In this document: positions 1 to 64,000 of the stretch, piece by piece
Layout of the letters: every line of letters starts with the position of its first letter
Position numbering within the stretch: position 1 is the first letter of the stretch
Source: a virus
Virus record (IMG/VR): IMGVR_UViG_3300024255_000001
DNA length: 64,000 nt
Strand: one strand, 5' to 3'
Position numbers and translations under genes: made by a program
Notes under the pieces: model-generated
The model's input: only the letters and a program-made list of their open reading frames with translations
Databases searched by the model: none
What the model was told of the DNA's origin: nothing

Positions 1-499
1 GTTCACCAGTTAATGATAACTCGTTAACTCCTCCTTGTGCGTTTTGAATTCTCTTGTCATCTGATATGTCTACAAAAAGATAAAGTACAAAATCATAGTG
101 CGTTGCGTAAATCATTGATTGACCAATACCAGCTCTAAGGTCTGAACCTCTTTTTCCTTTCTTGAATTCAATAGCAATTTTAATACCATTCATTTCAACT
201 ACCATGTCGGGTCTATTTCTAGTTCCCATAAAAAGGATATGGCTAACTGTTGTGTTAACATCACCTTCCCATTTAATAGAAGACTTAACTATTTCTTTTG
301 CCTTCTCTTTATCACCCTCACCTTCAGAGACTACATAATTTGTTAAGTCTCTAACAAGGTGTGGGTAAATAAATTGTTTGATCTGATCTTCTGACTTTTT
401 CTTATAGTTCAGTGTTCCGAATATATCTTCATGTGTGATAGACTCAGAAATAAGATCTAAAAATTCTACTCTCTTCGAGGATTTACTTGCTTGTTTCAT
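1..499 (-). CDS. PD-(D/E)XK-family nuclease-like protein (3' end runs off window)
   Basis: Not in ORF track; manual translation from ATG at 499: MKQASKSSKRVEFLDL...RPDMVVEMNGIKIAIEFKKG...GIGQSMIY, giving PD...ExK plus QxxxY motifs. Confidence 0.6.
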   Translation of the reverse strand, partial: MKQASKSSKRVEFLDLISESITHEDIFGTLNYKKKSEDQIKQFIYPHLVRDLTNYVVSEGEGDKEKAKEIVKSSIKWEGDVNTTVSHILFMGTRNRPDMVVEMNGIKIAIEFKKGKRGSDLRAGIGQSMIYATHYDFVLYLFVDISDDKRIQNAQGGVNELSLTGE

Positions 500-992
500 G
501 TGCAACTGGTTCTACTTCCACTTCTACCTCTTCAGCACCTTGAATTTGAGTTTCTAATTCAGCTAATTCTTTATGTAAATCAGCTATTTCTTTATTCATA
601 GTTGCTAATTCGGTCATAGCTATAGATACAGTTTCTCCTACATGTGTTAACATAGTAATGAATTTTCTTGCATTTTCAATACCAGTACCTTCTACATTTA
701 AAAGTGCTTGATATAAAGCATTTAATTCATGACCCCTTAGAGTAATAATAGTATCTTCGCTATCGGATTTTAATAATTCTTTATTTTGCAATTTAAGTTG
801 GTCATATAAAGTAACAACTACTGCTGCGTTATTAGTTTTCCAGGTATAACCTTTATTAAGGTGTTCCATTAAGGTTTTAACCATTTTCCTGTCATCAAAC
901 TTGATTTCAAATGTTTTCTCAGCTGCAGAAATTTGCATTTGGTCAACCTTTTCGGTTAATTCTTGTTTTTGTTTTGTAAGCGTCTTGCTCAT
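483..992 (-). CDS. hypothetical coiled-coil protein
   Basis: 169-aa ORF, heptad-rich C-terminus, overlaps the start of the next gene. Confidence 0.6.
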   Translation of the reverse strand: MSKTLTKQKQELTEKVDQMQISAAEKTFEIKFDDRKMVKTLMEHLNKGYTWKTNNAAVVVTLYDQLKLQNKELLKSDSEDTIITLRGHELNALYQALLNVEGTGIENARKFITMLTHVGETVSIAMTELATMNKEIADLHKELAELETQIQGAEEVEVEVEPVAHETSK

Positions 993-1028
993 AATATTAA
1001 TTAATTAGTGTAGTTTATATATTGTGTT

Positions 1029-1502
1029 TTAAAAATCGTCATTAGTGATATGTAAATCATAATCCCTAAAGTTTTTGAATTGTTCATCATCTGTATTCAT
1101 TCTCCTAACGATAGAATCATTTAAATCATTTCGATGTTCTAATCTTTCTACTCTAGACATTCTAGATGGATCTAAATAAATAACCATGCACTGGTCTCTA
1201 TATTTTTTAGGTAAAATATCTAATCCATCTTTTGACATAATCATTACATCCGATTGATTAAAATCTTCTTCAGTTTGCCCGTAATACCAACCGTTAAATT
1301 TCATATATTCAATAAATGCTCCAGATGCTATCATAGCTTCAAACTTATCTACTGATATAAAATAATAATCCTTTCCGTCTACTTCGTTTTCTCTCGGAGT
1401 TCTGGTAGTGTGGCTAACACCACTTACAAATCCTTTCTTAGCTAGTCTATTCTTTAAAAAATCTTTGCCTGCGGCTGCTTTACCTACTAGTATTAACTTC
1501 AT
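1029..1502 (-). CDS. gmk: guanylate kinase-like protein
   Basis: P-loop GKAAAGKD, SHTTRTPRENEVDGKDYYF and GWYYG motifs. Confidence 0.9.
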   Translation of the reverse strand: MKLILVGKAAAGKDFLKNRLAKKGFVSGVSHTTRTPRENEVDGKDYYFISVDKFEAMIASGAFIEYMKFNGWYYGQTEEDFNQSDVMIMSKDGLDILPKKYRDQCMVIYLDPSRMSRVERLEHRNDLNDSIVRRMNTDDEQFKNFRDYDLHITNDDF

Positions 1503-1507
1503 AGTTC

Positions 1508-2146
1508 TTATACTGATTCTTTAGTTTTTGTTTGATGTTTCTTTAAGTCTTTTACCACGTCTTTACGAACTGTTTCTAAATACTTCTTTCTCTTTGCTGT
1601 AGAAACGAATGGCACAGACCAAAATTGTTTAGTCTTAGTCCATAAACTTGCTCTCCAACCGAAGACAAATGTAAATACTCCCATTACTAATCTAAGTTTA
1701 GGAGAGTTCAAATAAAGCATTCTAACGGGCAGGGCAGGTGCACCATGTGTTATATAAGTTCTTACCTTTTTGTCGTTTAGAAACGGTTTGGGATATGCAT
1801 ACGGACCTACCACTGGTACAAATTGATATGCATAACCTGGAGTGAGTACTTCATCGAAGAAGATCTCCATTCTTGGCGTTAATCTAAACCACCATACTGG
1901 TGAGACAAAGTAAATACGATCTGCCCATTTAACTAGTTCTTTATACTTGTCAATTAAATCTGTTCTAGGCCTAGCAAAACTATCTCTATATAGATCGATA
2001 ACTTCAATTTCATTTAGATAGCCATCCTCTTCTAATAGAGTTTTCTTAATCGTCTTAAATATACCGTTGTAACAGAATGATTTCTCATCTGGATGTCCAA
2101 CGACTATTAAGTTCTGCATTCTTTCTTTCTTCTTACAAATTGCCAT
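1508..2146 (-). CDS. flavodoxin-like NAD(P)H oxidoreductase (Flavodoxin_2 family)
   Basis: GHPDEKSF, IDLY, WADRIYFVSPVWW...FFDEVLTPGYAY; true start may be the second Met. Confidence 0.8.
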   Translation of the reverse strand: MAICKKKERMQNLIVVGHPDEKSFCYNGIFKTIKKTLLEEDGYLNEIEVIDLYRDSFARPRTDLIDKYKELVKWADRIYFVSPVWWFRLTPRMEIFFDEVLTPGYAYQFVPVVGPYAYPKPFLNDKKVRTYITHGAPALPVRMLYLNSPKLRLVMGVFTFVFGWRASLWTKTKQFWSVPFVSTAKRKKYLETVRKDVVKDLKKHQTKTKESV

Positions 2147-2147
2147 T

Positions 2148-2576
2148 TTATTTTAATAAATTTAAGAGCCAAGAGCTCGATTGTATTTTATCTCCTAGAC
2201 CATCTACCAATTCTATTCCAAGCTCTTTACAAATTTGAGCTTCTGGTATTGAGTGGTTATTCTGGTCTCCGCCGTTTGCAAACATAAATTTACGGTGGTG
2301 TGTATTATTATTTTTAACTATATCTTCAATAGTCTTACAAACTGTTTTATCATGATCGATCGATATAAAGGCTTTATCAACTACTCTTAATGAGCTGACA
2401 ATTTTTAGTCTCTCGTTTTCATCTTGAAACGCAGCAGAACCTTTCATATCCCTCTGTAGATCTGAGTTAACAATAACCCAAAGTTGGTCACCGCATTTTT
2501 TAGCATTCTCAAAATACTCAATGTGACCCTTATGGATTGGATTAAAATATCCACTAACGATTACTACTCTTTGCAT
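2148..2576 (-). CDS. HIGH-family cytidylyl/adenylyltransferase
   Basis: SGYFNPIHKGH, VIVNSD, FANGGD, KIQSSS motifs. Confidence 0.85.
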   Translation of the reverse strand: MQRVVIVSGYFNPIHKGHIEYFENAKKCGDQLWVIVNSDLQRDMKGSAAFQDENERLKIVSSLRVVDKAFISIDHDKTVCKTIEDIVKNNNTHHRKFMFANGGDQNNHSIPEAQICKELGIELVDGLGDKIQSSSWLLNLLK

Positions 2577-2818
2577 TAGGGTGTATTTTCTGGTGCGGCT
2601 TGCACTTCTAGAATTTTATTGTAAGTTATTATATCATTTTCTTTTGTCCAAGCTTTCCAGTGCTCCACGTATTTCATAGCCTCGGCTTTACCGCTGCCTG
2701 GAGTTATCCCCCATTTAATAAAACGTACTGCATCTAATACGTCTTCTAAGTGTAGTCTTTCATAAGCCTCTTCCATGGTTTGTGGCCTATCATCATAATG
2801 TTCGTGGAGTCCCATCAT
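2576..2818 (-). CDS. hypothetical protein
   Basis: 80-aa ORF coupled to its neighbours. Confidence 0.55.
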   Translation of the reverse strand: MMGLHEHYDDRPQTMEEAYERLHLEDVLDAVRFIKWGITPGSGKAEAMKYVEHWKAWTKENDIITYNKILEVQAAPENTP

Positions 2819-2994
2819 AAAAATTTAGTATATTTAGTTAATTCTTGTTTTCTTGCTTCTTCTAATCTCTTTGCATGATATTCTTTTGCATACTGCTCCA
2901 TGATTTTACTCATTTGAGTGTAATGTGAAAATGCATCACTGTCGACAGCCAAATCTGGCCATTCGTTTTTATCTAGCCAATCCGCCGCGCTCAT
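2815..2994 (-). CDS. small hypothetical protein (59 aa, MSAADWLDKNEWPDL...)
   Basis: Manual translation; fills the gap and has an ATGA overlap with the downstream gene. Confidence 0.55.
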   Translation of the reverse strand: MSAADWLDKNEWPDLAVDSDAFSHYTQMSKIMEQYAKEYHAKRLEEARKQELTKYTKFL

Positions 2995-3805
2995 ATAAAT
3001 ACTCTCCTAAATCATCTCTACTTGTTGGTACATCATCCCATTTTGAATCATACCAGAACGTTCTACCATTTCTATCCTTTCTCTTTGACATTTCGGCATT
3101 ACCATAACACAACATAAACCGCTCCTGGATAGCTTTATCTCCAAATGGATTATCCCAATCCTTAATGCTTCCGCCACCTTTAGCATACGCTAGAAGTGGA
3201 ATATCACGGCATAGATCTAGTAGTTTAGGGTATCTTGCGAATTGCATGCCTGCTGGTAAGAATGGATCTACATCACCAGCTCTATAAATAATTTCTGCTC
3301 TTAGGTAATTGCCAATCCCATTAAAATAATTTTGGTCCATTAACATTTCATAAAGCGGCTTCTTTAGTTTAGTCAAGTTAGTCATGACTTTATCCCAAAA
3401 TGCTTTATACTCTGTTGTTGGATCTGGACCTCTATTATCAGACCATGCTACACCCTGTTTCCACTTGCCGAAACGTCTGACATCTACAAAGGACATTGTA
3501 GTACCATCAGATCTATAAAATTTTAGGTGCGAATGTTTTGGCTCTTGTCCAGAATTGGTCAGTTTAAAATGCCCGGACATACCCATCGTGATTCTTACAG
3601 GGATGTATTGGTCTGAATGTTTATCTAAAAAGTAAAGTACCATTTCTTTACCTTTAGAAACTGCTTTAATTTTAAATGTTTCAAATGGAATATTAAGGTC
3701 CTCGCATTTATGGATTGGATTCTTCTCCACTCTCACGTAAGTTTGGTCTTCTGATACTTGATTGACGTAGTCTGCTGTAAATTTGAGTTCCGCTAACTCT
3801 GGCAT
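2969..3805 (-). CDS. nei: Fpg/Nei DNA glycosylase/AP lyase, NEIL1-like (zincless finger)
   Basis: N-terminal MPE, MGMSG, FVDVRRFG, H2TH FNGIGNYLRAEIIYR, DRNGRTFW without a four-Cys zinc finger. Confidence 0.9.
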   Translation of the reverse strand: MPELAELKFTADYVNQVSEDQTYVRVEKNPIHKCEDLNIPFETFKIKAVSKGKEMVLYFLDKHSDQYIPVRITMGMSGHFKLTNSGQEPKHSHLKFYRSDGTTMSFVDVRRFGKWKQGVAWSDNRGPDPTTEYKAFWDKVMTNLTKLKKPLYEMLMDQNYFNGIGNYLRAEIIYRAGDVDPFLPAGMQFARYPKLLDLCRDIPLLAYAKGGGSIKDWDNPFGDKAIQERFMLCYGNAEMSKRKDRNGRTFWYDSKWDDVPTSRDDLGEYLYERGGLAR

Positions 3806-3822
3806 AATAAACTGATTTAGTT

Positions 3823-3851
3823 ATTATAGAGAATTAGCGGGACTTGTTTCA
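3823..3851 (-). promoter_or_regulatory. putative middle promoter TGAAAC-N17-TATAAT
   Basis: One of 9 copies of AAAC-N17/18-TATAA upstream of replication and auxiliary genes. Confidence 0.65.
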
Positions 3852-4394
3852 ATCTTTTGGCCAAAGTACCTCTTTAATATTATCGGCTAAATTAGGTTCA
3901 TGCTTGAATGCATCGATTTCCCATTTACGGTCTGGATAGTTTATCTTAGTAATATCATAGATTGTATCACCTTTCCAAACCACTGCTTTACCACCTAGAG
4001 TCTTTAACCAATTCATCTCATATTGTTGTAGATGAATTAACTCATGTGCAATCGTGCTGATTGCTGTAGATCTGCTGATTCCCGTTTTTACGAAAATAAC
4101 ATACTGATCGCCGTTCGTTTTAATATATGCGTCAGTTTCATAGTCACCACCAAGCGATTGAGCCTGGTCTTGATTTCTAATAATCACCACCACATTATTA
4201 ATCGACATTATGTCTAGGCCAACTTGGACAATCGTGTCAAGGTAAGCCTTCTTATGTAGATTAAATACTGCGTTACGATTATTGAACTCGTAGTTTTCAA
4301 ATTTGCGTTCTGGACGCGAAGCTAGATAAATGATTAGAGCTACAACTAATAGAACTATTACACCTATCCAGTGTTTAGTCTTCATATTCGCCAT
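3849..4394 (-). CDS. HExxH metallopeptidase-like protein with N-terminal membrane anchor
   Basis: IAHELIHLQQY...WEIDAF; hydrophobic residues ~9-26. Confidence 0.65.
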   Translation of the reverse strand: MANMKTKHWIGVIVLLVVALIIYLASRPERKFENYEFNNRNAVFNLHKKAYLDTIVQVGLDIMSINNVVVIIRNQDQAQSLGGDYETDAYIKTNGDQYVIFVKTGISRSTAISTIAHELIHLQQYEMNWLKTLGGKAVVWKGDTIYDITKINYPDRKWEIDAFKHEPNLADNIKEVLWPKD

Positions 4395-4459
4395 TCCATT
4401 TTTGAGAACCTCCCGAATTGTATATATTCCAGGACTCTTCCCAATAAATGTGGTCGTTG

Positions 4460-4621
4460 TTAGAACTGATAGTCGTCGTATTCATCTAGGTCTTGTAAAG
4501 ATTTAACATTTTTGAGATTTACTCTCGGTTCTTGGCTGTGTTGCTTTTTCTTTTTAAACTGCAACTTTCTCCGGCGTTCGCCGTCGTCTAGAGCCTTTTC
4601 TGGCTTGCTCGACTTTTTCAT
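4460..4621 (-). CDS. small basic hypothetical protein (53 aa)
   Basis: Manual translation MKKSSKPEKALDDGERRRKLQFKKKK...DEYDDYQF. Confidence 0.45.
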   Translation of the reverse strand: MKKSSKPEKALDDGERRRKLQFKKKKQHSQEPRVNLKNVKSLQDLDEYDDYQF

Positions 4622-4640
4622 TAGAAAATTTATTTGAAAT

Positions 4641-4892
4641 TTAGTTTTCTGTAGGAGGGGTAAATTTGGTATCTTTATACTCCCAGCTATCTCCTGTTGC
4701 TGGAGTATTAAGAGTATCTGTTGAACACCATACTTGAGGTGGTGTTGTATTCGGAGTATCGTAATACGGGTTCGGAGTATACATTGGATAAGAAGGTGGG
4801 TTATATGTCTCTTCTTTAAGTAAAACCACTGCTTCTTCTGCAGTAATTTGCTTTTCGTCTAATAGTCTTTGTACAATGCTTGCCTTTGTCAT
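4641..4892 (-). CDS. hypothetical protein
   Basis: 83-aa ORF, Pro/Thr-rich tail. Confidence 0.55.
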   Translation of the reverse strand: MTKASIVQRLLDEKQITAEEAVVLLKEETYNPPSYPMYTPNPYYDTPNTTPPQVWCSTDTLNTPATGDSWEYKDTKFTPPTEN

Positions 4893-4895
4893 ATT

Positions 4896-5204
4896 TTATA
4901 TATTTACTTTATGTGCATTAATAGCATTCATAATTTCAGAAATATTATCAGGGCTTAACCATCCTACTACATCGTCTTCTGCACCTGGTAGAATTTCTTT
5001 AGTAGCCCATTCATTATTATTATCTAAAATTGCAATTTCAAATGATTCATATTCTTCAATTAATTTTAAGTATAATTTAGGAGTACTGTATGCCATCTCA
5101 CCACATACTACAGAAATTCTATATCCATTTTCAAATGTATACCATCCTGCCCATCCTCTTCCGTTTGGGTGTTTCTTAAATTTTAAATCGTTAAATGTTA
5201 TCAT
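4896..5204 (-). CDS. hypothetical phage protein
   Basis: 102-aa ORF with [10 protein letters not shown]...FEIAIL...DDVVGWL pattern typical of a phage family. Confidence 0.6.
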
Positions 5205-5216
5205 AATTTTAATTTT

Positions 5217-5302
<86 letters not shown>

Positions 5303-5307
5303 TATAT

Positions 5308-5406
5308 TTACATTAAAGGTCCTGCGCTACATGAATAGATAGCAGCCTTCATTCTCTGCTCTTCTAGCCATTTCATATAGGTCCAAATTTGTTTTAATCT
5401 TTTCAT
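5308..5406 (-). CDS. small hypothetical protein (32 aa)
   Basis: Manual translation [32 protein letters not shown]; fills the gap between the KTSC gene and the tRNA. Confidence 0.4.
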
Positions 5407-5407
5407 A

Positions 5408-5710
5408 TTAATTATCTAATTGATAATCAGCGGGTGGTAATTCATCTAGTAAACTACCTGGAATAGTAGGTCTGTCATTTACTAATTCTGGTTCTGCTAA
5501 TTTATCATAGTCGTATTTACCTTTAATAAATTCGTTTAGTGCTTTACCTTGACTTTCAGCATTATTAAAAGACTCGAAATCAGAACGACTAACGCCATTA
5601 TATACGTAGCTTGCATGATTAAAATTTACAATTAGTGTTTTAGTTTTGTAACTATACTCAGCTGATGTCAGTGTAGAACTGTCGTAATGTGATGTGATGT
5701 TGGTAATCAT
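5408..5710 (-). CDS. KTSC-domain protein
   Basis: SSTLTSAEY...LIVNF...YVYNGV...AESQGKALNEFIKGKY. Confidence 0.85.
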   Translation of the reverse strand: MITNITSHYDSSTLTSAEYSYKTKTLIVNFNHASYVYNGVSRSDFESFNNAESQGKALNEFIKGKYDYDKLAEPELVNDRPTIPGSLLDELPPADYQLDN

Positions 5711-5726
5711 AAAATATAATTTATGA

Positions 5727-5755
5727 CTTATATCTGATATTTAGTAAAAGTTTCT
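5727..5755 (-). promoter_or_regulatory. putative middle promoter AGAAAC-N17-TATAAG
   Basis: Motif copy upstream of the KTSC gene and tRNA. Confidence 0.55.
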
Positions 5756-8700
5756 AAGCTAATGCGTCGATATTCTTAATTTTAATACCACTTGAAGTAA
5801 GTGCCTTATTAAGTTGTTTAATTGCAGATATTACTCCGGAGTTATCTCCACCAGAAGAACTTGAACCACCGCCAGTAAATGCTGATTTAAGACTACCCAT
5901 TGCATTAGATATTGCATTACCAGAATCTGCAGTTGCAGTCATACCATCACCTACCGTAGTTTTAAATTCACTTAACATATCTGCTAGATTTTGTAGAGCC
6001 CCTTCAAGAGATTCTCCCATTGCAGCAAGTATATCAGTTGGTTCTCCACCTTCTGAAAGTACACCAAGTGCTTCAAACATTTTTCTAGTCTCAACAAGTT
6101 TATCAAGATCCATCGCATTAATTGCACCACTAATCTCTGGCATTGAATCTCCCATTCTAACAGTATTAGCACCAATTGTAGCCCATAACGTAGCCTGTTT
6201 AGCATAACCCTCTGCTCTAGATTTTTCATCAACTGGACCTACAAATGCTCCAAAGAACAATTTACCTTTTTCTGGATCGAATGTATTAATTGCTGATATA
6301 ATACCTGGAACGGAATTACCCATTTTCTCAAAAGTATTTCCAACAGCAGAAATTAACCATCTTTGTTCTTTAATAGTTTGCGCATCTGTCCCCTCATCTG
6401 GATTAGTAAATACTCCAATAATATCTGCCATTTTACCAGCAAACGCTTTAGAGTCCATCTTACCTACTATTTCAATAATGGTTTTTACAGATTCACCTAA
6501 TTTCTTATATGGCTCACCAATCATACTAACAATTTCAATACCCTTTTCAAAAGTGGTTTCGCCTTGCCACCATGATGATGTTTTAGCCTTGCCACCACCA
6601 ATTGCCATAAGAGTATCTGTTAGAGCCTCGATTAACATTTGAGTATTGGTTTTTATCTTTGCTTTTAGACCTTCTGCATTTCCAATAGTCTGATAACCAG
6701 TAATTTTACCGTCTTTATCGTAAATAGGGAACTTTAACTTGGCCATAGCTTCTACACCTTTCGCTAGGTTTAATAGAGGCTCACCAATACCTGTTACAAT
6801 TGCAATACCTTTTTCAATGGTAGATTTACCACCCCACCATGAACCGTCATTTGCATCTGGATTAGAACCAATTTGTGCAAAAGTACCGGAAAGTGAACCA
6901 ACTAACATTTGAGTATTATCAGCAACTGCTTTAGCATCGTCTACGCTAAATTGTCTAAAGCCTGTAGCTTTACCTTCTTTATCAAAACCAGTTGGGAATT
7001 TAAGCAATGCCATATCTTGTACACCACCTGCAATATTACTTAAGGCTTGTCCCATATTCATTACAGATTCAATACCTTGTTGAACAGCACCGCCACCTGC
7101 TAAGAAGCCTAATAGACCGCCTGAACTTGGTTTACCAAAATCAACCTTCATTTTATTACCATCCGGGCCAATAATTTCTTGTTCACCACCCATTCCAATC
7201 TTAGCGAAAGGAACTGCAAGTGAACCAACCATCATCATTGTATTAGTAATTACTTTCTTGAATGCATCACCACCAATAGTCTCAAATTTTGTTGGGTTAC
7301 CTTCTTTATCAAAGCCAATTGGGAATCTAAGGTTGGCCATAGCCTGAACACCTTTAGCAATACCTGTAAGTGCCCTACCCATATTCATGGTTGATGCAAC
7401 ACCTATTGCAACTGTATTCTTTTTACCTAAGCCAAATAAGCCGCCACCGCCACCTCCAAATTTAACTTTAGTAATTGTGCCGTCTGCGCCTAGAACTTCC
7501 ATCTCTTCACCAGCACCAATTTTATGGAATGGTACTGCTAATGTACCTAACATTAACGAGATATTTTTACCTAGTTCTGGTAAATCAAGTCCATCATTTT
7601 GTAGTTTAGCAAATCTTTTAAGACCAAGACCAACTGTCATTAAAGCAACACCTGCTGCAACCATTGCGCCTGAACCTAATAAGATACCTGCTGCTGTCCA
7701 TGGCCACATAATAAATGCCTCACCAATTGCTTTAAAAACTGGAACTAAACCATTATCTTTATCGGTTAGTTTATCCATATTACCACCGGATAAAACTTTA
7801 GATATAACAGCGATACCTGCTCCTACTGCTATTAAAGCAACACCTGCAACTATCATTGCTCCTGCTCCTAATGCAATAAACGCTGGAATTGGTCCTGCGC
7901 CTGCAATACCAAAGACTACACCTAGACCTCCAATCAGGGCCATTGTAGCGCCAATCATTGGCCAAGGATTTGAACCTAATGCTGCTGTAATAATTTTAAA
8001 ACCTATTCCTATGACTATTAAGGATGCTCCGACAAGTATCATCGCGATAGCTCCTTTCTTAATAAATGATTCACCAACGCCAATTAATGCAAACGCAGCT
8101 GCTAATAGACCTATTACTAAGAGTGCTCCTAAACTTTTAGCAGCCTCTTCACCAGTAATATTGCCAATTATTTTACCAAAGAATAGGAGTGAAAGACCTA
8201 ATACGATAATGGATAAAGAAACCCATAGCATTGATTTAGCTCCTGATTCAATATAATCTCCAGCAATGCCGATTAATGCAAATGCAAGTCCAATTCCTAT
8301 TACAGTACCCATAACCAGTAATACTGTTCCAATATTTGGCATAAGTAATTGGAATAGAGCTAAAGAAACACCTAATGCTAAAATTGATAGACCAGCCATC
8401 ACAAGCCCTTTACCGGCTTTTTCCATGTTATCTACAACACCAAACTCTTCTAATACATAAAATGCTAATGCAATTGCACCAATTACAAATATTGATAAGA
8501 TAGCACCTTTAATCGCAGCACCTGCAATTATACTAACTAGTGCAAATGTAACTGATAATGCTAATAGACCTAATGCAACATCTAGAATGGCATTACCCAT
8601 GGTTTGCATTTTATCTAATACTTTATCTGGAATTAAATGTGCAATTAATCCAATAGTACCTATTAATAAAACACTTACTAAAGCTCCCTTGAGTGCAGAT

Positions 8701-9308
8701 TTTGAAATTAAGGTAACTAATGCTAAGGTGGCTGCTAATATCAGTATTGATTTACCGACATCTCCCATCATTTTAACCTTCTCTAGCTTTTCTTTATCTA
8801 AATTCTTAGTACCAAAATTAATACCTGCTACAAGTGCCCTTAATGTAAGTGCTATGAGTGGAGTACCTATTACTGCCACCATTAATAATGGGGCGGCTAA
8901 TACCATATATCCAGCAAACTTTAGTATTGATTTACCAACATCTCCTAGTAGAGTAAAACCTGATGCTAAGCCTTCCATTTTGGCTTTAACTTCTTCTCCA
9001 GTATCGTCTAGATTATTTATAGCGTCTACAACAAATTGCAAACCTTTACCAAGAGGTTCCATGGAAGGTGCTATGAGTGCAATTGCCATTGAATTAGCAA
9101 GAGAGCCCATACCTTTTTTACCACCTTTTCCGTCTCTAATATCTTCAATGGCAGTGGCCATGGCATCCATTCTATCATAGAATTCGCCACCTACTGCTAA
9201 TGATACTGCAGTATTTTCAGTATTAACTGCTATTTGACCTAGAACATTGCCCTGGCTACCTAACTTGTCGAAGGCGCCAGCTAATGATTTCATGAAATTT
9301 TGAGCCAT
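5754..9308 (-). CDS. tail tape measure protein (putative)
   Basis: 1184 aa, Ala/Gly-rich helical with many hydrophobic segments and internal repeats; lies downstream of the tube and chaperone genes. Confidence 0.75.
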   Translation of the reverse strand: MAQNFMKSLAGAFDKLGSQGNVLGQIAVNTENTAVSLAVGGEFYDRMDAMATAIEDIRDGKGGKKGMGSLANSMAIALIAPSMEPLGKGLQFVVDAINNLDDTGEEVKAKMEGLASGFTLLGDVGKSILKFAGYMVLAAPLLMVAVIGTPLIALTLRALVAGINFGTKNLDKEKLEKVKMMGDVGKSILILAATLALVTLISKSALKGALVSVLLIGTIGLIAHLIPDKVLDKMQTMGNAILDVALGLLALSVTFALVSIIAGAAIKGAILSIFVIGAIALAFYVLEEFGVVDNMEKAGKGLVMAGLSILALGVSLALFQLLMPNIGTVLLVMGTVIGIGLAFALIGIAGDYIESGAKSMLWVSLSIIVLGLSLLFFGKIIGNITGEEAAKSLGALLVIGLLAAAFALIGVGESFIKKGAIAMILVGASLIVIGIGFKIITAALGSNPWPMIGATMALIGGLGVVFGIAGAGPIPAFIALGAGAMIVAGVALIAVGAGIAVISKVLSGGNMDKLTDKDNGLVPVFKAIGEAFIMWPWTAAGILLGSGAMVAAGVALMTVGLGLKRFAKLQNDGLDLPELGKNISLMLGTLAVPFHKIGAGEEMEVLGADGTITKVKFGGGGGGLFGLGKKNTVAIGVASTMNMGRALTGIAKGVQAMANLRFPIGFDKEGNPTKFETIGGDAFKKVITNTMMMVGSLAVPFAKIGMGGEQEIIGPDGNKMKVDFGKPSSGGLLGFLAGGGAVQQGIESVMNMGQALSNIAGGVQDMALLKFPTGFDKEGKATGFRQFSVDDAKAVADNTQMLVGSLSGTFAQIGSNPDANDGSWWGGKSTIEKGIAIVTGIGEPLLNLAKGVEAMAKLKFPIYDKDGKITGYQTIGNAEGLKAKIKTNTQMLIEALTDTLMAIGGGKAKTSSWWQGETTFEKGIEIVSMIGEPYKKLGESVKTIIEIVGKMDSKAFAGKMADIIGVFTNPDEGTDAQTIKEQRWLISAVGNTFEKMGNSVPGIISAINTFDPEKGKLFFGAFVGPVDEKSRAEGYAKQATLWATIGANTVRMGDSMPEISGAINAMDLDKLVETRKMFEALGVLSEGGEPTDILAAMGESLEGALQNLADMLSEFKTTVGDGMTATADSGNAISNAMGSLKSAFTGGGSSSSGGDNSGVISAIKQLNKALTSSGIKIKNIDALA

Positions 9309-9381
9309 GTATAAGTACCGCTGATTATTTTTTAGTATATAAGAACACCACTGTAAAAAGTGGTGCTCCTTATTACTATAT

Positions 9382-9389
9382 TATATATC
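9382..9389 (-). promoter_or_regulatory. putative late promoter GATATATA
   Basis: Octamer recurring upstream of 14 minus-strand genes, mostly virion genes. Confidence 0.65.
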
Positions 9390-9390
9390 T

Positions 9391-9702
9391 CTACAACTTC
9401 GGCATCTTAATAGATGGAGACTTGAGAGATGGGGTGCTTGGCATCTTAGGCGTTTTATATTGAGATTTCATTGATGACATCTGATTCGCCTGTTGTTCTT
9501 GTTGCTCCCCTTGCTGCTTATTCTTATTCTTGATGTATTCCGAAAGATTCTTAACGTAGTACCAAAATTCGTAGTAATACATATTTTCAATCTCGCTCGG
9601 TTGCATCCTAAGATGAATACCCAGGTAGAACTTTGTCTTAAAGTAATTCTCCAGCGAGATCTGAAATAATGAAAAGACTTTTGATGCCACCTGGGAACTC
9701 AA
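9391..9702 (-). CDS. T4 gp51-like baseplate hub/tail assembly chaperone (possibly a frameshift extension of the upstream gene)
   Basis: SLENYFKTKF...SEIENM..YE.WYY resembles gp51-like proteins; overlaps the upstream ORF in the +1 frame; first ATG only at 9606. Confidence 0.6.
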   Translation of the reverse strand: MSSQVASKVFSLFQISLENYFKTKFYLGIHLRMQPSEIENMYYYEFWYYVKNLSEYIKNKNKQQGEQQEQQANQMSSMKSQYKTPKMPSTPSLKSPSIKMPKL

Positions 9703-10642
9703 GAGGGGCTTTCACCAACTCTCCTTCAAAGGTAGTTTCTAGTGTAGTAGATACACCAATTTTCATTCTTTCAGCTAATCTATAGATTACCATGAACTTT
9801 TTCTCATCCCATGCTTTATAGTCAACTTCGTGTTGGAAAATCTTACTTAAACCTAAAGTTCTCCAATCTGGTTGCATATAAGGCAATACCTGAATAAATG
9901 CTCTATCAAAATCTTGATCTTTTTCTTGTCTATCTTTAAGATATGAAGTAATCTCTTGCATAACACCAATTGTAGGTGGTTTCATTCTAACTTCACCAGC
10001 AGAACGTGTTTTGATTACATAAGTTCTTTCTTTTTCAGAATAATATCTTTCGATTTCTTCATCAATTTCACTTGGAACTAAATTCTTAACAGCTAATTCA
10101 ACGTCAACTTGTTTTTTAGTTTTTTCAGTTTTACCTTTTAAAACTAATTTGTTTTCTGGCTCAGGAAAGGTAAGATCTCTAATACTTAATAAAACAACAA
10201 TTCTATCCTCTTCTAAAAGATCTTTCCAAGAAAGTCTTTTCTTATCTGCAGTTATCTGCATACAAGTTTCAACAATAGAATTTAACTTTTCTTCCATATC
10301 GATGTAATTATTTTCATCCATAGTTGAAAAGTGTCTAATTTCTGCAGCCTTTGCAGATCTAATTTTAATTACAGCATTAGCAGGATAAAATTTACCCTGA
10401 GATGGTAATGTAGTTAAATCTAATATATGCCATCCTAAAGCAGAATCAGTAGATTGTGCTTTTTCTGGTGTAAAATTACCCATATTAACTTTGCCTAAAC
10501 CACCTTCTGTAATCGCGTCTTCAATATTTGAAGCCTGTTCATCAGTAGATTCAACCTTAGGATTGTTAATAGCATCTTTAGCCTCTAGTGCTTTTGCCAT
10601 CTTTTGCTCTTCCGGAGTCAATTTGTTTGTGTCTTCGCTCAT
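9638..10642 (-). CDS. T4 gp26-like baseplate hub assembly / tail chaperone
   Basis: LPSQGKFYP motif, DLLEEDR...LLSIR, position between tube and tape measure genes. Confidence 0.65.
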   Translation of the reverse strand: MSEDTNKLTPEEQKMAKALEAKDAINNPKVESTDEQASNIEDAITEGGLGKVNMGNFTPEKAQSTDSALGWHILDLTTLPSQGKFYPANAVIKIRSAKAAEIRHFSTMDENNYIDMEEKLNSIVETCMQITADKKRLSWKDLLEEDRIVVLLSIRDLTFPEPENKLVLKGKTEKTKKQVDVELAVKNLVPSEIDEEIERYYSEKERTYVIKTRSAGEVRMKPPTIGVMQEITSYLKDRQEKDQDFDRAFIQVLPYMQPDWRTLGLSKIFQHEVDYKAWDEKKFMVIYRLAERMKIGVSTTLETTFEGELVKAPLEFPGGIKSLFIISDLAGELL

Positions 10643-10643
10643 T

Positions 10644-10862
10644 TTATTTACTTTTTAAGTTTTTAAGATTTTGTTTAATGTAGGATCTCTGCTCTACAGT
10701 TCTCCTATCAAGTTCTAATTGTATAAGGGATCTGATAAATGCACTCACAGATACAGGACGTCTTTCCTGATCCAGGGCGTCATTCAAAATAACCCTATTA
10801 ACTTCTCGGACCTCGTCCTCGGTCAATAGAACCTGTAGTTTTTTTGTTAGTTTATCACTCAT
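10644..10862 (-). CDS. small ribbon-helix-helix-like DNA-binding protein
   Basis: KKLQVLLTEDE...SVSAFIRSLI pattern. Confidence 0.45.
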   Translation of the reverse strand: MSDKLTKKLQVLLTEDEVREVNRVILNDALDQERRPVSVSAFIRSLIQLELDRRTVEQRSYIKQNLKNLKSK

Positions 10863-10904
10863 AATCTCTTATTATTAGGATATTATATTATGTTTTTCAA
10901 AGTT

Positions 10905-10937
10905 AAAAAAAGAACGTGTTGTTTAGACACGTTCTTT
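10905..10937 (-). terminator. intrinsic terminator after the tail tube gene
   Basis: aagaacgtgt/acacgttctt inverted repeat followed by a T-run on the minus strand. Confidence 0.75.
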
Positions 10938-10956
10938 ATGATTTAATTCTATTAAA

Positions 10957-11514
10957 TTATGCTAATTCTTCTGAATAAGTATCACATCTCCAAACAACAT
11001 CCATTGCTACTGCATCTTGTGTTTCGTAATTTAGATCTGCGTTTAAGTTTACACCTGATGTAATGAAACAGTCATCTAAAGTTACTTTTCTGTAAATGTC
11101 ACCTTCTCTATTGAATTGTACAACAACAATAGTACCTACATAGTTCTTTTTAAGACCCATTTCGCCAGTTTCAGGATTGTAAGCTGCTCTGTACCATTGT
11201 CTTAATGTTTTATATATGTATGCTTGGTTTGAATCGTTCAAGTTTAGAGAGAAATTGATTGTTACATCAACTACTGTCGATCCCGGCATTCCGGCAAACG
11301 ATCTTTGAGCAAACTTATACTTTTGTTCAACTGCAGCTAATTCAACACTAAGTCCATCTAAACCAGAGATTGAATTAACTTGTTGTAAGAGTAACTCTGC
11401 ACCAGTTACACCTGCTGGAGGTAATAATGTTACCTCAAATAGGTTACCTTGTACTGGTTCGAAATTCCTACCTTTCTTTTGAGTTTGGTCCTCTGAATAA
11501 TGTGGTAAAGCCAT
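10957..11514 (-). CDS. gp19: tail tube protein (gp19-like)
   Basis: 185 aa after the sheath; FEPVQGNLFEV...LRQWYRAAYNPETG..GLKKNY. Confidence 0.8.
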   Translation of the reverse strand: MALPHYSEDQTQKKGRNFEPVQGNLFEVTLLPPAGVTGAELLLQQVNSISGLDGLSVELAAVEQKYKFAQRSFAGMPGSTVVDVTINFSLNLNDSNQAYIYKTLRQWYRAAYNPETGEMGLKKNYVGTIVVVQFNREGDIYRKVTLDDCFITSGVNLNADLNYETQDAVAMDVVWRCDTYSEELA

Positions 11515-11536
11515 ATCTTTTATTTCTTATTTTATT

Positions 11537-11544
11537 TATATATC
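11537..11544 (-). promoter_or_regulatory. putative late promoter GATATATA
   Basis: Octamer upstream of the tube gene. Confidence 0.65.
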
Positions 11545-11553
11545 GTTATTTTA

Positions 11554-14406
11554 TTATGCAAAGTTACCTGTTGCGATCTCTCCTGTATTTAATACAGTTA
11601 CCCTAGATACTAGAATCTCAAGACCTTTAACTGGTTCAACGAATGTATCAAGAATACCCATGTTGTTATCGATCACCTCAGTTGTGTTGTTTGAAGTGTC
11701 CATAAGGTTCTTGTAGTCGTATACACCACCATCTTTCTTAACTGATTCCATAAAGTTATCAGCTAAAGTTTTGATTTCTAATCTAGTTTGAGCTGTATTA
11801 AACTCGAACAGATAGTTTTTAAGAATTTCAGCTAAACCATCTTCAATATAGATAAGAACTTCTCTTACGTGTGCTGAAGATAAGGCTGATTGAATTCCTT
11901 GCTGTGCAGTTTTATTACCTTTGATTGTTAAACCAACGCCTCTTTCAAATACGATTGGGTTGTAACCAAATGGTTCAAGTACATCTCTATCATTCTTATC
12001 GAATGAGAATTCTAAAGATTGAACACCTGTTCCACCTACAACACCTCTTCTTGGGCCTGCGATGATTGACCATGGTAATGCATCTAAATATTTGTCAATA
12101 TAGTTATTTGATACGTAAGCTGCTGGTGGAATAACTTTAGTTCTACCGTTCTCAATTACGTTAAGACCAGGACCGTAGTAGAATGCATAGTTTGCACCTT
12201 CATTGATCGATGGTAATGTGTAAAGAGCTGTTGGGTTTAACTCTAAGTTACCTCCTGTTGCAACGTTATTCACGTCAAATGCACCAGTGATAGCATTTAA
12301 GAATGATGGGTTTGTAGAAGCTTTTAATTCTTTCACCATTGGTGCGTTAAGAATTGCAGAAGCGTTCTGTCTTTCTTTACATAAGAATGATAATTCTTCT
12401 TTGTTTAAGATTCCACCGTTCTCTAATGAACCGAATGTATCAACTACATATCTAAATGTAATATTATCTTTATCTACTAAAGCGTTACCTAAACCAGTAC
12501 CTGGCTTAATTGCTGATAGTAATTCTGCAATACTTTTTGCAGTTTGAGTTGCTCCTTCTAATGGGAATGTCTTATAGAATCCACCTGCATCCTCATATCT
12601 CTTAAGAGAGTATGATGGTCTTGAAGAAACTGCTCTATGTGTTTCAAATCTGTAGTAAGTAGTTCCGTTAACAACAGTTTTAACGATCTTTTTAATTCTA
12701 GATAGTTTACCACCGTCACCTGGTACATACATACCTACTTTAATATCTGAATTCCAAGTTGCATCATTTGAACCTGATAATGTGAAGATACCTGCACCGT
12801 TATCAGTAAATGTCCATCCTTCTGATAATGTTGGGAACATTTCTGCTCTTGCATTTGGAGTTAACGTCCATACATCAAATGATGTATTAATACCCGCAAA
12901 GAAAGCTGTTAATGAATTACCAACACCGCCGTATTGAGTACTAAATGAAAGTCCACCTGCACATGAGATTGTTAATGCACCATCTTCTACAGAAACATTT
13001 GAGATAGCAACATACTCACCAGCGTTAACTGATTCTAAGAAGTTACCAACTACAATTGATTCGTAAGATGTTGGTGTTGCATCAACTACAATATTACCAT
13101 CTTCATTAACAATAAAGTTAGCGTTAGATGCCCATGGAGCTGGAGTACCTGGATTAAATTTTTCATAAGATTTTGAAATAGCACCAGAAGCAACGATTGT
13201 TACTTGACCTTCACCATTTGCACCCGAACCAGTATTAGTGATACTTTCGATCTTAACATATTCACCTCCAACATAAGCTTCTAAGTATTTAGAATCTGTA
13301 ATACCATGTAAAGAGGATAAGTTAGCTGCACTTAAAGCAGGATCGTTACCTTGGATGGTTAATGTTGAACCAGCAACTGATACGATACCAGCTTGTGCTG
13401 TTAAATCTACGATAGATTCTGCAGCTACTTGCTTCACTTTATGAGAAAGAATCTCATAATCTTGGTAGATGTCAAAGTTGTTACCTACTAGATCAATTTG
13501 TGGAAGTGCATCTTCTTGTACTGCACAGAATAAACCAGTTCTTCTAGCCTCCATATTAATTAGAGTCTCGATATACATTTGGTTACCTTCTGCATCAATA
13601 AATTCAGGAATTAATGATACACCATTATATTGTGCTAACAGAGTTACTTCTCTTAAACCAGCAAACTTAGCGAATTCTGATTTTAATAACCCGTCTTGAG
13701 TAAAGTAGTTTCCGTAGTTTGGATCGTTATTTAATTCAGCAGCGTCAAACTTGCCTTTAAATACAAATACATCTACTAGGTAATCTGATACGTACTCATC
13801 TGCATCAATACCTTCTGGAATATTTGATTCACCATACCATTCTCTTGCTGTTAATTCAAAACCTCTAACATCTCCAGCTTGTCTAATGATAACTGTGATT
13901 GGATCTTGTTTGATATTAACAAATGAGATTGCGTGGTTTGTGTCTTCTGCAGCAGCAGATAAAAGTTTTTCATCTGAAGGATTCCAAAACTTGTCTGTAT
14001 CAAATACAGCATTAAATTGCTTTGAAGCAGCATTTGATGCTTGTAATGAATTAGCTGATAAACCTTCTTGTGATGAGTTAGTTGCTGGAGAGAAAATTGA
14101 TACTCTATCAGCAGCATCTGCACCAGTTAGGTTTAATGCTAGAATAGGACCTCTAGATAAAGCCTCGATAGCTGATCTGTGGAAGAACATTCCTTTCTTT
14201 TCTAACGACTTGTCTACACCACCGAAAACTTGCTTGAATTGTTCTACATCTTCTACTAATACTGGAGTATTGTAAGGACCCTTTTTAGATCTACCTACAA
14301 CTAGTCTAATAGTTTCTGCAGGGATGTTAACAGTCTGTGATTTGTCAAACTCTAAGCGATATACGCCCGAGCTTTTGAACTGTAATAATTGAGGACTTAA
14401 TGCCAT
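11554..14406 (-). CDS. gp18: contractile tail sheath protein (gp18-like)
   Basis: SSGVYRLEFD, GRSKKGPYNTPV, PWSIIAGPRRG, GNKT, HVRE, FEFNT motifs; large central insertion. Confidence 0.92.
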   Translation of the reverse strand: MALSPQLLQFKSSGVYRLEFDKSQTVNIPAETIRLVVGRSKKGPYNTPVLVEDVEQFKQVFGGVDKSLEKKGMFFHRSAIEALSRGPILALNLTGADAADRVSIFSPATNSSQEGLSANSLQASNAASKQFNAVFDTDKFWNPSDEKLLSAAAEDTNHAISFVNIKQDPITVIIRQAGDVRGFELTAREWYGESNIPEGIDADEYVSDYLVDVFVFKGKFDAAELNNDPNYGNYFTQDGLLKSEFAKFAGLREVTLLAQYNGVSLIPEFIDAEGNQMYIETLINMEARRTGLFCAVQEDALPQIDLVGNNFDIYQDYEILSHKVKQVAAESIVDLTAQAGIVSVAGSTLTIQGNDPALSAANLSSLHGITDSKYLEAYVGGEYVKIESITNTGSGANGEGQVTIVASGAISKSYEKFNPGTPAPWASNANFIVNEDGNIVVDATPTSYESIVVGNFLESVNAGEYVAISNVSVEDGALTISCAGGLSFSTQYGGVGNSLTAFFAGINTSFDVWTLTPNARAEMFPTLSEGWTFTDNGAGIFTLSGSNDATWNSDIKVGMYVPGDGGKLSRIKKIVKTVVNGTTYYRFETHRAVSSRPSYSLKRYEDAGGFYKTFPLEGATQTAKSIAELLSAIKPGTGLGNALVDKDNITFRYVVDTFGSLENGGILNKEELSFLCKERQNASAILNAPMVKELKASTNPSFLNAITGAFDVNNVATGGNLELNPTALYTLPSINEGANYAFYYGPGLNVIENGRTKVIPPAAYVSNNYIDKYLDALPWSIIAGPRRGVVGGTGVQSLEFSFDKNDRDVLEPFGYNPIVFERGVGLTIKGNKTAQQGIQSALSSAHVREVLIYIEDGLAEILKNYLFEFNTAQTRLEIKTLADNFMESVKKDGGVYDYKNLMDTSNNTTEVIDNNMGILDTFVEPVKGLEILVSRVTVLNTGEIATGNFA

Positions 14407-14438
14407 AATCTTTTAGTTATTATTTTTTATTCTTTTAT

Positions 14439-14446
14439 TATATATC
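14439..14446 (-). promoter_or_regulatory. putative late promoter GATATATA
   Basis: Octamer upstream of the sheath gene. Confidence 0.65.
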
Positions 14447-14463
14447 CTTGTCTTTCTGCAAAT

Positions 14464-16296
14464 TTATTTCAATAGGTCATAAATATCATATTGTAAATCA
14501 CCCTGCTGATCACTATCTTTAAATAGTATCGCTTCCATCTCGTCATGGAGTTCAGGGTCTATGAAATCTAAGATCTCTTCCACAAAGTCTGCATAGTCTG
14601 TTGTATTAAAAAATTCGGTTGCAGTGATGCAAGTCATTATCACGTCATCATTGCCCATTTGGGCTCCATAACTTCCATTTGGTAAAGTACCAAAAAGACT
14701 AGCTTCCGTCACTGTAACTTCATCAGTTAAATCTAATCTATTTATCTTATACAATTTTGCGAAATTCTGGCAGAAGATAGCTTTATTGTCAGATTTTAGT
14801 TTGATTCCTGGTTTTAATGCCCTTCCATCATGTCGGTGTTTAAATTTAACTACCATCTCATCATCAAAGTCATTTCTTTGTGGAAATATACTTCTTAGAT
14901 ATTGGAATAGAACTGTACCATAAGTATTATACTCCACGATCATCTTTACGTTTTCTGGATAAAATACATCTACTGCTAAAGTATATAGTACTTTTGCAAA
15001 ATCTTCAATCACATGTTCGTTTGATCTAAATCTAGCTACTTGTGTAAATTTAAAAAAGTCATACATCGCACCAGGATTAATAACGTTCTTAATTTCTTCT
15101 GTGTTCATTGGATTAACCTGAAAGACATTAATTACCGATGAGTCACCACCATTGCCTTCTGCAATATCTACAGAGAATACCCAAAAGTTTTCTGGGTCTT
15201 TACATGTATCAATATCAAAGTCTGGATCCCATTCTAAGAAACCGTTTGTATCAATACTAATATAATCAAATTGATCAAATTCATGATAAACATAAGGCTT
15301 CATTCTCTTTCTCATCTTCTTCATATCGACTGGGTCTAATAGGAGGTTAGATGAGCTGACGAACTCATTTCCATATTGTTTATTAAATGCTTCAATTGAA
15401 CCTAAGTTCGCTAATTCTCTTTCATACCATGCCTCGTCTCTATCAGGGTGTTGCCACCAATCAATTCTTGTCGCTAGATATTCATTATCACCTCGATCTG
15501 CCGCAGCATAGATTTGATAGAACTTATTAAATCCGTTTGGCGTAGATGTAATTGTTATTCTTGAGACTTTCGATGAGGATAATGTAGGATATACATTCTC
15601 GTAAAAAGAATCAGCAATCGATGGATGGACGTGGGCAAACTCATCTAGGTATAAGTTATGGATTGTAAAACCAATACCGGATTTTGCTGTGGTTGACTGT
15701 CCTATTAGTCGACAACCATTATCACATCTTACATTCATGACATCATATTTGATAATACCTGGTTTCATAAAGAACGGTAAGTTCTCGATTACTGTTTTGG
15801 CTTTATCAATAATTTCTTTTGTTGAATCAGATTTGTTGGCAAGTAGCAGAGTATTCTTATCCATATTAAAGGTAACATACCATGCATTAAATATAGATGC
15901 GGTTACGGTTTTACCCATTTGTCGAGCAGCAAGAACAATATTAAATCTATCATTCTGGAAATTCCTCAACATTTCTTTTTGATAATCTCTCAGCTTTACT
16001 TGTTGAATACCTTCATCGGTCATTACTACTGCATACTTCTCTGCAAAGTAGACGATGTCTTTGGCACATCTGGCTAACTCGGTAATTTCCTCATCAGTAT
16101 ATTCAAATACAATATTACCCTTCTTTAGAAATTGTCTACCCTCGTAGAATGGTAACTTAATCTTAGGACGATAACCCTGATCCATAGCAACCAACAAGTC
16201 GTTGATTTGCCTAGTCGACCAGACAATTCTATCAGCAGAGGTTGCGTCACCTTCTGCTTTGGGAATCCATTTATTATCTCCTACTCCGTCTGACAT
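14464..16296 (-). CDS. gp17: terminase large subunit (gp17)
   Basis: LRDYQ, ARQMGKT Walker A, LYLDEFAH Walker B, TSTPNG, VDIAEG, DDVIM nuclease motifs. Confidence 0.97.
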   Translation of the reverse strand: MSDGVGDNKWIPKAEGDATSADRIVWSTRQINDLLVAMDQGYRPKIKLPFYEGRQFLKKGNIVFEYTDEEITELARCAKDIVYFAEKYAVVMTDEGIQQVKLRDYQKEMLRNFQNDRFNIVLAARQMGKTVTASIFNAWYVTFNMDKNTLLLANKSDSTKEIIDKAKTVIENLPFFMKPGIIKYDVMNVRCDNGCRLIGQSTTAKSGIGFTIHNLYLDEFAHVHPSIADSFYENVYPTLSSSKVSRITITSTPNGFNKFYQIYAAADRGDNEYLATRIDWWQHPDRDEAWYERELANLGSIEAFNKQYGNEFVSSSNLLLDPVDMKKMRKRMKPYVYHEFDQFDYISIDTNGFLEWDPDFDIDTCKDPENFWVFSVDIAEGNGGDSSVINVFQVNPMNTEEIKNVINPGAMYDFFKFTQVARFRSNEHVIEDFAKVLYTLAVDVFYPENVKMIVEYNTYGTVLFQYLRSIFPQRNDFDDEMVVKFKHRHDGRALKPGIKLKSDNKAIFCQNFAKLYKINRLDLTDEVTVTEASLFGTLPNGSYGAQMGNDDVIMTCITATEFFNTTDYADFVEEILDFIDPELHDEMEAILFKDSDQQGDLQYDIYDLLK

Positions 16297-16953
16297 TTAT
16301 TCTTCTGTTAGTTCTACGTCTTCAATATCCTCTTCATTAGCACCATGAATACCTGCTTGAATTGCAGCCATTAGGTCTTTTGTACCTCTTTGAATATTTT
16401 TATTACTAGAGTCACCACCTGAACTTTCAATTTCTGAGTTATTTGCTCTTTGTTGATATATTTCTAAATCCCTTGCAATTCTTTTTGTACCCTCTTCTGC
16501 TGCCATTAAGTACATAGTTTGTGATTTGATAATATCTAACATTGATTTCTGTAAAGTAGCCAATACCTCAAACATCCTAGGTGCTAATTCTCCAGAGTCA
16601 ATAGTTTCTAATAGAGTAGTCAGTGCTTTTTCACCGGCATTTAACTGATAAATTAAAGATGACATTGTCATTTCATCCATCTGTTTTTTAGCAGCAATAT
16701 ACTCATCCTTTTCGATAATATCTGCATCGAGATAAAATTTCATTAGAGCGGTAATAGTCTTTTGTGCCTTCTTAGTTGCAGTAGACTTTAATTCAGTATA
16801 ATTAACTAGTGGCGCCATGGCCGTTGGTTTAGCCTGGATAGGTAGATCTTTAGGGTCATTTTCAACATCAAGTGGAGAATCTCCAATTAATGCATCTAGC
16901 TCTAACCTAATGTCATCTGCTTGTTCTGCTATTGTTTTTTTCTTTTCGCTCAT
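16297..16953 (-). CDS. gp16: terminase small subunit (gp16-like)
   Basis: APRMFEVLATLQKSM resembles gp16 PRxxEV; directly upstream of gp17. Confidence 0.65.
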   Translation of the reverse strand: MSEKKKTIAEQADDIRLELDALIGDSPLDVENDPKDLPIQAKPTAMAPLVNYTELKSTATKKAQKTITALMKFYLDADIIEKDEYIAAKKQMDEMTMSSLIYQLNAGEKALTTLLETIDSGELAPRMFEVLATLQKSMLDIIKSQTMYLMAAEEGTKRIARDLEIYQQRANNSEIESSGGDSSNKNIQRGTKDLMAAIQAGIHGANEEDIEDVELTEE

Positions 16954-16970
16954 AATATAATATTATATTC

Positions 16971-16978
16971 TATATATC
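16971..16978 (-). promoter_or_regulatory. putative late promoter GATATATA
   Basis: Octamer upstream of the terminase genes. Confidence 0.65.
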
Positions 16979-17013
16979 TAGAAAATTTTATAGCAAAATT
17001 TAATGATAAAAAA

Positions 17014-17178
17014 TTAACCAAGTGGTTCAATGCCGTTAGGTGGCGTAAGGTGATGTTTAGACTCTGGTTTCCAGTCTTTTAAATAATATTCTCTTAACTT
17101 TTTTCCTAGTTCGGAATCATTTGGCGTGTCTTCTACAAGTTTCATAACTTGTTTAAATCTATAATATGTGCCGTCCAT
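17014..17178 (-). CDS. small protein (54 aa), paralog of 42572..42775
   Basis: Manual translation MDGTYYRFKQVMKLVEDTPNDSELGKKLREYY... Confidence 0.65.
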   Translation of the reverse strand: MDGTYYRFKQVMKLVEDTPNDSELGKKLREYYLKDWKPESKHHLTPPNGIEPLG

Positions 17179-17184
17179 AATTTA

Positions 17185-19149
17185 TTATCGGTTTTGGTTA
17201 TACTTTCTTAATTGAATAGAAGGAACTGCATTGTCAATAATCTCTGCTAGGTGACTATCTCTTACAATATATTGCTGTAACATATTTGTATGCTGATCCT
17301 TTCCTATTGTTTGGTTAAATAATCTAATATTCGTAACAGCTAAATTACCAGGCATTAGCGAATATTGTTTTTGAGTTACCCATCCTTGCGCAGCTGTAAT
17401 TTCAAAATTGTGATCCATCACATTTTCTAATGTATCTGAAACTGGCATAGATGTTAATTTATTACTATTTGGATTTAGCTTGTATACATTGGCTGAAGTA
17501 TTTAAGTACTTATTATTTAGATTATACACTAAGCCGTACCAATTACCATTAACTGGTGGTGTAGCAAATCCATATTCTAGAATTAAATCATTAATATATG
17601 CTTTAATAAAAGTTTGATTTACTGTTATTTTTATACCTTTATCTCCTTGCCATCCATCAAATATAGTTTGCTCTTGGGTAGCAGAAGTCATATTAGGTTT
17701 GAACCATGTGGTTATTGCTAAATTATTAGTATTCGGTAGTTGTGAAAATTTCTTGTATAATAAACATTCAATACCTCGATCTTTTACAGATTCTAAATCA
17801 TAATGGTTTTTTGCAACAATCGTCCACTTGTTTCTAAGTTCTTTATCTGATATAACTAAACCGCTATGAATTCTATCTCTAACTCCATCTCCTACCTCAG
17901 AGAATACAGTTTGATATTGTGTAGATTTAGTAGTTTTTTCAAATTCATCTTTTTGCTCAGCACCAAATACTTCTTCAACACCAGTATAAAGATCATCTAA
18001 TTGTTGTTCCATTGCTTGACCCTCAGCAGTATCTGTATCTATAATACTTGACGTACGTTCTTCATATTTAGATAACATTAATCTCCAGTAAGTCATGGTT
18101 TGATTAAACTCATCAGCAAAACTTACAGAAGATACTTCATACATTCTATTCATAATTGGAATGTACATATAGTCTCTAGGCCTTGGATGAATACCTGGTC
18201 CAAATGCTGCTTCCATTTGACCTTTTGTAATATGGATTTCAAAATCCTCGAAGCCCATTCCAAAAATATCATATTGGAATTCTCTAGTAGGCATCGCATT
18301 ATCAGGAACCATAATCTTTAGGTTCCCTTGTTCTTTTACATTATATAGAGAATATTCTTTTAAGATTACATCTCTAGATCTTTGATCAGGTTCAACTCTA
18401 AAATACTGAGTATCGTGTCCCCACATATTAGCAGATAATTCACTAATCTCTGAATATATCGCAGTAGGTTTACTTAAATTATATGGATCGTAAATAGGGT
18501 CTGAACAATCAATTACTACATTTGTACAACCTGCTAGATATGGGTCATCACAATCTGTACAAAGTTGTGGACAAGATTGTATTGTACCGTCTGCTGTTTC
18601 TAATTCGAAAGTAACTGAAAGTAAACTTAAACTATGTAAAGATGAAAGTCTATGAACTTCTGTTTTTACATCAATCCAAAGTGGTTTTGTTGGATCAAAA
18701 GTCATACCTAGTAAATCTCTTGGGCCAATACTATTATTCAAAGGCCTTAACTCCGACATCTGTCCACCATCACTAGAAACGCTATCTTGTGACCATCTGA
18801 AATCATAGTTAAAATAATTATCTGCGTCTGTATATTCATAAAATTTTACAGCACTTGCAGAAAAACCAGCAGATTCTACAGTAGTAATAACATTTCCGTC
18901 AACACTATTAACCTGAAATATTTGAGACCCTGCAATAAACAAATTACCGGGACTTAAATTAAAATTAGTACCAGTACCAATAATTGTCGTACTACCTTGA
19001 GTTATTGCTAAAGTACCTACTGAATTAGGTGAGTTTACACCCACTAAAATATTCCAAGAAATAATACGATTAACATTCGTATATGGTTCCTGTAATTTAG
19101 CGAAGAAGTAATCCCCGATAGCATTCGCTGTAAAATTTGTTACTGCCAT
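17185..19149 (-). CDS. neck protein gp14-like with extra N- and C-terminal (LamG-like) domains
   Basis: WGHDTQYF...DVILKEYS...DIFGMGF...PRPRDYMYIPIMNRMYEV core; beta-rich C-terminus with WFKP and WYGLVY. Confidence 0.65.
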   Translation of the reverse strand: MAVTNFTANAIGDYFFAKLQEPYTNVNRIISWNILVGVNSPNSVGTLAITQGSTTIIGTGTNFNLSPGNLFIAGSQIFQVNSVDGNVITTVESAGFSASAVKFYEYTDADNYFNYDFRWSQDSVSSDGGQMSELRPLNNSIGPRDLLGMTFDPTKPLWIDVKTEVHRLSSLHSLSLLSVTFELETADGTIQSCPQLCTDCDDPYLAGCTNVVIDCSDPIYDPYNLSKPTAIYSEISELSANMWGHDTQYFRVEPDQRSRDVILKEYSLYNVKEQGNLKIMVPDNAMPTREFQYDIFGMGFEDFEIHITKGQMEAAFGPGIHPRPRDYMYIPIMNRMYEVSSVSFADEFNQTMTYWRLMLSKYEERTSSIIDTDTAEGQAMEQQLDDLYTGVEEVFGAEQKDEFEKTTKSTQYQTVFSEVGDGVRDRIHSGLVISDKELRNKWTIVAKNHYDLESVKDRGIECLLYKKFSQLPNTNNLAITTWFKPNMTSATQEQTIFDGWQGDKGIKITVNQTFIKAYINDLILEYGFATPPVNGNWYGLVYNLNNKYLNTSANVYKLNPNSNKLTSMPVSDTLENVMDHNFEITAAQGWVTQKQYSLMPGNLAVTNIRLFNQTIGKDQHTNMLQQYIVRDSHLAEIIDNAVPSIQLRKYNQNR

Positions 19150-19179
19150 ATTAAAAGAGTCTTAACTCTACTATTTTTA

Positions 19180-19848
19180 TTATATATCTGACTCCCAATC
19201 GGTGATTAAAAGCATTTCAGGATTATCTTGTTCGTGGTGTTCTAATGCGTGAATAAATGCATTAGTTACACCCAAAGTTTCAACTGTATTATTCTCAGCT
19301 TGAAATAAATCTAAAGACTCTAAAAAGTCTTTTACTCTAAATATACTAAACTTATCTCCTTCTTTTAAAAGACCAGCTCTTACTAATATAGAATTAGATA
19401 AATGTAATTCGTGCATATTAAATAGATCAAACATACGAATACTCCCTCGTAGTGTTTTAATATCGTATTTAATAGTCTTAGCTTGATCTACTGTTACAAT
19501 TCTATTATAGCTAGAATTTTTATTTAGATTAACTTTAATATATTTTAGGTTTGGCATAGTATCAAAAATCTGCCAAATAAAATAAATTGATGTAGCCTCT
19601 TTATGTATGTTTATACCACTAACAGATTTAAATCTATTAACATCTTTCTTAAAACCATATTCTAAATATTGAAGCATACGGTCTTTACTAACTAATACTA
19701 CGTCATCGCTAGTTCTTTTTGCCTCGCTATCTCTATTTAATATACCCCATAATTTAAGATCTATTGAGTTATATTTGTAAAGAGTAATGTCTATGATCTC
19801 TGTAAAATAGTCTTCAACTTTTTGCATAAACTTGTATCTGTTCTTCAA
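19180..19848 (-). CDS. hypothetical protein
   Basis: 222-aa ORF, no recognised motif. Confidence 0.55.
   Translation of the reverse strand: MKNRYKFMQKVEDYFTEIIDITLYKYNSIDLKLWGILNRDSEAKRTSDDVVLVSKDRMLQYLEYGFKKDVNRFKSVSGINIHKEATSIYFIWQIFDTMPNLKYIKVNLNKNSSYNRIVTVDQAKTIKYDIKTLRGSIRMFDLFNMHELHLSNSILVRAGLLKEGDKFSIFRVKDFLESLDLFQAENNTVETLGVTNAFIHALEHHEQDNPEMLLITDWESDI
19181..19188 (-). promoter_or_regulatory. putative late promoter GATATATA
   Basis: Octamer upstream of the neck gene. Confidence 0.6.
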
Positions 19849-20245
19849 TTTTTTTCAAATCAGCGAAAAGATGGTCTTTAGCAAAAAGTTTTAATTCATT
19901 AAATTCTCTGCTTCCAATCTCGTTCCTGTCCATATATATGGTAACAGCCCTTTCACTTGGAATATATTTATCTGCTTTATTTTTAGCAGCCTTTTTGGTT
20001 TTAGTATAGAACCAACCTGGAACAGATTTGAATCGAGAAGCAACAGTTGCCCAGCATTCTACTACATTACCACCATTAATACCATTAATATTAAATAGTT
20101 GAGCATTACTAGGATATTTAATAGACATAAAACGATTAATCATAAAATGATGCCGCTTCTTTGTACTATTCTTTAATGTATTATATTGGGCTCTTTTCGT
20201 GAACATTATCTTCACGAAGTCAAATAGTTTAGTTTCGTCTAACAT
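19814..20245 (-). CDS. possible clamp-loader small subunit (gp62-like)
   Basis: 143 aa, LFDFV...FMINRFMS...W.YTK pattern, near gp44; weak resemblance. Confidence 0.4.
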   Translation of the reverse strand: MLDETKLFDFVKIMFTKRAQYNTLKNSTKKRHHFMINRFMSIKYPSNAQLFNINGINGGNVVECWATVASRFKSVPGWFYTKTKKAAKNKADKYIPSERAVTIYMDRNEIGSREFNELKLFAKDHLFADLKKIEEQIQVYAKS

Positions 20246-20249
20246 GTTT

Positions 20250-20278
20250 GTTATATGTTAATAAGTGGTAAAGTTTAC
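20250..20278 (-). promoter_or_regulatory. putative middle promoter GTAAAC-N17-TATAAC
   Basis: Motif copy ending 4 nt before the ATG at 20245. Confidence 0.55.
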
Positions 20279-20433
20279 TTACACCACTCGAGGAATGCCA
20301 TATTATATGATTCCTCATAAGAATATCCTTCTTTTAAAAGTTTATTAGCCCATTTGGTAACTTCAGCTTTTAAACCATAAGCATTAGCTTCAGCTAGAAT
20401 TTCTTCAATTAATAAATGTTCATCTAAAGTCAT
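20275..20433 (-). CDS. small hypothetical protein (52 aa)
   Basis: Manual translation MTLDEHLLIEEILAEANAYGLK...YNMAFLEWCK; TAATG coupling to rnh. Confidence 0.55.
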   Translation of the reverse strand: MTLDEHLLIEEILAEANAYGLKAEVTKWANKLLKEGYSYEESYNMAFLEWCK

Positions 20434-21698
20434 TAGAATAACTTTTTAGTTGGATCTTTTTTTGATGTATTCTTAGTCTTTTTACCTACTAACTTCATAG
20501 GAGACTTTGGATCTTCTTTTGGAATATCCATACCTGCGAAAGGGTCTGGTGCAAAGTTAGCTTTCTTAGCTCCTTCTAACCAATCAGTACCTTCTAGTAT
20601 TTTATCCATCTCCATAATAGAATCTTTTGATTCAATTGCTCCTTCCCAATCTCTTTCAATAGCTTCATAGATAGCTTTTTGAATTGGATCTGGGATAGTT
20701 TTATTATGCAATAACATTAAAGCAATATTGGTAGTAAGATTAGTCTTAATTAAAGTAGTATTAGTATGTCCTATTACTCTATAGATAATATCTGATAGAA
20801 TATCTTTTGCTTCTGATGAAAACAAGAAGTCAATTGTAAAGTCGTCATACTCTTTAATGTATTGTTTCCAGATAGTCTCTGCAGTTTTATCTGTGATAGA
20901 ATAGTTTCTAAGTTTACCATTCTTCATTTCTTTTTGCCATGTAACAACTGACTGGATATTATCTGATTTATCACCTACAAGTATTTTCTTAAAGATAAAC
21001 TCATCACAGTCAATCTCTTCTGTTTTAATCTTGTTAGCTTTTATCCAGTCCATAATATCGTTTTGATAATTATCACGCAACATAGACTGACCGCCCATAT
21101 TGAATAACATATCATCATTTGAAATTTCTGCAGTAGCTGAAGTAGTCATATCCATTTCGAAACCTTTATATGCATAAAGTGTTTTCTTAGTATTGTAATA
21201 CCACAATGTATGTGCATCGTTAGTTTGTGAATAGTTAACTAATTGAATTAGATCGCGATCACCTGACCATACAATACATGATTTACCTCTAGCATTTAGA
21301 GCGGCTGACCATCCGAAGATAACATCATCTGCTTCTGCGCCTTGGATCTGGTGTACAGTAACACCCTTGCTTGCTACAATCTTTTGAAATTCTTCATAGA
21401 CTGCATATACCGATGGCCAGTCTACAGTTTGGTTTTGCTTTCTTGTACCTTTATAGTCTGATGCTGGAAATAGATCTTTACGCCAAGACTTTGAGTCTAC
21501 AGCTAATACTACATCATCTACAAACATCTTAAGCTTACGCATCTCTGATGCAAAGTCAATAGATAATTTGCGCATAAACTGCGCTCGTTGTTTATCATCA
21601 GCAAGTAATTTGCCGTGCTTTGGTTTCGGTAATACGAATAGTCTACTGAAGACAAAGTAGTTACCGTCAATTAATAGTGTATGTTTTCCCACTTTCAT
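20433..21698 (-). CDS. rnh: RNase H / 5'-3' exonuclease (T4 rnh-like, FEN family)
   Basis: LLIDGN, SWRK...YKGTR, EADDVI, SGDRDLIQL, GDKSDNI. Confidence 0.92.
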   Translation of the reverse strand: MKVGKHTLLIDGNYFVFSRLFVLPKPKHGKLLADDKQRAQFMRKLSIDFASEMRKLKMFVDDVVLAVDSKSWRKDLFPASDYKGTRKQNQTVDWPSVYAVYEEFQKIVASKGVTVHQIQGAEADDVIFGWSAALNARGKSCIVWSGDRDLIQLVNYSQTNDAHTLWYYNTKKTLYAYKGFEMDMTTSATAEISNDDMLFNMGGQSMLRDNYQNDIMDWIKANKIKTEEIDCDEFIFKKILVGDKSDNIQSVVTWQKEMKNGKLRNYSITDKTAETIWKQYIKEYDDFTIDFLFSSEAKDILSDIIYRVIGHTNTTLIKTNLTTNIALMLLHNKTIPDPIQKAIYEAIERDWEGAIESKDSIMEMDKILEGTDWLEGAKKANFAPDPFAGMDIPKEDPKSPMKLVGKKTKNTSKKDPTKKLF

Positions 21699-21723
21699 AT
21701 CTTATGTTTGTTATGCTTTTCTA

Positions 21724-21752
21724 GTACTAATATACGAAAAATATCTGACATA
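21724..21752 (-). promoter_or_regulatory. putative early promoter TATGTCAG-N10-TATATTAGTAC
   Basis: Identical bipartite motif and spacing at 55431-55459. Confidence 0.55.
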
Positions 21753-21773
21753 GAAAAATTATTTAACACTTTT

Positions 21774-22730
21774 TTAGCCTTTAATTATTCCTTGTATCTC
21801 ATAAACGCAACTTAACATTGTGATTACGGGATCTATTACATGAACTCTCTGCTGTTGGTGTTTAGCTACAGAAATAATGATCTGTGGGATATGCTTAACC
21901 GATTGCAATTGTTCTTGTTGTATATATTCTACAAACTCTTCACCTAACGATTGTAGAATATCATCGACTCTATTAGAATAATTACTAACTAGTAGTTGAT
22001 AGTTTTTAGCTGGATCAGTCTCGTTAAAGACTAATTCAAATACGTCTTTATAGACTGAGTTAAATCTCTTTACATCTCCAACTGTAATATTATTTGTACC
22101 TTGAGTTTTAAACCCTTGTAATTTGTTAAGCGTAGATCTAAGATCTGGGAAGTTACGCCTAACAAATTCTACTAGAGCTTCTTTCTCAATTGTCATTTCT
22201 TCCTGTTTACAAATATCATATACTCTACGAATATACTTCTTTGTTAACTCGGTCTCCTCTTCTTTATCAAAGTCAAAGTTAATAACTTCAAATCTAGATA
22301 GGATTGGGTCTGGCAACTTATTGATATAGTTACAAGTTGCGATAAATCTTGAATTGGATGCAAATTGCTCCATAGTAGCACGAAGTGCTTTAAAGAACTG
22401 ATCTGATACACCATCGACCTCATCTAGGATAACTACCTTGAACATCCCAGGCCCATCCATAATTGAGACTGTAGAACAGAAATCTGTAATTCTAGTTCTA
22501 ATTACATCTACAGAGGTATCTGTGGACGCGTTGATGTACAAATAAGGCAATCCAAACTGATTGACAATGGCTTTTGCAGTAGAGGTCTTACCTGTTCCTG
22601 GTGAGCCTGCAAATAGCATATTCTGGACTAGTCCGTCTTTGAACTTATTCATTACTGCATCAGGCAGTATTAGTTCTTCTAAATTTTTTGGCCGATACTT
22701 CTCGGTAAAAAGTTGGTTTATTGATTGCAT
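21774..22730 (-). CDS. gp44: clamp loader large subunit (gp44/RFC)
   Basis: EKYRP, GSPGTGKT, INAS, ILDEVD, SRF, FPDLR. Confidence 0.95.
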   Translation of the reverse strand: MQSINQLFTEKYRPKNLEELILPDAVMNKFKDGLVQNMLFAGSPGTGKTSTAKAIVNQFGLPYLYINASTDTSVDVIRTRITDFCSTVSIMDGPGMFKVVILDEVDGVSDQFFKALRATMEQFASNSRFIATCNYINKLPDPILSRFEVINFDFDKEEETELTKKYIRRVYDICKQEEMTIEKEALVEFVRRNFPDLRSTLNKLQGFKTQGTNNITVGDVKRFNSVYKDVFELVFNETDPAKNYQLLVSNYSNRVDDILQSLGEEFVEYIQQEQLQSVKHIPQIIISVAKHQQQRVHVIDPVITMLSCVYEIQGIIKG

Positions 22731-22748
22731 ACAACTATAAGTTTAATT

Positions 22749-22778
22749 GTTATAGTATCAGATGGCTAAAATGTTTCA
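22749..22778 (-). promoter_or_regulatory. putative middle promoter TGAAAC-N18-TATAAC
   Basis: Motif copy upstream of gp44. Confidence 0.55.
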
Positions 22779-22780
22779 TA

Positions 22781-22788
22781 GATAAATA
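22781..22788 (+). promoter_or_regulatory. putative late promoter variant GATAAATA
   Basis: 6 nt upstream of the ATG of the only plus-strand gene. Confidence 0.5.
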
Positions 22789-22794
22789 TACTAT

Positions 22795-23289
22795 ATGAGT
22801 ATACGAATTGAGAAGACAGGAGGCCCATGGCCAGCAAACCGATACGGTATTGTTCTAAAGTACTTACCAAGATTCTTAAGAAAGTTTCTAATAACTCACA
22901 GGAATCTTGCTAAATGGTCTGATGATGACCAATTCATGGAATGTGTTTTAAAGATACAGCGACCGAATTCTAGAACTAATACTAAGATTTATTGGGATGT
23001 GATAAATGATAGAGCAATAGATGAAAAAGGTCTAGAGCGTTCATATAATACTATTGATTGGTATTGTGCCATCTCACTTAAACCTATTAGGGCTAAGTTT
23101 ATGAATTTCGATTTAAAGAATTTCATACACCCTGAATATTACGATGTCTTAGAAGCGCCAATGGTGGATAGTCGTATACTTAAATCATCAGTTGACTTTC
23201 GCAAGAAATGCAAAAAACTCCTGCTCGCAGAACGAGAGGAGTTTCTTAAACTTGCTAAAAAGAACGCTAAGTCTAATTTATCTACTTAG
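22795..23289 (+). CDS. hypothetical protein, sole plus-strand gene
   Basis: 164-aa ORF filling a gap with no minus-strand ORF; has its own promoter-like octamer. Confidence 0.7.
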   Translation: MSIRIEKTGGPWPANRYGIVLKYLPRFLRKFLITHRNLAKWSDDDQFMECVLKIQRPNSRTNTKIYWDVINDRAIDEKGLERSYNTIDWYCAISLKPIRAKFMNFDLKNFIHPEYYDVLEAPMVDSRILKSSVDFRKKCKKLLLAEREEFLKLAKKNAKSNLST

Positions 23290-25206
23290 AATTATTTTCA
23301 TTTTATCAGCAATTGACATTGACTCATGCAATTCAATTTTCTGATTTATACCTAAGTCTTCTTTTAAAGACTCCCAAGTTAATTCTTTAGATTCGTTCTT
23401 GGCTTTTTGTTTTTTCTTAATTTCATCGAAGTCTCCATTCTTAACTGCTTTTAAATCTTTTGCAGCCTGGTCTACATCCTTTTGATCTTGAGGAATCTCT
23501 TTATCTTTTAATTCCTTCTCTCTATCTTTAAGATCTTCTTTTTTCTTTTTCAGATCTTCAATTTCATCTTTTGCAACTTGTACTGCAGCTTCTTGGTCAG
23601 AAGATTTAGCCTCTTCGACTTCTTCTTGTGAACCCACAGCCTCTTGATAATTTGATTTTGCAGATCCAACATCGGCCTTTGCATCTTCAATCTCAGTAAC
23701 ATCTCCGCCAAGCTCAGCTTTAGTTAATTTAGCTTGTGCAATTTCTAGTTTTTTTGACATAACATCTGGGTGGTTTCTTGAATTTAATTTATCCATTAAA
23801 CCCGGTAGTTCATCTTCTAACTTCTTAATTTGATCGTCCACTTTCTCAATATCTTCTGCACTAGGTGGATTGGAAGCCGCTACGGTTTCTTTTGCTTTTG
23901 TAATATCACCGTCAACCTTTTTAATTGCATCAGGTATTTCTGCTAATTCTTTCTCATCATCTTGTAATGACTTTTGAGCAGAAGCTAATTTATCTTGAGC
24001 TTTTTTAATTTCAGGATTTTTAGGTTCTTCTTCTTTTCCATCATCTTTCATTAAAGGATTACCACTATCTTCTGTATCGTCTTTAGTACTACCAGCTTTA
24101 GAATCTTTCTTTTCGTAATCTTCGCCCTTTAATGCAGCTCTTTGAGCTTTTAACTCTTCTAGGTAATCTTCTAAGTAGTAAATACCTTCTTGTGTTTTAT
24201 CTTCTTGTTGTTTCGCTGCCGCTAGCTCTGCCTCTAATTTACTTTTTTGTTCCGGATCTGCGTCTGCTAGATCTTTCTTAATATCAGCAATTTTAGATTG
24301 TACAGGTGCAAGATCCTCATCCTTTTCTCTATCAATTTCAATTTGAATTTTCTTAATATCCTCTTCTAACTTAGGATCGACATCTTTTGAAAGCTCTTTA
24401 ATAGCTTCATCTGCCTCTTTAGACTTGGCTCCCATTTTCTTAAGCTCATCAGCAGCCTCTTTTGCAGCATCTGATTTACCCTTTTCTTTTGCAATTCTAC
24501 CCTTTTCTCTTAGGCCTTCTAGCTTTGTTTCGTTAACAATTTTCTTTTTAGTATTAGCATAAAGATCTCCTTCGCTACCACTTGGCATATTCTCCTCATA
24601 CTTCTTTAGGTCTTCATTAGCATCTTCTAAAGCTTGTTTTGCCTGCTCTTTTACTTCTTCGAATTTTTCACTAAGATCTGACTTCTTATCTTTAAGTGCT
24701 TTAATTGTGGCAATTGCTTTTTGTTTGATTGCATCCTTTTTAGGACCAGCAGCTTCATCCCTAGCACGCTTCATTTTATCAATAGAAGCTTCTATTTTTT
24801 TTATTGCATCATATTCTTTAGCAGCAATAATATCTGCATTAGCATTAGAAAGTAAATCTTTATATTTACCTTTTAATAGAGCTATACCCTTTACGAAGTT
24901 GGCCTGTTTCTTAACCCATCCTAAGATTGCGTCTAGACTTTCGTTTAGTGGTCTATTTTCTTGAAAAAAAAAATCTTTATTTACAGTCTCTGTTATTTGC
25001 TTTGATAGTGTTTCTAAATTAGTTAGAATTTTATCCACATCTGCAATAATTTCTGCTCGAACCTTATCTCCTGTAGATTTAACAGTTTTATCAACTGGTA
25101 TAGAAGATGTGCTAGCATTACCTAAGGGTGCGACATTTTGGCCTGGGTTTGAAACCTCACCTGCAGCAAACTCTTCAAATAATTTTACTTTATTGGTTTT
25201 AATCAT
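23278..25206 (-). CDS. K/E-rich coiled-coil protein, probable internal head protein
   Basis: N-terminal KVKLFEEF, LNES/LHES sites, directly downstream of the capsid gene, late promoter at 25235-25242. Confidence 0.55.
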   Translation of the reverse strand: MIKTNKVKLFEEFAAGEVSNPGQNVAPLGNASTSSIPVDKTVKSTGDKVRAEIIADVDKILTNLETLSKQITETVNKDFFFQENRPLNESLDAILGWVKKQANFVKGIALLKGKYKDLLSNANADIIAAKEYDAIKKIEASIDKMKRARDEAAGPKKDAIKQKAIATIKALKDKKSDLSEKFEEVKEQAKQALEDANEDLKKYEENMPSGSEGDLYANTKKKIVNETKLEGLREKGRIAKEKGKSDAAKEAADELKKMGAKSKEADEAIKELSKDVDPKLEEDIKKIQIEIDREKDEDLAPVQSKIADIKKDLADADPEQKSKLEAELAAAKQQEDKTQEGIYYLEDYLEELKAQRAALKGEDYEKKDSKAGSTKDDTEDSGNPLMKDDGKEEEPKNPEIKKAQDKLASAQKSLQDDEKELAEIPDAIKKVDGDITKAKETVAASNPPSAEDIEKVDDQIKKLEDELPGLMDKLNSRNHPDVMSKKLEIAQAKLTKAELGGDVTEIEDAKADVGSAKSNYQEAVGSQEEVEEAKSSDQEAAVQVAKDEIEDLKKKKEDLKDREKELKDKEIPQDQKDVDQAAKDLKAVKNGDFDEIKKKQKAKNESKELTWESLKEDLGINQKIELHESMSIADKMKIILSR

Positions 25207-25269
25207 TTTTCGATATATGTGTTTGTCTATGTTTTATATATCTAGATATTTTTGCTTAATTTTTTATAT

Positions 25270-25298
25270 AAAAAAAGGCCCTCAAAAAGAGGGCCTTT
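25270..25298 (-). terminator. intrinsic terminator after the major capsid gene
   Basis: aaaggccctc/gagggccttt hairpin followed by a T-run. Confidence 0.85.
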
Positions 25299-25326
25299 AA
25301 TATAAAGTTACTAATTGTTATTTAGA

Positions 25327-26700
25327 TTATAGTCTAAAAGCGCCAACAGTAAATTTCTCGTATTGAGTTTGTGGGTGGAATCCAGCTTCAACTAATGCGT
25401 ATCTAGATTTTACAGCTACTTTCGGAGCCATAGTACCTTCAACGATAGCTTGTACTGATTCAGCCATTAAGTAAGGCATGAATACAAGACCTGGACCGTT
25501 ACCGTCACCTTTTCTACCAACTAATACTTCACCAGAGTCAAATGCAACTGAAGGGTCAGTATAGATGTTAATACCTGCTACAGAACCTAAAGGATAGATT
25601 GAACCTGCAACTTGGTTAACAGTGTTAGCCATTGGGTAAGCAACGAAACCTGCTACAGATTGTAAAGCAGATGCCATTTTACCAGCTACAACAGCGAAGT
25701 TACCTGCACCTCTTCTACCGTTTTGCGCGATTAAGTTCGCAGCAGCAAGGATTGAAGTTAAGATAGCTCTGTGTTGGTCAGCGATAGTTTCACCACCAGA
25801 TAAAGCACCAGCAGCAGGAATAGTAAATCCTAAACCGTTAGTAGAACCAGCGATTGATCTCATCTTAGTTAAGATGTGGTTGTTGATAGACTGAGTTAAT
25901 TCGTTAGTTAAAACTGCTTCTACTTGAGCAACAGCGTCAACACCGAATTGTTTTAGATCTTGAACTTGCTCTCTAGTTACAGCAGCAGCTACTTGGAAAG
26001 TCTCTGCAGAAACTGATTTAGAGAATAAGCTTAAGCCCATTACTTTGTCTTCAGTTTGTTCCCCAGTACCTCTATCAAAAGGAGAACCAGCGTCATCAGC
26101 ACCAGAGAAACCAGGAATATGGTCTTCTAAAGCTTTTACTAATTCAGCACCAGCATATCTATCAGCAATGGTTGCTTCATCACCAGCTAACTCATCAACG
26201 ATTCTGATGATTGCTTTACCGTCGATTCTTGAGAAACCAACTCTTACGTCAGTTCCTACTTTATCTGAATTTTTGTCACCATACTTGATGTAAGTTGGAG
26301 TTGTTGAACCAGCTACTTTACCACCTTCGTATACGAAGTCTAGGTAAGATAAAAGACCCATTGGTCCAGCCATAGGTACAACAGGTACTAGGTCTAAACC
26401 GATTGTTTGAGCAGCAACTTGCATTGCTAAAGGTAATAACGTTGGTGATTTGTCACCTGAACCGTTAGCACCTGCACCACCTTGTGCAGTATTGTTACCT
26501 CCTGGGAAGCTTGTTGCTCCCATACCAAAGATGTTACCAGCAGTGCCTAAGGCCATGATGTTTGCATCTTCATAAAGCTTGTGATTGTGGCAGTATTCTG
26601 ACATCCAAGCTAGTTTTGCGCTTTCGTTAATTCCAGTTGCTTCCGAGATAATCGGAGACCAAGTGTTTCTAACTTCAGCTTCATTAATTAAATTTGCCAT
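25327..26700 (-). CDS. gp23: major capsid protein (gp23-like)
   Basis: DLVPVVPMAGPMG, QDLKQ, NELTQSIN, RRGAGNF, FMPY, KSRY motifs. Confidence 0.93.
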   Translation of the reverse strand: MANLINEAEVRNTWSPIISEATGINESAKLAWMSEYCHNHKLYEDANIMALGTAGNIFGMGATSFPGGNNTAQGGAGANGSGDKSPTLLPLAMQVAAQTIGLDLVPVVPMAGPMGLLSYLDFVYEGGKVAGSTTPTYIKYGDKNSDKVGTDVRVGFSRIDGKAIIRIVDELAGDEATIADRYAGAELVKALEDHIPGFSGADDAGSPFDRGTGEQTEDKVMGLSLFSKSVSAETFQVAAAVTREQVQDLKQFGVDAVAQVEAVLTNELTQSINNHILTKMRSIAGSTNGLGFTIPAAGALSGGETIADQHRAILTSILAAANLIAQNGRRGAGNFAVVAGKMASALQSVAGFVAYPMANTVNQVAGSIYPLGSVAGINIYTDPSVAFDSGEVLVGRKGDGNGPGLVFMPYLMAESVQAIVEGTMAPKVAVKSRYALVEAGFHPQTQYEKFTVGAFRL

Positions 26701-26737
26701 TTTGTTAAATTGTTTTTTTTAATGGTTTTGTTTAAGC

Positions 26738-26794
26738 GTTCATTTCTGAACTCGACTTGCTTGGAGTTTCTGCTTCTTACTCCTTTATCGTCGA
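26738..26794 (-). ncRNA. candidate structured 5' leader of the capsid mRNA
   Basis: UCGAC/GUCGA outer stem, GGAGU/ACUCC inner stem with AAGAAGCAGAA loop, then GUUCA-GAAA-UGAAC hairpin. Confidence 0.45.
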
Positions 26795-26799
26795 TTAAT

Positions 26800-26807
26800 T
26801 ATATATC
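26800..26807 (-). promoter_or_regulatory. putative late promoter GATATATA
   Basis: Octamer upstream of the capsid leader. Confidence 0.7.
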
Positions 26808-26808
26808 T

Positions 26809-28962
26809 TTACTTTTTAAATCTTTTCTTTAAGCTTTCAGCGTAGCTAGACACATCGTAAAGTGGCTCGTTCTTCTTCTCAGCAACTGCTGATTCGTTAA
26901 CGGGAGCTAACTTTTCTAGGTCAACTTTTACCTCTCTTAGATCTCTAGTTTCCCAGAAGTTTCTAACTTGATACTCAGTTTTTAGAGTATGGTATTTTGA
27001 TTGAGCTTTGATTTGATTTTGTTTAGACTCAGAAAGAGCTTCGAACTTTTCTTTGTACTCTGCAGGAGCTGCAGTGATAAAGAATGGTTCAGCTGTTTTA
27101 GCTTCTACAACTGCTTCAGCAGATTCAACGATTGCGTTGATTTCGCCCTCAGTCATAAAACCTCTTTTAGCAACTCTTTGTCTAACTTCAGTTTTAGCAT
27201 CTTCGTTTAGAGCGTTATATTTATCTTGAGTTGTGCTAGATACAACTTTAAAGAATGATGGATTTTCATTTTCTTTAACTTGTGCAGCCTCAACTAGAGC
27301 GTCTAACTTAGATGAAATTTCTTTTTTGTAAGTATCTAAAGCAGATTCTTCAACTTCTTCAGTTTCTTCAACTTCTTCAGTCTCTTCAACCTCTTCAGTT
27401 TCTTCAACTTCTTCAGTCTCTTCAACTTCTTCAGTTTCTTCAACTTCTTCAGATTCTTCAACTTCTTCAGTTTCTTCAACTTCTTCAGTCTCTTCAACTT
27501 CTTCAGCTTCTTCTTCAGTAACTTCGTCTTCAACTACTTCTTCAGCACCTTCGCCAGCTTCGTCTTCTTCTTCAACTTCTTCAGTCTCTTCAACTTCACC
27601 TTCTTCGTGATGTGCTTCTTCAGTTTCTTCAACTTCTTCAGTTTCTTCAACTTCCTCAGTTTCTTCAACTTCCTCAGTTTCTTCAACTTCTTCAGTTTCT
27701 TCAACTTCTTCGCCTTCTTCTTCGACTACTTCTTCAGCACCTTCACCAGCTTCGTCTTCTTCAGCAACTTCTTTAGTTTCTTCAACTTCAGTAGCTTCTG
27801 TTTCTTCAACTTCTTCTTCAGCAACCTCTTCAGTTTCTTCAACTTCTTCTTCAGTTACTAAGTTTTCGTTAATTTGAGTAGCAATATATTCTGCATACTC
27901 AGAAACGTTCTGTAGATTTTCTTTCAAATACTCTACATAAGATAATAAGTTCTCAGAAGTTTCAGTACCTTCATTATATTGTTCAGCCAAATAGTTAGAA
28001 AAATCTTTAACTTTGCCAACAGCTTCAGCTAAATGCTCAGAGTATTGAATACCTTGATCTAATTTTTCTGCTACATTTTCTGTATATGAAATACCTTGAT
28101 CGGCTTTTTCAGCTACATGCTCTGTATATTGGATTGACTCGTCTAATTTGCCAGCTAAATACTCTACGTATTCTGAGAGAGTATTAACGCGCTCGACGAT
28201 GTGGTCGTTATGAGACTTTACGCTCTCTAACGTGTTATCTTCGCTATTCGCTCCGATAGACTCTTTAATGCCTTTAATTTCGTTAGCTAAGTACTCAGAA
28301 TACTTGTGGAAATCTTCAGCCTTTACAAATTCTGCCATGTTTTTATTATTATTTGTTTCTATATTGGTTTCTGTAATTTCTTGTGCTACTTCAGGAGCTT
28401 CTACGCGACCGCCGTTCATTTCGTAGATCCATAGGCCTGAGTTATCATCAAAGCCATAAGATTCATTTACTCTCTTTAACTCAGCATTAGCGAATCCAGG
28501 ATCTGCTACTAAGTCATAAGTAAATAATTGCTTGATTTTAACTTTACCGTTAGATTCAACGGCACCAGCTGCTCTAGAAGAGATTTGTAAAGGTACTCCA
28601 GCATCAACAAGAGCTTTAGCTTGTCTACCAGCATCAGTATCTAAAAGTCTAATTTTACCTTTAACTTGTTTGTTATCTTTGTCGTAATAAAGTTCTTCAA
28701 TAATGTGTGAAACATTCTTAAGAGAAACATCAAACTGTTGTGGGTGATCTAATTCACCTAATAGTTTAGAAGATTTAATCTTATCTTGTAATTGCTGAAT
28801 TTGAGGAACATACTCATCTTCAGTGTAGATACGATTATTTTTATTCTTGGAGTCAATTTCTCCGAAGATACCTTCTAGAATGTACTCTTTGTTTTCACCT
28901 TCAGCTACTTTTAACTGAGATGAAGACATTTCTACGATCAATAAGTCGTTTTTGTTTGCCAT
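26809..28962 (-). CDS. gp21: prohead protease (gp21) fused to acidic scaffold/core domain (gp22-like)
   Basis: LEGIF, KNKNNRIY, LGELDHP, VSH, ISSRAAG, YDLVADPGF; followed by helical repeats and a Glu-rich region. Confidence 0.9.
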   Translation of the reverse strand: MANKNDLLIVEMSSSQLKVAEGENKEYILEGIFGEIDSKNKNNRIYTEDEYVPQIQQLQDKIKSSKLLGELDHPQQFDVSLKNVSHIIEELYYDKDNKQVKGKIRLLDTDAGRQAKALVDAGVPLQISSRAAGAVESNGKVKIKQLFTYDLVADPGFANAELKRVNESYGFDDNSGLWIYEMNGGRVEAPEVAQEITETNIETNNNKNMAEFVKAEDFHKYSEYLANEIKGIKESIGANSEDNTLESVKSHNDHIVERVNTLSEYVEYLAGKLDESIQYTEHVAEKADQGISYTENVAEKLDQGIQYSEHLAEAVGKVKDFSNYLAEQYNEGTETSENLLSYVEYLKENLQNVSEYAEYIATQINENLVTEEEVEETEEVAEEEVEETEATEVEETKEVAEEDEAGEGAEEVVEEEGEEVEETEEVEETEEVEETEEVEETEEVEETEEAHHEEGEVEETEEVEEEDEAGEGAEEVVEDEVTEEEAEEVEETEEVEETEEVEESEEVEETEEVEETEEVEETEEVEETEEVEETEEVEESALDTYKKEISSKLDALVEAAQVKENENPSFFKVVSSTTQDKYNALNEDAKTEVRQRVAKRGFMTEGEINAIVESAEAVVEAKTAEPFFITAAPAEYKEKFEALSESKQNQIKAQSKYHTLKTEYQVRNFWETRDLREVKVDLEKLAPVNESAVAEKKNEPLYDVSSYAESLKKRFKK
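27345..27853 (-). repeat. degenerate 18-bp tandem repeat encoding (EETEEV)n
   Basis: Repeated ttcttcaacttcttcagt units; EDEAGEGAEEVV block duplicated. Confidence 0.9.
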
Positions 28963-29024
28963 ATCTATGGTTTATCTATTTTTATTATATATCTTGTTGT
29001 ATTATACAAATATCTTAATATCTT

Positions 29025-29378
29025 TTAGACGCCTGCTAATGGGTCTTCTTCTCCGCCACCAGCATCTGCTTCGGCTTCTTTCTCTTCTTCCTTCTCTTGC
29101 TCAGCGTCCTCTGCCGATTTATCTAAATAATATGCTACTAGAACATCCATCTCACCTTCTGCGAAAGCATCTACTCCATACTCTGCATAGAAGTACTCTT
29201 TAAATTCGCCCTCTGTTTTAGAAGAAGTAATAACTCCTAATATTTCAGCGGATTTGATTGTAGGGCCAGAATCTAATTTTAAGTCTTCGACATAAATTTT
29301 AGAGTCTTCACCTGCCTTCATAGCATCCTCTGCTATAAAATCTTCAAAGGTTTTAATTATTTTAAAATCGTTTTTCAT
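29025..29378 (-). CDS. acidic prohead core / internal protein
   Basis: Between portal and protease; N-terminal IKTFEDFIAE resembles the T4 capsid-targeting sequence; GATATATA at 29383-29390. Confidence 0.55.
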   Translation of the reverse strand: MKNDFKIIKTFEDFIAEDAMKAGEDSKIYVEDLKLDSGPTIKSAEILGVITSSKTEGEFKEYFYAEYGVDAFAEGEMDVLVAYYLDKSAEDAEQEKEEEKEAEADAGGGEEDPLAGV

Positions 29379-29411
29379 AATTTATATATCTCTTTTTCTG
29401 GCGAATCTAGG

Positions 29412-31007
29412 TTAAAGTGCATTCGGGTCCTCTTTCTCAGGCTCCTCTGCATTATCTTTAGCCTCCTTTGCCTTATAGGCTTTGTTAGCTCTAATCTCGT
29501 CGTCAGTTAATTTTAAGTATTTAGTTACTAGATATTCTTGGTCGAAATAGTATTCTTCTTCCATAGTTTCTGGATTAGTTGTCATTAGAGAGTCTCTCAT
29601 ACTTGCGATAAAGTCTAATCTCAATTGCATGATTTCTTGCTCTTTTAATTCTGCAAATACATTCTCTTCATTATATCTTAAGGCTACTTGAGTTTTAAAC
29701 TGTGGATCGTCTACAAACTCTGGGTACTTAAGACACATTTGAATATAAAGTGGTTTTACTAGTATCTCTTGGAAGACTGATCTTAGACGTTTGATAAATT
29801 TACCAAACTTAATCTCATCTCTTACCATACCGTCACCAGCTAGTGCGTAGTCACCACCATCATCTTCATATAAGAATCTATTGTAAGGAATTTTTGAAAC
29901 CTCTTTTAATTTATCTGAGAAGTATTTAAGTGCGTCAGTGTCTGATAGATCTGGGCCATCACCACCAAGGGTTTCAATTTCTGGCGTTTCACCGTCTTTA
30001 GAAGGTAACCAGTATTCTTTAGAGAATTGTAACATTGGCTTACCATCAGTTTGTAATGTTCCTGATTCAAAGTCAAAGTCTACAACTTCTTTATAGTTAT
30101 TCATTAGCTGTGCCAATGATTGTTTTGCTCTTGTTTTAGATTTACCACCAACAGGTATAATAAACTTCATTCTAAATGAAGCGTTAGTTACTGCCCATAC
30201 CACTCTGGTATGTTCCATTATTCTCATTAAGTTAAATGATCTTACTAATCTCTCAACGTAACTTACTCTTGAAGCAGTTGAAAGGGAAGAATATGAAATG
30301 TAAATAATTTGAGAATCATAAAGTACTCTCTCCTTTACAGGATCGTCTTTATATTGAATCCATACTTTCTTACCATCTTCTTTATTGTAACCTGGCATTA
30401 GAGTAATAGGATCAATTTCTTTAAATCCAATAATTTCAGTTTGGTCTGGGGAATAAATTATCTCAAACGATAAGTAACCATCAACTAGGAACTTTCTAAA
30501 GAAGTACCATGCTGATTGTTCACCATTAAATCCAAAGTAGTGATAGATTTGTCTAAAGTATTTGTTCAGGTCTTTATTAACCTGGTCTGAGACATCAAGT
30601 CCCATAATCTCTGGTTGTGCAAAGAAGTTCTTTTCATCATATACCACTGCCTCATCACAAAGAATATCTAGAATATCTTCAACCTCATCATTCATTGAGA
30701 ATCTTCTCAACTCATCTCTCTTACCTGGATAATCAATGTCAAAGAAAGGTACATTCTTTTTCATGTTGATGTCACCCATTGATAGTGCTGCAAACGCACC
30801 ATAGATGTCATCATTATCTAAACCAAATGGATTCATTTCCTTATAGCCAAATTGGTCTTCCATTGGACCAATAGCTTGGGATTGACGTAGAACCATATCA
30901 TCATAGCGCATACCAAAAGAACTTAGCGTCTTCAGTGCACCTGAGAGGCTAAATGGTCTTGTGTTAGAACTAAGTGGTCCGTTTCTTTTATCTGCAAATC
31001 CTGCCAT
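29412..31007 (-). CDS. gp20: portal protein (gp20)
   Basis: FLVDG, SYVER, YWLP..DG...EIETLGG, KIP..R, RDEIKF; GATATATA at 31029-31036. Confidence 0.95.
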   Translation of the reverse strand: MAGFADKRNGPLSSNTRPFSLSGALKTLSSFGMRYDDMVLRQSQAIGPMEDQFGYKEMNPFGLDNDDIYGAFAALSMGDINMKKNVPFFDIDYPGKRDELRRFSMNDEVEDILDILCDEAVVYDEKNFFAQPEIMGLDVSDQVNKDLNKYFRQIYHYFGFNGEQSAWYFFRKFLVDGYLSFEIIYSPDQTEIIGFKEIDPITLMPGYNKEDGKKVWIQYKDDPVKERVLYDSQIIYISYSSLSTASRVSYVERLVRSFNLMRIMEHTRVVWAVTNASFRMKFIIPVGGKSKTRAKQSLAQLMNNYKEVVDFDFESGTLQTDGKPMLQFSKEYWLPSKDGETPEIETLGGDGPDLSDTDALKYFSDKLKEVSKIPYNRFLYEDDGGDYALAGDGMVRDEIKFGKFIKRLRSVFQEILVKPLYIQMCLKYPEFVDDPQFKTQVALRYNEENVFAELKEQEIMQLRLDFIASMRDSLMTTNPETMEEEYYFDQEYLVTKYLKLTDDEIRANKAYKAKEAKDNAEEPEKEDPNAL

Positions 31008-31036
31008 AATATAGTATTATTTCTGTTTTATATATC

Positions 31037-31633
31037 TCATTTATTTAGGTGGTTTCTGAAGGCTGCTCTAATCTTACCAACTGATGAGTTGTTTAACTCT
31101 AAAAAGTCGCATAAGGCTATTTTTGCCCAATGCTCATAAGATACCACCTGTTGTTGTGATTTACGACTAGCTTTATATTGTCTAATCGCAAAATCAAAAC
31201 CATAACGTTGTAAAAACGATTTTGCACCTCTATAACTTAATGATAGTGGTGCTTGAGCTCTAGCGTTCTCTGCCTTAGCGCCACTAGTCTGCCCATTAAT
31301 ATATTGTTTGTATTGTTCGTATACAAAATCTAAAAGCTGTTCTTTGATAGGTACCGGTAACATGTTTAAATTAATACCCATATCATTACCTGAATCTGAT
31401 GGGTCTAAAGCTAATACTACTGGATTACTATCCCACCAAAATGCTGAAACTGGATTTTCATATCTAAAAACATATATTTTTCCAGGTTCAAATCTTCGCA
31501 TCGATCTAGCAACCGATTTTACTCTTATAGATTTAGATGTGCTTTGGAACCATTCTTCTGCATCGGATGCAGCCCTTCTCTTTCCGCCAGCTTCTTTACT
31601 TAATGCCCTTATGTCTTTTAGTACCTGTCCCAT
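31037..31633 (-). CDS. gp2: DNA end protector (gp2-like)
   Basis: PGKIYVFRY, WDSNPVV, GINLNMLP, AIRQY. Confidence 0.75.
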   Translation of the reverse strand: MGQVLKDIRALSKEAGGKRRAASDAEEWFQSTSKSIRVKSVARSMRRFEPGKIYVFRYENPVSAFWWDSNPVVLALDPSDSGNDMGINLNMLPVPIKEQLLDFVYEQYKQYINGQTSGAKAENARAQAPLSLSYRGAKSFLQRYGFDFAIRQYKASRKSQQQVVSYEHWAKIALCDFLELNNSSVGKIRAAFRNHLNK

Positions 31634-32112
31634 TACTTAAGAGTTTTTTCTGTTAGGACAATAAACCTCCAACCCCTATTTTCACACCATGCATTTGCAT
31701 AGGCGTATTTGTCTCTGTTCTTAATATACTGTTCAGCTAAAAATTTATATGAATTAAGTGCCTTTTTAGATTTAGTTTTTGGGGGAAGTGGTTTCTTAAT
31801 CTGGGCTTCTGGTTTTATTTCAACCAACCACTCTACAGGGCCTTCATCGCCCTGGCCCTTTGTCTTCATATAGAAGTCTGGGTAGTACTTATGTTCTTTC
31901 TTGTCCATTGTAGACATGTACTTAATCGTAACAGGCTCGCTGGACCACTTTAATACGTTATCTTTCGTATCACACATAATCATAAACTTTCTTTCCCAAG
32001 AGGAACGATAAATGATCGGAGTTGGTCCGATATATCTGTCAGGTTTTTCTGGGTTAAAATAGCCTTGTACAAATCCTGAGTTACTGCTTGGTTTTAAGTT
32101 CTTTATTGACAT
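31633..32112 (-). CDS. gp4: head completion nuclease (gp4-like, TnsA-type)
   Basis: IIYRSSWE, WSSE, YYPDF, VEIKP, N..K. Confidence 0.9.
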   Translation of the reverse strand: MSIKNLKPSSNSGFVQGYFNPEKPDRYIGPTPIIYRSSWERKFMIMCDTKDNVLKWSSEPVTIKYMSTMDKKEHKYYPDFYMKTKGQGDEGPVEWLVEIKPEAQIKKPLPPKTKSKKALNSYKFLAEQYIKNRDKYAYANAWCENRGWRFIVLTEKTLK

Positions 32113-32490
32113 TTATATGTTAAACATTCCGCCTTCCGAGCTACCGCTATTGGTGTTAATCTTATCCATAGAAAGTGTATTTTTATATTTCTGTGGATGT
32201 AGTTTATTCCAACCCTTAGCGTAACCACGCTTTGCTATTTCTGTAAAATATGCAAATGCATTAGTATATTTAGGATTGAAGTTTCTCCAATACTTTAATA
32301 GGTCTAAAATAGCAAATTGTAGACAATCATTTTTATCATCTGAATTTAGATATACTAATCTATTTATTGCTCTTTCAGCCAGAAGTATTAACATTTTCTC
32401 TGCGTCGGGCGTTAACTTATCCGCCTCTTTTGAGAGAACAATTTGATCATATAGATCTCTATTGTTTAAGTAATTCTTTTTTCTTGGCAC
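32113..32490 (-). CDS. gp55: late-transcription sigma factor (gp55-like)
   Basis: NYLNNRDL, NFNP..TNAFAYFTEI; GTG start. Confidence 0.8.
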   Translation of the reverse strand: MPRKKNYLNNRDLYDQIVLSKEADKLTPDAEKMLILLAERAINRLVYLNSDDKNDCLQFAILDLLKYWRNFNPKYTNAFAYFTEIAKRGYAKGWNKLHPQKYKNTLSMDKINTNSGSSEGGMFNI

Positions 32491-32512
32491 GTTTCGTTCT
32501 AATTATTTACTA

Positions 32513-32553
32513 ATTATATGAAAAAAAGCCCATTTGTTTCGAAATGGGCTTTT
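32513..32553 (-). promoter_or_regulatory. terminator hairpin overlapping a middle promoter (GAAAC-N17-TATAAT) for gp55
   Basis: aaagcccattt/aaatgggcttt hairpin with T-run; promoter motif at 32513-32541. Confidence 0.6.
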
Positions 32554-32581
32554 CTAAATTTAAAATTAAAATTTAAAACAA

Positions 32582-33769
32582 TTATACGTTGTCTTCTTGT
32601 GAAATATTAATCTTGTACTTTTCTACTCTGAATGGTTTGTTCTCTACGAATACAGTTAAAATATCATTCTTACCTGCTTGATTAAATTCAACAGCATCAA
32701 CTTTAACCTGCGCGTCTTCTGGTAAACCGCCAACCTCACCTTTTAAAGATGCATTTACATAACCATCCTCAATACCTAATTGTTCTTCTTCTAAAACCTT
32801 TAAATCTGATTGGATTTTTTTAATTTCAGTTTCGATTAAATTATCTGCAGCTTTAATATCTGGTAATGTTCTATCAACTTCTGCTAATCTACCTCTTTGG
32901 TCGAATAGGAAGGATAACATTTCTTTATATAGGTTAATCTTATCATCTTTTACTCTACTAACACTAGCAGCAGCCTCTAATAAATCAGAAAACTGTTCAG
33001 TTATATCTGCACCTGTTTCGGTTGCAACATACTCAACAGCAGCATCTGCTAATAGTTGTTGGAATTTATCTAATTTAGTATCTTCGTTTACTCTATAAGT
33101 ATACACTCTATTTTCTGCTCTCATTGCTAAAACTGTAACTTGACCAGACTTAGATTCTGTTAAGAAATCTAAAACCTTAAAAGTATCAAAGTTTTCTGAA
33201 GCTAATTGAAACATCTCTAAGACTGCTTTATCCTGGTATTTAATATAACCAACATTAAAGAATCTTTCTGATAATCTCTCTTCACTACCCATTGTCACTT
33301 CAATATTACCTGCAAAGAATTTACCTGATTCTTTGTTATATCTAAAGTTAATTGCAATTGAAGAAGATTTAGTCTCTTCTATTTTAGCTTGAGTAGCATC
33401 TAGTTCTTTGGTAACTTCTGTTAGAGCGTCACCCTTTTTACCAGCTAGTTTTAATTCTTTTGCTTTACCTTCTAAAAAGGAAGCAGTTTCATTTAATTCA
33501 GATAAAGTATCGAATGCTTCTACAGCACCCTCTTCTACTTTATTTAGAATTTGTTTTCTATTATAGTCATATAAAAAAGAGATGCCTTCGTTAGTAATTT
33601 CGAAAGACTTATTAGCAGCAACTAGGCTATTAAATAAATCATTATTCTCATCAACCTTCTCAATATGATTGCCTGTAATTTTAAAGTTAGCACCTGCAGC
33701 ATGAAATAGGAAACCTTGTCCTTGTTCTAAAATAGGCGATGTTAATTCTTTGTTTATTGAATTTGTCAT
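32582..33769 (-). CDS. hypothetical protein, likely virion-associated
   Basis: 395 aa; GATATATA at 33796-33803. Confidence 0.55.
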   Translation of the reverse strand: MTNSINKELTSPILEQGQGFLFHAAGANFKITGNHIEKVDENNDLFNSLVAANKSFEITNEGISFLYDYNRKQILNKVEEGAVEAFDTLSELNETASFLEGKAKELKLAGKKGDALTEVTKELDATQAKIEETKSSSIAINFRYNKESGKFFAGNIEVTMGSEERLSERFFNVGYIKYQDKAVLEMFQLASENFDTFKVLDFLTESKSGQVTVLAMRAENRVYTYRVNEDTKLDKFQQLLADAAVEYVATETGADITEQFSDLLEAAASVSRVKDDKINLYKEMLSFLFDQRGRLAEVDRTLPDIKAADNLIETEIKKIQSDLKVLEEEQLGIEDGYVNASLKGEVGGLPEDAQVKVDAVEFNQAGKNDILTVFVENKPFRVEKYKINISQEDNV

Positions 33770-33794
33770 TTCAAATTATTTATGTTTTCTTATA

Positions 33795-34853
33795 CTATAT
33801 ATCATCCAAATTTCCTTTCACAGAGAAGTTATCACCGAAGAGCGCTGAATTAGGCTCATCCTTAGGTGGGACGACTATATTACTATTTCCAATTGTAAAC
33901 ATTCTATTCGATTGTTTCTTACGTCTAGATACTCTCTTAATCTGAGTTTCTGTATTCTGTAGATTACCTAAAGTGGCTGCTACTGCTGGATCTGAGCAAC
34001 TTAAACCATCTTCAACTTTTATCCATTCAATACCGTTTGATTCCCATTTAGCAGGATAATAACTATCATAATAAACATTAGGTGTAAAACCTGGATCGAT
34101 AAACCCATTTGGATTTTCATAATCACCACATACAGCATTTGCATAATTAGTTCTTGTATACTTTCTATAAGTATCTTCTTCAAAATCAAATGAAGGTATA
34201 AACGAATTAATTTCTAAACTAAATGTTATTTTATGGTTTGCTTTATCATCAAATGAATATTCAATTGGACGTTCTTGTGTATAATCTTCTGGCATCATAT
34301 ACTCAGATGAGATTCTATAAGTACCCTCTTCTAAATGTCCAGCATCTACATGATAAAAATTAGCCTTATACATTTTTTTAACAATAGCCTCTGTAACTTT
34401 AAATAGATCTAACTGACTTGATACTAAAATCTCAATATCGACTCCTAATACTACTGGAATCATCTCAAACTCAGCGACAAAGCCTTCCATTAGACCCTGC
34501 TCATTCATCATCGAGTATTGACCCATATTTCTTTTATTAACTAGCTTAGCAGGGTCTACATTAAATGATGTTAGATTTACAATACCTCTTGGGATTTTAT
34601 CATAATTACCATCTGCGAATTCACCATCAGGGTCACAGCCTAGCCCATTGACATTAGAGAATAAGAAATTATCTTTCATAAAATTCTCATCACCAGAAAC
34701 TGCGTAAAAGAAGGGTACATCTACCTCGGCTCTCTCATCATTACTAATCTGTCTCCAAAAGCTTAATTTGCTATTGAGGTCTGCTAATAGTCCGACAACA
34801 ACATGTCTAATAACTGAGTCGTCTTTATTAAATTTTAAATTATATGTAGCCAT
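33795..34853 (-). CDS. tail sheath stabilizer / tail terminator (gp15-like)
   Basis: IRHVVVGLL...VDVPFFY...KIPRG...IPV pattern; GATATATA at 34858-34865. Confidence 0.6.
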   Translation of the reverse strand: MATYNLKFNKDDSVIRHVVVGLLADLNSKLSFWRQISNDERAEVDVPFFYAVSGDENFMKDNFLFSNVNGLGCDPDGEFADGNYDKIPRGIVNLTSFNVDPAKLVNKRNMGQYSMMNEQGLMEGFVAEFEMIPVVLGVDIEILVSSQLDLFKVTEAIVKKMYKANFYHVDAGHLEEGTYRISSEYMMPEDYTQERPIEYSFDDKANHKITFSLEINSFIPSFDFEEDTYRKYTRTNYANAVCGDYENPNGFIDPGFTPNVYYDSYYPAKWESNGIEWIKVEDGLSCSDPAVAATLGNLQNTETQIKRVSRRKKQSNRMFTIGNSNIVVPPKDEPNSALFGDNFSVKGNLDDI

Positions 34854-34881
34854 AGATTATATATCAACATTTACTGGTAAC

Positions 34882-34912
34882 AAAAATGGCCAATATTTCT
34901 ATTGGCCATTTT
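34882..34912 (-). terminator. intrinsic terminator-like hairpin
   Basis: aaaatggccaata/tattggccatttt inverted repeat. Confidence 0.75.
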
Positions 34913-34934
34913 TAATTATTTTGGTTAAGTTCTA

Positions 34935-35741
34935 TTAATAACTAGTGTCGTTACCATTACATTCATTACCGGTTGGATCTGCATTCCATTCCGGAACTGC
35001 ATCACCGATTGGAGAAGGTGTTACGTCAGCTAATCCAGCGGCAGATTGAGATAAAGAACATATTTGTCTTGCTTGTCCAACACCAAGTGGTGAAGAAGCT
35101 GTCGCTGCTGTTGGATTTTCAATATCAGCTTGCTGTAGTGGATAATATTTATACATTACAGGATTTCCACTTTCGTTAAGTAGTGACCAAATTTCACCAG
35201 CGTAACTTGTAAGTGTAGTTGTAGTTGTAGTTGCCTCAGCTACAAAGTTAGTATAATAATCTAGGTTACTATCTGCCCAAGTTTTCCATGTTGCTGCAGG
35301 AGCCTTATCTTGGGGCATTGACCCGTTATTAAGTACATTTCCGGCGTCTTCATTTAACTGCTTAATATGTTTAATTGCTGCAACAAAAGCATCATTACCA
35401 GTTCCAGCTTTAAATCTAATATACGCATTGCTTTCTTCTAACTGAGGATTGTCCGCATTATCAGGCGGAGGTGTAGGTTGTGTACCTGTTGTTGTAGATA
35501 GTTGAGGTTGTCCCTCATTGTTACAAATTAAATATGCTATGTGCCATGTAAATCCTGCTCTAGCTTCATTTATCCCGTTAATCCAATAAGAATCAGTTAA
35601 TCCTGAATAGACATTAGATTCTGCTTGTTGATTAGCACGAATTAATCTAGTATTAGGCCCAAAGGCTGTATAATTTGAAGGTGCTGAATGAACGGTACCT
35701 GTGAAAACAGACCATATTCTTGAATTGGTGTTGGTAGCCAT
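34935..35741 (-). CDS. hypothetical protein, likely structural
   Basis: 268 aa, Thr/Asn/Pro-rich; GATATATA at 35770-35777. Confidence 0.55.
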   Translation of the reverse strand: MATNTNSRIWSVFTGTVHSAPSNYTAFGPNTRLIRANQQAESNVYSGLTDSYWINGINEARAGFTWHIAYLICNNEGQPQLSTTTGTQPTPPPDNADNPQLEESNAYIRFKAGTGNDAFVAAIKHIKQLNEDAGNVLNNGSMPQDKAPAATWKTWADSNLDYYTNFVAEATTTTTTLTSYAGEIWSLLNESGNPVMYKYYPLQQADIENPTAATASSPLGVGQARQICSLSQSAAGLADVTPSPIGDAVPEWNADPTGNECNGNDTSY

Positions 35742-35781
35742 AATTAGTTTTTAATCTTTTTTGTTTTATTATATATCCCCG

Positions 35782-37452
35782 TTAATCTATACTTTCGATA
35801 GTAAACTTAGAGAAGCCATTCTCTCTATATATTTGAATCTTCTTATCAAATATCTCATGGGGTAACACAGAGTGGTTGATTACAAAAGTATTTATCTTAT
35901 GTTCTTTGATAACTTGATTAAGTATCTTAAGAATATTATAGACTCCATCATGGTCTACAGAAGATAATAACTCATCTAAGAAAAGAAGGTTTAGTTGCGG
36001 GAACCTTAGTTTTAGTATTTTAATAATAGCAACAATAACAATAAAGTCTGCCTTCTTACGCTCACCTGTTGAAAGTGTCATTGGATTAATATCTTCACCA
36101 AGGTGATTAATAATACAATTAAACTTTTCATCAAATCTAATATGGAATTGTAGGTGCATGGTTTGAGCCATGGCTGCAATATTAGTATTAAGTCCTGGTA
36201 GAATAGTTTTAACTGCTAAGTTCTTGACACCATCTTCTCCTAAGACTTGTTCAACGATTTCCATAAAGTTGTAGTCTACATTTAACTGATCTTTACTTAC
36301 AGATTTCTCAGCCTCTTTCTCTTCAAACTCTGTAATAAGTCCTCTTAAGTGATCGAAGTCAGCTCCTTCTGGAGTATCTTTTAACTTCATTAATTCCGCC
36401 TTAAGACCACGCATCGTTACTTTATTATCTGAGATCTGACCTTCTAAATCTAGTTTAGCAGTTCTAGCCTTTAAAACTTTATCTTGTAGAGCATCCATCT
36501 CTGTTTTAATAGACTTAATATCATTTGTACTGGCATCAATCTTTTCAGTAAAAGAATCTTTTTGTTTTACGTGCCAATCAGAAGTTAACTTAGTTTCACA
36601 TGTTGGGCAATGTCCACTTTCATATAACTTTAATTTCTTATTTAGATAATCAATTTCTCTTTTAATATCTCCAGCCTCAGTTCTCTTTTCATTGTAGTCT
36701 TTATTGAACTTATTCATCGCATCTTCTTCCTTCGTACGATTAGCTTCAATATCTAATACAGTCTCATGTAGAGTAACTAATTGGTCTTTTAATTCTTGGA
36801 TCTTAGATTTATTTGCAGTTTTAGATTCTGCAAGTAGAGTATTTAATTTACCTTTAACTGATCCAATTGAATTCATTATCTCATTTAACTCAGCATCATA
36901 AGCATCAATATCAAATTTAATATCTCTACGTTCGTCTTTGATTTGCCTTTGCATATCATTAAGAATAGAGAAACCAAACATTCTATCAATAATCTGCTTC
37001 TTGTCTTGATTTGACATAGTTAAAAATGATTTGAAATCATTTACTGATAGAATAATTATATTCTTAAATACGTGATATGGAATACCGAATACTTCGTCTT
37101 CTAAATACTCTTGTACAGATTTCTTACCTGCTTTATCAAACTCAACTCCATTAATTAAGACGCTAAATCTATTTGGTGCAATACCACGCTCTATTTCTAT
37201 AGCCATAGTACCACATTGTAAACCAATCTTTACATGAAGTTCTTTGTTAATACGATTAGGTAGGTCTGCTAATTTAACACCTTCTACTTTTCCATATAGA
37301 GCATAGATAATAGCATTAGCAATAGTAGTTTTACCATCACCATTTTTACCTAGAGTTAAAAATAACTCAGATGTATCTTGTTTAAAATCTATTCTTTGTC
37401 TTTGGTTTCCGTATGAAGCAAAGTTCTTAAACTCAATATAGTCTATTCTCAT
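35782..37452 (-). CDS. gp46: recombination ATPase gp46 (SbcC/Rad50)
   Basis: GKNGDGKTT, CPTC hook, LSTGE signature, LFLDE. Confidence 0.95.
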   Translation of the reverse strand: MRIDYIEFKNFASYGNQRQRIDFKQDTSELFLTLGKNGDGKTTIANAIIYALYGKVEGVKLADLPNRINKELHVKIGLQCGTMAIEIERGIAPNRFSVLINGVEFDKAGKKSVQEYLEDEVFGIPYHVFKNIIILSVNDFKSFLTMSNQDKKQIIDRMFGFSILNDMQRQIKDERRDIKFDIDAYDAELNEIMNSIGSVKGKLNTLLAESKTANKSKIQELKDQLVTLHETVLDIEANRTKEEDAMNKFNKDYNEKRTEAGDIKREIDYLNKKLKLYESGHCPTCETKLTSDWHVKQKDSFTEKIDASTNDIKSIKTEMDALQDKVLKARTAKLDLEGQISDNKVTMRGLKAELMKLKDTPEGADFDHLRGLITEFEEKEAEKSVSKDQLNVDYNFMEIVEQVLGEDGVKNLAVKTILPGLNTNIAAMAQTMHLQFHIRFDEKFNCIINHLGEDINPMTLSTGERKKADFIVIVAIIKILKLRFPQLNLLFLDELLSSVDHDGVYNILKILNQVIKEHKINTFVINHSVLPHEIFDKKIQIYRENGFSKFTIESID

Positions 37453-38567
37453 TATTTGTCGGTGTCATAATTGTAAGCACATTGCGTATACAATTGTTTT
37501 AACTTGCTCTTTAGTTTTAGAGCTAAATCCTCGTCTTGTTTCATACCATCAATATACATATTGCAAAGATTAAGAATATTGTAATTCTTGTACATCTCTT
37601 CAATTTCATTAATGTCATAAAAGTCTTTATCGATATATGAATCTTCTTCATAAATATTCGGTTCTAACTTTCTAGAAATATTTTGAATTTCATTAACCAA
37701 CTGGCTCAATGCATTGGTTGTAGCGATTTGCGATGGTACGAATAGATCTACAAAGTTATTTCTTATTTGCTCCTTAAACTTGCCGAGAGGCATATCATAT
37801 AGCGCTTTAATATTGTATCTTAAAAACTTAGGGGAAATATGATTCTCAAAGAAAGTCTCTTCCATTGTTTCTAGATTAACTAGGTCAAATCCTTTCGTAT
37901 TATCTCTATCAGATCTTGTTAATTGATATGGTACACCGACCATTAGTAGTTTACCTCTTTCCTGTCTAAAGTGAATATGACCAGAGTAAACTCTTGTATA
38001 TTTGTCATAGATGTTAGAATCTGTACCATGCTCATTTTTAACTTTAGCATTAAGGTAAATACCTCTAACTTCTGAGTGACAATATACAATATCTGCTTGT
38101 GGATAATCTGCTAGAGTTTCTGCTTCATGTTCTGCATCTCTTCTCCACGGCATTAATAATATATTCTTACCAGACCAATTTAAAAGTTCTGGCTCTTTGT
38201 AAACCTGTACATTAGGAATCCATTTTAAACTATCGATTGATGAAATATCATTTGAATTCTTAGCCCAAATATCATGGTTACCACAGATTACATAACATGG
38301 TAGAATTTGACCTAGTCTTTCAAATAGATCCACGGCATAGCTTAATACCTTAATATTAATAGACTGTCTATTATCAAAGGTATCTCCTACTTGTACTAAT
38401 ACATCACCTGGTTGTACATGCTTCTTCAATGTTGGGATAAACATATTCTCGAAGAAGTCTTTTTGGATATTTAGCCACTCGACCGAGTTTGCTCTTACAC
38501 CAAAGTGTAAGTCTCCAAGGACCCATACTCTTTTAGCTCCCTGTTTAATTACCTTGGGTTCAATCAT
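37452..38567 (-). CDS. gp47: recombination nuclease gp47 (SbcD/Mre11)
   Basis: GDLHFG, GDTFD, GNHD, SGHIH. Confidence 0.93.
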   Translation of the reverse strand: MIEPKVIKQGAKRVWVLGDLHFGVRANSVEWLNIQKDFFENMFIPTLKKHVQPGDVLVQVGDTFDNRQSINIKVLSYAVDLFERLGQILPCYVICGNHDIWAKNSNDISSIDSLKWIPNVQVYKEPELLNWSGKNILLMPWRRDAEHEAETLADYPQADIVYCHSEVRGIYLNAKVKNEHGTDSNIYDKYTRVYSGHIHFRQERGKLLMVGVPYQLTRSDRDNTKGFDLVNLETMEETFFENHISPKFLRYNIKALYDMPLGKFKEQIRNNFVDLFVPSQIATTNALSQLVNEIQNISRKLEPNIYEEDSYIDKDFYDINEIEEMYKNYNILNLCNMYIDGMKQDEDLALKLKSKLKQLYTQCAYNYDTDK

Positions 38568-39002
38568 TTAAAATAACTTTTTAATGTTCTTCTTTTCTAA
38601 AATACCTGTTTTTCTATCTAGCTCTTGAATAAGATCTTCCTTATATACATTTGAAAGTGAACTATAGAATTTTACAGGTCTAATATCAAAGTAAATACAC
38701 ATTTCACTAAAAATATCGATGCGACTCCATTTAGCCTGCATATCACCTATAATATAGCCGTAAACTTCATTAATATCCGTCTTTCTTAGTTTATTACATT
38801 TACCTAGTTCGTCTACCTCATTAAAAATTTTAAACCTAGAAACTGTAATTAGATCATGTATCGTACGAGCTATCATCTCGTAATGAATCTTTTCCTCTTC
38901 GTCTAGTTCTTCTCTTAATGATGGATCCAACTCAAAACTAATATTACTTAGTTCAAATTCTGGTGTGTCAAAACTGTTATTAAAAATTTTATCATTTGCC
39001 AT
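38568..39002 (-). CDS. hypothetical protein
   Basis: 144-aa ORF in the replication block. Confidence 0.6.
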   Translation of the reverse strand: MANDKIFNNSFDTPEFELSNISFELDPSLREELDEEEKIHYEMIARTIHDLITVSRFKIFNEVDELGKCNKLRKTDINEVYGYIIGDMQAKWSRIDIFSEMCIYFDIRPVKFYSSLSNVYKEDLIQELDRKTGILEKKNIKKLF

Positions 39003-39019
39003 ATTTAATTTTGTTTATT

Positions 39020-40336
39020 TTAAATGCTATGAATGCTAGAAGTACTAATATCTTCTGTTTCTATTAATCGCATAAAGTTATAGTCAACATTCAACTTACA
39101 TTTATTTCCTTTACCCTCACCATCTCTAATCTTAAGTACCTTTAACCAATACTCTTGGTTAGCACGCATTAAGTCGTCTTGAATAATACCAAGCATTACG
39201 TCAGCTGTATGTGAAAGACCTGCAGATTCTGCAACGTCTGACATGGAAATATCTGAAGAATTATAGCCGTTTCTGTTTATTTGAGTTGCAGTGACGATCA
39301 ACCAATTGTTACGCATACCCATAGCACGAAGGTCCTCTGCAATTTGCTTGATCTTCATATATGTATTCTCCGTATTTTGGTTACGATAATTGGCTAAGAT
39401 GTTAATATAGTCAATTACAACTGCGCCTACTTTAATCTGTAACTCCTCTTCTATTTGTGCAACGTAAGCTTCAATATCTAAGACTGTAGCTTGTGATGTT
39501 GGAAATTGTTTTACATAAAGATTTCCAGGTGGAGTAAATCCATCTCCAACCGTTTCTAATCTTCTTTTAATGTGATCTCTATTTTTTGCCTTCTCAGCAT
39601 AATCATTAATACTAATATTAAGAAGGTTCGAACCAATTCTTTTTACAAATTTATGGGCTGCCATTTCCGCAGTAATTACTACAGTATTAGTTCCCATCTT
39701 AACAAAGTTAGCTGCGTCGTTTGCTAAGTAAATAGATTTACCAATATTCTGTTCACCAGCATAAACTACAAGGTTACCGCCTTTGTCATAACCACCGCCT
39801 AACATTCTATCTAAGAAATTGTAACCTGTACTAACTTTCTCAGATTCTTTCTGGTCGTGGGCATCAAAATCAAAGAAGTTAAGACCAAGATCAGAATTAA
39901 ATGTTAGGTTATTTCTATCGTTAATTAAACCCTTTACTTTGGTTACGATAGCTTCTACGTTTTCTGGATTAACATCAGTGGTTTTAATATACTCAATTGT
40001 ATCTGTCAATGAGTTATTAAACGTTCTCCACTTAATCCAAGCTTCTGCAGTATTAGTTAGCCACTCTTCATCGTATTTGTCTAGGTCTACATCAAAGATC
40101 ATATCTAAGATACCTTCTGAAACTCTCTCCTTAGACTTAGGATGATTTTGAACTAATAGCTTTAAATTCTCTCTAGTTGGAGTCTCATTAAATTTAGCAT
40201 AGAACTTATTAGCTAAAAAACTTAAGGCATCAATTTCTTCTGAAGCATAGAAGTTAAATTTAATTGCCTGTAGGTATTTTGGCTTCTCTAATGAGATTCT
40301 AAAGAATATTTTTTCAAAGTCTTGTCCGAACTGCAT
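39020..40336 (-). CDS. gp41: replicative helicase (gp41, DnaB-like)
   Basis: GEQNIGKS, TAEM, IDYIN, TATQINR, AESAGL, KIRDG. Confidence 0.95.
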   Translation of the reverse strand: MQFGQDFEKIFFRISLEKPKYLQAIKFNFYASEEIDALSFLANKFYAKFNETPTRENLKLLVQNHPKSKERVSEGILDMIFDVDLDKYDEEWLTNTAEAWIKWRTFNNSLTDTIEYIKTTDVNPENVEAIVTKVKGLINDRNNLTFNSDLGLNFFDFDAHDQKESEKVSTGYNFLDRMLGGGYDKGGNLVVYAGEQNIGKSIYLANDAANFVKMGTNTVVITAEMAAHKFVKRIGSNLLNISINDYAEKAKNRDHIKRRLETVGDGFTPPGNLYVKQFPTSQATVLDIEAYVAQIEEELQIKVGAVVIDYINILANYRNQNTENTYMKIKQIAEDLRAMGMRNNWLIVTATQINRNGYNSSDISMSDVAESAGLSHTADVMLGIIQDDLMRANQEYWLKVLKIRDGEGKGNKCKLNVDYNFMRLIETEDISTSSIHSI

Positions 40337-40350
40337 ATTATTGTTTTTAC

Positions 40351-40929
40351 TTATTCTATGATTAATTCACCGATTTGTTTAGAATATGGTTCCTTTTCCC
40401 ATAGATTAATTGCTATTGCCTTTCTAGTACCGCGTGTAACTTGCTGTACTGTATGTGGATCTTGTCCAGCTTGAAATATGATAAATCTATTAGGTCTTGC
40501 TTTGATGATCTCTGGGGTTGATTCTCGGCCATCTGCATATATAGCTAATTCACCGCCATCAAAATCTTGTCCTGGTGGATAATATACACTACCTATTAAT
40601 GGACTTACAACTTCTTTTGTTTTTTGCCACCACGCTTCATCTTTATCAAAATGGATTGGTAGATTATTAATATAACCGTCATTTAGATTATCTGCAGACT
40701 GATGTCCAGTCCAATATTCAAAACCATCTATATTAAATTGCTCGCTAATAGGACAGTGGTCTCCCCAGACATATTGAATTATACGTTGAGTTGTATTTTT
40801 AGCCGGAGTATTCCACCAGCCGCTATACCATTTGTATGCGCCAGGCTCTTTAAAGATCTGACTATAATTCTGTTCTATTTCTTTTAATAGATTTTCATCT
40901 TTAATAAAATTATCAAATACTGCTATCAT
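40351..40929 (-). CDS. 2OG-Fe(II) oxygenase
   Basis: HFDKDE, GGEL, PHTV, RKAIAINLW (HxD...H...R). Confidence 0.8.
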   Translation of the reverse strand: MIAVFDNFIKDENLLKEIEQNYSQIFKEPGAYKWYSGWWNTPAKNTTQRIIQYVWGDHCPISEQFNIDGFEYWTGHQSADNLNDGYINNLPIHFDKDEAWWQKTKEVVSPLIGSVYYPPGQDFDGGELAIYADGRESTPEIIKARPNRFIIFQAGQDPHTVQQVTRGTRKAIAINLWEKEPYSKQIGELIIE

Positions 40930-41225
40930 TCAAATGGGTTAATTAAGATTTTAAAAGACTCTTTACCAGGCTCTTCATTTGTTTGTTCACATAAACCTAA
41001 TATTACCAATTCTTTTGCAGATTCTAAAATTTTATCTGGATCTGATTCTGGGAATCTATAAGTTTTTAATGCATGGTAGGTAAAGCTACCTTTATATCTG
41101 TCAGGATTTCTATTGCAGAGTTTTACTTCAGCTTGTAAAACGTCTAGCGCCGTAGGATAATCTGGTAGATCTTTTTCTATCCCTAGGATATACTTGATCG
41201 GCAGTTTATCTTTATTCAACTTCAT
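40926..41225 (-). CDS. hypothetical protein
   Basis: 99-aa ORF coupled to its neighbours. Confidence 0.55.
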   Translation of the reverse strand: MKLNKDKLPIKYILGIEKDLPDYPTALDVLQAEVKLCNRNPDRYKGSFTYHALKTYRFPESDPDKILESAKELVILGLCEQTNEEPGKESFKILINPFE

Positions 41226-42327
41226 TTTCTGCTGCTAGTAACTCGTCTACGTTTAGCTCTCTATGTTCAGTGCTATAATTGAATATTGGCTGAATTCTCT
41301 TTTCAATCTTTTGTAGAATCTCTTCTGTAAATACTTTGCTAGTAAAGAATTCTGCATTAGGAACTGCTTCGTCTAGGTGTTTACAAATCCAGCCTCTTGC
41401 ACTGGCCTTAGGTGTTTTAACTCCCTTTTCAATACTACCTTTTGCAATACCTATTTCTTCCCAATCAATATATTGTTCTAGGCCAACATATCTGTTCATA
41501 CCTTCTGTAAAATGTAAGTGGAACTTAATTGGATGTGGTTTTGCAAATCTGTTTTTATTTGGTTTTGCAGTTACAATAATACCAGTCTTTTCACCACCCT
41601 CTTTAAGTTGTGCTTTACCTAAGAATAAAACTATTGAAGCTGCATATTCTGGTCCAGTACCACCACCTGCTACCGTTTGCGAAATAAACGATTGTGTTTG
41701 GTATGTGTGATTAGTAAAGATAAATGGTATTTTAAGATCTGCTAAAGGCGTCATAATAATTCTAAAGATAGACTTTAAGATTTTAGATCTAGTCATATCT
41801 GATTTTTCAGAACCTGATTTAGCATCTTCAATTTCTTTTGCAGTTGCTAAGTTACCAGCTGAATCTAAGATAATCATTACTTTAGGAGTTTCACCACCAG
41901 CTCTTTTTACCTCTTGCATTTTAGAAGTAATCGTAGTTACTGATTGGCGAAAATCTTGTACTGTATTACATGGTTGGTAATTGACTTTATTAGTATCAAT
42001 ACCAAATTTCTTCATTAGCTCTCTATCAACTGCTGCTTCTGAATCATAAAAGATAACACTATAACCCATATCAATTGCTCTTGCAATCGAGTTTAAGATT
42101 AAGTATGTTTTACCAGTTCCTGAAGGACCTGCAATCGAACATGATCTATTGTTAGGCCATCCACCAAATAGTGAACCACTAACACATGCGTTTAAATGAT
42201 AATTACCAGTATCAATCCATTCTGTAACTTCACTAAAGCTAGAATGTTCCATAACTGAACCTAGCGGATTAATATCTGCTAATTCTTTATTAATGTCATC
42301 AAAACTAAATGATTTCTTTTTTGCCAT
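41212..42327 (-). CDS. uvsX: RecA-like recombinase UvsX
   Basis: GPSGTGKT, YDSE, ILDSAGNL, TNHTY, GGG, KNRF; middle promoter at 42347-42375. Confidence 0.95.
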   Translation of the reverse strand: MAKKKSFSFDDINKELADINPLGSVMEHSSFSEVTEWIDTGNYHLNACVSGSLFGGWPNNRSCSIAGPSGTGKTYLILNSIARAIDMGYSVIFYDSEAAVDRELMKKFGIDTNKVNYQPCNTVQDFRQSVTTITSKMQEVKRAGGETPKVMIILDSAGNLATAKEIEDAKSGSEKSDMTRSKILKSIFRIIMTPLADLKIPFIFTNHTYQTQSFISQTVAGGGTGPEYAASIVLFLGKAQLKEGGEKTGIIVTAKPNKNRFAKPHPIKFHLHFTEGMNRYVGLEQYIDWEEIGIAKGSIEKGVKTPKASARGWICKHLDEAVPNAEFFTSKVFTEEILQKIEKRIQPIFNYSTEHRELNVDELLAAENEVE

Positions 42328-42371
42328 TATATTCTTTTTGTTTATTGTTATATGTGGAAATACTAAATTGT

Positions 42372-42572
42372 TTAGAGTACGTTATCTTCTCCAAACTCAG
42401 CTTTTTCTTTTGCTCTAAGTTTTTCCAATTCTTCTAAGTAGTATTTAGCCTTTCCGCTTAATACTCTAATTTGATCTTGGACATCAGCAAGTCCGTGTAA
42501 GATTCTTTGGTATTCTCTTACATATTCTTGTTGATCTTCTGGTAAGTCTTCTATGTTAATCTTGCTGTCCAT
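42372..42572 (-). CDS. small hypothetical protein
   Basis: 66-aa ORF. Confidence 0.55.
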   Translation of the reverse strand: MDSKINIEDLPEDQQEYVREYQRILHGLADVQDQIRVLSGKAKYYLEELEKLRAKEKAEFGEDNVL

Positions 42573-42775
42573 TAATCCTCTGCTCTCCTAGCTACCTTAT
42601 CAATATCTTCTATTATTTCCTCATCTGGAAATTGTATCTTTAATTGATTAGGATCTGCTTGAGTTTTTTTCTGTGCCCAGTAGAACTCTCTTACTTTTTC
42701 ACCTAATTCCATATCATTAGGGTGTTGTTCTGCTAAAGCCATGATTTGTCTAAATTTGTAATATGTTCCGTCCAT
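42572..42775 (-). CDS. small protein with PNDxELG motif, paralog of 17014..17178
   Basis: MDGTYYKFRQIM...HPNDMELGEKVREFY. Confidence 0.65.
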   Translation of the reverse strand: MDGTYYKFRQIMALAEQHPNDMELGEKVREFYWAQKKTQADPNQLKIQFPDEEIIEDIDKVARRAED

Positions 42776-42779
42776 AATT

Positions 42780-43988
42780 TTAAAATAATGCTGATGCGTA
42801 GATCAGGTTAGTGTCTAATGTTTGTAGTCCAATTGCTTTCAATACTCTATTAAGTGGATCTATCATACATTTTTCAAATTGTGTATCAAAATCAACTTGT
42901 GGTGCAATCTCATAAGGATGCTCACCTGGTAGATACGCATAAACTTCTGAGATTGGTGTTTTACAGTTGTAAATTTTTAACTTCTCACCATTACCAATTA
43001 CTTTATACTTATTCTTATATTTTTGATTTTGATTTAAAATATAATTATAGTAGCCAGCTGCTTTTACGTTAGCTGGACATTTTAGTCCTACTTGAAATTC
43101 AATTTGATCGTCGACAATATACTTCTCAATATTATTAGTTCTACGATTAAATGAAATGTCATCGACATCTGCTAGTTGAAATTCTTTTTTAGATGCTTTC
43201 ATAAATGCAACTAATTCTTGTAATTCTTCAGCACCGGGGGTTTTTTGTGATTTAAACAAAATCCTAAGCGCTTCTACTAATTTCTCTCTAGCAAATTTAG
43301 GAGTTGAGGATTGAATAGTATCAAATCCAATGGTCTTTACTTTCTTTAGAGACTTATGTCTATCAGTAACTTCTAGTTTATCGTCCCAAGCAATGTTTTG
43401 AATATACTTTTTCTTTGACATCCAAATACCATTATATGCTAAAGATTCTAATTCAAAGAATAAGAAGTTATCTGTATTTCTAGAAGAGGCATACTTCTTC
43501 ATACATACTGTAATATAATCCTTAAGTCTAAATGCATAGAATGCTAAGATAAACTCATCAAGTGGTAGAGCTTTAGTGTCATCATTCCAAACAATAGTTT
43601 CATATAGATCTTGAAACTGTACGTAACAAGAATCTGTATCAATATAGATTACTGCAGGCTTTTCAACTTTACCTTTTACTGTTAAGCCGAATTGCTCATG
43701 TACTTTAATATCTTTATGCCAAAACTCTTGACAATACTTATTTAAGATAGACTCAGAGTAGAGGATAGCGTTTTTACCCTGTTTTGTAATAGACTCTGCA
43801 ATATCTATATTAAAGAAGTGAAACCATTTGTTACCGAATGCACCATAGATAGAGTTAAGAGTTAATTTTACTGCTTGTTCATAGGCAGTATATTTAGCAG
43901 ACATCTGCTTGTAGTGATCTACAAGCAGCCCTGCCTCTTCTCTACTAAGTTGATCGATAGGTTTCTCAGTGAGTTTTGTTATATCCAT
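42780..43988 (-). CDS. gp43: family-B DNA polymerase, C-terminal subunit (gp43B)
   Basis: Motif B KLTLNSIYGAFG, motif C YIDTDS, KKKY; no exonuclease domain or motif A. Confidence 0.92.
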   Translation of the reverse strand: MDITKLTEKPIDQLSREEAGLLVDHYKQMSAKYTAYEQAVKLTLNSIYGAFGNKWFHFFNIDIAESITKQGKNAILYSESILNKYCQEFWHKDIKVHEQFGLTVKGKVEKPAVIYIDTDSCYVQFQDLYETIVWNDDTKALPLDEFILAFYAFRLKDYITVCMKKYASSRNTDNFLFFELESLAYNGIWMSKKKYIQNIAWDDKLEVTDRHKSLKKVKTIGFDTIQSSTPKFAREKLVEALRILFKSQKTPGAEELQELVAFMKASKKEFQLADVDDISFNRRTNNIEKYIVDDQIEFQVGLKCPANVKAAGYYNYILNQNQKYKNKYKVIGNGEKLKIYNCKTPISEVYAYLPGEHPYEIAPQVDFDTQFEKCMIDPLNRVLKAIGLQTLDTNLIYASALF

Positions 43989-43989
43989 A

Positions 43990-44733
43990 TTAAGCCGTTT
44001 GGCAAGTAGATACTGTTAATAGTGTATTTGATTCTGTAGATTGGAATACTAACTTAGAGTCAGTAACATGTACTTTTTGTTCTTCTCTATCTAATAGGTT
44101 TAAGTACTTTTTGTAAACTGTTACTGCACCTTCTCCATTAGATTCTGGATTAATTACTGCATTAAATGATTTACCAGTTACAGCAACACCTTTACCATTT
44201 GCTTTTACGCTAAATGTTTCTTCACTATCAAGTCCAAATAAATTCTTTACTTTACCGATGGTATGTGTGTCCATGTTAAAGCTAAACTTAGTATTATCTA
44301 CTGCGAAGATAGCGTCTTGTTGTGCTGGAGTTAAGTCTTTAAAACCTAATGAAGGTTCTGAACATGCAAGTGTAATTTCTAATTCATCATTAAACATTCT
44401 TAGAGATGATGCGATTAACTCGCCCTCTTGTTCAATAAATTCTAACTCACCTTTAATAGCATCGCTTTCAAAGTGTTTAATAGCATCGATTACTTTTGAA
44501 CCTTCAAAGAAGGCAACTTTCATTTCTGCATCTGTGTCTGGCCATTCGCTTACTTGGAAAATCTTATCACAGGCTACAGAATGTGATTTTACTGCATCTC
44601 GTTGTGGAAGATAAACCGCTGAGTGGATCTGGCCGTTTTGGATTTTCATATAGACAAAAGAGTCTATAAGCTTTACTCGGTTAATAAACCCAGTTAAAGC
44701 GTGTTGGTCAATTCGATCAATTTGTAGTTTCAT
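43990..44733 (-). CDS. putative sliding clamp (gp45-like)
   Basis: 247 aa, alternating alpha/beta pattern, adjacent to the polymerase; middle promoter at 44756-44784; weak motif support. Confidence 0.5.
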   Translation of the reverse strand: MKLQIDRIDQHALTGFINRVKLIDSFVYMKIQNGQIHSAVYLPQRDAVKSHSVACDKIFQVSEWPDTDAEMKVAFFEGSKVIDAIKHFESDAIKGELEFIEQEGELIASSLRMFNDELEITLACSEPSLGFKDLTPAQQDAIFAVDNTKFSFNMDTHTIGKVKNLFGLDSEETFSVKANGKGVAVTGKSFNAVINPESNGEGAVTVYKKYLNLLDREEQKVHVTDSKLVFQSTESNTLLTVSTCQTA

Positions 44734-44785
44734 CTAAATATATTTTTGTTTGATTGTTATATTGGTAAGTTACTAGTTGTTTCAT

Positions 44786-44870
44786 AAAAAGTGAGGCCAG
44801 GAAGTAGCGAACCCCTGGCCTCGATCCGAGAACTATCTCGGTCCTAAGAAGTGGACTTAACCACAACTGG
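44786..44870 (-). ncRNA. GC-rich three-hairpin element ending in a terminator, after nrdA
   Basis: gtgg/ccac, ccgaga/tctcgg and gaggccagg/cctggcctc stems followed by TTTTT. Confidence 0.5.
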
Positions 44871-44874
44871 AATA

Positions 44875-46695
44875 TTAACCGTCACATGCGACGCAATCTG
44901 GGTCTGTAGCGGCTGCGGCAATGTCGCCTCTTAGTACAGATTCAGTTCGCATGTAATAAAGTGTCTTCACTCCCTCTTTGTAAGCCTCTAAGTGTACTTT
45001 ATTAATAAACTTAGTGTCGGCCTCTTTTGGGAATGCTAGATTTAAACTTACAGCCTGGTCAACATATTGTTGTCTAACACCAGCCTGTTTTACTAGATCT
45101 AGTTGATTAATTTCTTTAAATGTCTTAAAGATATTCTTTACTGGAATAAAAAGATCTTGATCTTTCTCTTCTAAATTATCAAATTTAGTCTGAGTAATAA
45201 TATTATCTTTATCTAAAATAGAAGTGGCTAGTTTTACATAGTAGTCTTCAATAAAGTCTAGTCCTTGTACAGAACCTCCGTCTTCTAAAATTTTATCCCA
45301 AGTTTTCTTAGAGTTTTTATTGATTAATTTCAAGAATTGCTCTAATACTGGATTCCTTCTAATAAAAGTACCCTTTGCTGTTTGTTCTGTGAACACGTTA
45401 GCAGCCCAAGGCTCAATCCCTGCAGATACATTACCTGCTAGTTTTGAGTTGCTTACAGTCGGTGCTATGGCTCTCAGGTGAGTGTTTCTCATACCCGTAC
45501 CTCTACACCATAGAGGTTCGCCATATTCATGTGCCATATCTCTAGATGCCTTTTCACTTTCCGTCTTTAACTGTGAAAAAATCTTGCGAGTCTCAAATTG
45601 AGCTGATAAGCCTTCAAATGGAATACCTCTTTCTTGTAAATAAGTATGCCATCCTAAAACTCCAAGTCCTAGAGCTCTACCTTTTTCTGCAGATCTTACT
45701 GAGTTTTCAAAACCTCTCATGAATTTTGCTTTCTGAATAAATTCATCCATAACTCCATCAAGGAACCAGGTAGCAGTGTAAACTAGATCTGTATCTTTCC
45801 ACTCATCATATTTTGCTAAGTTAACTGAGGATAAACAACAAACAAAAGAGTGAGACTCATCTGTATGTAGAGTAATTTCAGAACAGATATTAGTCATATA
45901 AACTTTTAATCCGTTTTGCTTATACGCTTCTGGGTTTGCTCTGTTAATATTACCTTTGAACATTACATAAGGCTCGCCAGTTGCTTTTCTCTTTCTAAGT
46001 ACTGCAACCCATCTTCTTCTAGCCTCTTTATCTCCAGCGTCAATCTTTTCCATAAAACCATCAGGTACTACAATACATTGATGTAGGTTTAAAGATTGTC
46101 TATTGACATCTCCCTTTGGTTCTCTAATTTCTAACCATTCCCAGAAGTCACCATGTTCAATATCGATATTGACAGATGCTGCCCCTCTTCTCACTGAACC
46201 CTGGTTCGTAGCCAAGATTGTTGAGTCATAGATTTTAGTAAATGGAACTACACCATCTGATGTACCATTACCGGTAATCTTACTACCTGCTGGTCTGATT
46301 TGATTAATACCGATACCTACGCCGCCTCCATGTTTTGCTAACAACATCATCTCTAAGTTTTTAGCACCAATGTCGTGGATAGAGTCTGCTACGTCGATAC
46401 CAAAACAAGAAATAGGTAGTCCTCTTTCTAGTCCTGTGTTTGATAGAACTGGACTTGCTAAGTTTAACCAACCCTTCCATATATAATCGAAGAATTTGCT
46501 TGCTAGTTCTGGTTTATTAAGTCGTCTTGCTACTGTAGTAGAAACTCTCCAGTATGCGTCTTTTGGTTTTTCATCACCAAATAGGTAACCTGCTGATATT
46601 GTTTTAACATAAACTTCGGTGTTTGCCCAAAGTGGAAAGTCCACTCCCAGTTCCCAACCGAGATGTTCTCCGTGGTTTTTTATTTTGTCTGCCAT
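44875..46695 (-). CDS. nrdA: class Ia ribonucleotide reductase alpha subunit (no ATP cone)
   Basis: PISCF, GGGVG, TNICSEI, CCLSS, APT, KTLYY, C-terminal CVAC. Confidence 0.97.
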   Translation of the reverse strand: MADKIKNHGEHLGWELGVDFPLWANTEVYVKTISAGYLFGDEKPKDAYWRVSTTVARRLNKPELASKFFDYIWKGWLNLASPVLSNTGLERGLPISCFGIDVADSIHDIGAKNLEMMLLAKHGGGVGIGINQIRPAGSKITGNGTSDGVVPFTKIYDSTILATNQGSVRRGAASVNIDIEHGDFWEWLEIREPKGDVNRQSLNLHQCIVVPDGFMEKIDAGDKEARRRWVAVLRKRKATGEPYVMFKGNINRANPEAYKQNGLKVYMTNICSEITLHTDESHSFVCCLSSVNLAKYDEWKDTDLVYTATWFLDGVMDEFIQKAKFMRGFENSVRSAEKGRALGLGVLGWHTYLQERGIPFEGLSAQFETRKIFSQLKTESEKASRDMAHEYGEPLWCRGTGMRNTHLRAIAPTVSNSKLAGNVSAGIEPWAANVFTEQTAKGTFIRRNPVLEQFLKLINKNSKKTWDKILEDGGSVQGLDFIEDYYVKLATSILDKDNIITQTKFDNLEEKDQDLFIPVKNIFKTFKEINQLDLVKQAGVRQQYVDQAVSLNLAFPKEADTKFINKVHLEAYKEGVKTLYYMRTESVLRGDIAAAATDPDCVACDG

Positions 46696-46704
46696 AATTT
46701 AATT

Positions 46705-47706
46705 TTAGTCGAATAAGTCGTCTTCGTCCCAGTTTTCACCTTCGCCAGCTTTAGAATAATCTGTAGATCTAATAGCGAAGAAATCTGTATGAGTATGACC
46801 ACCAGTTAAGTGATAGAACCAATCCAGTTCTCCAGCAGAATCTTCATCGTAATCGAATGCTGGTTCGTAACCAAGCTCTTGTAACTTTTCGTTAACTCTC
46901 TTAGTAATAAAGTTCTTAAGGTCTTTAGCTTTTAAGTTATCTAGATCTCCTTGTTCGAACATCTTATCGATAAACTTATGCTCTAATTCCTTAATAAGCT
47001 CTCCTGCTTTTAATACGTCGGCTTGTACTGATTGTTTCAATTCTGGGAACTCTTCACACATGTGTCTAAATAATCTACATCCCATTCTAGAGTGTAGAGA
47101 TTCATCTCTAACTGACCATTTCATTTGTTGTCCAACGCCTTTTAATAAGTTTCTCATTTGGAATGAGTATAAAACTGCAAAAGAACTATAAAGTGAACAA
47201 CCCTCTGCAAACGCCGAAAAAATCGCAAGAGATCTAGCAACCTCTTTCCTAGCGGTTGCATTAAACTTCAAATCTTCGTGAGTATACGGAGCTGTAGTAG
47301 CTGTTAATAGTTCAAATTTATCTGCAGTTGCAGGTTCATGTAAAAATGCTTCAAAGTCTTCAAGACCTAATGTCTCGTTTAAGTACGAGTATGCTGTTGC
47401 GTGGATAGTTTCCTGCGAGCCAAACATCATTGCCATCTGTTTGATTTCATGTTTTGGAAACCAAGTTGTAACATATTGAGTCCAGTAATCTGATACAGCA
47501 CATTCGGTTTGAGCAAAACCTAATAGGATATTACCTACTAAGTGTTTTTCGTGAGGTAAAAGATTTTCATTCCAATCTTTAACATCACCTTGCATTGATA
47601 TTTCAGTGTGCAGCCAAAAGGCTTGGGCTTGTTTTAGCCAACCTTCTGTATAATATTCTGGATATTCAAATGGTTTAAAGGCAATTCTTTCTGTGAATAA
47701 TGACAT
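46705..47706 (-). CDS. nrdB: ribonucleotide reductase beta subunit
   Basis: FW...E, ETIHATAY, FAEG, RDESLH, TDFF. Confidence 0.97.
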   Translation of the reverse strand: MSLFTERIAFKPFEYPEYYTEGWLKQAQAFWLHTEISMQGDVKDWNENLLPHEKHLVGNILLGFAQTECAVSDYWTQYVTTWFPKHEIKQMAMMFGSQETIHATAYSYLNETLGLEDFEAFLHEPATADKFELLTATTAPYTHEDLKFNATARKEVARSLAIFSAFAEGCSLYSSFAVLYSFQMRNLLKGVGQQMKWSVRDESLHSRMGCRLFRHMCEEFPELKQSVQADVLKAGELIKELEHKFIDKMFEQGDLDNLKAKDLKNFITKRVNEKLQELGYEPAFDYDEDSAGELDWFYHLTGGHTHTDFFAIRSTDYSKAGEGENWDEDDLFD

Positions 47707-47838
47707 TTGCTAATTCTTTATTTTTTATTGTTTTCTAATTAATTTAATAAAAAGGTCTTTTAGACCAAAAAAGGTCTTTCCGACCTCATTTAACCTCTAC
47801 TTAAACCTAATAAATTATTAGCAGCGCTGCTATTGATT

Positions 47839-47846
47839 TATATATC
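47839..47846 (-). promoter_or_regulatory. GATATATA late-type promoter inside a gcagcgc/gcgctgc inverted repeat upstream of nrdB
   Basis: Octamer flanked by inverted repeat arms at 47821-47827 and 47850-47856. Confidence 0.5.
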
Positions 47847-47871
47847 TTTGCGCTGCAGAAATTTATTGACT

Positions 47872-49278
47872 TTAGAGCTTAAATTTTTTTTCGATTTCAT
47901 GCGCTTTTTCATAATATGTATAAGAAGTTTTCTTGTAGTCTTTTCTTTGATCATATAGATCTGCTAAAATCTTTTTAAGAATACTATCTTTCTTCTGATA
48001 TACTACGCCATTCTCACAAACAATTACTGCTTCATCTTTACGACGCTCAGCTATTTGCGATTCCTCTACCATTTCAACGAATGAATCGGGCGAGATATTA
48101 AACTGCCTCATGATGGATGGATATAGCGATGCAAAGTCAAATGCACTTACACCACCATAATATCCAACAATTGGTTGTTTAACAAAAGCACCCTCGTACT
48201 TACTATCCTTCTTACCATCTTCTCTATCGTATTCTACACCGATACGTTTACCCTGTTCGGTTAGTTTACGAGCCATTAGAGATTCGGTAACAGCCACTGG
48301 TGAAGCGGCTTTATATAGTGGCATTCTAGTTATTGTTGCTAAAGTAAGCAGTACTTCCATCGATCTAAGCTTTTGATCGATATAGTAAACTAGACATGAG
48401 TCAACCACATTATAGAAAACATACTTTTGAAAGTCGTTTTCATATAGGTCTTGTAAGCTACCACTATATTGTATTTTACTTATACCCTCAAGGACTGCAC
48501 CAGAAACAAATGCTAATGCATTAGATTCTTTTACTGCAACCGATCTATCATATTTATCGTATAATTGCATGTAGTCCAAAATACCCATGTGAAGCGGGCG
48601 AGAGTCTTTTTTATCAAGAGCGCCAGTACAAGCAACTTCTGTTAAATCAATTTGTAAGATTTTACATCTGTTGACAATATACTGCCAGTCATAATTGATA
48701 AAGTTCCAACCTGTCATCATAGGAAATTTAGGTAAAAACTTATGTAAGAAAGCGTAGACCATGTCATACTCGTTCTTAAATTTGTAATAACTAAATTCCC
48801 AATCAGTATCATACCCATTAAAGTGAGCATTCGTATCGGATTCGATCTTATTAATTTGATCGGCCGAAAGATCTTCTAGTCCAAGCACGATTGCTTTTCT
48901 TTCTGGAGTAATAATAGAAAAGGTTAAGATTCTAGACTTAGCCTCTTCAGGTTTGGGGAAGCCATCAACAATCTCTGTCTCAATATCGACAAAGTATGTT
49001 CGTGGCATATTGAACTCAAAGATTTCATCTTGGTCTTTTTGTGGTAGACCGTCCATGAAATAAAGAAGTGAAAACTTATTAAAAGATCTAGAGATAGACT
49101 TCTTAACATGGCGACCATCCCAGTTTCTAACTGTTGCGTCTTTCCATCTGTCATTATCTTTAGCTACAACCCAGTTTTGAAACTTATCAATGTTGTATCT
49201 TTTAAAGGCAACTTCACCCTGTTTATCGTAATATGATACGATTACTTCTTTCTCTCTTTGTTCAATATCTAATAACAT
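47872..49278 (-). CDS. gp43: family-B DNA polymerase, N-terminal subunit (3'-5' exonuclease + motif A; gp43A)
   Basis: DIET, GWNFINYD, YNVVD exonuclease motifs; YEGAFV, FDFASLYPSIM, NISPD; ends in the first fingers helix. Confidence 0.92.
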   Translation of the reverse strand: MLLDIEQREKEVIVSYYDKQGEVAFKRYNIDKFQNWVVAKDNDRWKDATVRNWDGRHVKKSISRSFNKFSLLYFMDGLPQKDQDEIFEFNMPRTYFVDIETEIVDGFPKPEEAKSRILTFSIITPERKAIVLGLEDLSADQINKIESDTNAHFNGYDTDWEFSYYKFKNEYDMVYAFLHKFLPKFPMMTGWNFINYDWQYIVNRCKILQIDLTEVACTGALDKKDSRPLHMGILDYMQLYDKYDRSVAVKESNALAFVSGAVLEGISKIQYSGSLQDLYENDFQKYVFYNVVDSCLVYYIDQKLRSMEVLLTLATITRMPLYKAASPVAVTESLMARKLTEQGKRIGVEYDREDGKKDSKYEGAFVKQPIVGYYGGVSAFDFASLYPSIMRQFNISPDSFVEMVEESQIAERRKDEAVIVCENGVVYQKKDSILKKILADLYDQRKDYKKTSYTYYEKAHEIEKKFKL

Positions 49279-49742
49279 TAATATCCTCGGTTTTGACGGT
49301 CATGGTTTTCTGCGTTCTTCGCCATGTACAAGTTAACAATATCTTTAGAAGTCATACCAATAGAAATTGCAAAGTTCATATAAAAGTGCAATCCATCGAT
49401 CCATTCATAAAAGAGTTCTAACTTATCTGCCTCTGTCAAATCCTCAATCTTCATGTTCTCTGCTTCTTTGTGTGTGCTTTTCCAATACTTCCAAGCACCA
49501 GAAGCAATACCATCGTTGATACCTCCTAAGGCATCAAACATTTCATTTAGTTCATCACTCATTGCGTGTTTGTTAACACACCAGAAATCTGCAATTTGTT
49601 TTAAGTTCCAACCTGTAAAGTCAAAACCTAAACGCTTTTGTAGTTCTACCTGCTTATTGTAAATCAGGCCTAGTGTGTCATCTGCTTCCGAGTGGAAATC
49701 TTGTACCTCGAGATCGGCACATTTGTTATCTGCGTTCGCCAT
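49278..49742 (-). CDS. dCTPase/dUTPase (T4 gp56 / dimeric dUTPase family)
   Basis: DELNE, WKYWK, EWIDGLHF, YMAKNAENHDRQNRGY. Confidence 0.85.
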   Translation of the reverse strand: MANADNKCADLEVQDFHSEADDTLGLIYNKQVELQKRLGFDFTGWNLKQIADFWCVNKHAMSDELNEMFDALGGINDGIASGAWKYWKSTHKEAENMKIEDLTEADKLELFYEWIDGLHFYMNFAISIGMTSKDIVNLYMAKNAENHDRQNRGY

Positions 49743-49771
49743 ATATTTTTATTTGTATTTTATAGTTAAAA

Positions 49772-50668
49772 TTATTTATCTGTTTCAATTTCTTGTCCCC
49801 AATCTCTATAAGAATCTGTTAACAATTTTGTGTTAATATCTTTTGGTTTGGGATCTCCACCCACATTCCAAAACCAGGCACCAGGACTTCCATGCTTTGT
49901 CATAAACTCCCAAGCCTTCGCATCGTAATTCATAGCCGATGGAAATGGTGGATTATATTGTGGGTCTACATCTTGTGTAAATGCTTTTGGATGTGACCAA
50001 ATAGTTGCAATACCTCTTTCGCCCTTCTTAATATTTCTTGCTACTGCAACTCCATTAAACTTAGCATCAGGCCAAGCTATTTGTAAAGAGCGTTGTAGAA
50101 CGCCAGTGGATATTGCTGACCATACTTCTTCTGGATAACCATGTTTCTCTGCAAGATCATGTGCGACCTTCACAGCGGCTGCTGTAACCAATTCATGGCG
50201 AAGTCCTAAAGGAATAAAAAATGCATTGTTTGACTCTGCCCATTTCTTAGCGTGAGCATTTAAGACTGGCATTGCTGCAATTCTCTTAAATTTCATTTCA
50301 GCTCCCATCTCAACACAAATGGCTTGATGGTCTGAAATCTCTTTTTGACTTGGACTAAATAGTACAAGTTTCTTATTATACTTCTTTGCTAAATAAGCAA
50401 GTGAGATACCTGCAAATCCATATCTAGGTTGGACATAGACTAGAGTATCTTGTTTACAAGTACTAACTAGAATATCTCCAAATCTACACTTAGAACCAAA
50501 ACCCATTAGGTCTTCTCTGACTACTTTAAATCCATCATGGTCTACTAATTGTGGAGCCTCAAATGGATCTTGCCAATCACCTGCTAAATCCAACCATGCC
50601 TGTTTGTTCGGCATCATCAGATTTAGATCCTGGTTCATAAGTAATTCTGTGTGGTTATTATGCGCCAT
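49772..50668 (-). CDS. PLP-dependent enzyme, fold type II
   Basis: VVREDL..GSK (Schiff-base Lys), SAISTG, YDAKAW, FWNVGG. Confidence 0.75.
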   Translation of the reverse strand: MAHNNHTELLMNQDLNLMMPNKQAWLDLAGDWQDPFEAPQLVDHDGFKVVREDLMGFGSKCRFGDILVSTCKQDTLVYVQPRYGFAGISLAYLAKKYNKKLVLFSPSQKEISDHQAICVEMGAEMKFKRIAAMPVLNAHAKKWAESNNAFFIPLGLRHELVTAAAVKVAHDLAEKHGYPEEVWSAISTGVLQRSLQIAWPDAKFNGVAVARNIKKGERGIATIWSHPKAFTQDVDPQYNPPFPSAMNYDAKAWEFMTKHGSPGAWFWNVGGDPKPKDINTKLLTDSYRDWGQEIETDK

Positions 50669-51887
50669 AAAATTCTGCTACTTTTTTCTTATATGCTTCT
50701 ACTGTTATACCAGCTTCTGCAATTATTTTATCATCGGAAGGATGGTGTTTCATTCCATTAAATGTTTCTACTAGCCCTAAGTCTAACATTGCTTTTTGTC
50801 TACCGAATGGATGGTCTTTAATTACTGAAGAATTCCAAACTCCGTCCATATCAATATGTGCGTAGTCAGCTCCTGGTCTCATATAGTTTTCAATCCATCT
50901 AATAAAGTCACATGCTACATCTTCTGCGTTATACGGCAGAGAGCCTGTTTGTTCATATATTTTAGTCATCACTGCATCTAGAAAAGGTTCTGATTTCTTA
51001 CCCTTGCCTTCTACAGGATCTGCTAGATAACCAATACATTCTATTGCATTCGTACCATAGTAGAACATTGAGTCCTTATTAACATACTGTGGAAACCAAT
51101 CTGCTACATCTGCTAAGACTGCTGCATATTGGAATTTATATTGTCTTAATCCGTTTGCAACATTCCAATCAAACATCCATTGGCCCAATTCTCTTAGGTC
51201 TTTCTTACCACCCTCTTCTAAGAACTTAGCCATATCTCTAGCTAAGCGTGGTGCAAATTCACATAGGAAATAATCACCGCCTCTCTTGTAAGTAAACTGA
51301 GGGCCTTCGAACCCCGTCATCCCAACAAAGACTTCCTCGTTTTGCTGTGGAATTGGGGGTTTTGGGAATGCTGGGAATTGATACCCAACTGAAGTGTAGA
51401 ATGGCTTGGTTGCTGCCTTAACCTGCTCACACATTTGTTCTATAGAATCAGATTGCCACAAGTCGAATAGTAGCGTGTTGTGATAGCCGCTAGGCTTGGT
51501 AGCATAGTTAATTGCAGATCCACATACTCTATGCAGTATGAATAAGTAGAGCCATTCTGGTAGGCCGAAGACATCTTGTTTACCAGTCCAGTTGGTAGCG
51601 ACTTCCTTGCGCTGTTCCGTAACTAAACCAGCCTGCATTCTTGGCCAATACGGATGTGCTTCAGTCCAACCGTAAAAAGCATCATTCACGATTTGACTAA
51701 ACCCAGCATACTTCCTTTCAACCACATCATACAGCTCGATATGTTCCATCAGCGGATCGTCCATCCTGGACTCGGCATGTGGAATATGGCCTAGGTTACT
51801 CTTTTTCTGCTGGTCTAAGGCTAACTCATAATACCTGATAAACTCATCATAGTATTTAGTAGTCTTAATTTTACACGTCGTACTCAT
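50658..51887 (-). CDS. putative aGPT-Pplase-like (amino acid:DNA transferase-like) base-modification protein
   Basis: DDPLM...YDVVERKY resembles the DPIL...NVxR motif; helical; overlaps the PLP gene; assignment by recall only. Confidence 0.45.
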   Translation of the reverse strand: MSTTCKIKTTKYYDEFIRYYELALDQQKKSNLGHIPHAESRMDDPLMEHIELYDVVERKYAGFSQIVNDAFYGWTEAHPYWPRMQAGLVTEQRKEVATNWTGKQDVFGLPEWLYLFILHRVCGSAINYATKPSGYHNTLLFDLWQSDSIEQMCEQVKAATKPFYTSVGYQFPAFPKPPIPQQNEEVFVGMTGFEGPQFTYKRGGDYFLCEFAPRLARDMAKFLEEGGKKDLRELGQWMFDWNVANGLRQYKFQYAAVLADVADWFPQYVNKDSMFYYGTNAIECIGYLADPVEGKGKKSEPFLDAVMTKIYEQTGSLPYNAEDVACDFIRWIENYMRPGADYAHIDMDGVWNSSVIKDHPFGRQKAMLDLGLVETFNGMKHHPSDDKIIAEAGITVEAYKKKVAEFYGA

Positions 51888-52053
51888 TCACTTCTAGTAT
51901 TTCCCAATTTAAGGCTCTCCGGTTTCTTTGATATTGTTCCATCGACCATTCAATATTGTCTGTTGTCAACTCAATATTATATGGAGCATCTCCGCGACCG
52001 AAAGTTTTTTCTATTGCAAGATTAGGTGTTATTTTAATTTTATATGTTTTCAT
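51871..52053 (-). CDS. small hypothetical protein
   Basis: 60 aa, WSMEQYQRNR motif. Confidence 0.55.
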   Translation of the reverse strand: MKTYKIKITPNLAIEKTFGRGDAPYNIELTTDNIEWSMEQYQRNRRALNWEILEVNEYDV

Positions 52054-52226
52054 ATTTGGTTGCCAAGTATCTGTCTCGTATTTAATTCAGAAGCTATTGT
52101 AGCCGCTGCCGATAACAGATGATTAAGGTTATGCTTTAATAAACTATCAGAGATATTCTCATCTCCATAAGTCTGTAAACTATTATGTGCAATTTCTACA
52201 CTTTGTTTAATACCGTTTATATCCAT
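52050..52226 (-). CDS. small hypothetical protein (58 aa)
   Basis: Manual translation MDINGIKQSVEIAH...; ATGA overlap with the next gene. Confidence 0.5.
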   Translation of the reverse strand: MDINGIKQSVEIAHNSLQTYGDENISDSLLKHNLNHLLSAAATIASELNTRQILGNQI

Positions 52227-52236
52227 GTTATTATTT

Positions 52237-52401
52237 TTAATTATTCCATCTTCTTAAGATATTCCAAACAATTAATATATTACAAATTATAGCTTGTAAT
52301 ACAATAAGTGTCCTAAACACCGCAACAGCATCTGCCTTTTTATCGTCCTCTCCGGCTTTTTCACCAAGCGCTCTTGCCCAGTACTTCCAAAGCTTTTTCA
52401 T
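52237..52401 (-). CDS. small membrane protein of marine T4-like phages (54 aa)
   Basis: Manual translation MKKLWKYWARALGEKAGEDDKKADAVAVFRT...RRW; one hydrophobic helix. Confidence 0.65.
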   Translation of the reverse strand: MKKLWKYWARALGEKAGEDDKKADAVAVFRTLIVLQAIICNILIVWNILRRWNN

Positions 52402-52403
52402 TT

Positions 52404-53480
52404 TTAGAAAAGTGCTTGAGTTACTGGCTTTAATTTCTGATTGGGTTCATCTTTTGCTAAATCCCAACGATAATACTCACGAGCGATATGAACTGACTTA
52501 GGCTTTTCCATTACGTCAAATGTTAACTCTCCAAAAGAGTTTAAAAAGACTGTTGGGTGTTGCCATGTTGACCATCCATTTCTCTCGCACATTGCTTCTA
52601 CTAACTTGTTAAATTCTTTTACAAGTTCAGTTCTCTCTGCCCAAGTACCAGCAAAAGGAGTACCTTTATAGTAGCCGGTTTTTGGTAGAGGTCTAGACTC
52701 ATTCTCAATTGGAAGAGCCTGAATAACTTCAATATTTTCGATTTCTAAATCGATTAATTGTTTTTCATAATTAGATACCATATCCTTTAAAGATTTCGAT
52801 GGATTATCTTGTCTCATTAGGTGGTGTCTTATATCTATATTCCCTAGATATATGCGTAGTGTTGTAATATTTTCTGGTACATAAGATCTAATACCTCTTC
52901 TTAAAGTTCCAAAAAGAGTTAGGCCATCATGTCTATCAGTCATATAACCAGGTGTATATTGGCTAAAACTATGCGAGTCTCCAAAACAGAGTTTATCTGT
53001 ATTTTGTATTCTATCTACTTTAGGAATACTAGCACATATTGCCTTAGCGTCTTCTATTTGTGTCTCAAGTGTTTTAAAAAGATCTGAACCTGTCTTTAAA
53101 CGTTTCTCAATTAGAGTACCTACACAAGGCATATCATGGTGGAGCGAATACATTCGTATACCGGGAGCGAACATTCTAATGATTTGATGGTATAAGTCAT
53201 CGTTCGCCCCACCGAAGATATTAAAATTGCCTTTAAATTCCATTCCGTGTTCAATAAGAATCACGTCGAAATCGTCTGCCTTCCAAGCTGAGCTATCTGT
53301 AATTACAGAAACACTGAAGTAACCAGCATGTTTTAATTGATTTGCTAGATGGAATGCCCATCCAGATTTATGTGAAGTTAGTTTGCTACTAAGTTTTCCA
53401 ACTAGTGCAGAAATACCGACACGTATATTAGTGTCTTTCTCTAGATCTGAAAAATAGACTAGGTTATTATTTGTCTCCAT
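52404..53480 (-). CDS. SGNH/GDSL-like hydrolase/acyltransferase-fold protein
   Basis: FGDSH (block I), LGNID (block III), SVH (block V). Confidence 0.5.
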   Translation of the reverse strand: METNNNLVYFSDLEKDTNIRVGISALVGKLSSKLTSHKSGWAFHLANQLKHAGYFSVSVITDSSAWKADDFDVILIEHGMEFKGNFNIFGGANDDLYHQIIRMFAPGIRMYSLHHDMPCVGTLIEKRLKTGSDLFKTLETQIEDAKAICASIPKVDRIQNTDKLCFGDSHSFSQYTPGYMTDRHDGLTLFGTLRRGIRSYVPENITTLRIYLGNIDIRHHLMRQDNPSKSLKDMVSNYEKQLIDLEIENIEVIQALPIENESRPLPKTGYYKGTPFAGTWAERTELVKEFNKLVEAMCERNGWSTWQHPTVFLNSFGELTFDVMEKPKSVHIAREYYRWDLAKDEPNQKLKPVTQALF

Positions 53481-53799
53481 ATCCAGCGTTTGCGTCAGTT
53501 AAATTAATTGGCTTTTCAGTTTCACCATAGCCATACTTCTTAATATAATTGTCAAGACCGCCGATGTATGCGACAGCATCTAGAAGATTATCTTCTTTAT
53601 AGTTGTAAGAATGTCTGCTTAATTTAAGTGCGACAAGCGCTGCATACATATCGGAACCTGACCATTCTTTACCGGTCATTCCTGAACAGATCATCGCGGC
53701 ACGTCTCATGCCTTCTTCGAAAGGACCGTACATACGTTCTTTCTCTTCGGATCTGTTGTTAATAATTTCGTCTGCTGTTTTTAGAATGTTCTTGCTCAT
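53467..53799 (-). CDS. DUF6378-like protein (nucleotide-modification associated)
   Basis: ILKTADEII..R...YG....LKLSR...DNLLDAVAY. Confidence 0.65.
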   Translation of the reverse strand: MSKNILKTADEIINNRSEEKERMYGPFEEGMRRAAMICSGMTGKEWSGSDMYAALVALKLSRHSYNYKEDNLLDAVAYIGGLDNYIKKYGYGETEKPINLTDANAGYGDK

Positions 53800-53823
53800 A
53801 AAATAACTAATTAAATCTTAATT

Positions 53824-53852
53824 ATTATAGAGAAGAATGCTAGTTTGTTTCA
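53824..53852 (-). promoter_or_regulatory. putative middle promoter TGAAAC-N17-TATAAT
   Basis: Heads the DUF6378-to-polymerase gene run. Confidence 0.65.
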
Positions 53853-54536
53853 CTAATTAATATTAATATGGACAATAACTTCGTTGTAGTATTCTAGGAA
53901 ACGTTCGTTCCATAGGTTCCATTTAATATCAGTACCATCTATTGCATAAATTTCATGGTTAGGGAAAAGTTTAAGATATAAATCTCTGAACTGTCTGAAT
54001 TTTTCTTTAGTCTCTGGTGTGTTTAAATGCCACTCTCCGACTACAAAATCTACATTATCTTTTATCCAAAATAAATTATCGACGTTAAAAATATCATATT
54101 CTCCTCCTTCGCAATCTGTTTTTAAGAAGTTAATTCTATCAATATTATTTTCTTTTATTAGGGTATCGAACCTAATAGATGGTATTTCTATATTTTGTCC
54201 ATTAGCACCAAATACTTCACTAATAGTAATAGTACCATCTACTGGTCCGATACCCTTTTCAATAATGGTTACATTATCTTGGTACACATTTTCCTTTAGA
54301 GTCTCATGTTCTAAATGAGATGGCTCTACGCAAATAACTTGTTTTGGATCTTTATTAAGAATACTATATGTAAATGGACCGATGCTTGCTCCTATATCTA
54401 AAACCACATCATCGGCTTTTACCTCTCTAACCTGTTCATAACATTTATCAATAAAGATCTCTTGAACTAAAGAGTTTTTATGCATTTTAGCTAGATTGGT
54501 AAATTCGTCCATCCAGCCCCATTTAAAAATAGCCAT
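53853..54536 (-). CDS. FkbM-family SAM-dependent methyltransferase
   Basis: VLDIGASIG, VEP, FLKTDCEGGE, GEWH. Confidence 0.88.
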   Translation of the reverse strand: MAIFKWGWMDEFTNLAKMHKNSLVQEIFIDKCYEQVREVKADDVVLDIGASIGPFTYSILNKDPKQVICVEPSHLEHETLKENVYQDNVTIIEKGIGPVDGTITISEVFGANGQNIEIPSIRFDTLIKENNIDRINFLKTDCEGGEYDIFNVDNLFWIKDNVDFVVGEWHLNTPETKEKFRQFRDLYLKLFPNHEIYAIDGTDIKWNLWNERFLEYYNEVIVHININ

Positions 54537-54558
54537 ATAATTTTATTGGTATTATCTA

Positions 54559-54587
54559 GTTATACTCAAGAATGCTAGTTTGTTTCT
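54559..54587 (-). promoter_or_regulatory. putative middle promoter AGAAAC-N17-TATAAC
   Basis: Shares 19 identical bp with the promoter at 53833-53851. Confidence 0.65.
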
Positions 54588-55272
54588 AGAGTTCGTAGAT
54601 AACCGGGACTCCATTTTCAATACAAAGATACTCGTAAGGAAGTGTATCAATAAAATAGTGGTTATCGTCATAGTCAATTAGATGCATGTGTGTATGTCCT
54701 ACGATTTGAATCCAAGACTCATGAAGAGGAGAACTTTTTAGAGATCTAGGGCGAATCCACATTGGACCTTCTCCTGGATCGTCACCGTAAATATTCTTAC
54801 CCCCATGATTAAAAGACCTCTTATCGTAGGACCAAAGCTCATTAACTTGATCTGCAATATCACCCAATCTACTATTATCTGGAAATACAGACTCGTACCA
54901 TTCTTTAGAAATACCAGCATGTGAAAATAGGTATCTACCAGAAGAATATGCAACTTGTAAATGGTGTTTATTTTCTTTTAATAGTTCACTAATTTCTGGA
55001 GCGAACATATAGTTATAGCCGCCATATCGGCCACCACACTCTGACATATAATGGAAATCGTGATTACCAATTAACATAGTAACTTTAATCTTTGATGCTT
55101 CTTTCCACTCAATAATCTCTTTAAAATTAAAGATCTGCTCAGCATGTGAAACAGAGAACGAGTCAAAGTAATCACCAATGAATACAAACTCAGTAGCATC
55201 ACCATGTGTTTGCATAATTCGCTTCCATGAATCATGTCCATGAATATCTCCAATAACTACTATTTTACTCAT
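54586..55272 (-). CDS. calcineurin-like metallophosphoesterase
   Basis: GDIHG, GDYFD, GNHD, SHAG, VGHT. Confidence 0.9.
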   Translation of the reverse strand: MSKIVVIGDIHGHDSWKRIMQTHGDATEFVFIGDYFDSFSVSHAEQIFNFKEIIEWKEASKIKVTMLIGNHDFHYMSECGGRYGGYNYMFAPEISELLKENKHHLQVAYSSGRYLFSHAGISKEWYESVFPDNSRLGDIADQVNELWSYDKRSFNHGGKNIYGDDPGEGPMWIRPRSLKSSPLHESWIQIVGHTHMHLIDYDDNHYFIDTLPYEYLCIENGVPVIYEL

Positions 55273-55426
55273 CGTCTTTATTTTTATGTTTATTCTTTCT
55301 TGAGTACTTAGTTTTATCTGATACTGTTTGTTGTGTCATCTTCTTAGAAATATGATGCGCAGCCTCACCCGGAGACCATCCTCCGTTGAAGTCTAATTTG
55401 TCATCATGTTTCTTTTTCTTGTTCAT
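55265..55426 (-). CDS. small basic protein (53 aa)
   Basis: Manual translation MNKKKKHDDKLDFNGGW...KTKYSRKNKHKNKDDE. Confidence 0.5.
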   Translation of the reverse strand: MNKKKKHDDKLDFNGGWSPGEAAHHISKKMTQQTVSDKTKYSRKNKHKNKDDE

Positions 55427-55430
55427 CACA

Positions 55431-55475
55431 GTACTAATATAATAAAAAAGCCTGACATAAAAAAATATCAGGCTA
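55431..55475 (-). promoter_or_regulatory. putative early promoter TATGTCAG-N10-TATATTAGTAC overlapping a terminator hairpin
   Basis: Second copy of the 21724 motif; agcctga/tcaggct stem with T-run. Confidence 0.55.
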
Positions 55476-55498
55476 ATTATTTTGTAAAAAGTTTGTCC

Positions 55499-57217
55499 TT
55501 ATAGTGGCCAAATCATGGATGTGCCTGCATCATACCATTCACTATACCACCCTTTTTTATTAAGTTCCTTTTCCCACTTGTTATCTACACCAAACGTTCT
55601 GTTCTTGTAGTCTTCAGAGTAGTAGTCATAAATTACTCTACCCTTATACTCGTCCATATTTTCACCTGAAACCCAGATACCACCTTGAGAACCGTTAAAC
55701 TCTTCAGTAGTTCTTACAAAGTCCATATACTTTTCGATCCACTTAATCATAGCATCTCTATCCAGTTTCTTTTCGGTAACCAATGATTCTGCAAATGCTT
55801 CAATATCCCATTGAATTCTTTGCATTACATCTTCACCTCTAAATTCTTTCTTAGCCCATTGTAATAGACCTGGTTCATGTTTAGCATTTTGTGCCATATC
55901 GAATGCATTCTTCCAACCATCATTAGAAGCTACATCTTCAATCCATTGATCGTATTTCTTTCTATTCCATCTTACTGTCTTAACAGCTTTCTTGTGTGGT
56001 CCGTCTCCTAATGTAGAAGTGGCAGCGTCATAAGAACCTGGAATAAAAACTCCTAAGTCTTTACCGTCACCATATTTAATCTCTTTTCTAAATCTTCTTA
56101 AAGAATATTCACCACCTTCAATTTGCTTTCTTCTTGAAACTTCTCCCTGAGATGTACCGATTGCAATCTTCATATCTTCAGCTTTCTTTGGATCAGTTTC
56201 AAAATGTAAATCTCTTACTGCGTTTTCAAGTAAGGCCTCTTCATAAATTTTGGAGTCTGTCGCCTCTGACATCATTTCCTCTTGAGCGAACTTGTTATAC
56301 TCTTTTGACCACTTCTTCCATTCAGCATCAGTAGCATAGTCTTCTAATACATCGACTACATCTTTATTACCTTTTTGTTCGATAACTTGATCTGCAATCC
56401 ATCTACCTGCTTTTGCGTTTAAGTAGTAAAGTGCTCCGGCATCAGAGAATTTGTAAGCTTCAGTTAACCATGCCATTGCAGAATGCCAACAGTCTTCAAT
56501 ATCTTTACGTCTAAAACCAGCAGTATCTAATGTACCCCAAAAACCATAGGATTCATTAACATCATCAATTGAATATTGATTTTTCTTACCAAACTTAAAT
56601 GCCTCGCTAACCAATGATTCACTTACAAATAAATTAAACTGTGTATATAGATTAAAGTTTTCCATCTCTAATTTCTTTTTTGTTTTATCTTTCTTAGTCT
56701 CTTCCTCGTCATCATCAATATCTGCGACAGCAGGAACATCACCAGAACCTACACCACCATCAGAAGGTAGAACCACAGGGCCCATACCGCCTATATTAGC
56801 ACTAGGTGTAATATTTTGTGCTGCAAGTGCAACATTTTCATCTACTGCAACACCTCGCTTTTTTAAGATCTTTTCAATTTCTTGGTAAGCTTTCTTGTAT
56901 TCCGATTTAGAGTAGTGCATTCCTTTAGCATAGTTAGCATAACCATCTAATGCTCCATTATACATTCCTAGTAATTCTTCATCTGACATACTATTATTAA
57001 ATACAAACGGGCCAATAAATGCTTCATCTACCGTCTCTGGTAAATTATCATGTTTTGTTGAAGCGTATTTCTTTAGATCTTTCTTTGTCATTTCGTCTGA
57101 TAATGATTTTACTTTGTCTCTGTAAGCTGGGTCGATGTCTGAGATTTCCATGTCGCCGGATTTAACAGCGTATGCCATTCCCATTAATCTTTGTTGTGAC
57201 TTACTTACAGAAGGCAT
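55499..57217 (-). CDS. modular protein with N-terminal DUF3008-like domain, probable internal head polyprotein
   Basis: MPSVSKSQQRLMGMAYAVK...ASTKH; repeated VDE/VSE/VNE/LLE/VTE linkers. Confidence 0.55.
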   Translation of the reverse strand: MPSVSKSQQRLMGMAYAVKSGDMEISDIDPAYRDKVKSLSDEMTKKDLKKYASTKHDNLPETVDEAFIGPFVFNNSMSDEELLGMYNGALDGYANYAKGMHYSKSEYKKAYQEIEKILKKRGVAVDENVALAAQNITPSANIGGMGPVVLPSDGGVGSGDVPAVADIDDDEEETKKDKTKKKLEMENFNLYTQFNLFVSESLVSEAFKFGKKNQYSIDDVNESYGFWGTLDTAGFRRKDIEDCWHSAMAWLTEAYKFSDAGALYYLNAKAGRWIADQVIEQKGNKDVVDVLEDYATDAEWKKWSKEYNKFAQEEMMSEATDSKIYEEALLENAVRDLHFETDPKKAEDMKIAIGTSQGEVSRRKQIEGGEYSLRRFRKEIKYGDGKDLGVFIPGSYDAATSTLGDGPHKKAVKTVRWNRKKYDQWIEDVASNDGWKNAFDMAQNAKHEPGLLQWAKKEFRGEDVMQRIQWDIEAFAESLVTEKKLDRDAMIKWIEKYMDFVRTTEEFNGSQGGIWVSGENMDEYKGRVIYDYYSEDYKNRTFGVDNKWEKELNKKGWYSEWYDAGTSMIWPL

Positions 57218-57218
57218 A

Positions 57219-57773
57219 TTATTTTGCGTCTATTTGGATATATTCTGAATCTCTGATTTCAAGATTATTATTACCAACTTGGCTATCATATTCACCATAG
57301 ATAACATCCTTGCTATTTGCTAATGGAGAATTCATCATTCCAGTTTTATCAATCTTCTTGTATAACTTGTTACCGTTAACATCATCCGGGAAACCAACAT
57401 TAATTACCATCTCGTTGTACTTTGCGTAAGATATGTATAAAGCGCCAGAACCGTCTGAACTGTTTAATCCATTGATTTCATCAACTTTCCATTCTTCAGT
57501 TAAGTTAGCTGTTACAAATAATACTGACTCCATGTCTTTTGCTCCTTTTTCAACAGCATCTAAAATAATCTTTTCAGCATCTTTCTTAAAACCGCTCCAT
57601 TCTTTATTAACTTCTTTTAAAGTTGCAGCTGAATCTCCTTCATATTTAACTTTTGCAATTTCTTGTTTAAAGGCTTGCATTACTTTACCTATAATGCCTT
57701 TAGCCGCATAGATTCCTGTCATTCTATATGACTTTTCGTTTAAAAATTGTTCGAATGTTGGGATTGTTTTCAT
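57219..57773 (-). CDS. probable internal head protein
   Basis: N-terminal MKTIPTFEQFLNE. Confidence 0.55.
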   Translation of the reverse strand: MKTIPTFEQFLNEKSYRMTGIYAAKGIIGKVMQAFKQEIAKVKYEGDSAATLKEVNKEWSGFKKDAEKIILDAVEKGAKDMESVLFVTANLTEEWKVDEINGLNSSDGSGALYISYAKYNEMVINVGFPDDVNGNKLYKKIDKTGMMNSPLANSKDVIYGEYDSQVGNNNLEIRDSEYIQIDAK

Positions 57774-57785
57774 ATCTCTATTATA

Positions 57786-60344
57786 TTACCAAGCGTAATC
57801 GAATCCTTCGATTTTAGCTATTTTTTCTTTAAGTGATAAAGCGTAATTCTTAATCTCTCTTTTATACCAAGATTCAGATGAACCAAATCTTTTTTCAGAT
57901 TCTTCTTCTTGTCTAACATAATCACAATATCTAGAATAATCATCTAATATATTTGACATGTGATTAGAAGCATCTCTTAATTTAACCTCTTTTCCTTTTG
58001 CACTTTGACCAATTTTGATTTCATCGTATCTAGTCTTTTCACCACTAGCTAAACCTGTTTTAATTTGATCGGTTAACATATCGATTGCATCTGCTACCAT
58101 TTTATCTAATGGCATTGTTGCAGCCTTAGTAGATAAAATTTGGTGGTATCTGTCGTTGTTAGCTTTCTTAAAATCTTTATCATTAGTAAATGCAATTGCA
58201 CCTGATTTAGCTTCAGCTCTAGCTGCTCTTAATTGGTCAGTAGAATACTTTTGTCTAATTAGGTCTAGGTTAATAACAAGAACTCTATCAGAAACTTCTG
58301 CGATTCTTTTACCATTATTAAGTCCAGTTCCTGACCAGCCTCTGTATTTATGTGATACACCAACTTGGTCATCTTTACCTTTTTTACCGTCTTTCTTAAA
58401 TGCTCTATTTTGTGAGTATCTAGACCAGTCATTAGTATAAAATTCTCTATCGCCAGACATTGCTGCTATTAGAGTACCTCCACCTGGTATAGTTTTTAAA
58501 GCACCATAACCAGCATCATAAGGAGTATATGGATTTTCTTTTTCGTTATCAGATATAAAGAATAGTATATGTTTTGATCCACCATGTTCTTTAAACACCT
58601 TAGTTGGATCATTACTTATTACCATATCCTCATCACCTACTTTATCTAATGCAACTTTAGCTAATTGGTAAAAACCGCCAGCTAATTGCTTTAAATTTTG
58701 CTTACCGTATTTACCTTCTTTGTTACTCATTAGAACGCTAGCTAGTAAGCTGCTGCCTAATGCTTCGTTAAGAAAGTTAGCTCCAACGAAGTCGCTAAAT
58801 GACTCAAACAAGTTTATTTCGTTTTTCATATTTGTATTTGTATTTTCTTCTAGTTTTTTTGCGGCTAAATCTTTATCTCTTTTAGAAACATTATCTAAGT
58901 AGGAACCATCTCCCCAGAATTTAACAACTAATTCAGTTTGAGTAGTTGAATGCATGCCTGGTTTGTAGACTGCAATATCTCTTAGTTTTTTATTAGAAGC
59001 GATAGTTTTCTTCATAAAGTCTAGTGCTTGTTTCTCGTTTCTAAACTTTTTCATAGCACTTACGCCGTCACTATAAATAACTTCATAGTTTTCAGTAATT
59101 GCTGATTCTTCAACATGTAGATTTACATATCTGCTACCTTTTTCTGAGTAAACTGAAGTAATTTTAAAATCACCTTTAATTGATTTACCAGTATCTTGTT
59201 TGTAGTATTTAGCATAATAAGCTTTAAAGAATAAGTTTGGTTCTAGTTCTCCAAAGAAGTGTGACAGTTTACCTACATAAAATTCAGCTTTAGGATATAC
59301 TTTTAAAACATCTTTTTCTGTTTCAGCATCTAGAACTGCTTTATCAAATTCTTTTACAAATTTAGCTTCAGTAACTTCAGATTCTTTAACAACTAATTCT
59401 GCATCTATAGCTACTTCATGTGAAATAGTCTCTAAACCATTAATTAAAATTGTACCATCCTTTTGCATGCCGGTAACTTCACCAGAATCAAAAGGTTTTT
59501 TAGAACTTCTGCTTAGAATAGAAACTCTATCGCCTATTTTAAATTTAGCTTCAGTAACTGATTCATCAATACCTTTGTAAATTAAAGTGTCCCAATGAAC
59601 ATCCTGTACCTCGTCTCTATAATCAGCATATACGTCAACTTCCCAATTACCGCCTTCTTGATCTACTCCCATGAAATAAAGATCTTTACCCTCATTACCG
59701 TGGTCATCAATCGTATCATATTCGTCAAATTCTATTTCGTATTTCTTACCTTTATATTTAACAACAGCACTAGGCCAATCAGATTTTGTAACCTTAATCT
59801 TCTCGTTTACTACTGACTCTTCGATATACTCTCCAAGTTCTGGATCGTCCCATCCATCAGGAGATGCTAAAACTGATTGTAGATCTTCTCTTGAACCTGT
59901 TAGCTCAACTTCTGGCCAACCACTCGGTCCACTAGGATCTAAAACTTTCATTGTAACTTTATGTTTCTTTAAAAGTTTTTTAAGTATCTTTGATTTAGGA
60001 TCCATTGCATCCATAACTACTGTAGCTTCGAATACTTCAGCAGCTTTAGGAGTTTCATCTAGTTCAGCTAGAATTCTACGACCCCATTTTGAAAGCTTTA
60101 CACCCTCTTCAGAAACATTAAAGTACTTTCTATTTCTAGAAGTCCATTGGCTTGAACTAGTAGATAATTCAGAAAGAATCTTGTTAAACTCTTCTCTTGT
60201 CACTACACCGTCTTTAATAGCTTGTAGGACTGCATTTCTTACATTAGCAGTTTTACCTACAGTTTGAGCTGGGTGGTTCTCTGTATATTTTCTTTTGATT
60301 TGCAATTTCTTGCCTTCCGATAAAAAGTCTTCGAATTTCGTCAT
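57786..60344 (-). CDS. modular probable internal head polyprotein
   Basis: N-terminal MTKFEDFLSE; modules separated by ESVVNE, ESVTE, ESEVTE, ESAITE, FLNE. Confidence 0.55.
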   Translation of the reverse strand: MTKFEDFLSEGKKLQIKRKYTENHPAQTVGKTANVRNAVLQAIKDGVVTREEFNKILSELSTSSSQWTSRNRKYFNVSEEGVKLSKWGRRILAELDETPKAAEVFEATVVMDAMDPKSKILKKLLKKHKVTMKVLDPSGPSGWPEVELTGSREDLQSVLASPDGWDDPELGEYIEESVVNEKIKVTKSDWPSAVVKYKGKKYEIEFDEYDTIDDHGNEGKDLYFMGVDQEGGNWEVDVYADYRDEVQDVHWDTLIYKGIDESVTEAKFKIGDRVSILSRSSKKPFDSGEVTGMQKDGTILINGLETISHEVAIDAELVVKESEVTEAKFVKEFDKAVLDAETEKDVLKVYPKAEFYVGKLSHFFGELEPNLFFKAYYAKYYKQDTGKSIKGDFKITSVYSEKGSRYVNLHVEESAITENYEVIYSDGVSAMKKFRNEKQALDFMKKTIASNKKLRDIAVYKPGMHSTTQTELVVKFWGDGSYLDNVSKRDKDLAAKKLEENTNTNMKNEINLFESFSDFVGANFLNEALGSSLLASVLMSNKEGKYGKQNLKQLAGGFYQLAKVALDKVGDEDMVISNDPTKVFKEHGGSKHILFFISDNEKENPYTPYDAGYGALKTIPGGGTLIAAMSGDREFYTNDWSRYSQNRAFKKDGKKGKDDQVGVSHKYRGWSGTGLNNGKRIAEVSDRVLVINLDLIRQKYSTDQLRAARAEAKSGAIAFTNDKDFKKANNDRYHQILSTKAATMPLDKMVADAIDMLTDQIKTGLASGEKTRYDEIKIGQSAKGKEVKLRDASNHMSNILDDYSRYCDYVRQEEESEKRFGSSESWYKREIKNYALSLKEKIAKIEGFDYAW

Positions 60345-60346
60345 GA

Positions 60347-60760
60347 TTATTTTACTTTAATTTTTGCTTGGTGTCCATTAGTTTCAGTGTATTGAAATGA
60401 AAATTTAGACTTTGCAAATAAAGTACCCATTGTAAAAGAAACAAAAGTTCCTTCTGGGTTTTTCATTGCTACGTTATATGCGTCTCCAGCTGCAGCCTCG
60501 TCATCAAAAATACCGATAATATTCTTTGAAGTTGAAGATCCTATTCTAATTTCACCCTGTAGTCTAACAGATTGCCCATTAAAATCTACATTGTTATGTG
60601 CCATTAATAAATACTTAGTTGCACCCTTTTCTGGAAGGTTATCACTATGTTCTCCAAACTCGGTTCTTGTATTAAAGTAATATGAACCAAACGGTATGCT
60701 TTCATTTACTGCTTGATTTGAGCTTTCTCTAAAGCTTTCGAATGATTTTATATTTTTCAT
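60347..60760 (-). CDS. probable internal head protein
   Basis: N-terminal MKNIKSFESFRES...AVNES. Confidence 0.55.
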   Translation of the reverse strand: MKNIKSFESFRESSNQAVNESIPFGSYYFNTRTEFGEHSDNLPEKGATKYLLMAHNNVDFNGQSVRLQGEIRIGSSTSKNIIGIFDDEAAAGDAYNVAMKNPEGTFVSFTMGTLFAKSKFSFQYTETNGHQAKIKVK

Positions 60761-60779
60761 ATTAATATGTTATATTTGT

Positions 60780-62639
60780 TTATATATTCTTTAAAAAATC
60801 ATCGAAGGTTAGGAATTCTGGTTGTGCAGATTCTGCAGCAACTCCCATCGAGTCTTCTAATTTCATTTTTAGTTCTCCGTACATACCATGTATATCCTTA
60901 GGAGTTAATTTCTTAAATAGTCTTTCATCACCATCAAGCATTGCGTTTCTAACCTGAGTTGCTGAGATATTCTTACCTGATCTTGGAATTTCAAATAAAC
61001 CAAAATCGTCTCTTACGCCTAGATCGTCTCTATATTCTTGTTTATCTGCTTGATAACTATAGACTTTCATTCTATCGGTTCCAGTTCCCCATAATACTGG
61101 CTCGTATTGCGGTCTTAATTCATTAAACATTTTATCAATTGCTGCAGTAGGTAAAATCTTTACATCTTCAATTGGATATGAAGATTTTAATTTTTGTAAC
61201 ATTGATAGTTGAGTATCTTCATCATAAGGTCTCTTAAATGCATCTTCTGCTTTCTTAGTTCTAGACTTAATTAAAAAGATAACTACTGGATAACCGTTTT
61301 GTTTATAGATAGTTTCAATAACTTTAGCATGGCCTAATGTAAATGGCTGGAATCTACCAACAAACATATTTACAGGCTTCTTACCTTGATCTTTATACTT
61401 AACAGTTAAGCCTTCCATGATTGGACTGACTTGAGCTGAAATTTTTTGGTTTAATAAATATTGTTTAAAATCCATTACGTCTGATTCATTTGCTTTTGCC
61501 ATTATTAAACCCTCAATGGTTTCAACGATCTCGTTGATCTGCTCCATTAAATCTTTATTAATAAGGTCAGTTTCTTTAGTTCTCTTTTTTCTAAAAGAGC
61601 CTAATACAATTTTAAATAACTCAGATAGTATCTTATCTTGTACTAAAGTAAGTGTCTTTTCGTTTTGAATAAACTTATTGTTTAATTCAAACATAGGAGA
61701 TTCAGAGAAGTCTGCGGAGTCAAATTTAGCACCAATATATTTTGTAGCATTTTTTTCTACATAATTATTAAAAATAGATGACATTAATTCTAAATATCTT
61801 CTATCTGTCTTTTCTTCTTTTAATTCTATTGATGAGAAATCAAATTGTGCTAAATGTTCTACAACATCTAAAATTGTAATTTGATACATGTCTGATGGTT
61901 TTCTTGGATCCATCTGTTTTTTATTAAACTTCTCTAATTTAAAAGATTGTAATTCTGTTCCGTCATGAAAATTAACAATAAACCCTGCAACATCTTTTGA
62001 AAGATCGTTCATTAAAGCAGATTGCTTCATATTCCCATTGAAAATACCGAATACTGTTCTTGTAAAGCTAGGCTTCTCAAAGTCTTCAAACGTCTGTTCA
62101 AATTCATTAACCGACATTGCAAGAATTTGTTTTAATCTATCCTTTTGACCTGAGTCAAGTTGACCTTCAAATAATATAGGTGGTTTTGAAACATTTAGTT
62201 TATTCGCCCACTTATTAAGTATCTTGGTATCTCTAATTACCTTTCTAACTTTATTAGGATTGGATGGTTGTAAAACTTGTATATGCGTTAAAATTAAATT
62301 TGATTCTGGTAAAACATCATACTCCACATCAATTGTTTTATTATCGCCAAGATATTCAAATCCAAACTTCCAGTCAAATGGCATATCTTCTATAACTTCT
62401 TTAGAAACAGACTTAAAGTGGCGAATTGCGTTCTCGTAGTATCTGACGATTGTACGATCTACTATATCCATTGGTTGCTTAGAACCAGATTTATAGTATG
62501 CAAAATCAGTACCTTGTCTTCTTGCATGAAAAGATGAACCGTTGATTTTCTCAGTCACAATACATTTGTGGCTAAGTAGTTTATCAACGTCTGCTGTGTT
62601 AGCTCCTTCGAAATATGTTTTTAAATTGTCTAATGCCAT
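60780..62639 (-). CDS. RNA-ligase-like domain fused to HIGH-family nucleotidyltransferase
   Basis: TEKINGSS (motif I), FGFEY, AGFIV, SFK; C-terminal GRFQPFTLGH, GTDR, ISATQVR. Confidence 0.7.
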   Translation of the reverse strand: MALDNLKTYFEGANTADVDKLLSHKCIVTEKINGSSFHARRQGTDFAYYKSGSKQPMDIVDRTIVRYYENAIRHFKSVSKEVIEDMPFDWKFGFEYLGDNKTIDVEYDVLPESNLILTHIQVLQPSNPNKVRKVIRDTKILNKWANKLNVSKPPILFEGQLDSGQKDRLKQILAMSVNEFEQTFEDFEKPSFTRTVFGIFNGNMKQSALMNDLSKDVAGFIVNFHDGTELQSFKLEKFNKKQMDPRKPSDMYQITILDVVEHLAQFDFSSIELKEEKTDRRYLELMSSIFNNYVEKNATKYIGAKFDSADFSESPMFELNNKFIQNEKTLTLVQDKILSELFKIVLGSFRKKRTKETDLINKDLMEQINEIVETIEGLIMAKANESDVMDFKQYLLNQKISAQVSPIMEGLTVKYKDQGKKPVNMFVGRFQPFTLGHAKVIETIYKQNGYPVVIFLIKSRTKKAEDAFKRPYDEDTQLSMLQKLKSSYPIEDVKILPTAAIDKMFNELRPQYEPVLWGTGTDRMKVYSYQADKQEYRDDLGVRDDFGLFEIPRSGKNISATQVRNAMLDGDERLFKKLTPKDIHGMYGELKMKLEDSMGVAAESAQPEFLTFDDFLKNI

Positions 62640-62647
62640 AATAGTTT

Positions 62648-63919
62648 TTATCTACCGTATTTAATAATGCCCATTAACTGGTTAATAGCGGCAAAAGTAC
62701 CCGTTAACTTGAATGTTTTACCATTGTATTTAAAGACTAGGCCTTCTGTTGGAATGATTGACTCAATACCGCCGATACCTTCTAGCCTCTTTAATTCTTT
62801 TTCTACCTTCTCAATCTGTTTTAGATCACCGTTCTTTTTAACTTTATCTGCCTCAGTTCTGATTTGCTTATGTAATCTTGCTTTCTCAGCTTCTGGATTA
62901 GCAGCAACAAAATTGGAAACGTTCTTTAAAACATCTGCACCTAATTCTAAAAATAGGTTCTCGAAAGGTAGAATGTTTTCTTTATACTTCTTGTTTCTTT
63001 GACCATCAAAATCTTTGACGGCTTTTGCTTGTTCTGGAGTAACTGCATTCTTTAATTCTCTCATATTTAGAGTCTTCTTGTCTAAATATGCCCATCTTAA
63101 TAAGAGTCCCTCTTTTAATACTGAGTCTAAATCTCCAAAGTTCTCTTCGATTTGGTTTCTCCACCACATCTCGTGATACATTTTAACCTCATCTTGATCT
63201 GATAGACTATAAGTATCTCTCAGTTTATTTATCGCCTTTTCGTAATAGCCGACTCTATCATCAAAGTTAATGTCTTTTCCTAACTTTAAAATTTGAGGGG
63301 GAATTATTGTAAACGTATTTTGCACATCCGCTTTTAGCTCTTTAAGTGCTTTAACTATTTCTGATGCGATATTCTCTTCACCTATGATATTACCCTCACC
63401 ATCAGTAACTTTCATACCGTGGAATTGAATAACATCTCTGTCATAATAAATTACATTAGGGTTTTTAGAGTAAATTAACTCCATATTGATAAAAGACTTA
63501 CCATCTTGGAATACAGATTGGTCCTTAAGCTTTGGGAGTGCGTCTGCTAGGTCTTTAGCAGCAAAGATGAATGTTTCTTCAACCAGCTTCGAAGCGTGGC
63601 CAGTGAACATCTTAATGATACCATTTAAGTCGAGTGGATTGGCTAATTGTCCCTTATTTCTAGCGAACATAGCATTACCATCCTTTACAGTTGCAAATAC
63701 ATTCTGACCATCTGTCTTTTCAGTTGGTGCCTCTTCAAAATCAAGACCTCCTTGTAGTGCAGATCTTACAATAGTTTTAAAATCAGCAAATGTTAATGAG
63801 TGGTCATCGAATGGATGCATCATGTGGCCAGCGGCCCCACCTTCAAATACGAAATTGTCCAAGTTATTGACCTGGACTTTCTCGCTTAAGAATTCTTTAA
63901 ATGTATATAGTTTCTTCAT
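62648..63919 (-). CDS. RNA-ligase-like nucleotidyltransferase (GGAAGHM family)
   Basis: N-terminal MKKLYTFKEFLSE; GGAAGHMMHPFD, TEKTDGQN, NMELIY, EGLVF, FKLTG. Confidence 0.65.
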   Translation of the reverse strand: MKKLYTFKEFLSEKVQVNNLDNFVFEGGAAGHMMHPFDDHSLTFADFKTIVRSALQGGLDFEEAPTEKTDGQNVFATVKDGNAMFARNKGQLANPLDLNGIIKMFTGHASKLVEETFIFAAKDLADALPKLKDQSVFQDGKSFINMELIYSKNPNVIYYDRDVIQFHGMKVTDGEGNIIGEENIASEIVKALKELKADVQNTFTIIPPQILKLGKDINFDDRVGYYEKAINKLRDTYSLSDQDEVKMYHEMWWRNQIEENFGDLDSVLKEGLLLRWAYLDKKTLNMRELKNAVTPEQAKAVKDFDGQRNKKYKENILPFENLFLELGADVLKNVSNFVAANPEAEKARLHKQIRTEADKVKKNGDLKQIEKVEKELKRLEGIGGIESIIPTEGLVFKYNGKTFKLTGTFAAINQLMGIIKYGR

Positions 63920-63938
63920 AAGAAGTTTTAGATTGTTT

Positions 63939-64000
63939 TTATCCTAACGATGATTGTAATGCACCAACTGCTGCACCATAGTCACCGTCGTGTTTAGTTA
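63939..64000 (-). CDS. C-terminal end of a gene starting beyond the window
   Basis: ...TKHDGDYGAAVGALQSSLG-stop. Confidence 0.4.
   Translation of the reverse strand, partial: TKHDGDYGAAVGALQSSLG

What the first reader, a model, noticed from the sequence alone, without database searches (positions are those of the whole stretch)
47872..54587. Candidate new DNA base-hypermodification operon co-transcribed with the polymerase
Seen: one promoter (53824-53852) heads a tightly packed, partly overlapping run of DUF6378-like, SGNH-like, three small genes, aGPT-Pplase-like, PLP fold-II enzyme, dCTPase/dUTPase and polymerase N-half. An FkbM methyltransferase sits just upstream. Known: in thymidine-hypermodifying phages (ViI, M6 types) an aGPT-Pplase amino acid:DNA transferase pairs with a PLP enzyme, and a dNTP pyrophosphatase removes the competing canonical nucleotide. 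Inferred: this is such a pathway with a divergent transferase and extra tailoring candidates (SGNH acyl transfer or removal, FkbM methylation), so the product may be an undescribed base. No hydroxymethylase or 5-hmU kinase is visible in this window.
Basis: partly seen in the sequence, partly recalled or inferred. Interest (0 to 1): 0.85.

Follow-up and report, generated by a model that had tools for sequence, protein, structure and literature searches.

The report
Kinase-less cytosine DNA hypermodification cassette
A marine T4-like phage carries a conserved gene set related to the enzymes that attach amino acids to thymine in other phages' DNA, but here the set is tied to hydroxymethylcytosine and has an unusual glucosyltransferase-esterase hybrid instead of the usual DNA kinase, so its DNA probably carries a cytosine modification nobody has yet described.

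Summary
The gene run is real and conserved. The 409-aa protein folds like the amino acid:DNA transferase PaMx11 gp46 (Z 9.1) and keeps its E-x-x-x-C active-site motif. The PLP enzyme is related to M6 gp52. (1) The target is probably cytosine, not thymine: relatives encode ordinary ThyA plus a dCMP-hydroxymethylase-type enzyme, and no 5-hmdU kinase was found in nine records carrying the module. (2) The 358-aa gene is core, not an extra. It joins a T4 beta-glucosyltransferase-like N-domain to an SGNH domain, ends in the same xALF tail as the polymerase, and is fused to the 409-aa protein in seven homologs. (3) FkbM is optional, and the dCTPase-polymerase pair has its own promoter. Best model: the hybrid acylates 5-hydroxymethylcytosine to make a leaving group, the transferase swaps in an amino acid, and the PLP enzyme decarboxylates it. 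All chemistry is inferred, and this phage's own hydroxymethylase was not seen directly. No paper was found describing the system. This scan has noted it before on other genomes. New variant of a known kind; interest 0.7.

The parts
50658..51887 (-). 409-aa divergent amino acid:DNA transferase-like (aGPT-Pplase, HhH-glycosylase-like fold) protein; putative active site E322-D323-x-x-C326 (about 50924-50910)
   Evidence: AF2 model pLDDT 84.5; best PDB match 8z2m PaMx11 gp46, Z 9.1, rmsd 4.0, 209 aligned; viral fold hits are AADT-domain and aGPT-Pplase1 proteins; E322 and C326 invariant in 53 remote homologs of 23-68% identity
52404..53480 (-). 358-aa hybrid: T4 beta-glucosyltransferase-like N-domain (res ~16-158) + SGNH domain (res ~160-347; S169, G186, N214, H331) + C-terminal xALF tail, a probable clamp-binding peptide
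   Evidence: Model pLDDT 92.3; SGNH Z 12.9; N-domain vs BGT hhalign Prob 94, pairwise E 1e-7, score 49.8 vs shuffles 24.5 +/- 3.5; 114/114 close homologs end in xLF and the polymerase C-half ends SALF; fused to the 409-aa family in 7 proteins
49772..50668 (-). 298-aa fold-type II PLP enzyme related to M6 gp52 (decarboxylase of the DNA-bound amino acid); PLP lysine K60
   Evidence: PF00291; phrog_7093; family vs M6 gp52 hhalign Prob 96, E 5e-9, K60 conserved and aligned to a Lys
49278..49742 (-). 154-aa T4 gp56-type dCTPase/dUTPase
   Evidence: 36% identity over 100 aa to T4 gp56, E 2e-23; PF08761
53467..53799 (-). 110-aa DUF6378 protein, a frequent companion of the hybrid gene; role unexplained
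   Evidence: PF19905; within 5 kb in 9 of 13 de-replicated loci
51871..52401 (-). Three small ORFs (54, 58, 60 aa), variably present; probably not part of the chemistry
   Evidence: patchy in relatives; the 54-aa ORF is phrog_1679, unknown function
53853..54536 (-). 227-aa FkbM-family methyltransferase, an optional insertion with its own promoter
   Evidence: PF05050; absent at this place in 49 IMG/VR loci; present in near-identical strains L051-L054; distant FkbM genes (~30%) lie inside a sister lineage's cluster
47872..49278 (-). N-terminal half of a split family-B DNA polymerase
   Evidence: phrog_2062 and phrog_262
42780..43988 (-). C-terminal half of the polymerase (outside the finding), ending in SALF like the hybrid protein
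   Evidence: phrog_1918
53825..53850 (-). AAAC-N17-TATAA promoter-like site heading DUF6378 to PLP; shares an exact 18-bp stretch with the FkbM site
49760..49785 (-). Second AAAC-N17-TATAA site directly before dCTPase and polymerase-N
54560..54585 (-). AAAC-N17-TATAA site before FkbM

Best explanation
The cassette hypermodifies 5-hydroxymethylcytosine (hmC) in the phage's own DNA, behind the replication fork, without a DNA kinase. Step 1 (genes shown in close relatives, inferred for this genome): a gp42-type dCMP hydroxymethylase elsewhere in the genome makes hm-dCMP, the gp56-type enzyme clears dCTP, and ordinary ThyA supplies normal thymine. Step 2 (domains shown, reaction inferred): the 358-aa hybrid rides the sliding clamp by its xALF tail, finds hmC with its BGT-like domain, and uses its SGNH Ser-His site to acylate the 5-CH2OH, making an ester leaving group in place of the kinase's phosphate. 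Step 3 (fold and motif shown, reaction inferred from gp46/gp51): Cys326 of the 409-aa protein adds to C6, the ester leaves, and a small nucleophile, most likely an amino acid, captures the exocyclic methylene. Step 4 (homology shown, reaction inferred): the PLP enzyme decarboxylates the adduct, leaving an aminoalkyl-type group on C5-methylcytosine. Likely purpose: protection from host nucleases. My odds: DNA base modification about 0.88; on cytosine about 0.8; all three enzymes in one pathway on hmC about 0.6; this exact order with ester activation about 0.35-0.4.
For: Fold and catalytic motif of the transferase (gp46 uses E243-T244-x-x-C247, PMC11472151). Hybrid and transferase are fused in 7 proteins, and a PLP gene lies next to 4 of the 5 fusions looked up; the fifth contig ends there. 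Of 49 loci, 45 have the hybrid and 42 the PLP gene nearby (mostly close kin). TS-family genes beside the module have Asp at the T4 D179 position; the one exception is an ordinary ThyA. G004 (86% relative) has ThyA plus the Asp-type enzyme. These enzymes keep D169, so they are not 5-hydroxy-dCMP synthases, and they share T4's Asp three residues before the catalytic Cys (criteria in PMC13326640). PF18748 kinase: 0 of 9 module records, found in the M6 control. BGT-like domain. Clamp-type tail. A sister lineage pairs the same hybrid with a different aGPT-Pplase-fold protein and inositol genes, so hybrid + transferase looks like the constant core and the cargo genes vary.
Against: No chemistry has been shown. 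This phage's own hydroxymethylase was not seen, because no whole genome is held; the link rests on relatives and a matching contig length. The fold match is modest (Z 9.1 for a helical protein; queuine-salvage and AGOG enzymes score 7.5-7.9), with no sequence-level match to M6 gp51 or to any PDB chain. The SGNH site lacks the canonical D-x-x-H: K328 stands there and an invariant E325 lies three residues further back. The BGT catalytic Asp100 position is not invariant. The two complete kinase-free genomes belong to the sister lineage; the best genome with the 409-aa family is 88% complete. Tenacibaculum phage PTm1 has the hybrid but no detectable transferase. Some loci (L106, L107, L109) have no PLP gene nearby.
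Confidence: 0.6

Rival explanations
1. Same target (hmC), different order. The hybrid's acyl group is part of the final base: either it acylates the amine left after decarboxylation, as PaMx11's acetyltransferase gp48 does, or it acylates hmC as a parallel end product. The transferase then acts on unactivated hmC or after an unrecognised activator.
For: SGNH proteins include O-acetyltransferases (PatB, OatA among the fold hits). PTm1 has the hybrid, a D169N-type TS homolog and no detectable transferase. In G002 the hybrid lies about 75 kb from the transferase. L152 has a small P-loop protein beside the fusion.
Against: Hydroxide is a poor leaving group, and characterised AADTs need prior phosphorylation (PMC8989533). 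The hybrid also accompanies the inositol lineage, where no amine is expected. A BGT-like domain points to the free CH2OH as its target.
Confidence: 0.22
2. A thymidine hypermodification pathway of the M6/ViI type, on 5-hmdU with a kinase elsewhere in the genome.
For: All characterised AADT + PLP pairs act on 5-hmdU. gp56-type enzymes also cleave dUTP. This genome could not be searched.
Against: Relatives keep ordinary ThyA, and their second TS has Asp, not the Asn of M6's dUMP hydroxymethylase. No PF18748 kinase in 9 records.
Confidence: 0.07
3. Not base hypermodification. The 409-aa protein is a repair glycosylase or nucleoside-salvage hydrolase, and the SGNH, PLP and FkbM genes are unrelated auxiliary or glycan-tailoring genes.
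For: The next fold hits are queuine-salvage hydrolases and 8-oxoG glycosylases (Z 6.5-7.9). Sugar-pathway genes (GT2, epimerase, DAHP/KDO8P synthase family) occur near some homologs.
Against: The best hit is an AADT and E-x-x-x-C is invariant. Fusions join hybrid and transferase. The hybrid has a BGT-like domain and the polymerase's tail. The linkage to dCMP-type TS and dCTPase recurs across distant phages.
Confidence: 0.1

Closest known systems
Thymidine hypermodification pathways of phages M6, ViI, PaMx11 and PhiW-14 (5-HMUDK kinase + AADT/aGPT-Pplase2 + PLP decarboxylase; PMC8989533, PMC11472151)
   Same: HhH-like transferase fold with E-x-x-x-C; PLP enzyme related to M6 gp52; often a second transferase paralog (about 360 aa in many relatives); linkage to a TS-family hydroxymethylase.
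   Different: The TS partner is dCMP-type and ThyA is kept; no 5-HMUDK was found; a BGT-SGNH hybrid is the fused partner; the transferase is outside Pfam ADDT and HMUDK_hel by sequence.
T4 glucosyl-hmC pathway (gp42, gp56, beta-glucosyltransferase)
   Same: dCMP-hydroxymethylase-type enzyme (in relatives), gp56-type dCTPase, BGT-like N-domain with the NxFGG loop.
   Different: BGT's nucleotide-sugar-binding C-domain is replaced by an SGNH domain; there is a transferase and PLP enzyme instead of sugar transfer.
Aeromonas phage 44RR2.8t ORF233c and homologs in Aeromonas phages 31 and 25 (hypothetical proteins)
   Same: Same hybrid as the N-half (about 34% identity); genome has td plus gp42; the protein ends in an SLDGLF tail.
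   Different: The C-half is an aGPT-Pplase1-like domain (weak PF18723), not the 409-aa family; the neighbour is a sodium:solute symporter, not a PLP gene. I found no report of its base.
SGNH/GDSL hydrolases and O-acetyltransferases (PatB, OatA-C)
   Same: Fold; Ser, Gly, Asn and His of the four blocks.
   Different: No D-x-x-H; joined to a DNA-acceptor-like domain; predicted substrate is DNA.

Membership tests
AADT / aGPT-Pplase2 (PF18724) | All-helical HhH-glycosylase-like fold of gp46 | tested here: met
   8z2m is the top hit of 48,161 chains, Z 9.1, rmsd 4.0, 209 aligned; modest for a helical fold, and backed
AADT / aGPT-Pplase2 (PF18724) | Catalytic Glu and Cys, E-x-x-x-C | tested here: met
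   E322/C326 invariant in 53 remote homologs, 99%/97% in 70; same spacing as gp46 E243/C247. The residue-level superposition was not printed; the aligned ranges fit.
AADT / aGPT-Pplase2 (PF18724) | Sequence match to the Pfam model | tested here: not met
   No hit for the window protein; 1 of 53 remote members at E 1e-3; no alignment to M6 gp51
AADT / aGPT-Pplase2 (PF18724) | Transfers an amine or hydroxyl nucleophile to an activated C5-methyl in DNA | not testable with these tools
   Needs an enzyme assay
Thymidine hypermodification pathway (M6/ViI type) | 5-hmdU DNA kinase (PF18748) in the genome | tested here: inconclusive
   0 of 9 module-bearing records, positive in M6; own genome not held, and the best record with the 409-aa family is 88% complete
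Thymidine hypermodification pathway (M6/ViI type) | dUMP hydroxymethylase (Asn at E. coli 177) in place of ThyA | tested here: not met
   Relatives have ThyA plus an Asp-type enzyme; M6 gp58 has Asn. Tested in relatives only.
Thymidine hypermodification pathway (M6/ViI type) | PLP enzyme of the gp52/gp226 kind | tested here: met
   hhalign Prob 96, E 5e-9, Lys aligned; decarboxylase activity not tested
T4-type hmC pathway | dCMP hydroxymethylase signature (N177D, D169 kept, Asp three before the Cys) | tested here: met
   120/120 homologs of G004's enzyme have KDFVCT and RSND...D; met in relatives, not seen in the window
T4-type hmC pathway | gp56-type dCTPase | tested here: met
   36% identity to gp56, E 2e-23; dCTP versus dUTP preference cannot be told from sequence
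T4 beta-glucosyltransferase | N-terminal acceptor domain with NxFGG loop | tested here: met
   hhalign Prob 94, 93 columns, 0 of 100 shuffles reach the score; pairwise only, with no control against other GT-B domains, and not recovered by whole-model fold search
T4 beta-glucosyltransferase | C-terminal nucleotide-sugar-binding domain | tested here: not met
   Residues 160-347 are SGNH
T4 beta-glucosyltransferase | Catalytic base Asp100 (role from my own knowledge) | tested here: inconclusive
   Aligns to D116, but that column is not invariant
SGNH/GDSL hydrolase | Fold and the Ser, Gly, Asn, His blocks | tested here: met
   Z 12.9; GDSH 200/200, GNID 199/200, ME...SVH 199/200
SGNH/GDSL hydrolase | Triad acid in D-x-x-H | tested here: not met
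   K328 at that place; invariant E325 and S329 nearby
HhH DNA glycosylases / queuine salvage hydrolases | Catalytic Asp/Lys of glycosylases | not tested
   Fold hits of Z 5-7.9 only

The most novel reading that the evidence does not exclude
These phages activate hmC in DNA by ester formation, using a clamp-tethered BGT-SGNH hybrid, and then substitute it with a Cys-dependent transferase. This would give a cytosine base not yet described (an amino-acid-derived group here, a polyol such as inositol in a sister lineage) and a kinase-free, sugar-donor-free route to DNA hypermodification that is widespread in aquatic phages.
Probability: 0.35. Interest if true: 0.88.

Novelty: new variant of a known kind. 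Interest (0 to 1): 0.7.

Why it matters
Characterised amino acid:DNA transferases act on phosphorylated hydroxymethyluracil, and the hmC decorations I know of are sugars. A transferase pathway on cytosine with an acyl-type activator would add a new base class and new activation chemistry. The module is common: 930 homolog clusters of the transferase, and this stretch is held by runs from 19 studies, nearly all labelled seawater or marine. It bears on how marine phages evade restriction and CRISPR, and on sequencing bias against modified genomes. It could also give enzymes for labelling 5hmC. It is directly testable, since cultured Aeromonas phages 44RR2.8t, 31 and 25 carry the sister version.

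Tried and rejected
Own genome not held; the nearest virus record is 14% complete and has no TS; L051's contig could not be searched. No cultured phage matches the 409-aa protein or its paralog by tblastn. Sequence searches of PDB gave nothing useful. Complex prediction for the 409-aa and 358-aa proteins returned no verdict and is not used either way. The sigma-70 scan was at chance level. Metatranscriptome contigs cover most of 48777-54266 in one run and one bridges the FkbM/DUF6378 boundary, but contigs cannot show strand, level or a single transcript. Literature searches for SGNH with cytosine hypermodification, AADT with hmC, Aeromonas phage unknown modification, and inositol with hmC found no description. 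The Iyer/Aravind 2013 paper could not be retrieved, so an earlier computational mention is not excluded. Rejected: FkbM as a core gene; 5-hydroxy-dCMP chemistry for this lineage (D169 kept); the window's 2OG oxygenase as a TET-like source of hmC (it matches PF13640 and no TET/JBP model; not tested further).
Full report
Setting. The window is part of a T4-like myovirus (portal, capsid, sheath, clamp loader, UvsX) with a split family-B polymerase, from seawater. No whole genome is held, so genome-level questions were put to relatives.

Observation. The promoter belongs to a real motif class, AAAC-N17/18-TATAA: 12 minus-strand copies against 3.0 +/- 1.9 in shuffles (I took the motif from earlier notes and tested it). 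There are three copies in the region: before FkbM, before DUF6378, and before dCTPase/polymerase. So 'one promoter, co-transcribed with the polymerase' is too simple. The FkbM and DUF6378 sites share an exact 18-mer. At this place FkbM occurs only in near-identical strains, which suggests a recent insertion (inference).

The 409-aa protein. It has no Pfam or PHROG match but 930 homolog clusters. Its model (pLDDT 84.5) best matches PaMx11 gp46, the solved amino acid:DNA transferase (Z 9.1, rmsd 4.0, 209 residues), followed by HhH-type glycosylases and salvage hydrolases. Viral and atlas searches give AADT-domain and aGPT-Pplase1 proteins. gp46 uses E243-T244-x-x-C247, with Cys attacking C6 (PMC11472151). 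Here E322-D323-x-x-C326 is among nine invariant positions in 53 homologs of 23-68% identity. It works like an AADT by fold and motif but is not a member by sequence. Many relatives carry a second, distant paralog between it and the PLP gene; this phage lacks one at that place.

The 358-aa protein. Residues 160-347 form an SGNH domain (Z 12.9) with Ser169, Gly186, Asn214 and His331 conserved, but without D-x-x-H. The N-domain aligns with the N-domain of T4 beta-glucosyltransferase, including the NxFGG loop: Prob 94, score 49.8 against 24.5 +/- 3.5 for shuffles. This is a pairwise profile result without a GT-B control. From my own knowledge, that BGT domain binds hmC-containing DNA. All 114 close homologs end in xLF; the polymerase C-half ends SALF, this protein QALF, and T4 gp43 SLDFLFG. 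Only four of 53 window proteins end in LF. The T4 tail is a known clamp-binding peptide (own knowledge), so the protein probably works at the fork. Seven proteins found with the 409-aa profile are fusions of the two.

The PLP enzyme is related to M6 gp52 (Prob 96), which decarboxylates a DNA-bound amino acid (PMC8989533). It lies beside four of five fusions examined. Its nearest cultured homologs are fused to or annotated as DNA methylases, one of them beside ParB genes.

Which base. E. coli ThyA position 177 helps define dUMP or dCMP specificity, and D169N marks 5-hydroxy-dCMP synthases (PMC13326640). The TS-family genes next to the module have Asp at 177 and keep D169; the only exception is an ordinary ThyA. 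G004, with an 86% identical transferase, has both ThyA and the Asp-type enzyme. A 64% homolog of the latter, 4 kb from ThyA, comes from the same study and lists the same longest contig, 177,339 bases, as the locus that is 92.5% identical to the window. That contig was not displayed, so this link is strong but indirect. The cassette's dNTPase is gp56-like. The 5-hmdU kinase model found nothing in nine module-bearing records and found M6's kinase. Cytosine is therefore the likely target.

A sister lineage. In loci L113-L131 the hybrid sits between a dCMP-type TS gene and an inositol-1-phosphate synthase, a small protein with a DxD phosphatase-like motif (no Pfam hit), sometimes FkbM, and an aGPT-Pplase1-like protein with E-x-x-x-C. 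That protein is up to 43% identical to the C-half of Aeromonas phage 44RR2.8t ORF233c, where it is fused to the hybrid beside a sodium:solute symporter in a genome with td and gp42. The constant core is hybrid plus HhH-fold transferase; the genes that could supply or trim the cargo vary. PTm1 is a counter-example: it has the hybrid, a D169N-type TS homolog, and no detectable transferase.

Mechanism. Known AADTs need a leaving group on the C5 methyl, supplied by a kinase. Here the kinase was not found, and the fused partner has an hmC-acceptor-like domain joined to an acyl-transfer fold. The simplest reading is acylation of the CH2OH, Cys-mediated displacement by an amino acid, then decarboxylation. 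Folds, motifs, fusions and linkage are shown; every reaction, the acyl donor and the cargo are inferred. The main rival keeps the acyl group in the final base (0.22). Thymidine chemistry (0.07) and a non-modification reading (0.10) fit worse.

Novelty. No paper was found, though the 2013 computational survey could not be read. I reached the cytosine, kinase-less reading and the BGT idea before opening earlier notes (notebook; reading stated). Those notes report the same system on other genomes and are not independent evidence. Verdict: new variant of a known kind, interest 0.7.

Noticed in passing
window 47872-49278 and 42780-43988: The polymerase is split into two genes separated by nrdB, nrdA and a 247-aa putative sliding clamp (clamp identity not tested by HMM).
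   Followed up: partly
L113-L131, e.g. L126:8451-14837: Sister cluster: dCMP-type TS, DUF6378, dUTPase, hybrid, inositol-1-phosphate synthase, optional FkbM, DxD-motif small protein, aGPT-Pplase1-like protein; suggests an inositol-bearing base. L126 adds a C5-methylase-like gene.
   Followed up: partly
L050:5468-9448 (Aeromonas phage 44RR2.8t): Hybrid fused to an aGPT-Pplase1-like domain next to a sodium:solute symporter, possibly importing the cargo; a cultured test case. The genome also encodes a serine hydroxymethyltransferase (PMC1524935).
   Followed up: partly
L166:7781-8800 and L169 (Tenacibaculum phage PTm1): The hybrid gene lies between nrdA and nrdB with no detectable transferase; the genome's second TS homolog reads RSNN...D, the D169N signature of 5-hydroxy-dCMP synthases.
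   Followed up: partly
L018:11212-11883, L041:12095-12817, L047:654-1373, L012:12594-13175: Different genes insert within the cassette in relatives: LOG/SLOG family, a GT2 glycosyltransferase, another FkbM. They may be optional tailoring genes.
   Followed up: no
L152:4110-4646: 178-aa P-loop protein, weakly thymidylate-kinase-like, between the fusion/PLP genes and the TS gene; probably a dNMP kinase, but a DNA kinase is not excluded.
   Followed up: partly
window 20433-21698 and 38568-39002: An exonuclease and an unknown 144-aa protein also end in KKLF, so they may be clamp partners.
   Followed up: no
window about 51290-51355 (409-aa protein, residues ~178-198): Low-confidence variable loop that keeps a hydrophobic-Phe motif in most close homologs and is absent in more distant ones; possibly an internal clamp-binding site.
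   Followed up: partly
window 40351-40929: 2OG-Fe(II) oxygenase (PF13640) between UvsX and the helicase.
   Followed up: no
window 55499-63919: Large acidic, Glu-rich proteins that vary between relatives (one has DUF3008, one a CTP-transferase-like domain in L051); they look like internal head cargo.
   Followed up: no
window 1-64000: CpG is under-represented (observed/expected 0.63), the lowest of all dinucleotides; cause unknown.
   Followed up: no
L151 (Erythrobacter phage R6L gp1), L150:4378-6696 (Microcystis phage Mae-JY30): The nearest cultured homologs of the PLP enzyme lie within a long gene annotated as a DNA methylase, or beside ParB/sulfiredoxin genes, hinting at other DNA-modification uses.
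   Followed up: no

Follow-up and report, generated by a model that had tools for sequence, protein, structure and literature searches.

Phage T4 internal proteins are the classic case of phage proteins that are injected with the DNA and defeat host defences, and the known examples are single genes of a few coliphages. Positions 55499-63919 of the DNA analysed here (the window, a 64,000-nt stretch of an IMG/VR virus record) raised the question of whether a phage may also load such proteins as chains behind one targeting signal. All ORFs of this block were at the coordinates given in the first-pass annotation, on the minus strand (Table 1). The phage is an uncultured giant relative of T4; no cultured relative was found in the searches made. 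We consider it fairly probable from the sequence that the block is a late-expressed head-cargo locus of this T4-type giant phage, loaded by tag and cut by the prohead protease.

Table 1. Features of the candidate head-cargo locus and of the head module in the window.
Feature	Residues	Coordinates	Strand	Remark
423-aa cargo candidate		62648..63919	minus	leader MKKLYTFKEFLSE-K (YTFKEFLSE-K) at 63881-63919
619-aa cargo candidate		60780..62639	minus	without N-terminal leader
Late-promoter-like AATATATAA		60780..60788	minus	20-28 nt upstream of 137-aa gene
137-aa cargo candidate		60347..60760	minus	leader MKNIKSFESFRESSNQAVNE-S (KSFESFRES...AVNE-S) at 60701-60760; poorer CTS fit
852-aa candidate polyprotein		57786..60344	minus	leader and modules M1-M7
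852-aa leader	1-10	60315-60344	minus	KFEDFLSE-G
852-aa M1	11-106	60027-60314	minus
852-aa M2	107-181	59802-60026	minus
852-aa M3	182-265	59550-59801	minus
852-aa M4	266-326	59367-59549	minus
852-aa M5	327-418	59091-59366	minus
852-aa M6	419-505	58830-59090	minus
852-aa internal leader	506-527	58764-58829	minus	ends NFLNE-A
852-aa M7	528-852	57789-58763	minus
Direct repeat, 26 nt		59351..59559		88% identical; exact 19-mer; spacing 183 nt
184-aa cargo candidate		57219..57773	minus	leader MKTIPTFEQFLNE-K (PTFEQFLNE-K) at 57735-57773
572-aa candidate polyprotein		55499..57217	minus	modules N1-N6
572-aa N1	1-65	57023-57217	minus	DUF3008
572-aa N2	66-127	56837-57022	minus
572-aa N3	128-184	56666-56836	minus
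572-aa internal leader MENFNLYTQFNLFVSESLVSE	185-205	56603-56665	minus	ends SLVSE-A
572-aa N4	206-318	56264-56602	minus
572-aa N5	319-482	55772-56263	minus
572-aa N6	483-572	55502-55771	minus
GATATATAA		29382-29390		before 117-aa gene
117-aa small acidic head-core-type protein		29025..29378	minus	leader ...KTFEDFIAE-D at 29328-29378; between portal and protease genes (gp67/gp68 position)
717-aa prohead protease (Peptidase_S77, T4 gp21 family)		26809..28962	minus	fused to acidic scaffold
Major capsid protein (Gp23 family)		25327..26700	minus	Gp23, E = 3.1e-45
GATATATAA		25234-25242		before 642-aa gene
642-aa K/E-rich protein		23278..25206	minus	after capsid gene; leader ...KLFEEFAAGE-V at 25156-25206, weaker match

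Six ORFs in the window (starts at 63919, 60760, 60344, 57773, 29378 and 25206) began with a leader of the F-x-x-F-(L/I)-x-E type, as the first-pass annotation had reported, with the versions at 60760 and 25206 fitting less well. The pattern F..F[LIV].E had six matches in the 69 minus-strand ORFs of the window (20,254 aa): four within the first 11 ORF residues, one in the internal copy of the 572-aa ORF, and one unrelated. Positions 4 and 7 of the T4 capsid-targeting sequence (CTS, MKTYQEFIAE) direct targeting, and positions 8 and 10 direct processing (PMC9026906). The best four leaders (KTFEDFIAE, KFEDFLSE, TFEQFLNE and TFKEFLSE) had the same residue spacing, with CTS positions 4 and 7 aromatic, position 8 hydrophobic and position 10 Glu. 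The internal variants that had been claimed were located in the 852-aa and 572-aa ORFs, and the reported C-terminal LTFDDFL was found in the tail of the 619-aa protein (...GVAAE603-SAQPEFLTFDDFLKNI; FxxF(L/I) signal at 60783-60815), where the form (M/L/V/A)-A-E-S...TF-x-x-F-(I/L) was conserved in 30 orthologues. A loose N-terminal [FY]xx[FYW] was present in 171 of 701 unique ORFs of related loci, a count that includes a few unrelated ORFs. Orthologue leaders varied, yet they always closed with (V/I/L)-x-E right before the conserved mature N-terminus, and an identical three-residue ending terminated the N-terminal leaders of mutually unrelated proteins. The leader was kept while the mature parts were mutually unrelated and variable among related phages. 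T4 internal proteins are alike in that a short leader, with two aromatics three apart and then hydrophobic-x-Glu, is conserved on otherwise unrelated, fast-evolving proteins.

Several genes of the block encode cargo candidates. The 423-aa protein had an invariant EKTDG motif and matched nothing in Pfam, PHROG or the PDB sequences, and its leader was kept in 32 orthologues as well as in megaphage LR756500.1 (462 kb), to which the synteny of the tagged block extends. In the 137-aa protein, the predicted mature N-terminus (S/K)I.FGSYYF was conserved, and the orthologue leaders, variable in length, always ended with V-(N/D)-E just before it; leaders of the 184-aa orthologues ended with LNE, followed by the conserved K(S/A/T)YR(M/L)(T/S)G. 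Residues ~419-585 of the 619-aa protein (60885-61385) formed an NMN-adenylyltransferase-like HxGH nucleotidyltransferase domain (Pfam CTP_transf_like, E = 2.8e-8; profile versus PDB NMNAT, E = 1.3e-5). When all six locus proteins were scanned with Pfam and PHROG, only CTP_transf_like, DUF3008 and PHROGs of unknown function were returned; the same scans, among other searches, gave no recognised function for any module, and in Pfam and PHROG the mature parts had no detectable homology to T4 internal proteins or Alt.

As in T4, the window encoded a gp21-family protease together with T4-type portal and capsid genes. The 717-aa protease (Pfam PF03420, E = 8e-13; PHROG 207), aligned with five relatives, showed LLIVE as a conserved site close to the N-terminus and (I/V)(V/I)E sites towards the C-terminus, and is presumed to be the processing enzyme for the locus chains. 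The portal gene matched Portal_T4 (E = 6.7e-72), and the conserved capsid protein N-terminus MANLINE-AE contained a site that resembles the linkers described below, as did the protease N-terminus (LLIVE) and the scaffold tail. The leader of the 117-aa protein was kept in five relatives, and the weaker leader of the 642-aa protein was conserved in L063. The late-promoter-like GATATATAA had 14 matches, all on the coding strand, versus 3.07 expected, and preceded structural genes and the first locus gene in the relatives examined. A second such motif, AATATATAA, coincided with the last three codons (N-I-stop) of the 619-aa gene; in the relatives that were examined, it stood at -26 to -29. Taken alone, its count in the window (3, against 3.96 expected) showed no enrichment. 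The locus adjoins DNA-metabolism genes and is separated from the head module by about 26 kb, as might be expected if its products were not virion-associated but acted late in the cell, with the shared peptide as a translation or mRNA signal or a cytoplasmic tag. We regard this as highly improbable, because the copies of the peptide inside proteins and at a C-terminus would be useless for translation initiation, because the peptide matches the mapped T4 CTS in spacing residue for residue and is carried by a gene of the head module, and because the late-promoter-like motifs are shared with structural genes.

The 852-aa and 572-aa proteins consisted of seven and six modules, respectively, and the linker form ES-x-(V/I/L)-(T/N/S)-E occurred within the window only in these two ORFs; a looser pattern returned no further match with T, N or S at P2. 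The first-pass annotation had described both as modules of about 60-100 aa joined by ES linkers; the linkers were confirmed, but the sizes ranged from 61 to 325 aa. Four linkers were found in the 852-aa ORF (ESVVNE181, ESVTE265, ESEVTE326 and ESAITE418), versus 0.36 expected from shuffling (P ~0.0015), with an additional junction site at VFE106-A107, and two in the 572-aa ORF (ESLVSE205 and ESLVTE482). The 572-aa protein had no N-terminal signal, its ORF opening with the DUF3008 domain, and some DUF3008 relatives likewise had no N-terminal tag. In the AlphaFold model of the 852-aa protein, M1, M2, M3 and M7 were confident, whereas pLDDT was below 50 at residues 98-105, 177-181, from 263, and 459-526 (the internal leader region). 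M4-M6 were of low confidence, which limited the assessment to three joints; in the model, these separate independently folded domains rather than falling inside them, in line with the independent modules that had been proposed.

The 852-aa gene varied from 335 to 1111 aa among 57 related viral contigs, and its modules were gained, lost and reordered with breaks at the ES-type joints, which bears out the earlier expectation of module turnover at the linkers. Exactly M4 was missing from the L001 and L002 orthologues, and M7 was also found by itself, as a separate gene equipped with a leader. N1 stood alone in relative L054 (125 aa), N2 was placed after a leader, N4 lay within M7-type proteins, and N6 was preceded by ES(V/L/T)V(N/T)E. 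A small sample contained at least 138 module sequence clusters, at varying positions, and 668 representative protein clusters were related to one locus gene. The family-wide linker motif occurred 262 times, compared with 4.1 ± 1.9 in shuffles (85,069 aa). At module starts defined by homology, independently of the motif (three families), P1 was Glu in 135/140 and P3 was V/L/I in 136/140, with only 0.65-1.4 bits at P4-P8; M7, stand-alone with a leader or fused, started directly after hydrophobic-x-E in 84/85 cases. Glu at P1 with V/L/I at P3 is the rule by which proteases of the T4 gp21 family (Peptidase_S77), one of which this phage encodes, cut their substrates. N/T at P2 and E-S at P6-P5, which are not known for T4 gp21, may be a preference of this phage's protease. 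Because the modules are joined by the head-protease cutting motif, one gene probably supplies the capsid with many separate proteins.

The joints were also conserved as DNA, well past the codon-usage prediction: one 21-mer encoded 13 of 18 ESVVTEA joints, versus 0.6% expected. The 26-nt direct repeat codes for the linker/module-start joints on either side of M4, and the 572-aa gene has a 17-nt direct repeat consisting of its two linkers. Given this conservation, it is probable that the joints serve as recombination sites as well, and linker conservation may partly reflect recombination or recent copying instead of protease recognition. The conserved joint DNA and its repeats would also suit uncut multidomain "polyvalent" proteins, in the head or the cell, in which ES-V-V-T/N-E is a flexible linker and recombination joint and the leader at most is cut; the N4 virion RNA polymerase, a large multidomain protein, is packaged uncut (PMC5512222). 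However, where the joint sequences vary, conservation focuses on P1 Glu and P3 V/L/I, the three-residue ending of unrelated leaders is the one that precedes M7, and tandem sites are found side by side, which a plain linker does not need. Uncut proteins therefore appear quite improbable.

If the locus does encode loaded and cut cargo, the targeting peptide aromatic-x-x-aromatic-(L/I/V)-x-E would dock the cargo on the scaffolding core during prohead formation, from the N-terminus of the 423-, 137-, 852- and 184-aa proteins, from inside the 852- and 572-aa proteins, and from the C-terminus of the 619-aa protein. The Peptidase_S77 prohead protease would cut after Glu in (V/I/L)-(N/T/S)-E, so that the leaders would come off, and the same cuts would split the 852-aa and 572-aa chains at ES-x-V-(T/N)-E into modules of 61-166 aa and the 325-aa M7. 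With a single targeting tag, as many as seven different proteins would enter the head in equal numbers; the pieces would remain in the head with the DNA and would probably be released into the host at infection. Recombination between joint repeats would add, remove or reorder modules in frame with the cut site preserved. The analysis itself established the signal, the joints, the protease gene, the shuffling of modules at the joints and the independence of domains at three of them, whereas docking, cutting, head retention, ejection and any anti-host function of the cargo are inferred. More tentatively, we propose a combinatorial delivery system, in which a six-residue peptide and its ~21-nt coding sequence would be both cut site and in-frame recombination joint; a marine clade of T4-like giant phages would share well over 100 small folded modules, place any selection of these behind one tag, load equal numbers of each into the head, release them by proteolysis and inject the mixture as anti-defence or host-takeover effectors, and the whole would form an integrase-free cassette array.

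Targeted and cut products might instead be extra scaffold or core parts, DNA-packing or pressure-adjusting filler, or expelled peptides, like the fragments of T4 gp22, gp67 and gp68. The 117-aa core-type and 642-aa K/E-rich head-module proteins carry the same leader, and T4 core proteins are cut into fragments, most of which leave the head (PMC9026906). Furthermore, most modules have no recognised function and are acidic (pI 4.4-5.8), whereas T4 internal proteins are basic. We nevertheless consider such assembly material unlikely, because the many rapidly shuffled clusters fit an arms race better than filler, the modules are predicted to be confidently folded small domains and not low-complexity sequence, and the locus includes the enzyme-like, NMNAT-like cargo. 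Module sizes also equal those of the retained T4 internal proteins IPI and IPII, 7-11 kDa as here (PMC9026906), in keeping with the small mature products, ~8-20 kDa, on both sides.

The preferred reading, a cargo locus cut by the head protease, differs from T4 in that T4 has one gene and one cut for each protein, whereas up to seven modules follow one leader here, the signal is also internal and C-terminal, and sites of the form V-(N/T)-E after E-S are preferred. No description of a module-chain form of T4-like internal proteins was found in the literature searched. Polyvalent proteins, known from phages and conjugative elements, contain 2-15 unrelated domains and have been proposed to travel with the DNA, and an analogy with polyproteins has been drawn (Iyer et al. 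2017, PMC5512222). They resemble the chains here in having many unrelated domains per polypeptide in a phage with portal and terminase, but are released, if at all, by embedded peptidase domains (zincin-like MPTase), whereas the presumed cutter here is a separate prohead protease. Neither polyvalent domains (ART, MuF, PBECR, ParB-like) nor an embedded peptidase was found in the six locus proteins with Pfam and PHROG, and the six-residue joint and T4-type leader are atypical of that class. Head-internal proteins of the giant phages phiKZ, 201phi2-1 and SPN3US are cut at short motifs, after Glu, by a gp21-related prohead protease, and these ejection proteins lose long propeptides (~100 residues or more) at (A/S/G)-x-E (PMC5694885, PMC7411985, PMC10052503). 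Their descriptions do not mention chains of interchangeable modules. In the present locus, leaders have 10-22 residues and sites read (V/I/L)-(N/T/S)-E, the proteins had no Pfam match to the inner-body family, and no sequence relation to the phiKZ type was found; this identity was rejected. [quoted passage not shown] No protease domain was found in the 852-aa or 572-aa ORF with Pfam and PHROG, and the sole head protease is a separate gene ~26 kb away; a self-processing polyprotein was rejected.

If this reading is true, abundant uncultured marine relatives of T4 have made the injected-protein scheme into a polyprotein system with rapid module exchange, in which selection acts on one short element at two levels, the peptide and the DNA recombination site. 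The rule of a leader plus V-(N/T)-E joints could then predict virion cargo from metagenomes, and the modules would form an extensive, still unexplored reservoir of small folded domains as anti-defence candidates. T4-type capsids are already used as delivery vehicles, and the locus would provide a natural design for loading them with multiple proteins.

The window carries head and tail genes of T4 type, with every long ORF on the minus strand and a G+C content of 34%. Pfam searches identified the portal protein (Portal_T4, E 6.7e-72), the major capsid protein (Gp23, E 3.1e-45) and a prohead protease (Peptidase_S77, E 8e-13), and the terminase, sheath and clamp loader were also of T4 type. Among deposited genomes, the capsid protein was closest to those of uncultured megaphages (LR756500.1, 48% identity) and Lak phages. 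No close DNA or protein relative of the cargo region or its 852-aa protein was found in 50,697 deposited phage genomes; when a divergent representative of M7, the last module of that protein, was used as the query, the sole match was the megaphage LR756500.1. The protease, whose domain spans about residues 1–190, lies in the same 717-aa ORF as the acidic scaffold, and (V/E)EETEE-type acidic repeats fill some 160 residues mid-protein. This fusion is kept in five relatives (632–734 aa), among which the repeat region differs greatly. Elsewhere in the window, two small paralogous ORFs in separate parts of the genome share the start MDGTYY(K/R)F(R/K)Q(I/V)M...PND.ELG.K(V/L)RE(F/Y)Y.

Features of the window and their positions (a slash marks the presumed cut)
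Feature	Coordinates	Strand	Detail
423-aa ORF	62648-63919	-	leader YTFKEFLSE/K at ORF start 63919
619-aa ORF	60780-62639	-	
Leader	ORF start 60760	-	KSFESFRES...AVNE/S
Leader	ORF start 60344	-	KFEDFLSE/G
Leader	ORF start 57773	-	PTFEQFLNE/K
Leader	ORF start 29378	-	KTFEDFIAE/D
Leader	ORF start 25206	-	KLFEEFAAGE/V
Modular ORF, 3' end (first cargo-block gene in relatives)	63944-64000	-	continues past window end
GATATATA(A/G), examples	29382-29390, 28985-28993, 14438-14446, 11536-11544	-	
AATATATAA	60780-60788	-	
717-aa protease-scaffold ORF	26809-28962	-	
67-aa ORF	42572-42775	-	paralogue of 54-aa ORF
54-aa ORF	17014-17178	-	paralogue of 67-aa ORF
tRNA-Ser (anticodon TGA)	5217-5302	-	surrounded by small ORFs

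The first-pass annotation had proposed that six ORFs share an N-terminal signal, and all six leaders were found. They carry an aromatic residue, a second aromatic residue, Leu or Ile, and Glu exactly at positions 4, 7, 8 and 10 of the T4 capsid-targeting sequence, MKTYQEFIAE, the fit being looser for the leaders at 60760 and 25206. Suppressor genetics in T4 assigned residues 4 and 7 to targeting and residues 8 and 10 to processing (PMC9026906). The pattern F..F[LIV].E had 6 matches in 20,254 aa (69 minus-strand ORFs), of which four started within the first 11 residues, one was internal to the 572-aa ORF and one was unrelated. Because start regions make up less than 4% of all positions, yet hold four of the six matches, the signal is far from chance. 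The best copy of the leader belongs to a 117-aa gene between the portal and protease genes, and it is kept in five relatives; T4 encodes its small core proteins at this position. The C-terminus of the 619-aa protein reads ...(M/L/V/A)-A-E-S-x(3-5)-(L/M)-T-F-x-x-F-(I/L)... in 30/30 orthologues, the signal being preceded by a cut-site-like sequence. C-terminal processing has also been seen for T4 Alt and gp21 (PMC9026906). The 572-aa protein has no N-terminal tag and carries an internal copy, so an internal tag would have to suffice for its targeting.

The 852-aa ORF, made up of modules M1–M7, contained four joints (ESVVNE181, ESVTE265, ESEVTE326 and ESAITE418) against 0.36 expected from shuffling. 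Its further sites are VFE106/A and an internal leader ending in NFLNE527/A. In the 572-aa ORF (modules N1–N6), the joints are ESLVSE205, which closes the internal leader, and ESLVTE482. No other ORF in the window had joints with T, N or S at P2 (P1 being the residue before the presumed cut). In the 852-aa protein, the predicted cuts would leave G11, A107, K182, A266, A327, N419 and A528 as P1' residues. Scanning viral contigs turned up 57 loci. The 852-aa orthologues ranged from 335 to 1111 aa, nearly all with a C-terminal FDYAW, and carried M1–M7 as differing subsets and orders, and the ends of the homology alignments coincided with the predicted module boundaries. One locus (L001) had M1-M2-M3-M5-M6-leader-M7, with exactly M4 absent, another (L026) had M2-M1-x-M5-M6-x-M7, and a third (L044) held M2 at 99% identity within an unrelated 680-aa ORF. 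The 572-aa modules were shuffled likewise: DUF3008 (N1) stood alone as a 125-aa protein in one locus (L054), N2 lay behind a leader in other loci, N4 lay within M7-type proteins, and N6 followed ES(V/L/T)V(N/T)E. Module gain and loss among orthologues broke at the joints, and this homology evidence marks them as genuine boundaries between modules.

When 1.8 billion representative proteins were searched, 668 clusters related to the 852-aa gene were returned, and among them M7 occurred both at the end of 400–1100-aa chains and on its own, as a protein of roughly 330 aa. Stand-alone M7 had a leader of the same type, and its mature part invariably opened with A(F/L)(K/G)S, immediately behind (V/I/L)-x-E. 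Many fused forms retained the Met and leader of a once-separate gene, indicating gene fusions. At least one joint was present in 227 of 919 sampled proteins, and at least four in 40. Reciprocal-coverage clustering of 35–130-aa segments sorted those of single-module size into 138 or more sequence clusters, and the members of each cluster occupied varying chain positions; single-linkage clustering of linker-delimited segments, in which uncut multi-module segments merged most modules, was dropped.

The motif ES.{0,2}[VIL][TNS]E had 262 matches in 151 proteins (85,069 aa), compared with 4.1 ± 1.9 in shuffles. As a motif-independent test, the eight residues upstream of the homology-defined starts of M5, M6 and M7 were analyzed at 140 distinct junctions. 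P1 was Glu in 135 junctions (4.07 bits), P3 was V, L or I in 136 (2.64 bits) and P2 was mostly N or T (2.36 bits); P4–P8 held only 0.65–1.43 bits. The information at P1 and P3 coincides with the residues read by the T4 gp21 family, whose substrate rule is hydrophobic-x-Glu with cleavage after Glu (PMC5694885, PMC9026906). Sites of the same form were kept at the N-termini of the capsid protein (MANLINE/AE) and the protease (LLIVE) and in the scaffold tail. Capsid protein, protease and scaffold are known substrates of T4-type proteases, and the N-terminal site of T4 gp21 is LIE-9. The reading that we favor, with moderate confidence, is that these proteins are head cargo: the T4-type tag would dock them into the head, and the S77 prohead protease would cut the chains apart. 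Of the closest known systems, T4 internal proteins have the same tag and protease family, but are single genes, each cut once, and the processed ejection proteins of phiKZ-type phages have a different motif and long propeptides.

The joints were also conserved as DNA. A single 21-mer encoded 13 of 18 ESVVTEA joints from non-identical ORFs, compared with 0.6% from codon usage, although these joints are phylogenetically non-independent and the binomial value is indicative only. A 26-nt direct repeat (exact 19-mer, 183-nt spacing) flanks M4, the module missing from L001, and in the 572-aa gene the pair of joints makes up a repeat of 17 nt. The shared 21-mer and the repeats indicate that the joints very probably double as in-frame recombination sites. 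Such a role explains part of the joint conservation and supports the main rival to cleavage, in which these are uncut proteins of polyvalent type and the joints are recombination sites only. We consider this alternative unlikely. Polyvalent proteins, also among the closest known systems, likewise contain many domains, but they have peptidases embedded in the chain and draw on different domain families (PMC5512222).

The position of the joints relative to folded domains was examined on predicted structures. An AlphaFold model of leader plus M7 (84 homologues) had a mean pLDDT of 86.3, with the leader at just 50–56. In a model of the whole 852-aa protein, based on 34 collinear orthologues, M1, M2, M3 and M7 were confident, and pLDDT fell below 50 at residues 98–105 (M1/M2), at 177–181 (exactly SVVNE), from 263 (M3/M4) and at 459–526, the second half of M6 plus the internal leader. 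A MAFFT alignment of module fragments, in which the fragments stacked, was dropped in favor of the collinear orthologues. The M4–M6 alignments were too shallow, and structure was judged at three junctions. At all three (M1/M2, M2/M3 and M3/M4), low pLDDT argues against the joints lying inside folded domains, which the first-pass annotation had named as evidence against its proposal.

M7 had no match in Pfam or PHROG and no usable one in the ESM Atlas; its model gave nothing below E 0.09 in Foldseek, and VIA-align returned just generic helical-bundle matches at the C-terminal helices. Against the PDB, the 852-aa model gave a single hint, the winged-helix DNA-binding domain of CggR (73 columns, probability 0.99, but E 0.23). 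It probably falls on M1, which may be a winged helix. M1, M6 and M7 are basic (pI 9–10), and the remaining modules are acidic or neutral. The 619-aa protein has an NMN-adenylyltransferase-like C-terminal domain. An E-K-T-D-G motif is invariant in the 423-aa protein, and E-K-(I)-x-x-S-S-F-H, close to the N-terminus of the 619-aa protein, is nearly so. The similarity of these motifs to motif I of covalent nucleotidyltransferases is a hint, but a reading of the two as paired RNA-ligase-like proteins was not supported: PDB profile searches found no ligase, and profile-profile comparison detected no relationship between the two families. That the cut products serve as assembly or packing material seems to us rather unlikely. 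For the head cargo that we favor, ejection into the host and effector roles would be a step further.

The motif GATATATA(A/G) occurred at 14 sites in the window, compared with 3.07 expected, and 14/14 were on the coding strand, a short distance ahead of structural genes, among them those for portal, core, protease, capsid, sheath and tube. It is likely, from this distribution, the late promoter of the phage clade; the T4 late-promoter consensus, TATAAATA, is unlike it. In the relatives examined, the motif lay 41–47 nt before the first cargo-block gene, a modular ORF of 477–690 aa with the start MGSLKLQSFEDF, preceded by GATATATAA, so the cargo block would be expressed late. That its proteins are not virion-associated is, in our view, highly improbable. 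In the same relatives, the promoter-like AATATATAA preceded the gene following the 619-aa ORF by 26–29 nt, and in the window it coincides with the final two codons and stop of the 619-aa gene (N-I-stop). Conservation of the C-terminal ...KNI may thus reflect constraint from this promoter-like element in addition to the peptide.

Literature searches covering few subscription journals turned up no account of cargo polyproteins of this tag-led, joint-linked kind in T4-like phages, and no papers on DUF3008. Gene order was conserved among relatives (502-aa ORF, modular ORF, 423, 619, 131–137, 852-type, 184, 572-type), and the relatives had additional small ORFs with leaders. LR756500.1 (462 kb, 253957-279855) keeps tagged 423- and 619-type genes and small tagged ORFs, with the leaders MKFLKSYEEFLNE, MEFVKTYLEFINE and MEYVKLFEEFVND, and its DUF3008 protein ends in ...KTFNEFKTEYK. 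Its tagged block consists of separate ORFs without ES-V-V-T/N-E chains. With tags present and chains absent in this megaphage, the tag system looks older than the polyprotein elaboration.

Follow-up and report, generated by a model that had tools for sequence, protein, structure and literature searches.

Two adjacent genes, here called gpA and gpB, in the genome of a marine T4-like jumbo phage appear to be the two halves of a split, widespread, phage-only module that would be loaded into the phage head, injected into the cell and used there to mend RNA; we put the probability of this reading at about one half. The folds, the conservation of motifs, the adjacency of the genes, their fusion in relatives, the similarity of the tags to those of T4 and the presence of a prohead protease gene on which it is built were established directly. 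The genes lie in a stretch of 64,000 nucleotides (the window), and both open reading frames are as the initial annotation described them:

62648-63919, minus strand: gpA, 423 aa
60780-62639, minus strand: gpB, 619 aa

gpA is predicted to be an RNA-ligase-type enzyme

The region of gpA considered here was delimited by AlphaFold2, Foldseek, VIA and motifs:

62648..63841, minus strand: gpA residues 27-423, RNA-ligase-type nucleotidyltransferase module

The model indicates confidently that gpA folds as an ATP-dependent RNA ligase. Foldseek matched the AlphaFold2 model (mean pLDDT 88.9) to the Trl1 ligase domain (E 6e-4) and then to T4 Rnl1, Rnl3 and Rnl2, and VIA matched it to NgrRnl (Z 9.0), REL1 (8.3), Trl1 (8.2), Rnl1 (7.7) and Rnl2 (7.5) with 183-203 residues aligned; the top matches in both searches were all RNA ligases, and DNA ligases ranked lower in the lists. 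gpA shares with the ATP-dependent RNA ligases (NgrRnl/Rnl5 5cot, REL1 1xdn, Trl1 6n0t, T4 Rnl1 and T4 Rnl2) the order of motifs I (K68xDG, in TEKTDGQN), Ia (R87), III (E147), IV (E392-G393, in EGLVF) and V (K404). Motif I, the EGLVF of motif IV and the motif V lysine had been picked out in the initial annotation, and the motif residues proved near-invariant over 150 representatives of at most 50% mutual identity (K68, D70 and G71 in 149, R87 in 149, E147 in 149, E392 in 147, G393 in 149 and K404 in 148). The OB domain is absent from the gpA model, and RNA ligases likewise lack it.

Unlike those enzymes, gpA has a helical insert of ~160 residues (~219-381, between motifs IIIa and IV) where the others have a C- or N-terminal accessory domain, it carries a capsid-targeting leader and a conserved GGAAGHxxHPFDD element upstream of motif I, and its family is phage-only and usually fused to a HIGH domain. 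A weak resemblance of the insert to ribosomal protein eS6 (E ~1e-3) looks compositional and was set aside.

At the sequence level, gpA matched no Pfam, NCBIfam or PHROG model, including PF09414 and PF09511 at E <= 0.1; PADLOC returned nothing for it, and searches of PDB sequences with single sequences and profiles returned no ligase. Sub-threshold PF09414 matches were obtained for 11 of 48 gpA relatives (best E 0.0027), and a weak hhalign alignment placed K68, R87 and E147 onto motif I (EKIHG), R55 and E99 of T4 Rnl2. In the ESM Atlas, DUF6267 (PF19782; TM 0.67-0.77) came up among the neighbours by language model and by structure. Its HMM matched neither gpA nor the gpA relatives nor the related phage records, no mention of it was found in the literature, and it is probably no closer to gpA than a sister family.

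gpB carries a degenerate Rnl2-like domain and an NMNAT-like domain

The gpB protein is divided as follows:

61911..62639, minus strand: residues 1-243, nucleotidyltransferase domain, Rnl2-like, catalytic motifs degenerate
61497..61910, minus strand: residues 244-381, helical domain after the ligase-like domain (model secondary structure)
61413..61496, minus strand: residues 382-409, disordered linker with a tag-like F391xxY394-L395 inside and I-x-E409 before the adenylyltransferase
60840..61412, minus strand: residues 410-600, HIGH-superfamily adenylyltransferase, nearest to NadM/archaeal NMNAT
60780..60839, minus strand: residues 601-619, C-terminal tail containing LTFDDFLKNI, which resembles the tag

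The N-terminal domain, for which no PF09414 match was found, is similar in fold to T4 RNA ligase 2 (gp24.1) according to both Foldseek (2hvr, E 3.2e-8) and VIA (2hvq, Z 11.3; 194 aligned residues, spanning 1-316 of the model and 6-300 of Rnl2), and the first part of the helical domain aligns in VIA to the C-terminal domain of that enzyme. TEKINGSSF of gpB resembles REKIHGTNF of Rnl2; in contrast to Rnl2, the catalytic positions of gpB are not conserved and the domain is fused to an adenylyltransferase. In the window sequence K31 (TEKINGSS) and K234 are present and the motif IV acid is replaced by A218 (AGFIV). When distant relatives gathered by a search seeded with a megaphage homologue are included, position 31 is Lys in 112 and Arg in 7 sequences of the marine clade, and Asp in 119 and Glu in 1 of the megaphage clade; position 218 is Asp in 60, Ser in 30 and Ala in 29 marine sequences, and Glu in 120 megaphage sequences; position 234 is Lys in 95 of the former and Glu in 119 of the latter. 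The motif I and AGFIV strings reported in the initial annotation are thus present, but the motif I lysine is not conserved in the family, being Asp in the megaphage clade. As judged from its residues, the gpB ligase-like domain cannot be a standard ligase. Since neither BLASTP nor family-profile hhalign detected sequence similarity between gpA and gpB, their ligase-like domains are not recent paralogues. An EGLTVKY string at residue 409 of gpB, tried as a gpA-like motif IV, was rejected as a linker stretch that is missing from stand-alone relatives.

Residues 425-565 of gpB match PF01467 (2.8e-8, 34.5 bits against a cut-off of 21), TIGR00125 scores 36.7 (cut-off 27.7), and the best VIA matches of residues 420-600 are 2qjt (Z 14.0) and 1f9a (Z 14.0, rmsd 2.7 over 154 residues). 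An NMNAT- or cytidylyltransferase-like domain had been proposed for this end of gpB, and the PF01467 match and the NMNAT-like fold bear this out; structure prediction, which had been suggested as a check, returned this fold and ligase folds for both gpA and gpB from AlphaFold2 models and two structure aligners. gpB shares with NadM and archaeal NMNAT (2qjt, 2qjo, 1f9a) a Rossmann-like HIGH fold, the signatures GRFQPFxxGH and ISxTxxR (GRFQPFTLGH and ISATQVR in the window) and a similar size; TLGH and ISATQVR are invariant across the gpB family. It differs from them in a family-specific block, EPVLWGTGxDR, and in having ligase-type domains fused to or paired with it. The scores of gpB fall far below the NMNAT equivalog thresholds (TIGR01527, 26.2 against 181.2; NF002243, 27.3 against 127). 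In a HMMER alignment of low confidence the DxxFN segment is matched between gpB and M. jannaschii NMNAT, but the SIW stretch of the archaeal enzyme lies opposite ELR of gpB. The Trp of this stretch stacks on the nicotinamide ring.

The gene pair and its fused relatives

The gpA family was found only in phages, where it forms ~1800 clusters at 50% identity. Because the chain also contains a GRFQPF-type HIGH motif in 105 of the 150 gpA representatives, the gpA-gpB pair is, on comparison of sequences, the split form of a common phage fusion. A direct fusion is found in the cultured Microcystis phage Mel-JY01. The fused relatives are proteins of 600-1900 aa with 2-5 domains, and their other partners are a PolyA_pol/CCA-adding enzyme with an RNA-binding domain, HD, an AAA_33/Zeta (Pnk-like) kinase and a 2H phosphoesterase; this set of partners suggests a role in the repair of RNA ends. 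A complex prediction with gpA 23-423 and gpB 405-619 scored 0.00 and is evidence neither way.

The genes are adjacent in all 23 related IMG/VR loci (~1.1-1.3 kb apart in two of them) and in LR756500. One locus, L015, in which the gene did not translate throughout, was omitted. Co-occurrence of the two genes in related phages, whose absence would by the initial annotation have refuted its reading, is upheld by adjacency in 23/23 loci and by fusion in many relatives. In one megaphage, a stand-alone gene resembling the N-terminal part of gpB adjoins an ATP-dependent DNA ligase gene. Neither a kinase nor a phosphoesterase for end healing was seen in association with the pair in the window. When 185,579 prokaryotic species genomes were scanned, only 18 loci were detected, all in metagenome-assembled bins; the closest contigs (84% identity) belong to a Flavobacteriaceae bin. 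The scan gives no reliable host, since the 18 loci fall in bins of many unrelated phyla.

Putative capsid-targeting tags and the prohead protease

The features that bear on packaging are these:

63881..63919, minus strand: gpA residues 1-13, T4-type capsid targeting sequence MKKLYTFKEFLSE
63842..63880, minus strand: gpA residues 14-26, disordered spacer that ends in VFE just before the conserved GGAAGH
60347..60760, minus strand: gp137, next downstream gene, with a tag-like N-terminus, MKNIKSFESFRES
57786..60344, minus strand: gp852, large tagged protein (MTKFEDFLSE), downstream of the pair and conserved
57219..57773, minus strand: gp184, tagged protein, MKTIPTFEQFLNE
29025..29378, minus strand: 117-aa ORF lying between the genes for portal and protease, with a tag, KTFEDFIAE, that is nearly identical to that of T4
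26809..28962, minus strand: T4 gp21-type prohead core serine protease (Peptidase_S77; PF03420 8e-13; phrog_207)

In T4, the first 10 residues of IPIII are enough for packaging, targeting being influenced by residues 4 and 7 and processing by residues 8 and 10; there is a propeptide at each end of Alt, and internal proteins serve as counter-defence proteins (PMC9026906, PMC3012670). The leader of gpA has the aromatic, aromatic, aliphatic, Glu spacing of IPIII, in the same register (aromatic at 4, Phe at 7, aliphatic at 8 and Glu at 10), and its TFKEFLSE can be set beside MKTYQEFIAE of IPII and IPIII and MKTFKEF of IPI in the T4 genome record. The leader is disordered (pLDDT <50) and lies outside the fold. 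The pattern [FY]xxF[LIMV]xE is kept in 113 of 115 gpA orthologues, and conservation of the tag in orthologues extends to a 462-kb phage. In the window, 4 of 61 minus-strand ORFs have the pattern within their first 20 residues, as against 6 matches in ~18,700 interior residues, and this N-terminal enrichment is far above chance. A tag start is found on gpA and three neighbouring genes, which form one block. Of these neighbours, gp137 matched nothing in a family search and comes after gpB in closer relatives. The position of the 117-aa ORF matches the place of gp67/gp68 in the T4 gene order, and a Gp23 capsid protein is encoded in the window (PF07068 3e-45). A scan for the T4 late promoter consensus (TATAAATA) detected no site inside the gene cluster within the window; the operon extends past the window.

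Both proteins had initially been thought to be tagged. This was right for gpA, which has an N-terminal tag, but gpB has none there and has instead tag-like segments at residues 391-397, in the disordered linker, and 612-618, at the C-terminus, both without Glu. T611 and F612 are invariant in gpB and F615 nearly so, and [LMIV]TFxx[FY] occurs within the last 15 residues of 98 of 113 gpB homologues. Most fused relatives begin with a different amphipathic leader. VFE of gpA may be a second prohead-protease site of the hydrophobic-x-Glu type; E26 and GGAAGH are conserved in the family alignment and recur at internal domain borders of fused relatives. Likewise, I-x-E409 of gpB is a possible cut site for the protease; the preceding residues 382-408 have pLDDT <50, and all of 19 sequences share E409 and L411.

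Discussion

We infer enzymatic activity, substrate, packaging, cleavage and a role in infection as follows. gpA would be an active ligase-type covalent nucleotidyltransferase that takes AMP onto K68, passes it to a 5'-phosphate end and seals that end to a 3'-OH. The decayed Rnl2-like domain of gpB, which would not be a normal ligase, has most likely retained binding to nicks or to broken RNA ends, and the NMNAT-like domain would transfer AMP from ATP to a phosphate-bearing acceptor. The gpA tag and the tag-like segments of gpB would direct the proteins into the prohead scaffold core, where the gp21-type protease would trim them after Glu. The mature enzymes would then be ejected along with the DNA and, ahead of any phage gene expression, would mend RNA in the cell; the most plausible target is tRNA cleaved by defence nucleases of the host. 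We know of no step in RNA ligation that uses NMNAT-type chemistry, and a second repair route needs a reason, given that some related phage contigs carry a canonical Rnl1 and a Pnk-like kinase elsewhere. Against this reading stand also the lack, in the window, of end-healing enzymes associated with the pair and of a late promoter consensus inside the cluster.

One could envisage that gpB is itself a lysine-independent two-domain ligase, in which the NMNAT-like domain adenylylates 5'-phosphate RNA to AppRNA, a reaction that would be chemically analogous to the formation of NAD+ from NMN, and the Rnl2-like domain, no longer in need of its Lys, would do the sealing only. Together with gpA this would constitute an injected repair kit with an undescribed route of RNA ligation, an idea that we regard as a long shot.

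The RNA or tRNA repair role, one of several suggested initially, gains support from the CCA-adding, Pnk-like kinase, HD and 2H phosphoesterase partners, and NAD regeneration and protein nucleotidylation are less supported. That gpB has a true NMN adenylyltransferase rebuilding NAD+ after NAD-depleting defences, with ligase-type domains that consume or detect NAD+ or NMN (an NAD-dependent ligase with recycling of its NMN product would be one example), seems distinctly unlikely. NadM and archaeal NMNAT are indeed the best structural matches of residues 420-600, the GRFQPF..GH and ISxTxxR signatures are NMNAT-like, jumbo phages are known to have HIGH NMNAT systems (PMC7824862), and one related contig has a Nampt-like gene and, as its sole PF01467 match, the gpB homologue. 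However, that gene was found in only one of five related contigs, which are incomplete; gpB reaches ~26 bits with NMNAT equivalog models whose cut-offs span 127-409; ELR stands where the archaeal enzyme has SIW in the HMMER alignment; and the fusion partners are RNA-end enzymes rather than NAD-salvage enzymes. The same partners, tRNA and RNA-end enzymes, argue against a DNA-directed role, in which an injected ligase would act on the incoming phage genome, or on RNA-DNA hybrids, to close nicks or breaks, as do the absence of an OB domain from gpA and the top fold matches, all of them RNA ligases. We give this role little chance, even though Rnl2- and Rnl5-type enzymes seal nicks in duplexes, DNA ligases appear lower down in the fold lists and the megaphage gene related to the gpB N-terminus lies beside a DNA ligase gene.

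Whether the proteins are packaged is a separate matter. They might be ordinary cytoplasmic enzymes that share a terminal motif for co-assembly, regulation or a common chaperone, and the absence of an N-terminal tag from gpB, the different leader of most fused relatives and the lack of a late promoter consensus within the cluster would fit. We nevertheless consider this unlikely: the motif agrees with T4 IPI-III in each of the four positions to which a function has been mapped (PMC9026906), occurs on four genes of a single block and also on the small ORF that separates the portal gene from the protease gene, and is kept in nearly all orthologues in a disordered leader outside the fold, and a gp21-type protease is encoded. 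Finally, injected T4 proteins such as Alt modify host targets (PMC9026906), and a gpB domain that is not a standard ligase could belong to an offensive effector that adenylylates host proteins or RNAs to disable them. This seems highly improbable, given that gpA keeps the full ligase motif set, including the sealing-step motifs III, IV and V, and that CCA-adding and end-healing partners fit repair better.

The injected RNA-repair module that we favour can be compared with several known systems. Like T4, which has IPI, IPII, IPIII and Alt, this phage has a gp21-type protease, a gp23-type capsid protein and, in gpA, a leader with the same spacing. We know of no nucleic-acid repair-type enzyme among T4 head cargo; T4 expresses its tRNA repair enzymes, Pnkp and Rnl1, from the genome after entry. 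As in that repair system, end-healing, CCA-adding and sealing domains are combined in the relatives of gpA. The fused relatives may also resemble polyvalent injected proteins (Iyer et al. 2017, PMC5512222) in being multidomain proteins encoded near virion genes; a term search of that paper turned up no passage that assigns a domain of RNA-ligase or HIGH nucleotidyltransferase type to polyvalent proteins.

If the proposal is true, the ~1800 clusters make up a large new phage-only RNA-ligase-type family without Pfam, NCBIfam or PHROG match. To our knowledge, nobody has so far explained the systematic coupling of ligase-type and NMNAT-like domains. The idea is directly testable because the cultured phage Mel-JY01 carries the fused form. 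These proteins would be the first nucleic-acid repair enzymes carried in a phage head and injected with the DNA, and with them the T4 internal-protein idea, so far one of inhibitors and ADP-ribosyltransferases, would come to include repair chemistry. They would also suggest that abundant marine T4-like phages face RNA-cutting host defences at the first moment of infection.

A probable ligase-type enzyme encoded next to a predicted adenylyltransferase

The two ORFs of the pair were borne out as the initial annotation gave them:

62648-63919, minus strand: gpA, 423-aa ORF
60780-62639, minus strand: gpB, 619-aa ORF

gpA had no match to any Pfam, PHROG, NCBIfam or PADLOC model. An exhaustive HMMER search returned homologues in 1812 cluster representatives at E <= 0.001, and the AlphaFold2 model of gpA, built from 48 diverse family members, was confident (mean pLDDT 88.9), with disorder confined to residues 1-30. 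Foldseek ranked the ligase domain of fungal Trl1 as the best PDB match, followed by T4 Rnl1, archaeal Rnl3 and T4 Rnl2. An independent aligner, with 183-203 residues aligned to RNA ligases, placed Naegleria NgrRnl (Z 9.0), trypanosome REL1 (8.3), Trl1 (8.2), T4 Rnl1 (7.7) and T4 Rnl2 (7.5) at the top. Of 150 representatives, 147-149 retain K68, D70 and G71 (motif I), R87, E147, E392-G393 (motif IV) and K404 (motif V). A weak hhalign match to T4 Rnl2 placed motif I on EKIHG, R87 on R55 and E147 near E99, and the Pfam RNA_ligase model gave sub-threshold matches in 11 of the 48 family members. The model shows a helical insert of about 160 residues separating motif IIIa from motif IV, and the chain stops a short helix past motif V and therefore lacks an OB domain. 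The conserved motifs and the predicted fold make it very probable that gpA is an active enzyme of the ligase type, from a family unmatched in the four model collections. The family looks phage-only: its ESM Atlas neighbours are 98-100% viral, and when 185,579 prokaryotic species genomes were scanned, only 18 loci were found, all in metagenome bins.

The model of gpB (mean pLDDT 82.8) has three parts. Residues 1-243, with part of the following helical domain, resemble T4 Rnl2 (Foldseek E 3.2e-8; Z 11.3 by structure alignment across model residues 1-316), residues 382-408 are disordered, and for residues 420-600 NadM and archaeal NMNAT rank highest (Z 14.0; M. jannaschii NMNAT aligns at rmsd 2.7 across 154 residues). 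gpB clears the PF01467 and generic TIGR00125 models, and scores far under the threshold of the NMNAT equivalog models. The ligase-like domains of gpA and gpB have no detectable sequence similarity to each other. The gpB motifs proposed initially, TEKINGSS and AGFIV, are topologically right. The catalytic positions were compared in 120 marine and 120 megaphage homologues.

Residues at catalytic positions of the gpB ligase-like domain (residue and count)
Motif I Lys, position 31: window K; marine clade K112, R7; megaphage clade D119, E1
Motif IV acid, position 218: window A; marine clade D60, S30, A29; megaphage clade E120
Motif V Lys, position 234: window K; marine clade K95; megaphage clade E119

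Since the catalytic set is incomplete in both clades, the gpB domain is unlikely, on sequence grounds, to be a standard ligase. Stand-alone homologues of 440-457 aa, in which the motif I Lys is replaced by Asp and the adenylyltransferase is missing, are encoded by megaphages LR756501, LR756502, LR756504 and LR745206 (loci L106-L109), and about 1500 stand-alone proteins resembling this domain were found in metagenomes. The stand-alone gene has an ATP-dependent DNA ligase gene as a divergent neighbour in LR756504 and adjoins a weak Pol-beta nucleotidyltransferase-like gene in LR756502.

A common fusion, here split into gpA and gpB

gpB starts 8 bases past the end of gpA. The two genes were neighbours in the same order in each of the 23 IMG/VR loci, with gpB identity as low as 48%; in L016 and L017, two of these relatives, about 1.1-1.3 kb of extra DNA separates the homologues, in contrast to the 8-base spacing elsewhere. 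The homologues also adjoin in LR756500. A GRFQPF-type HIGH motif lies in the same polypeptide in 105 of 150 gpA-family representatives, usually N-terminal and in the reverse order in three, and among 42 long members, CTP_transf_like was confirmed by Pfam in 23. Microcystis phage Mel-JY01, which has been cultured, codes for a 639-aa direct fusion a few genes upstream of terminase, at 11243-13162 of record PP395634. Because HIGH-fused relatives are common, the window pair is, as judged from sequence comparison, a split form of this fusion. Further domains that occur in polypeptides of the family are a class II CCA-adding/poly(A) polymerase head with its RNA-binding domain, HD, 2H phosphoesterase, an AAA_33/Zeta-type P-loop kinase, DUF5661 and ROS/MucR. 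The CCA-adding, HD, kinase and 2H phosphoesterase domains typically accompany RNA ligases in RNA-end repair (PMC7824862); DUF5661 and ROS/MucR fall outside this set.

Putative capsid-targeting tags in and around the pair

The window is a portion of a marine T4-like jumbo myovirus, and all of its genes are on the minus strand. They include genes for tail sheath, large terminase, portal, ribonucleotide reductase and DNA polymerase, together with a Gp23-type major capsid protein and a Peptidase_S77 protein (T4 gp21-type prohead protease). Relatives are abundant in ocean metagenomes, with contigs up to about 250 kb, and the uncultured phages LR756500-LR756508, of 460-735 kb, include more distant ones. 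Metabolic and repair genes lie in a row at 1029-3805 (minus strand) and encode guanylate kinase, a flavodoxin-like reductase, a small (142 aa) RfaE-II-like adenylyl/cytidylyltransferase and an Fpg/Nei-type DNA glycosylase; the sole tRNA gene of the window is tRNA-Ser (UGA), at 5217-5302 (minus strand).

According to the genome record of T4, MKTYQEFIAE is the start of IPII and IPIII, and MKTFKEF that of IPI. The first ten residues of IPIII are enough for packaging, with positions 4 and 7 important for targeting and 8 and 10 for processing (PMC9026906). The following features bear on such T4-type capsid targeting sequences:

gpA N-terminus: MKKLYTFKEFLSE, tag
gp184 N-terminus: MKTIPTFEQFLNE, tag
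gp137 N-terminus: MKNIKSFESFRES, tag-like
gp852 N-terminus: MTKFEDFLSE, tag
29025-29378, minus strand: 117-aa ORF between the portal and prohead protease genes, KTFEDFIAE near the N-terminus
26809-28962, minus strand: prohead protease ORF, 717 aa, Peptidase_S77 match limited to residues 22-138
63941-64000, minus strand: ORF running off the window end, stop 17 bases before the gpA start codon

gpA matches the IPIII spacing exactly (aromatic, Phe, Leu, Glu), and its leader falls in the disordered stretch of the model. Of 61 ORFs, 4 have the pattern [FY]xxF[LIMV]xE within their first 20 residues, compared with 6 matches in about 18,700 interior residues; 113 of 115 gpA orthologues have it, and it is kept in the LR756500 homologue. 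A conserved hydrophobic-x-Glu immediately precedes the invariant GGAAGH in gpA, and in fused relatives it does so at internal borders between domains. The gpB N-terminus is without a tag. Tag-like segments of gpB, conserved in alignments and with Asn in place of Glu, span residues 391-397, inside the disordered linker, and 612-618, at the C-terminus, and an invariant I-x-E409 precedes the adenylyltransferase. A C-terminal propeptide has a precedent in T4 Alt (PMC9026906).

A block at 55499-60344 (minus strand), just downstream of the pair, encodes large proteins without a known family: gp852, gp184 and gp572. An N-terminal tag is borne by gp852, the C-terminal third of which is conserved in all relatives, and by gp184; gp572 begins with DUF3008 and, past an acidic linker, contains an internal FNLFVSE. 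Upstream, the ORF at 63941-64000 leaves the window, and the operon of tagged genes therefore extends beyond it. The KTFEDFIAE of the 117-aa ORF is almost identical to the IPII/IPIII tag, and its gene occupies the place of T4 gp67 and gp68, which are prohead core proteins. At 717 aa, the protease ORF is much longer than T4 gp21 (212 aa) and, from its sequence, may be fused to a scaffold-like region. We infer that the tagged proteins would be packaged and cleaved.

Possible functions of the pair

A term search of the polyvalent-protein paper found no passage that assigns polyvalent proteins an RNA-ligase-type domain or a HIGH domain, and a literature search found no mention of DUF6267 or DUF5661. 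Among ligases, the passages retrieved from the jumbo-phage survey name only Rnl1, Rnl2 and RtcB, and they describe HIGH NMNATs as fused to Nudix or kinase domains (PMC7824862).

Several points count against reading gpA and gpB as an RNA-end repair kit. Two of five related contigs already have a small AAA_33 (Pnk-like) kinase and, within a few kb of it, a canonical ligase of the T4 Rnl1 family (G003:C1:7847-12727 and G006:C1:140149-143553), and the phage group therefore also has a conventional RNA repair pair. In addition, we know of no place for NMNAT-type chemistry in ligation. A role of gpB in NAD salvage is kept alive by one related contig, estimated to be 61% complete, which has a Nampt-like (NAPRTase family) gene (G004:C1:134398-135177) and in which the gpB homologue is the only HIGH nucleotidyltransferase found. 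The pair may also act at DNA ends, or may carry out an offensive adenylylation. Our analysis best supports the reading that gpA and gpB would constitute a kit for RNA-end repair, loaded into the phage head and injected.
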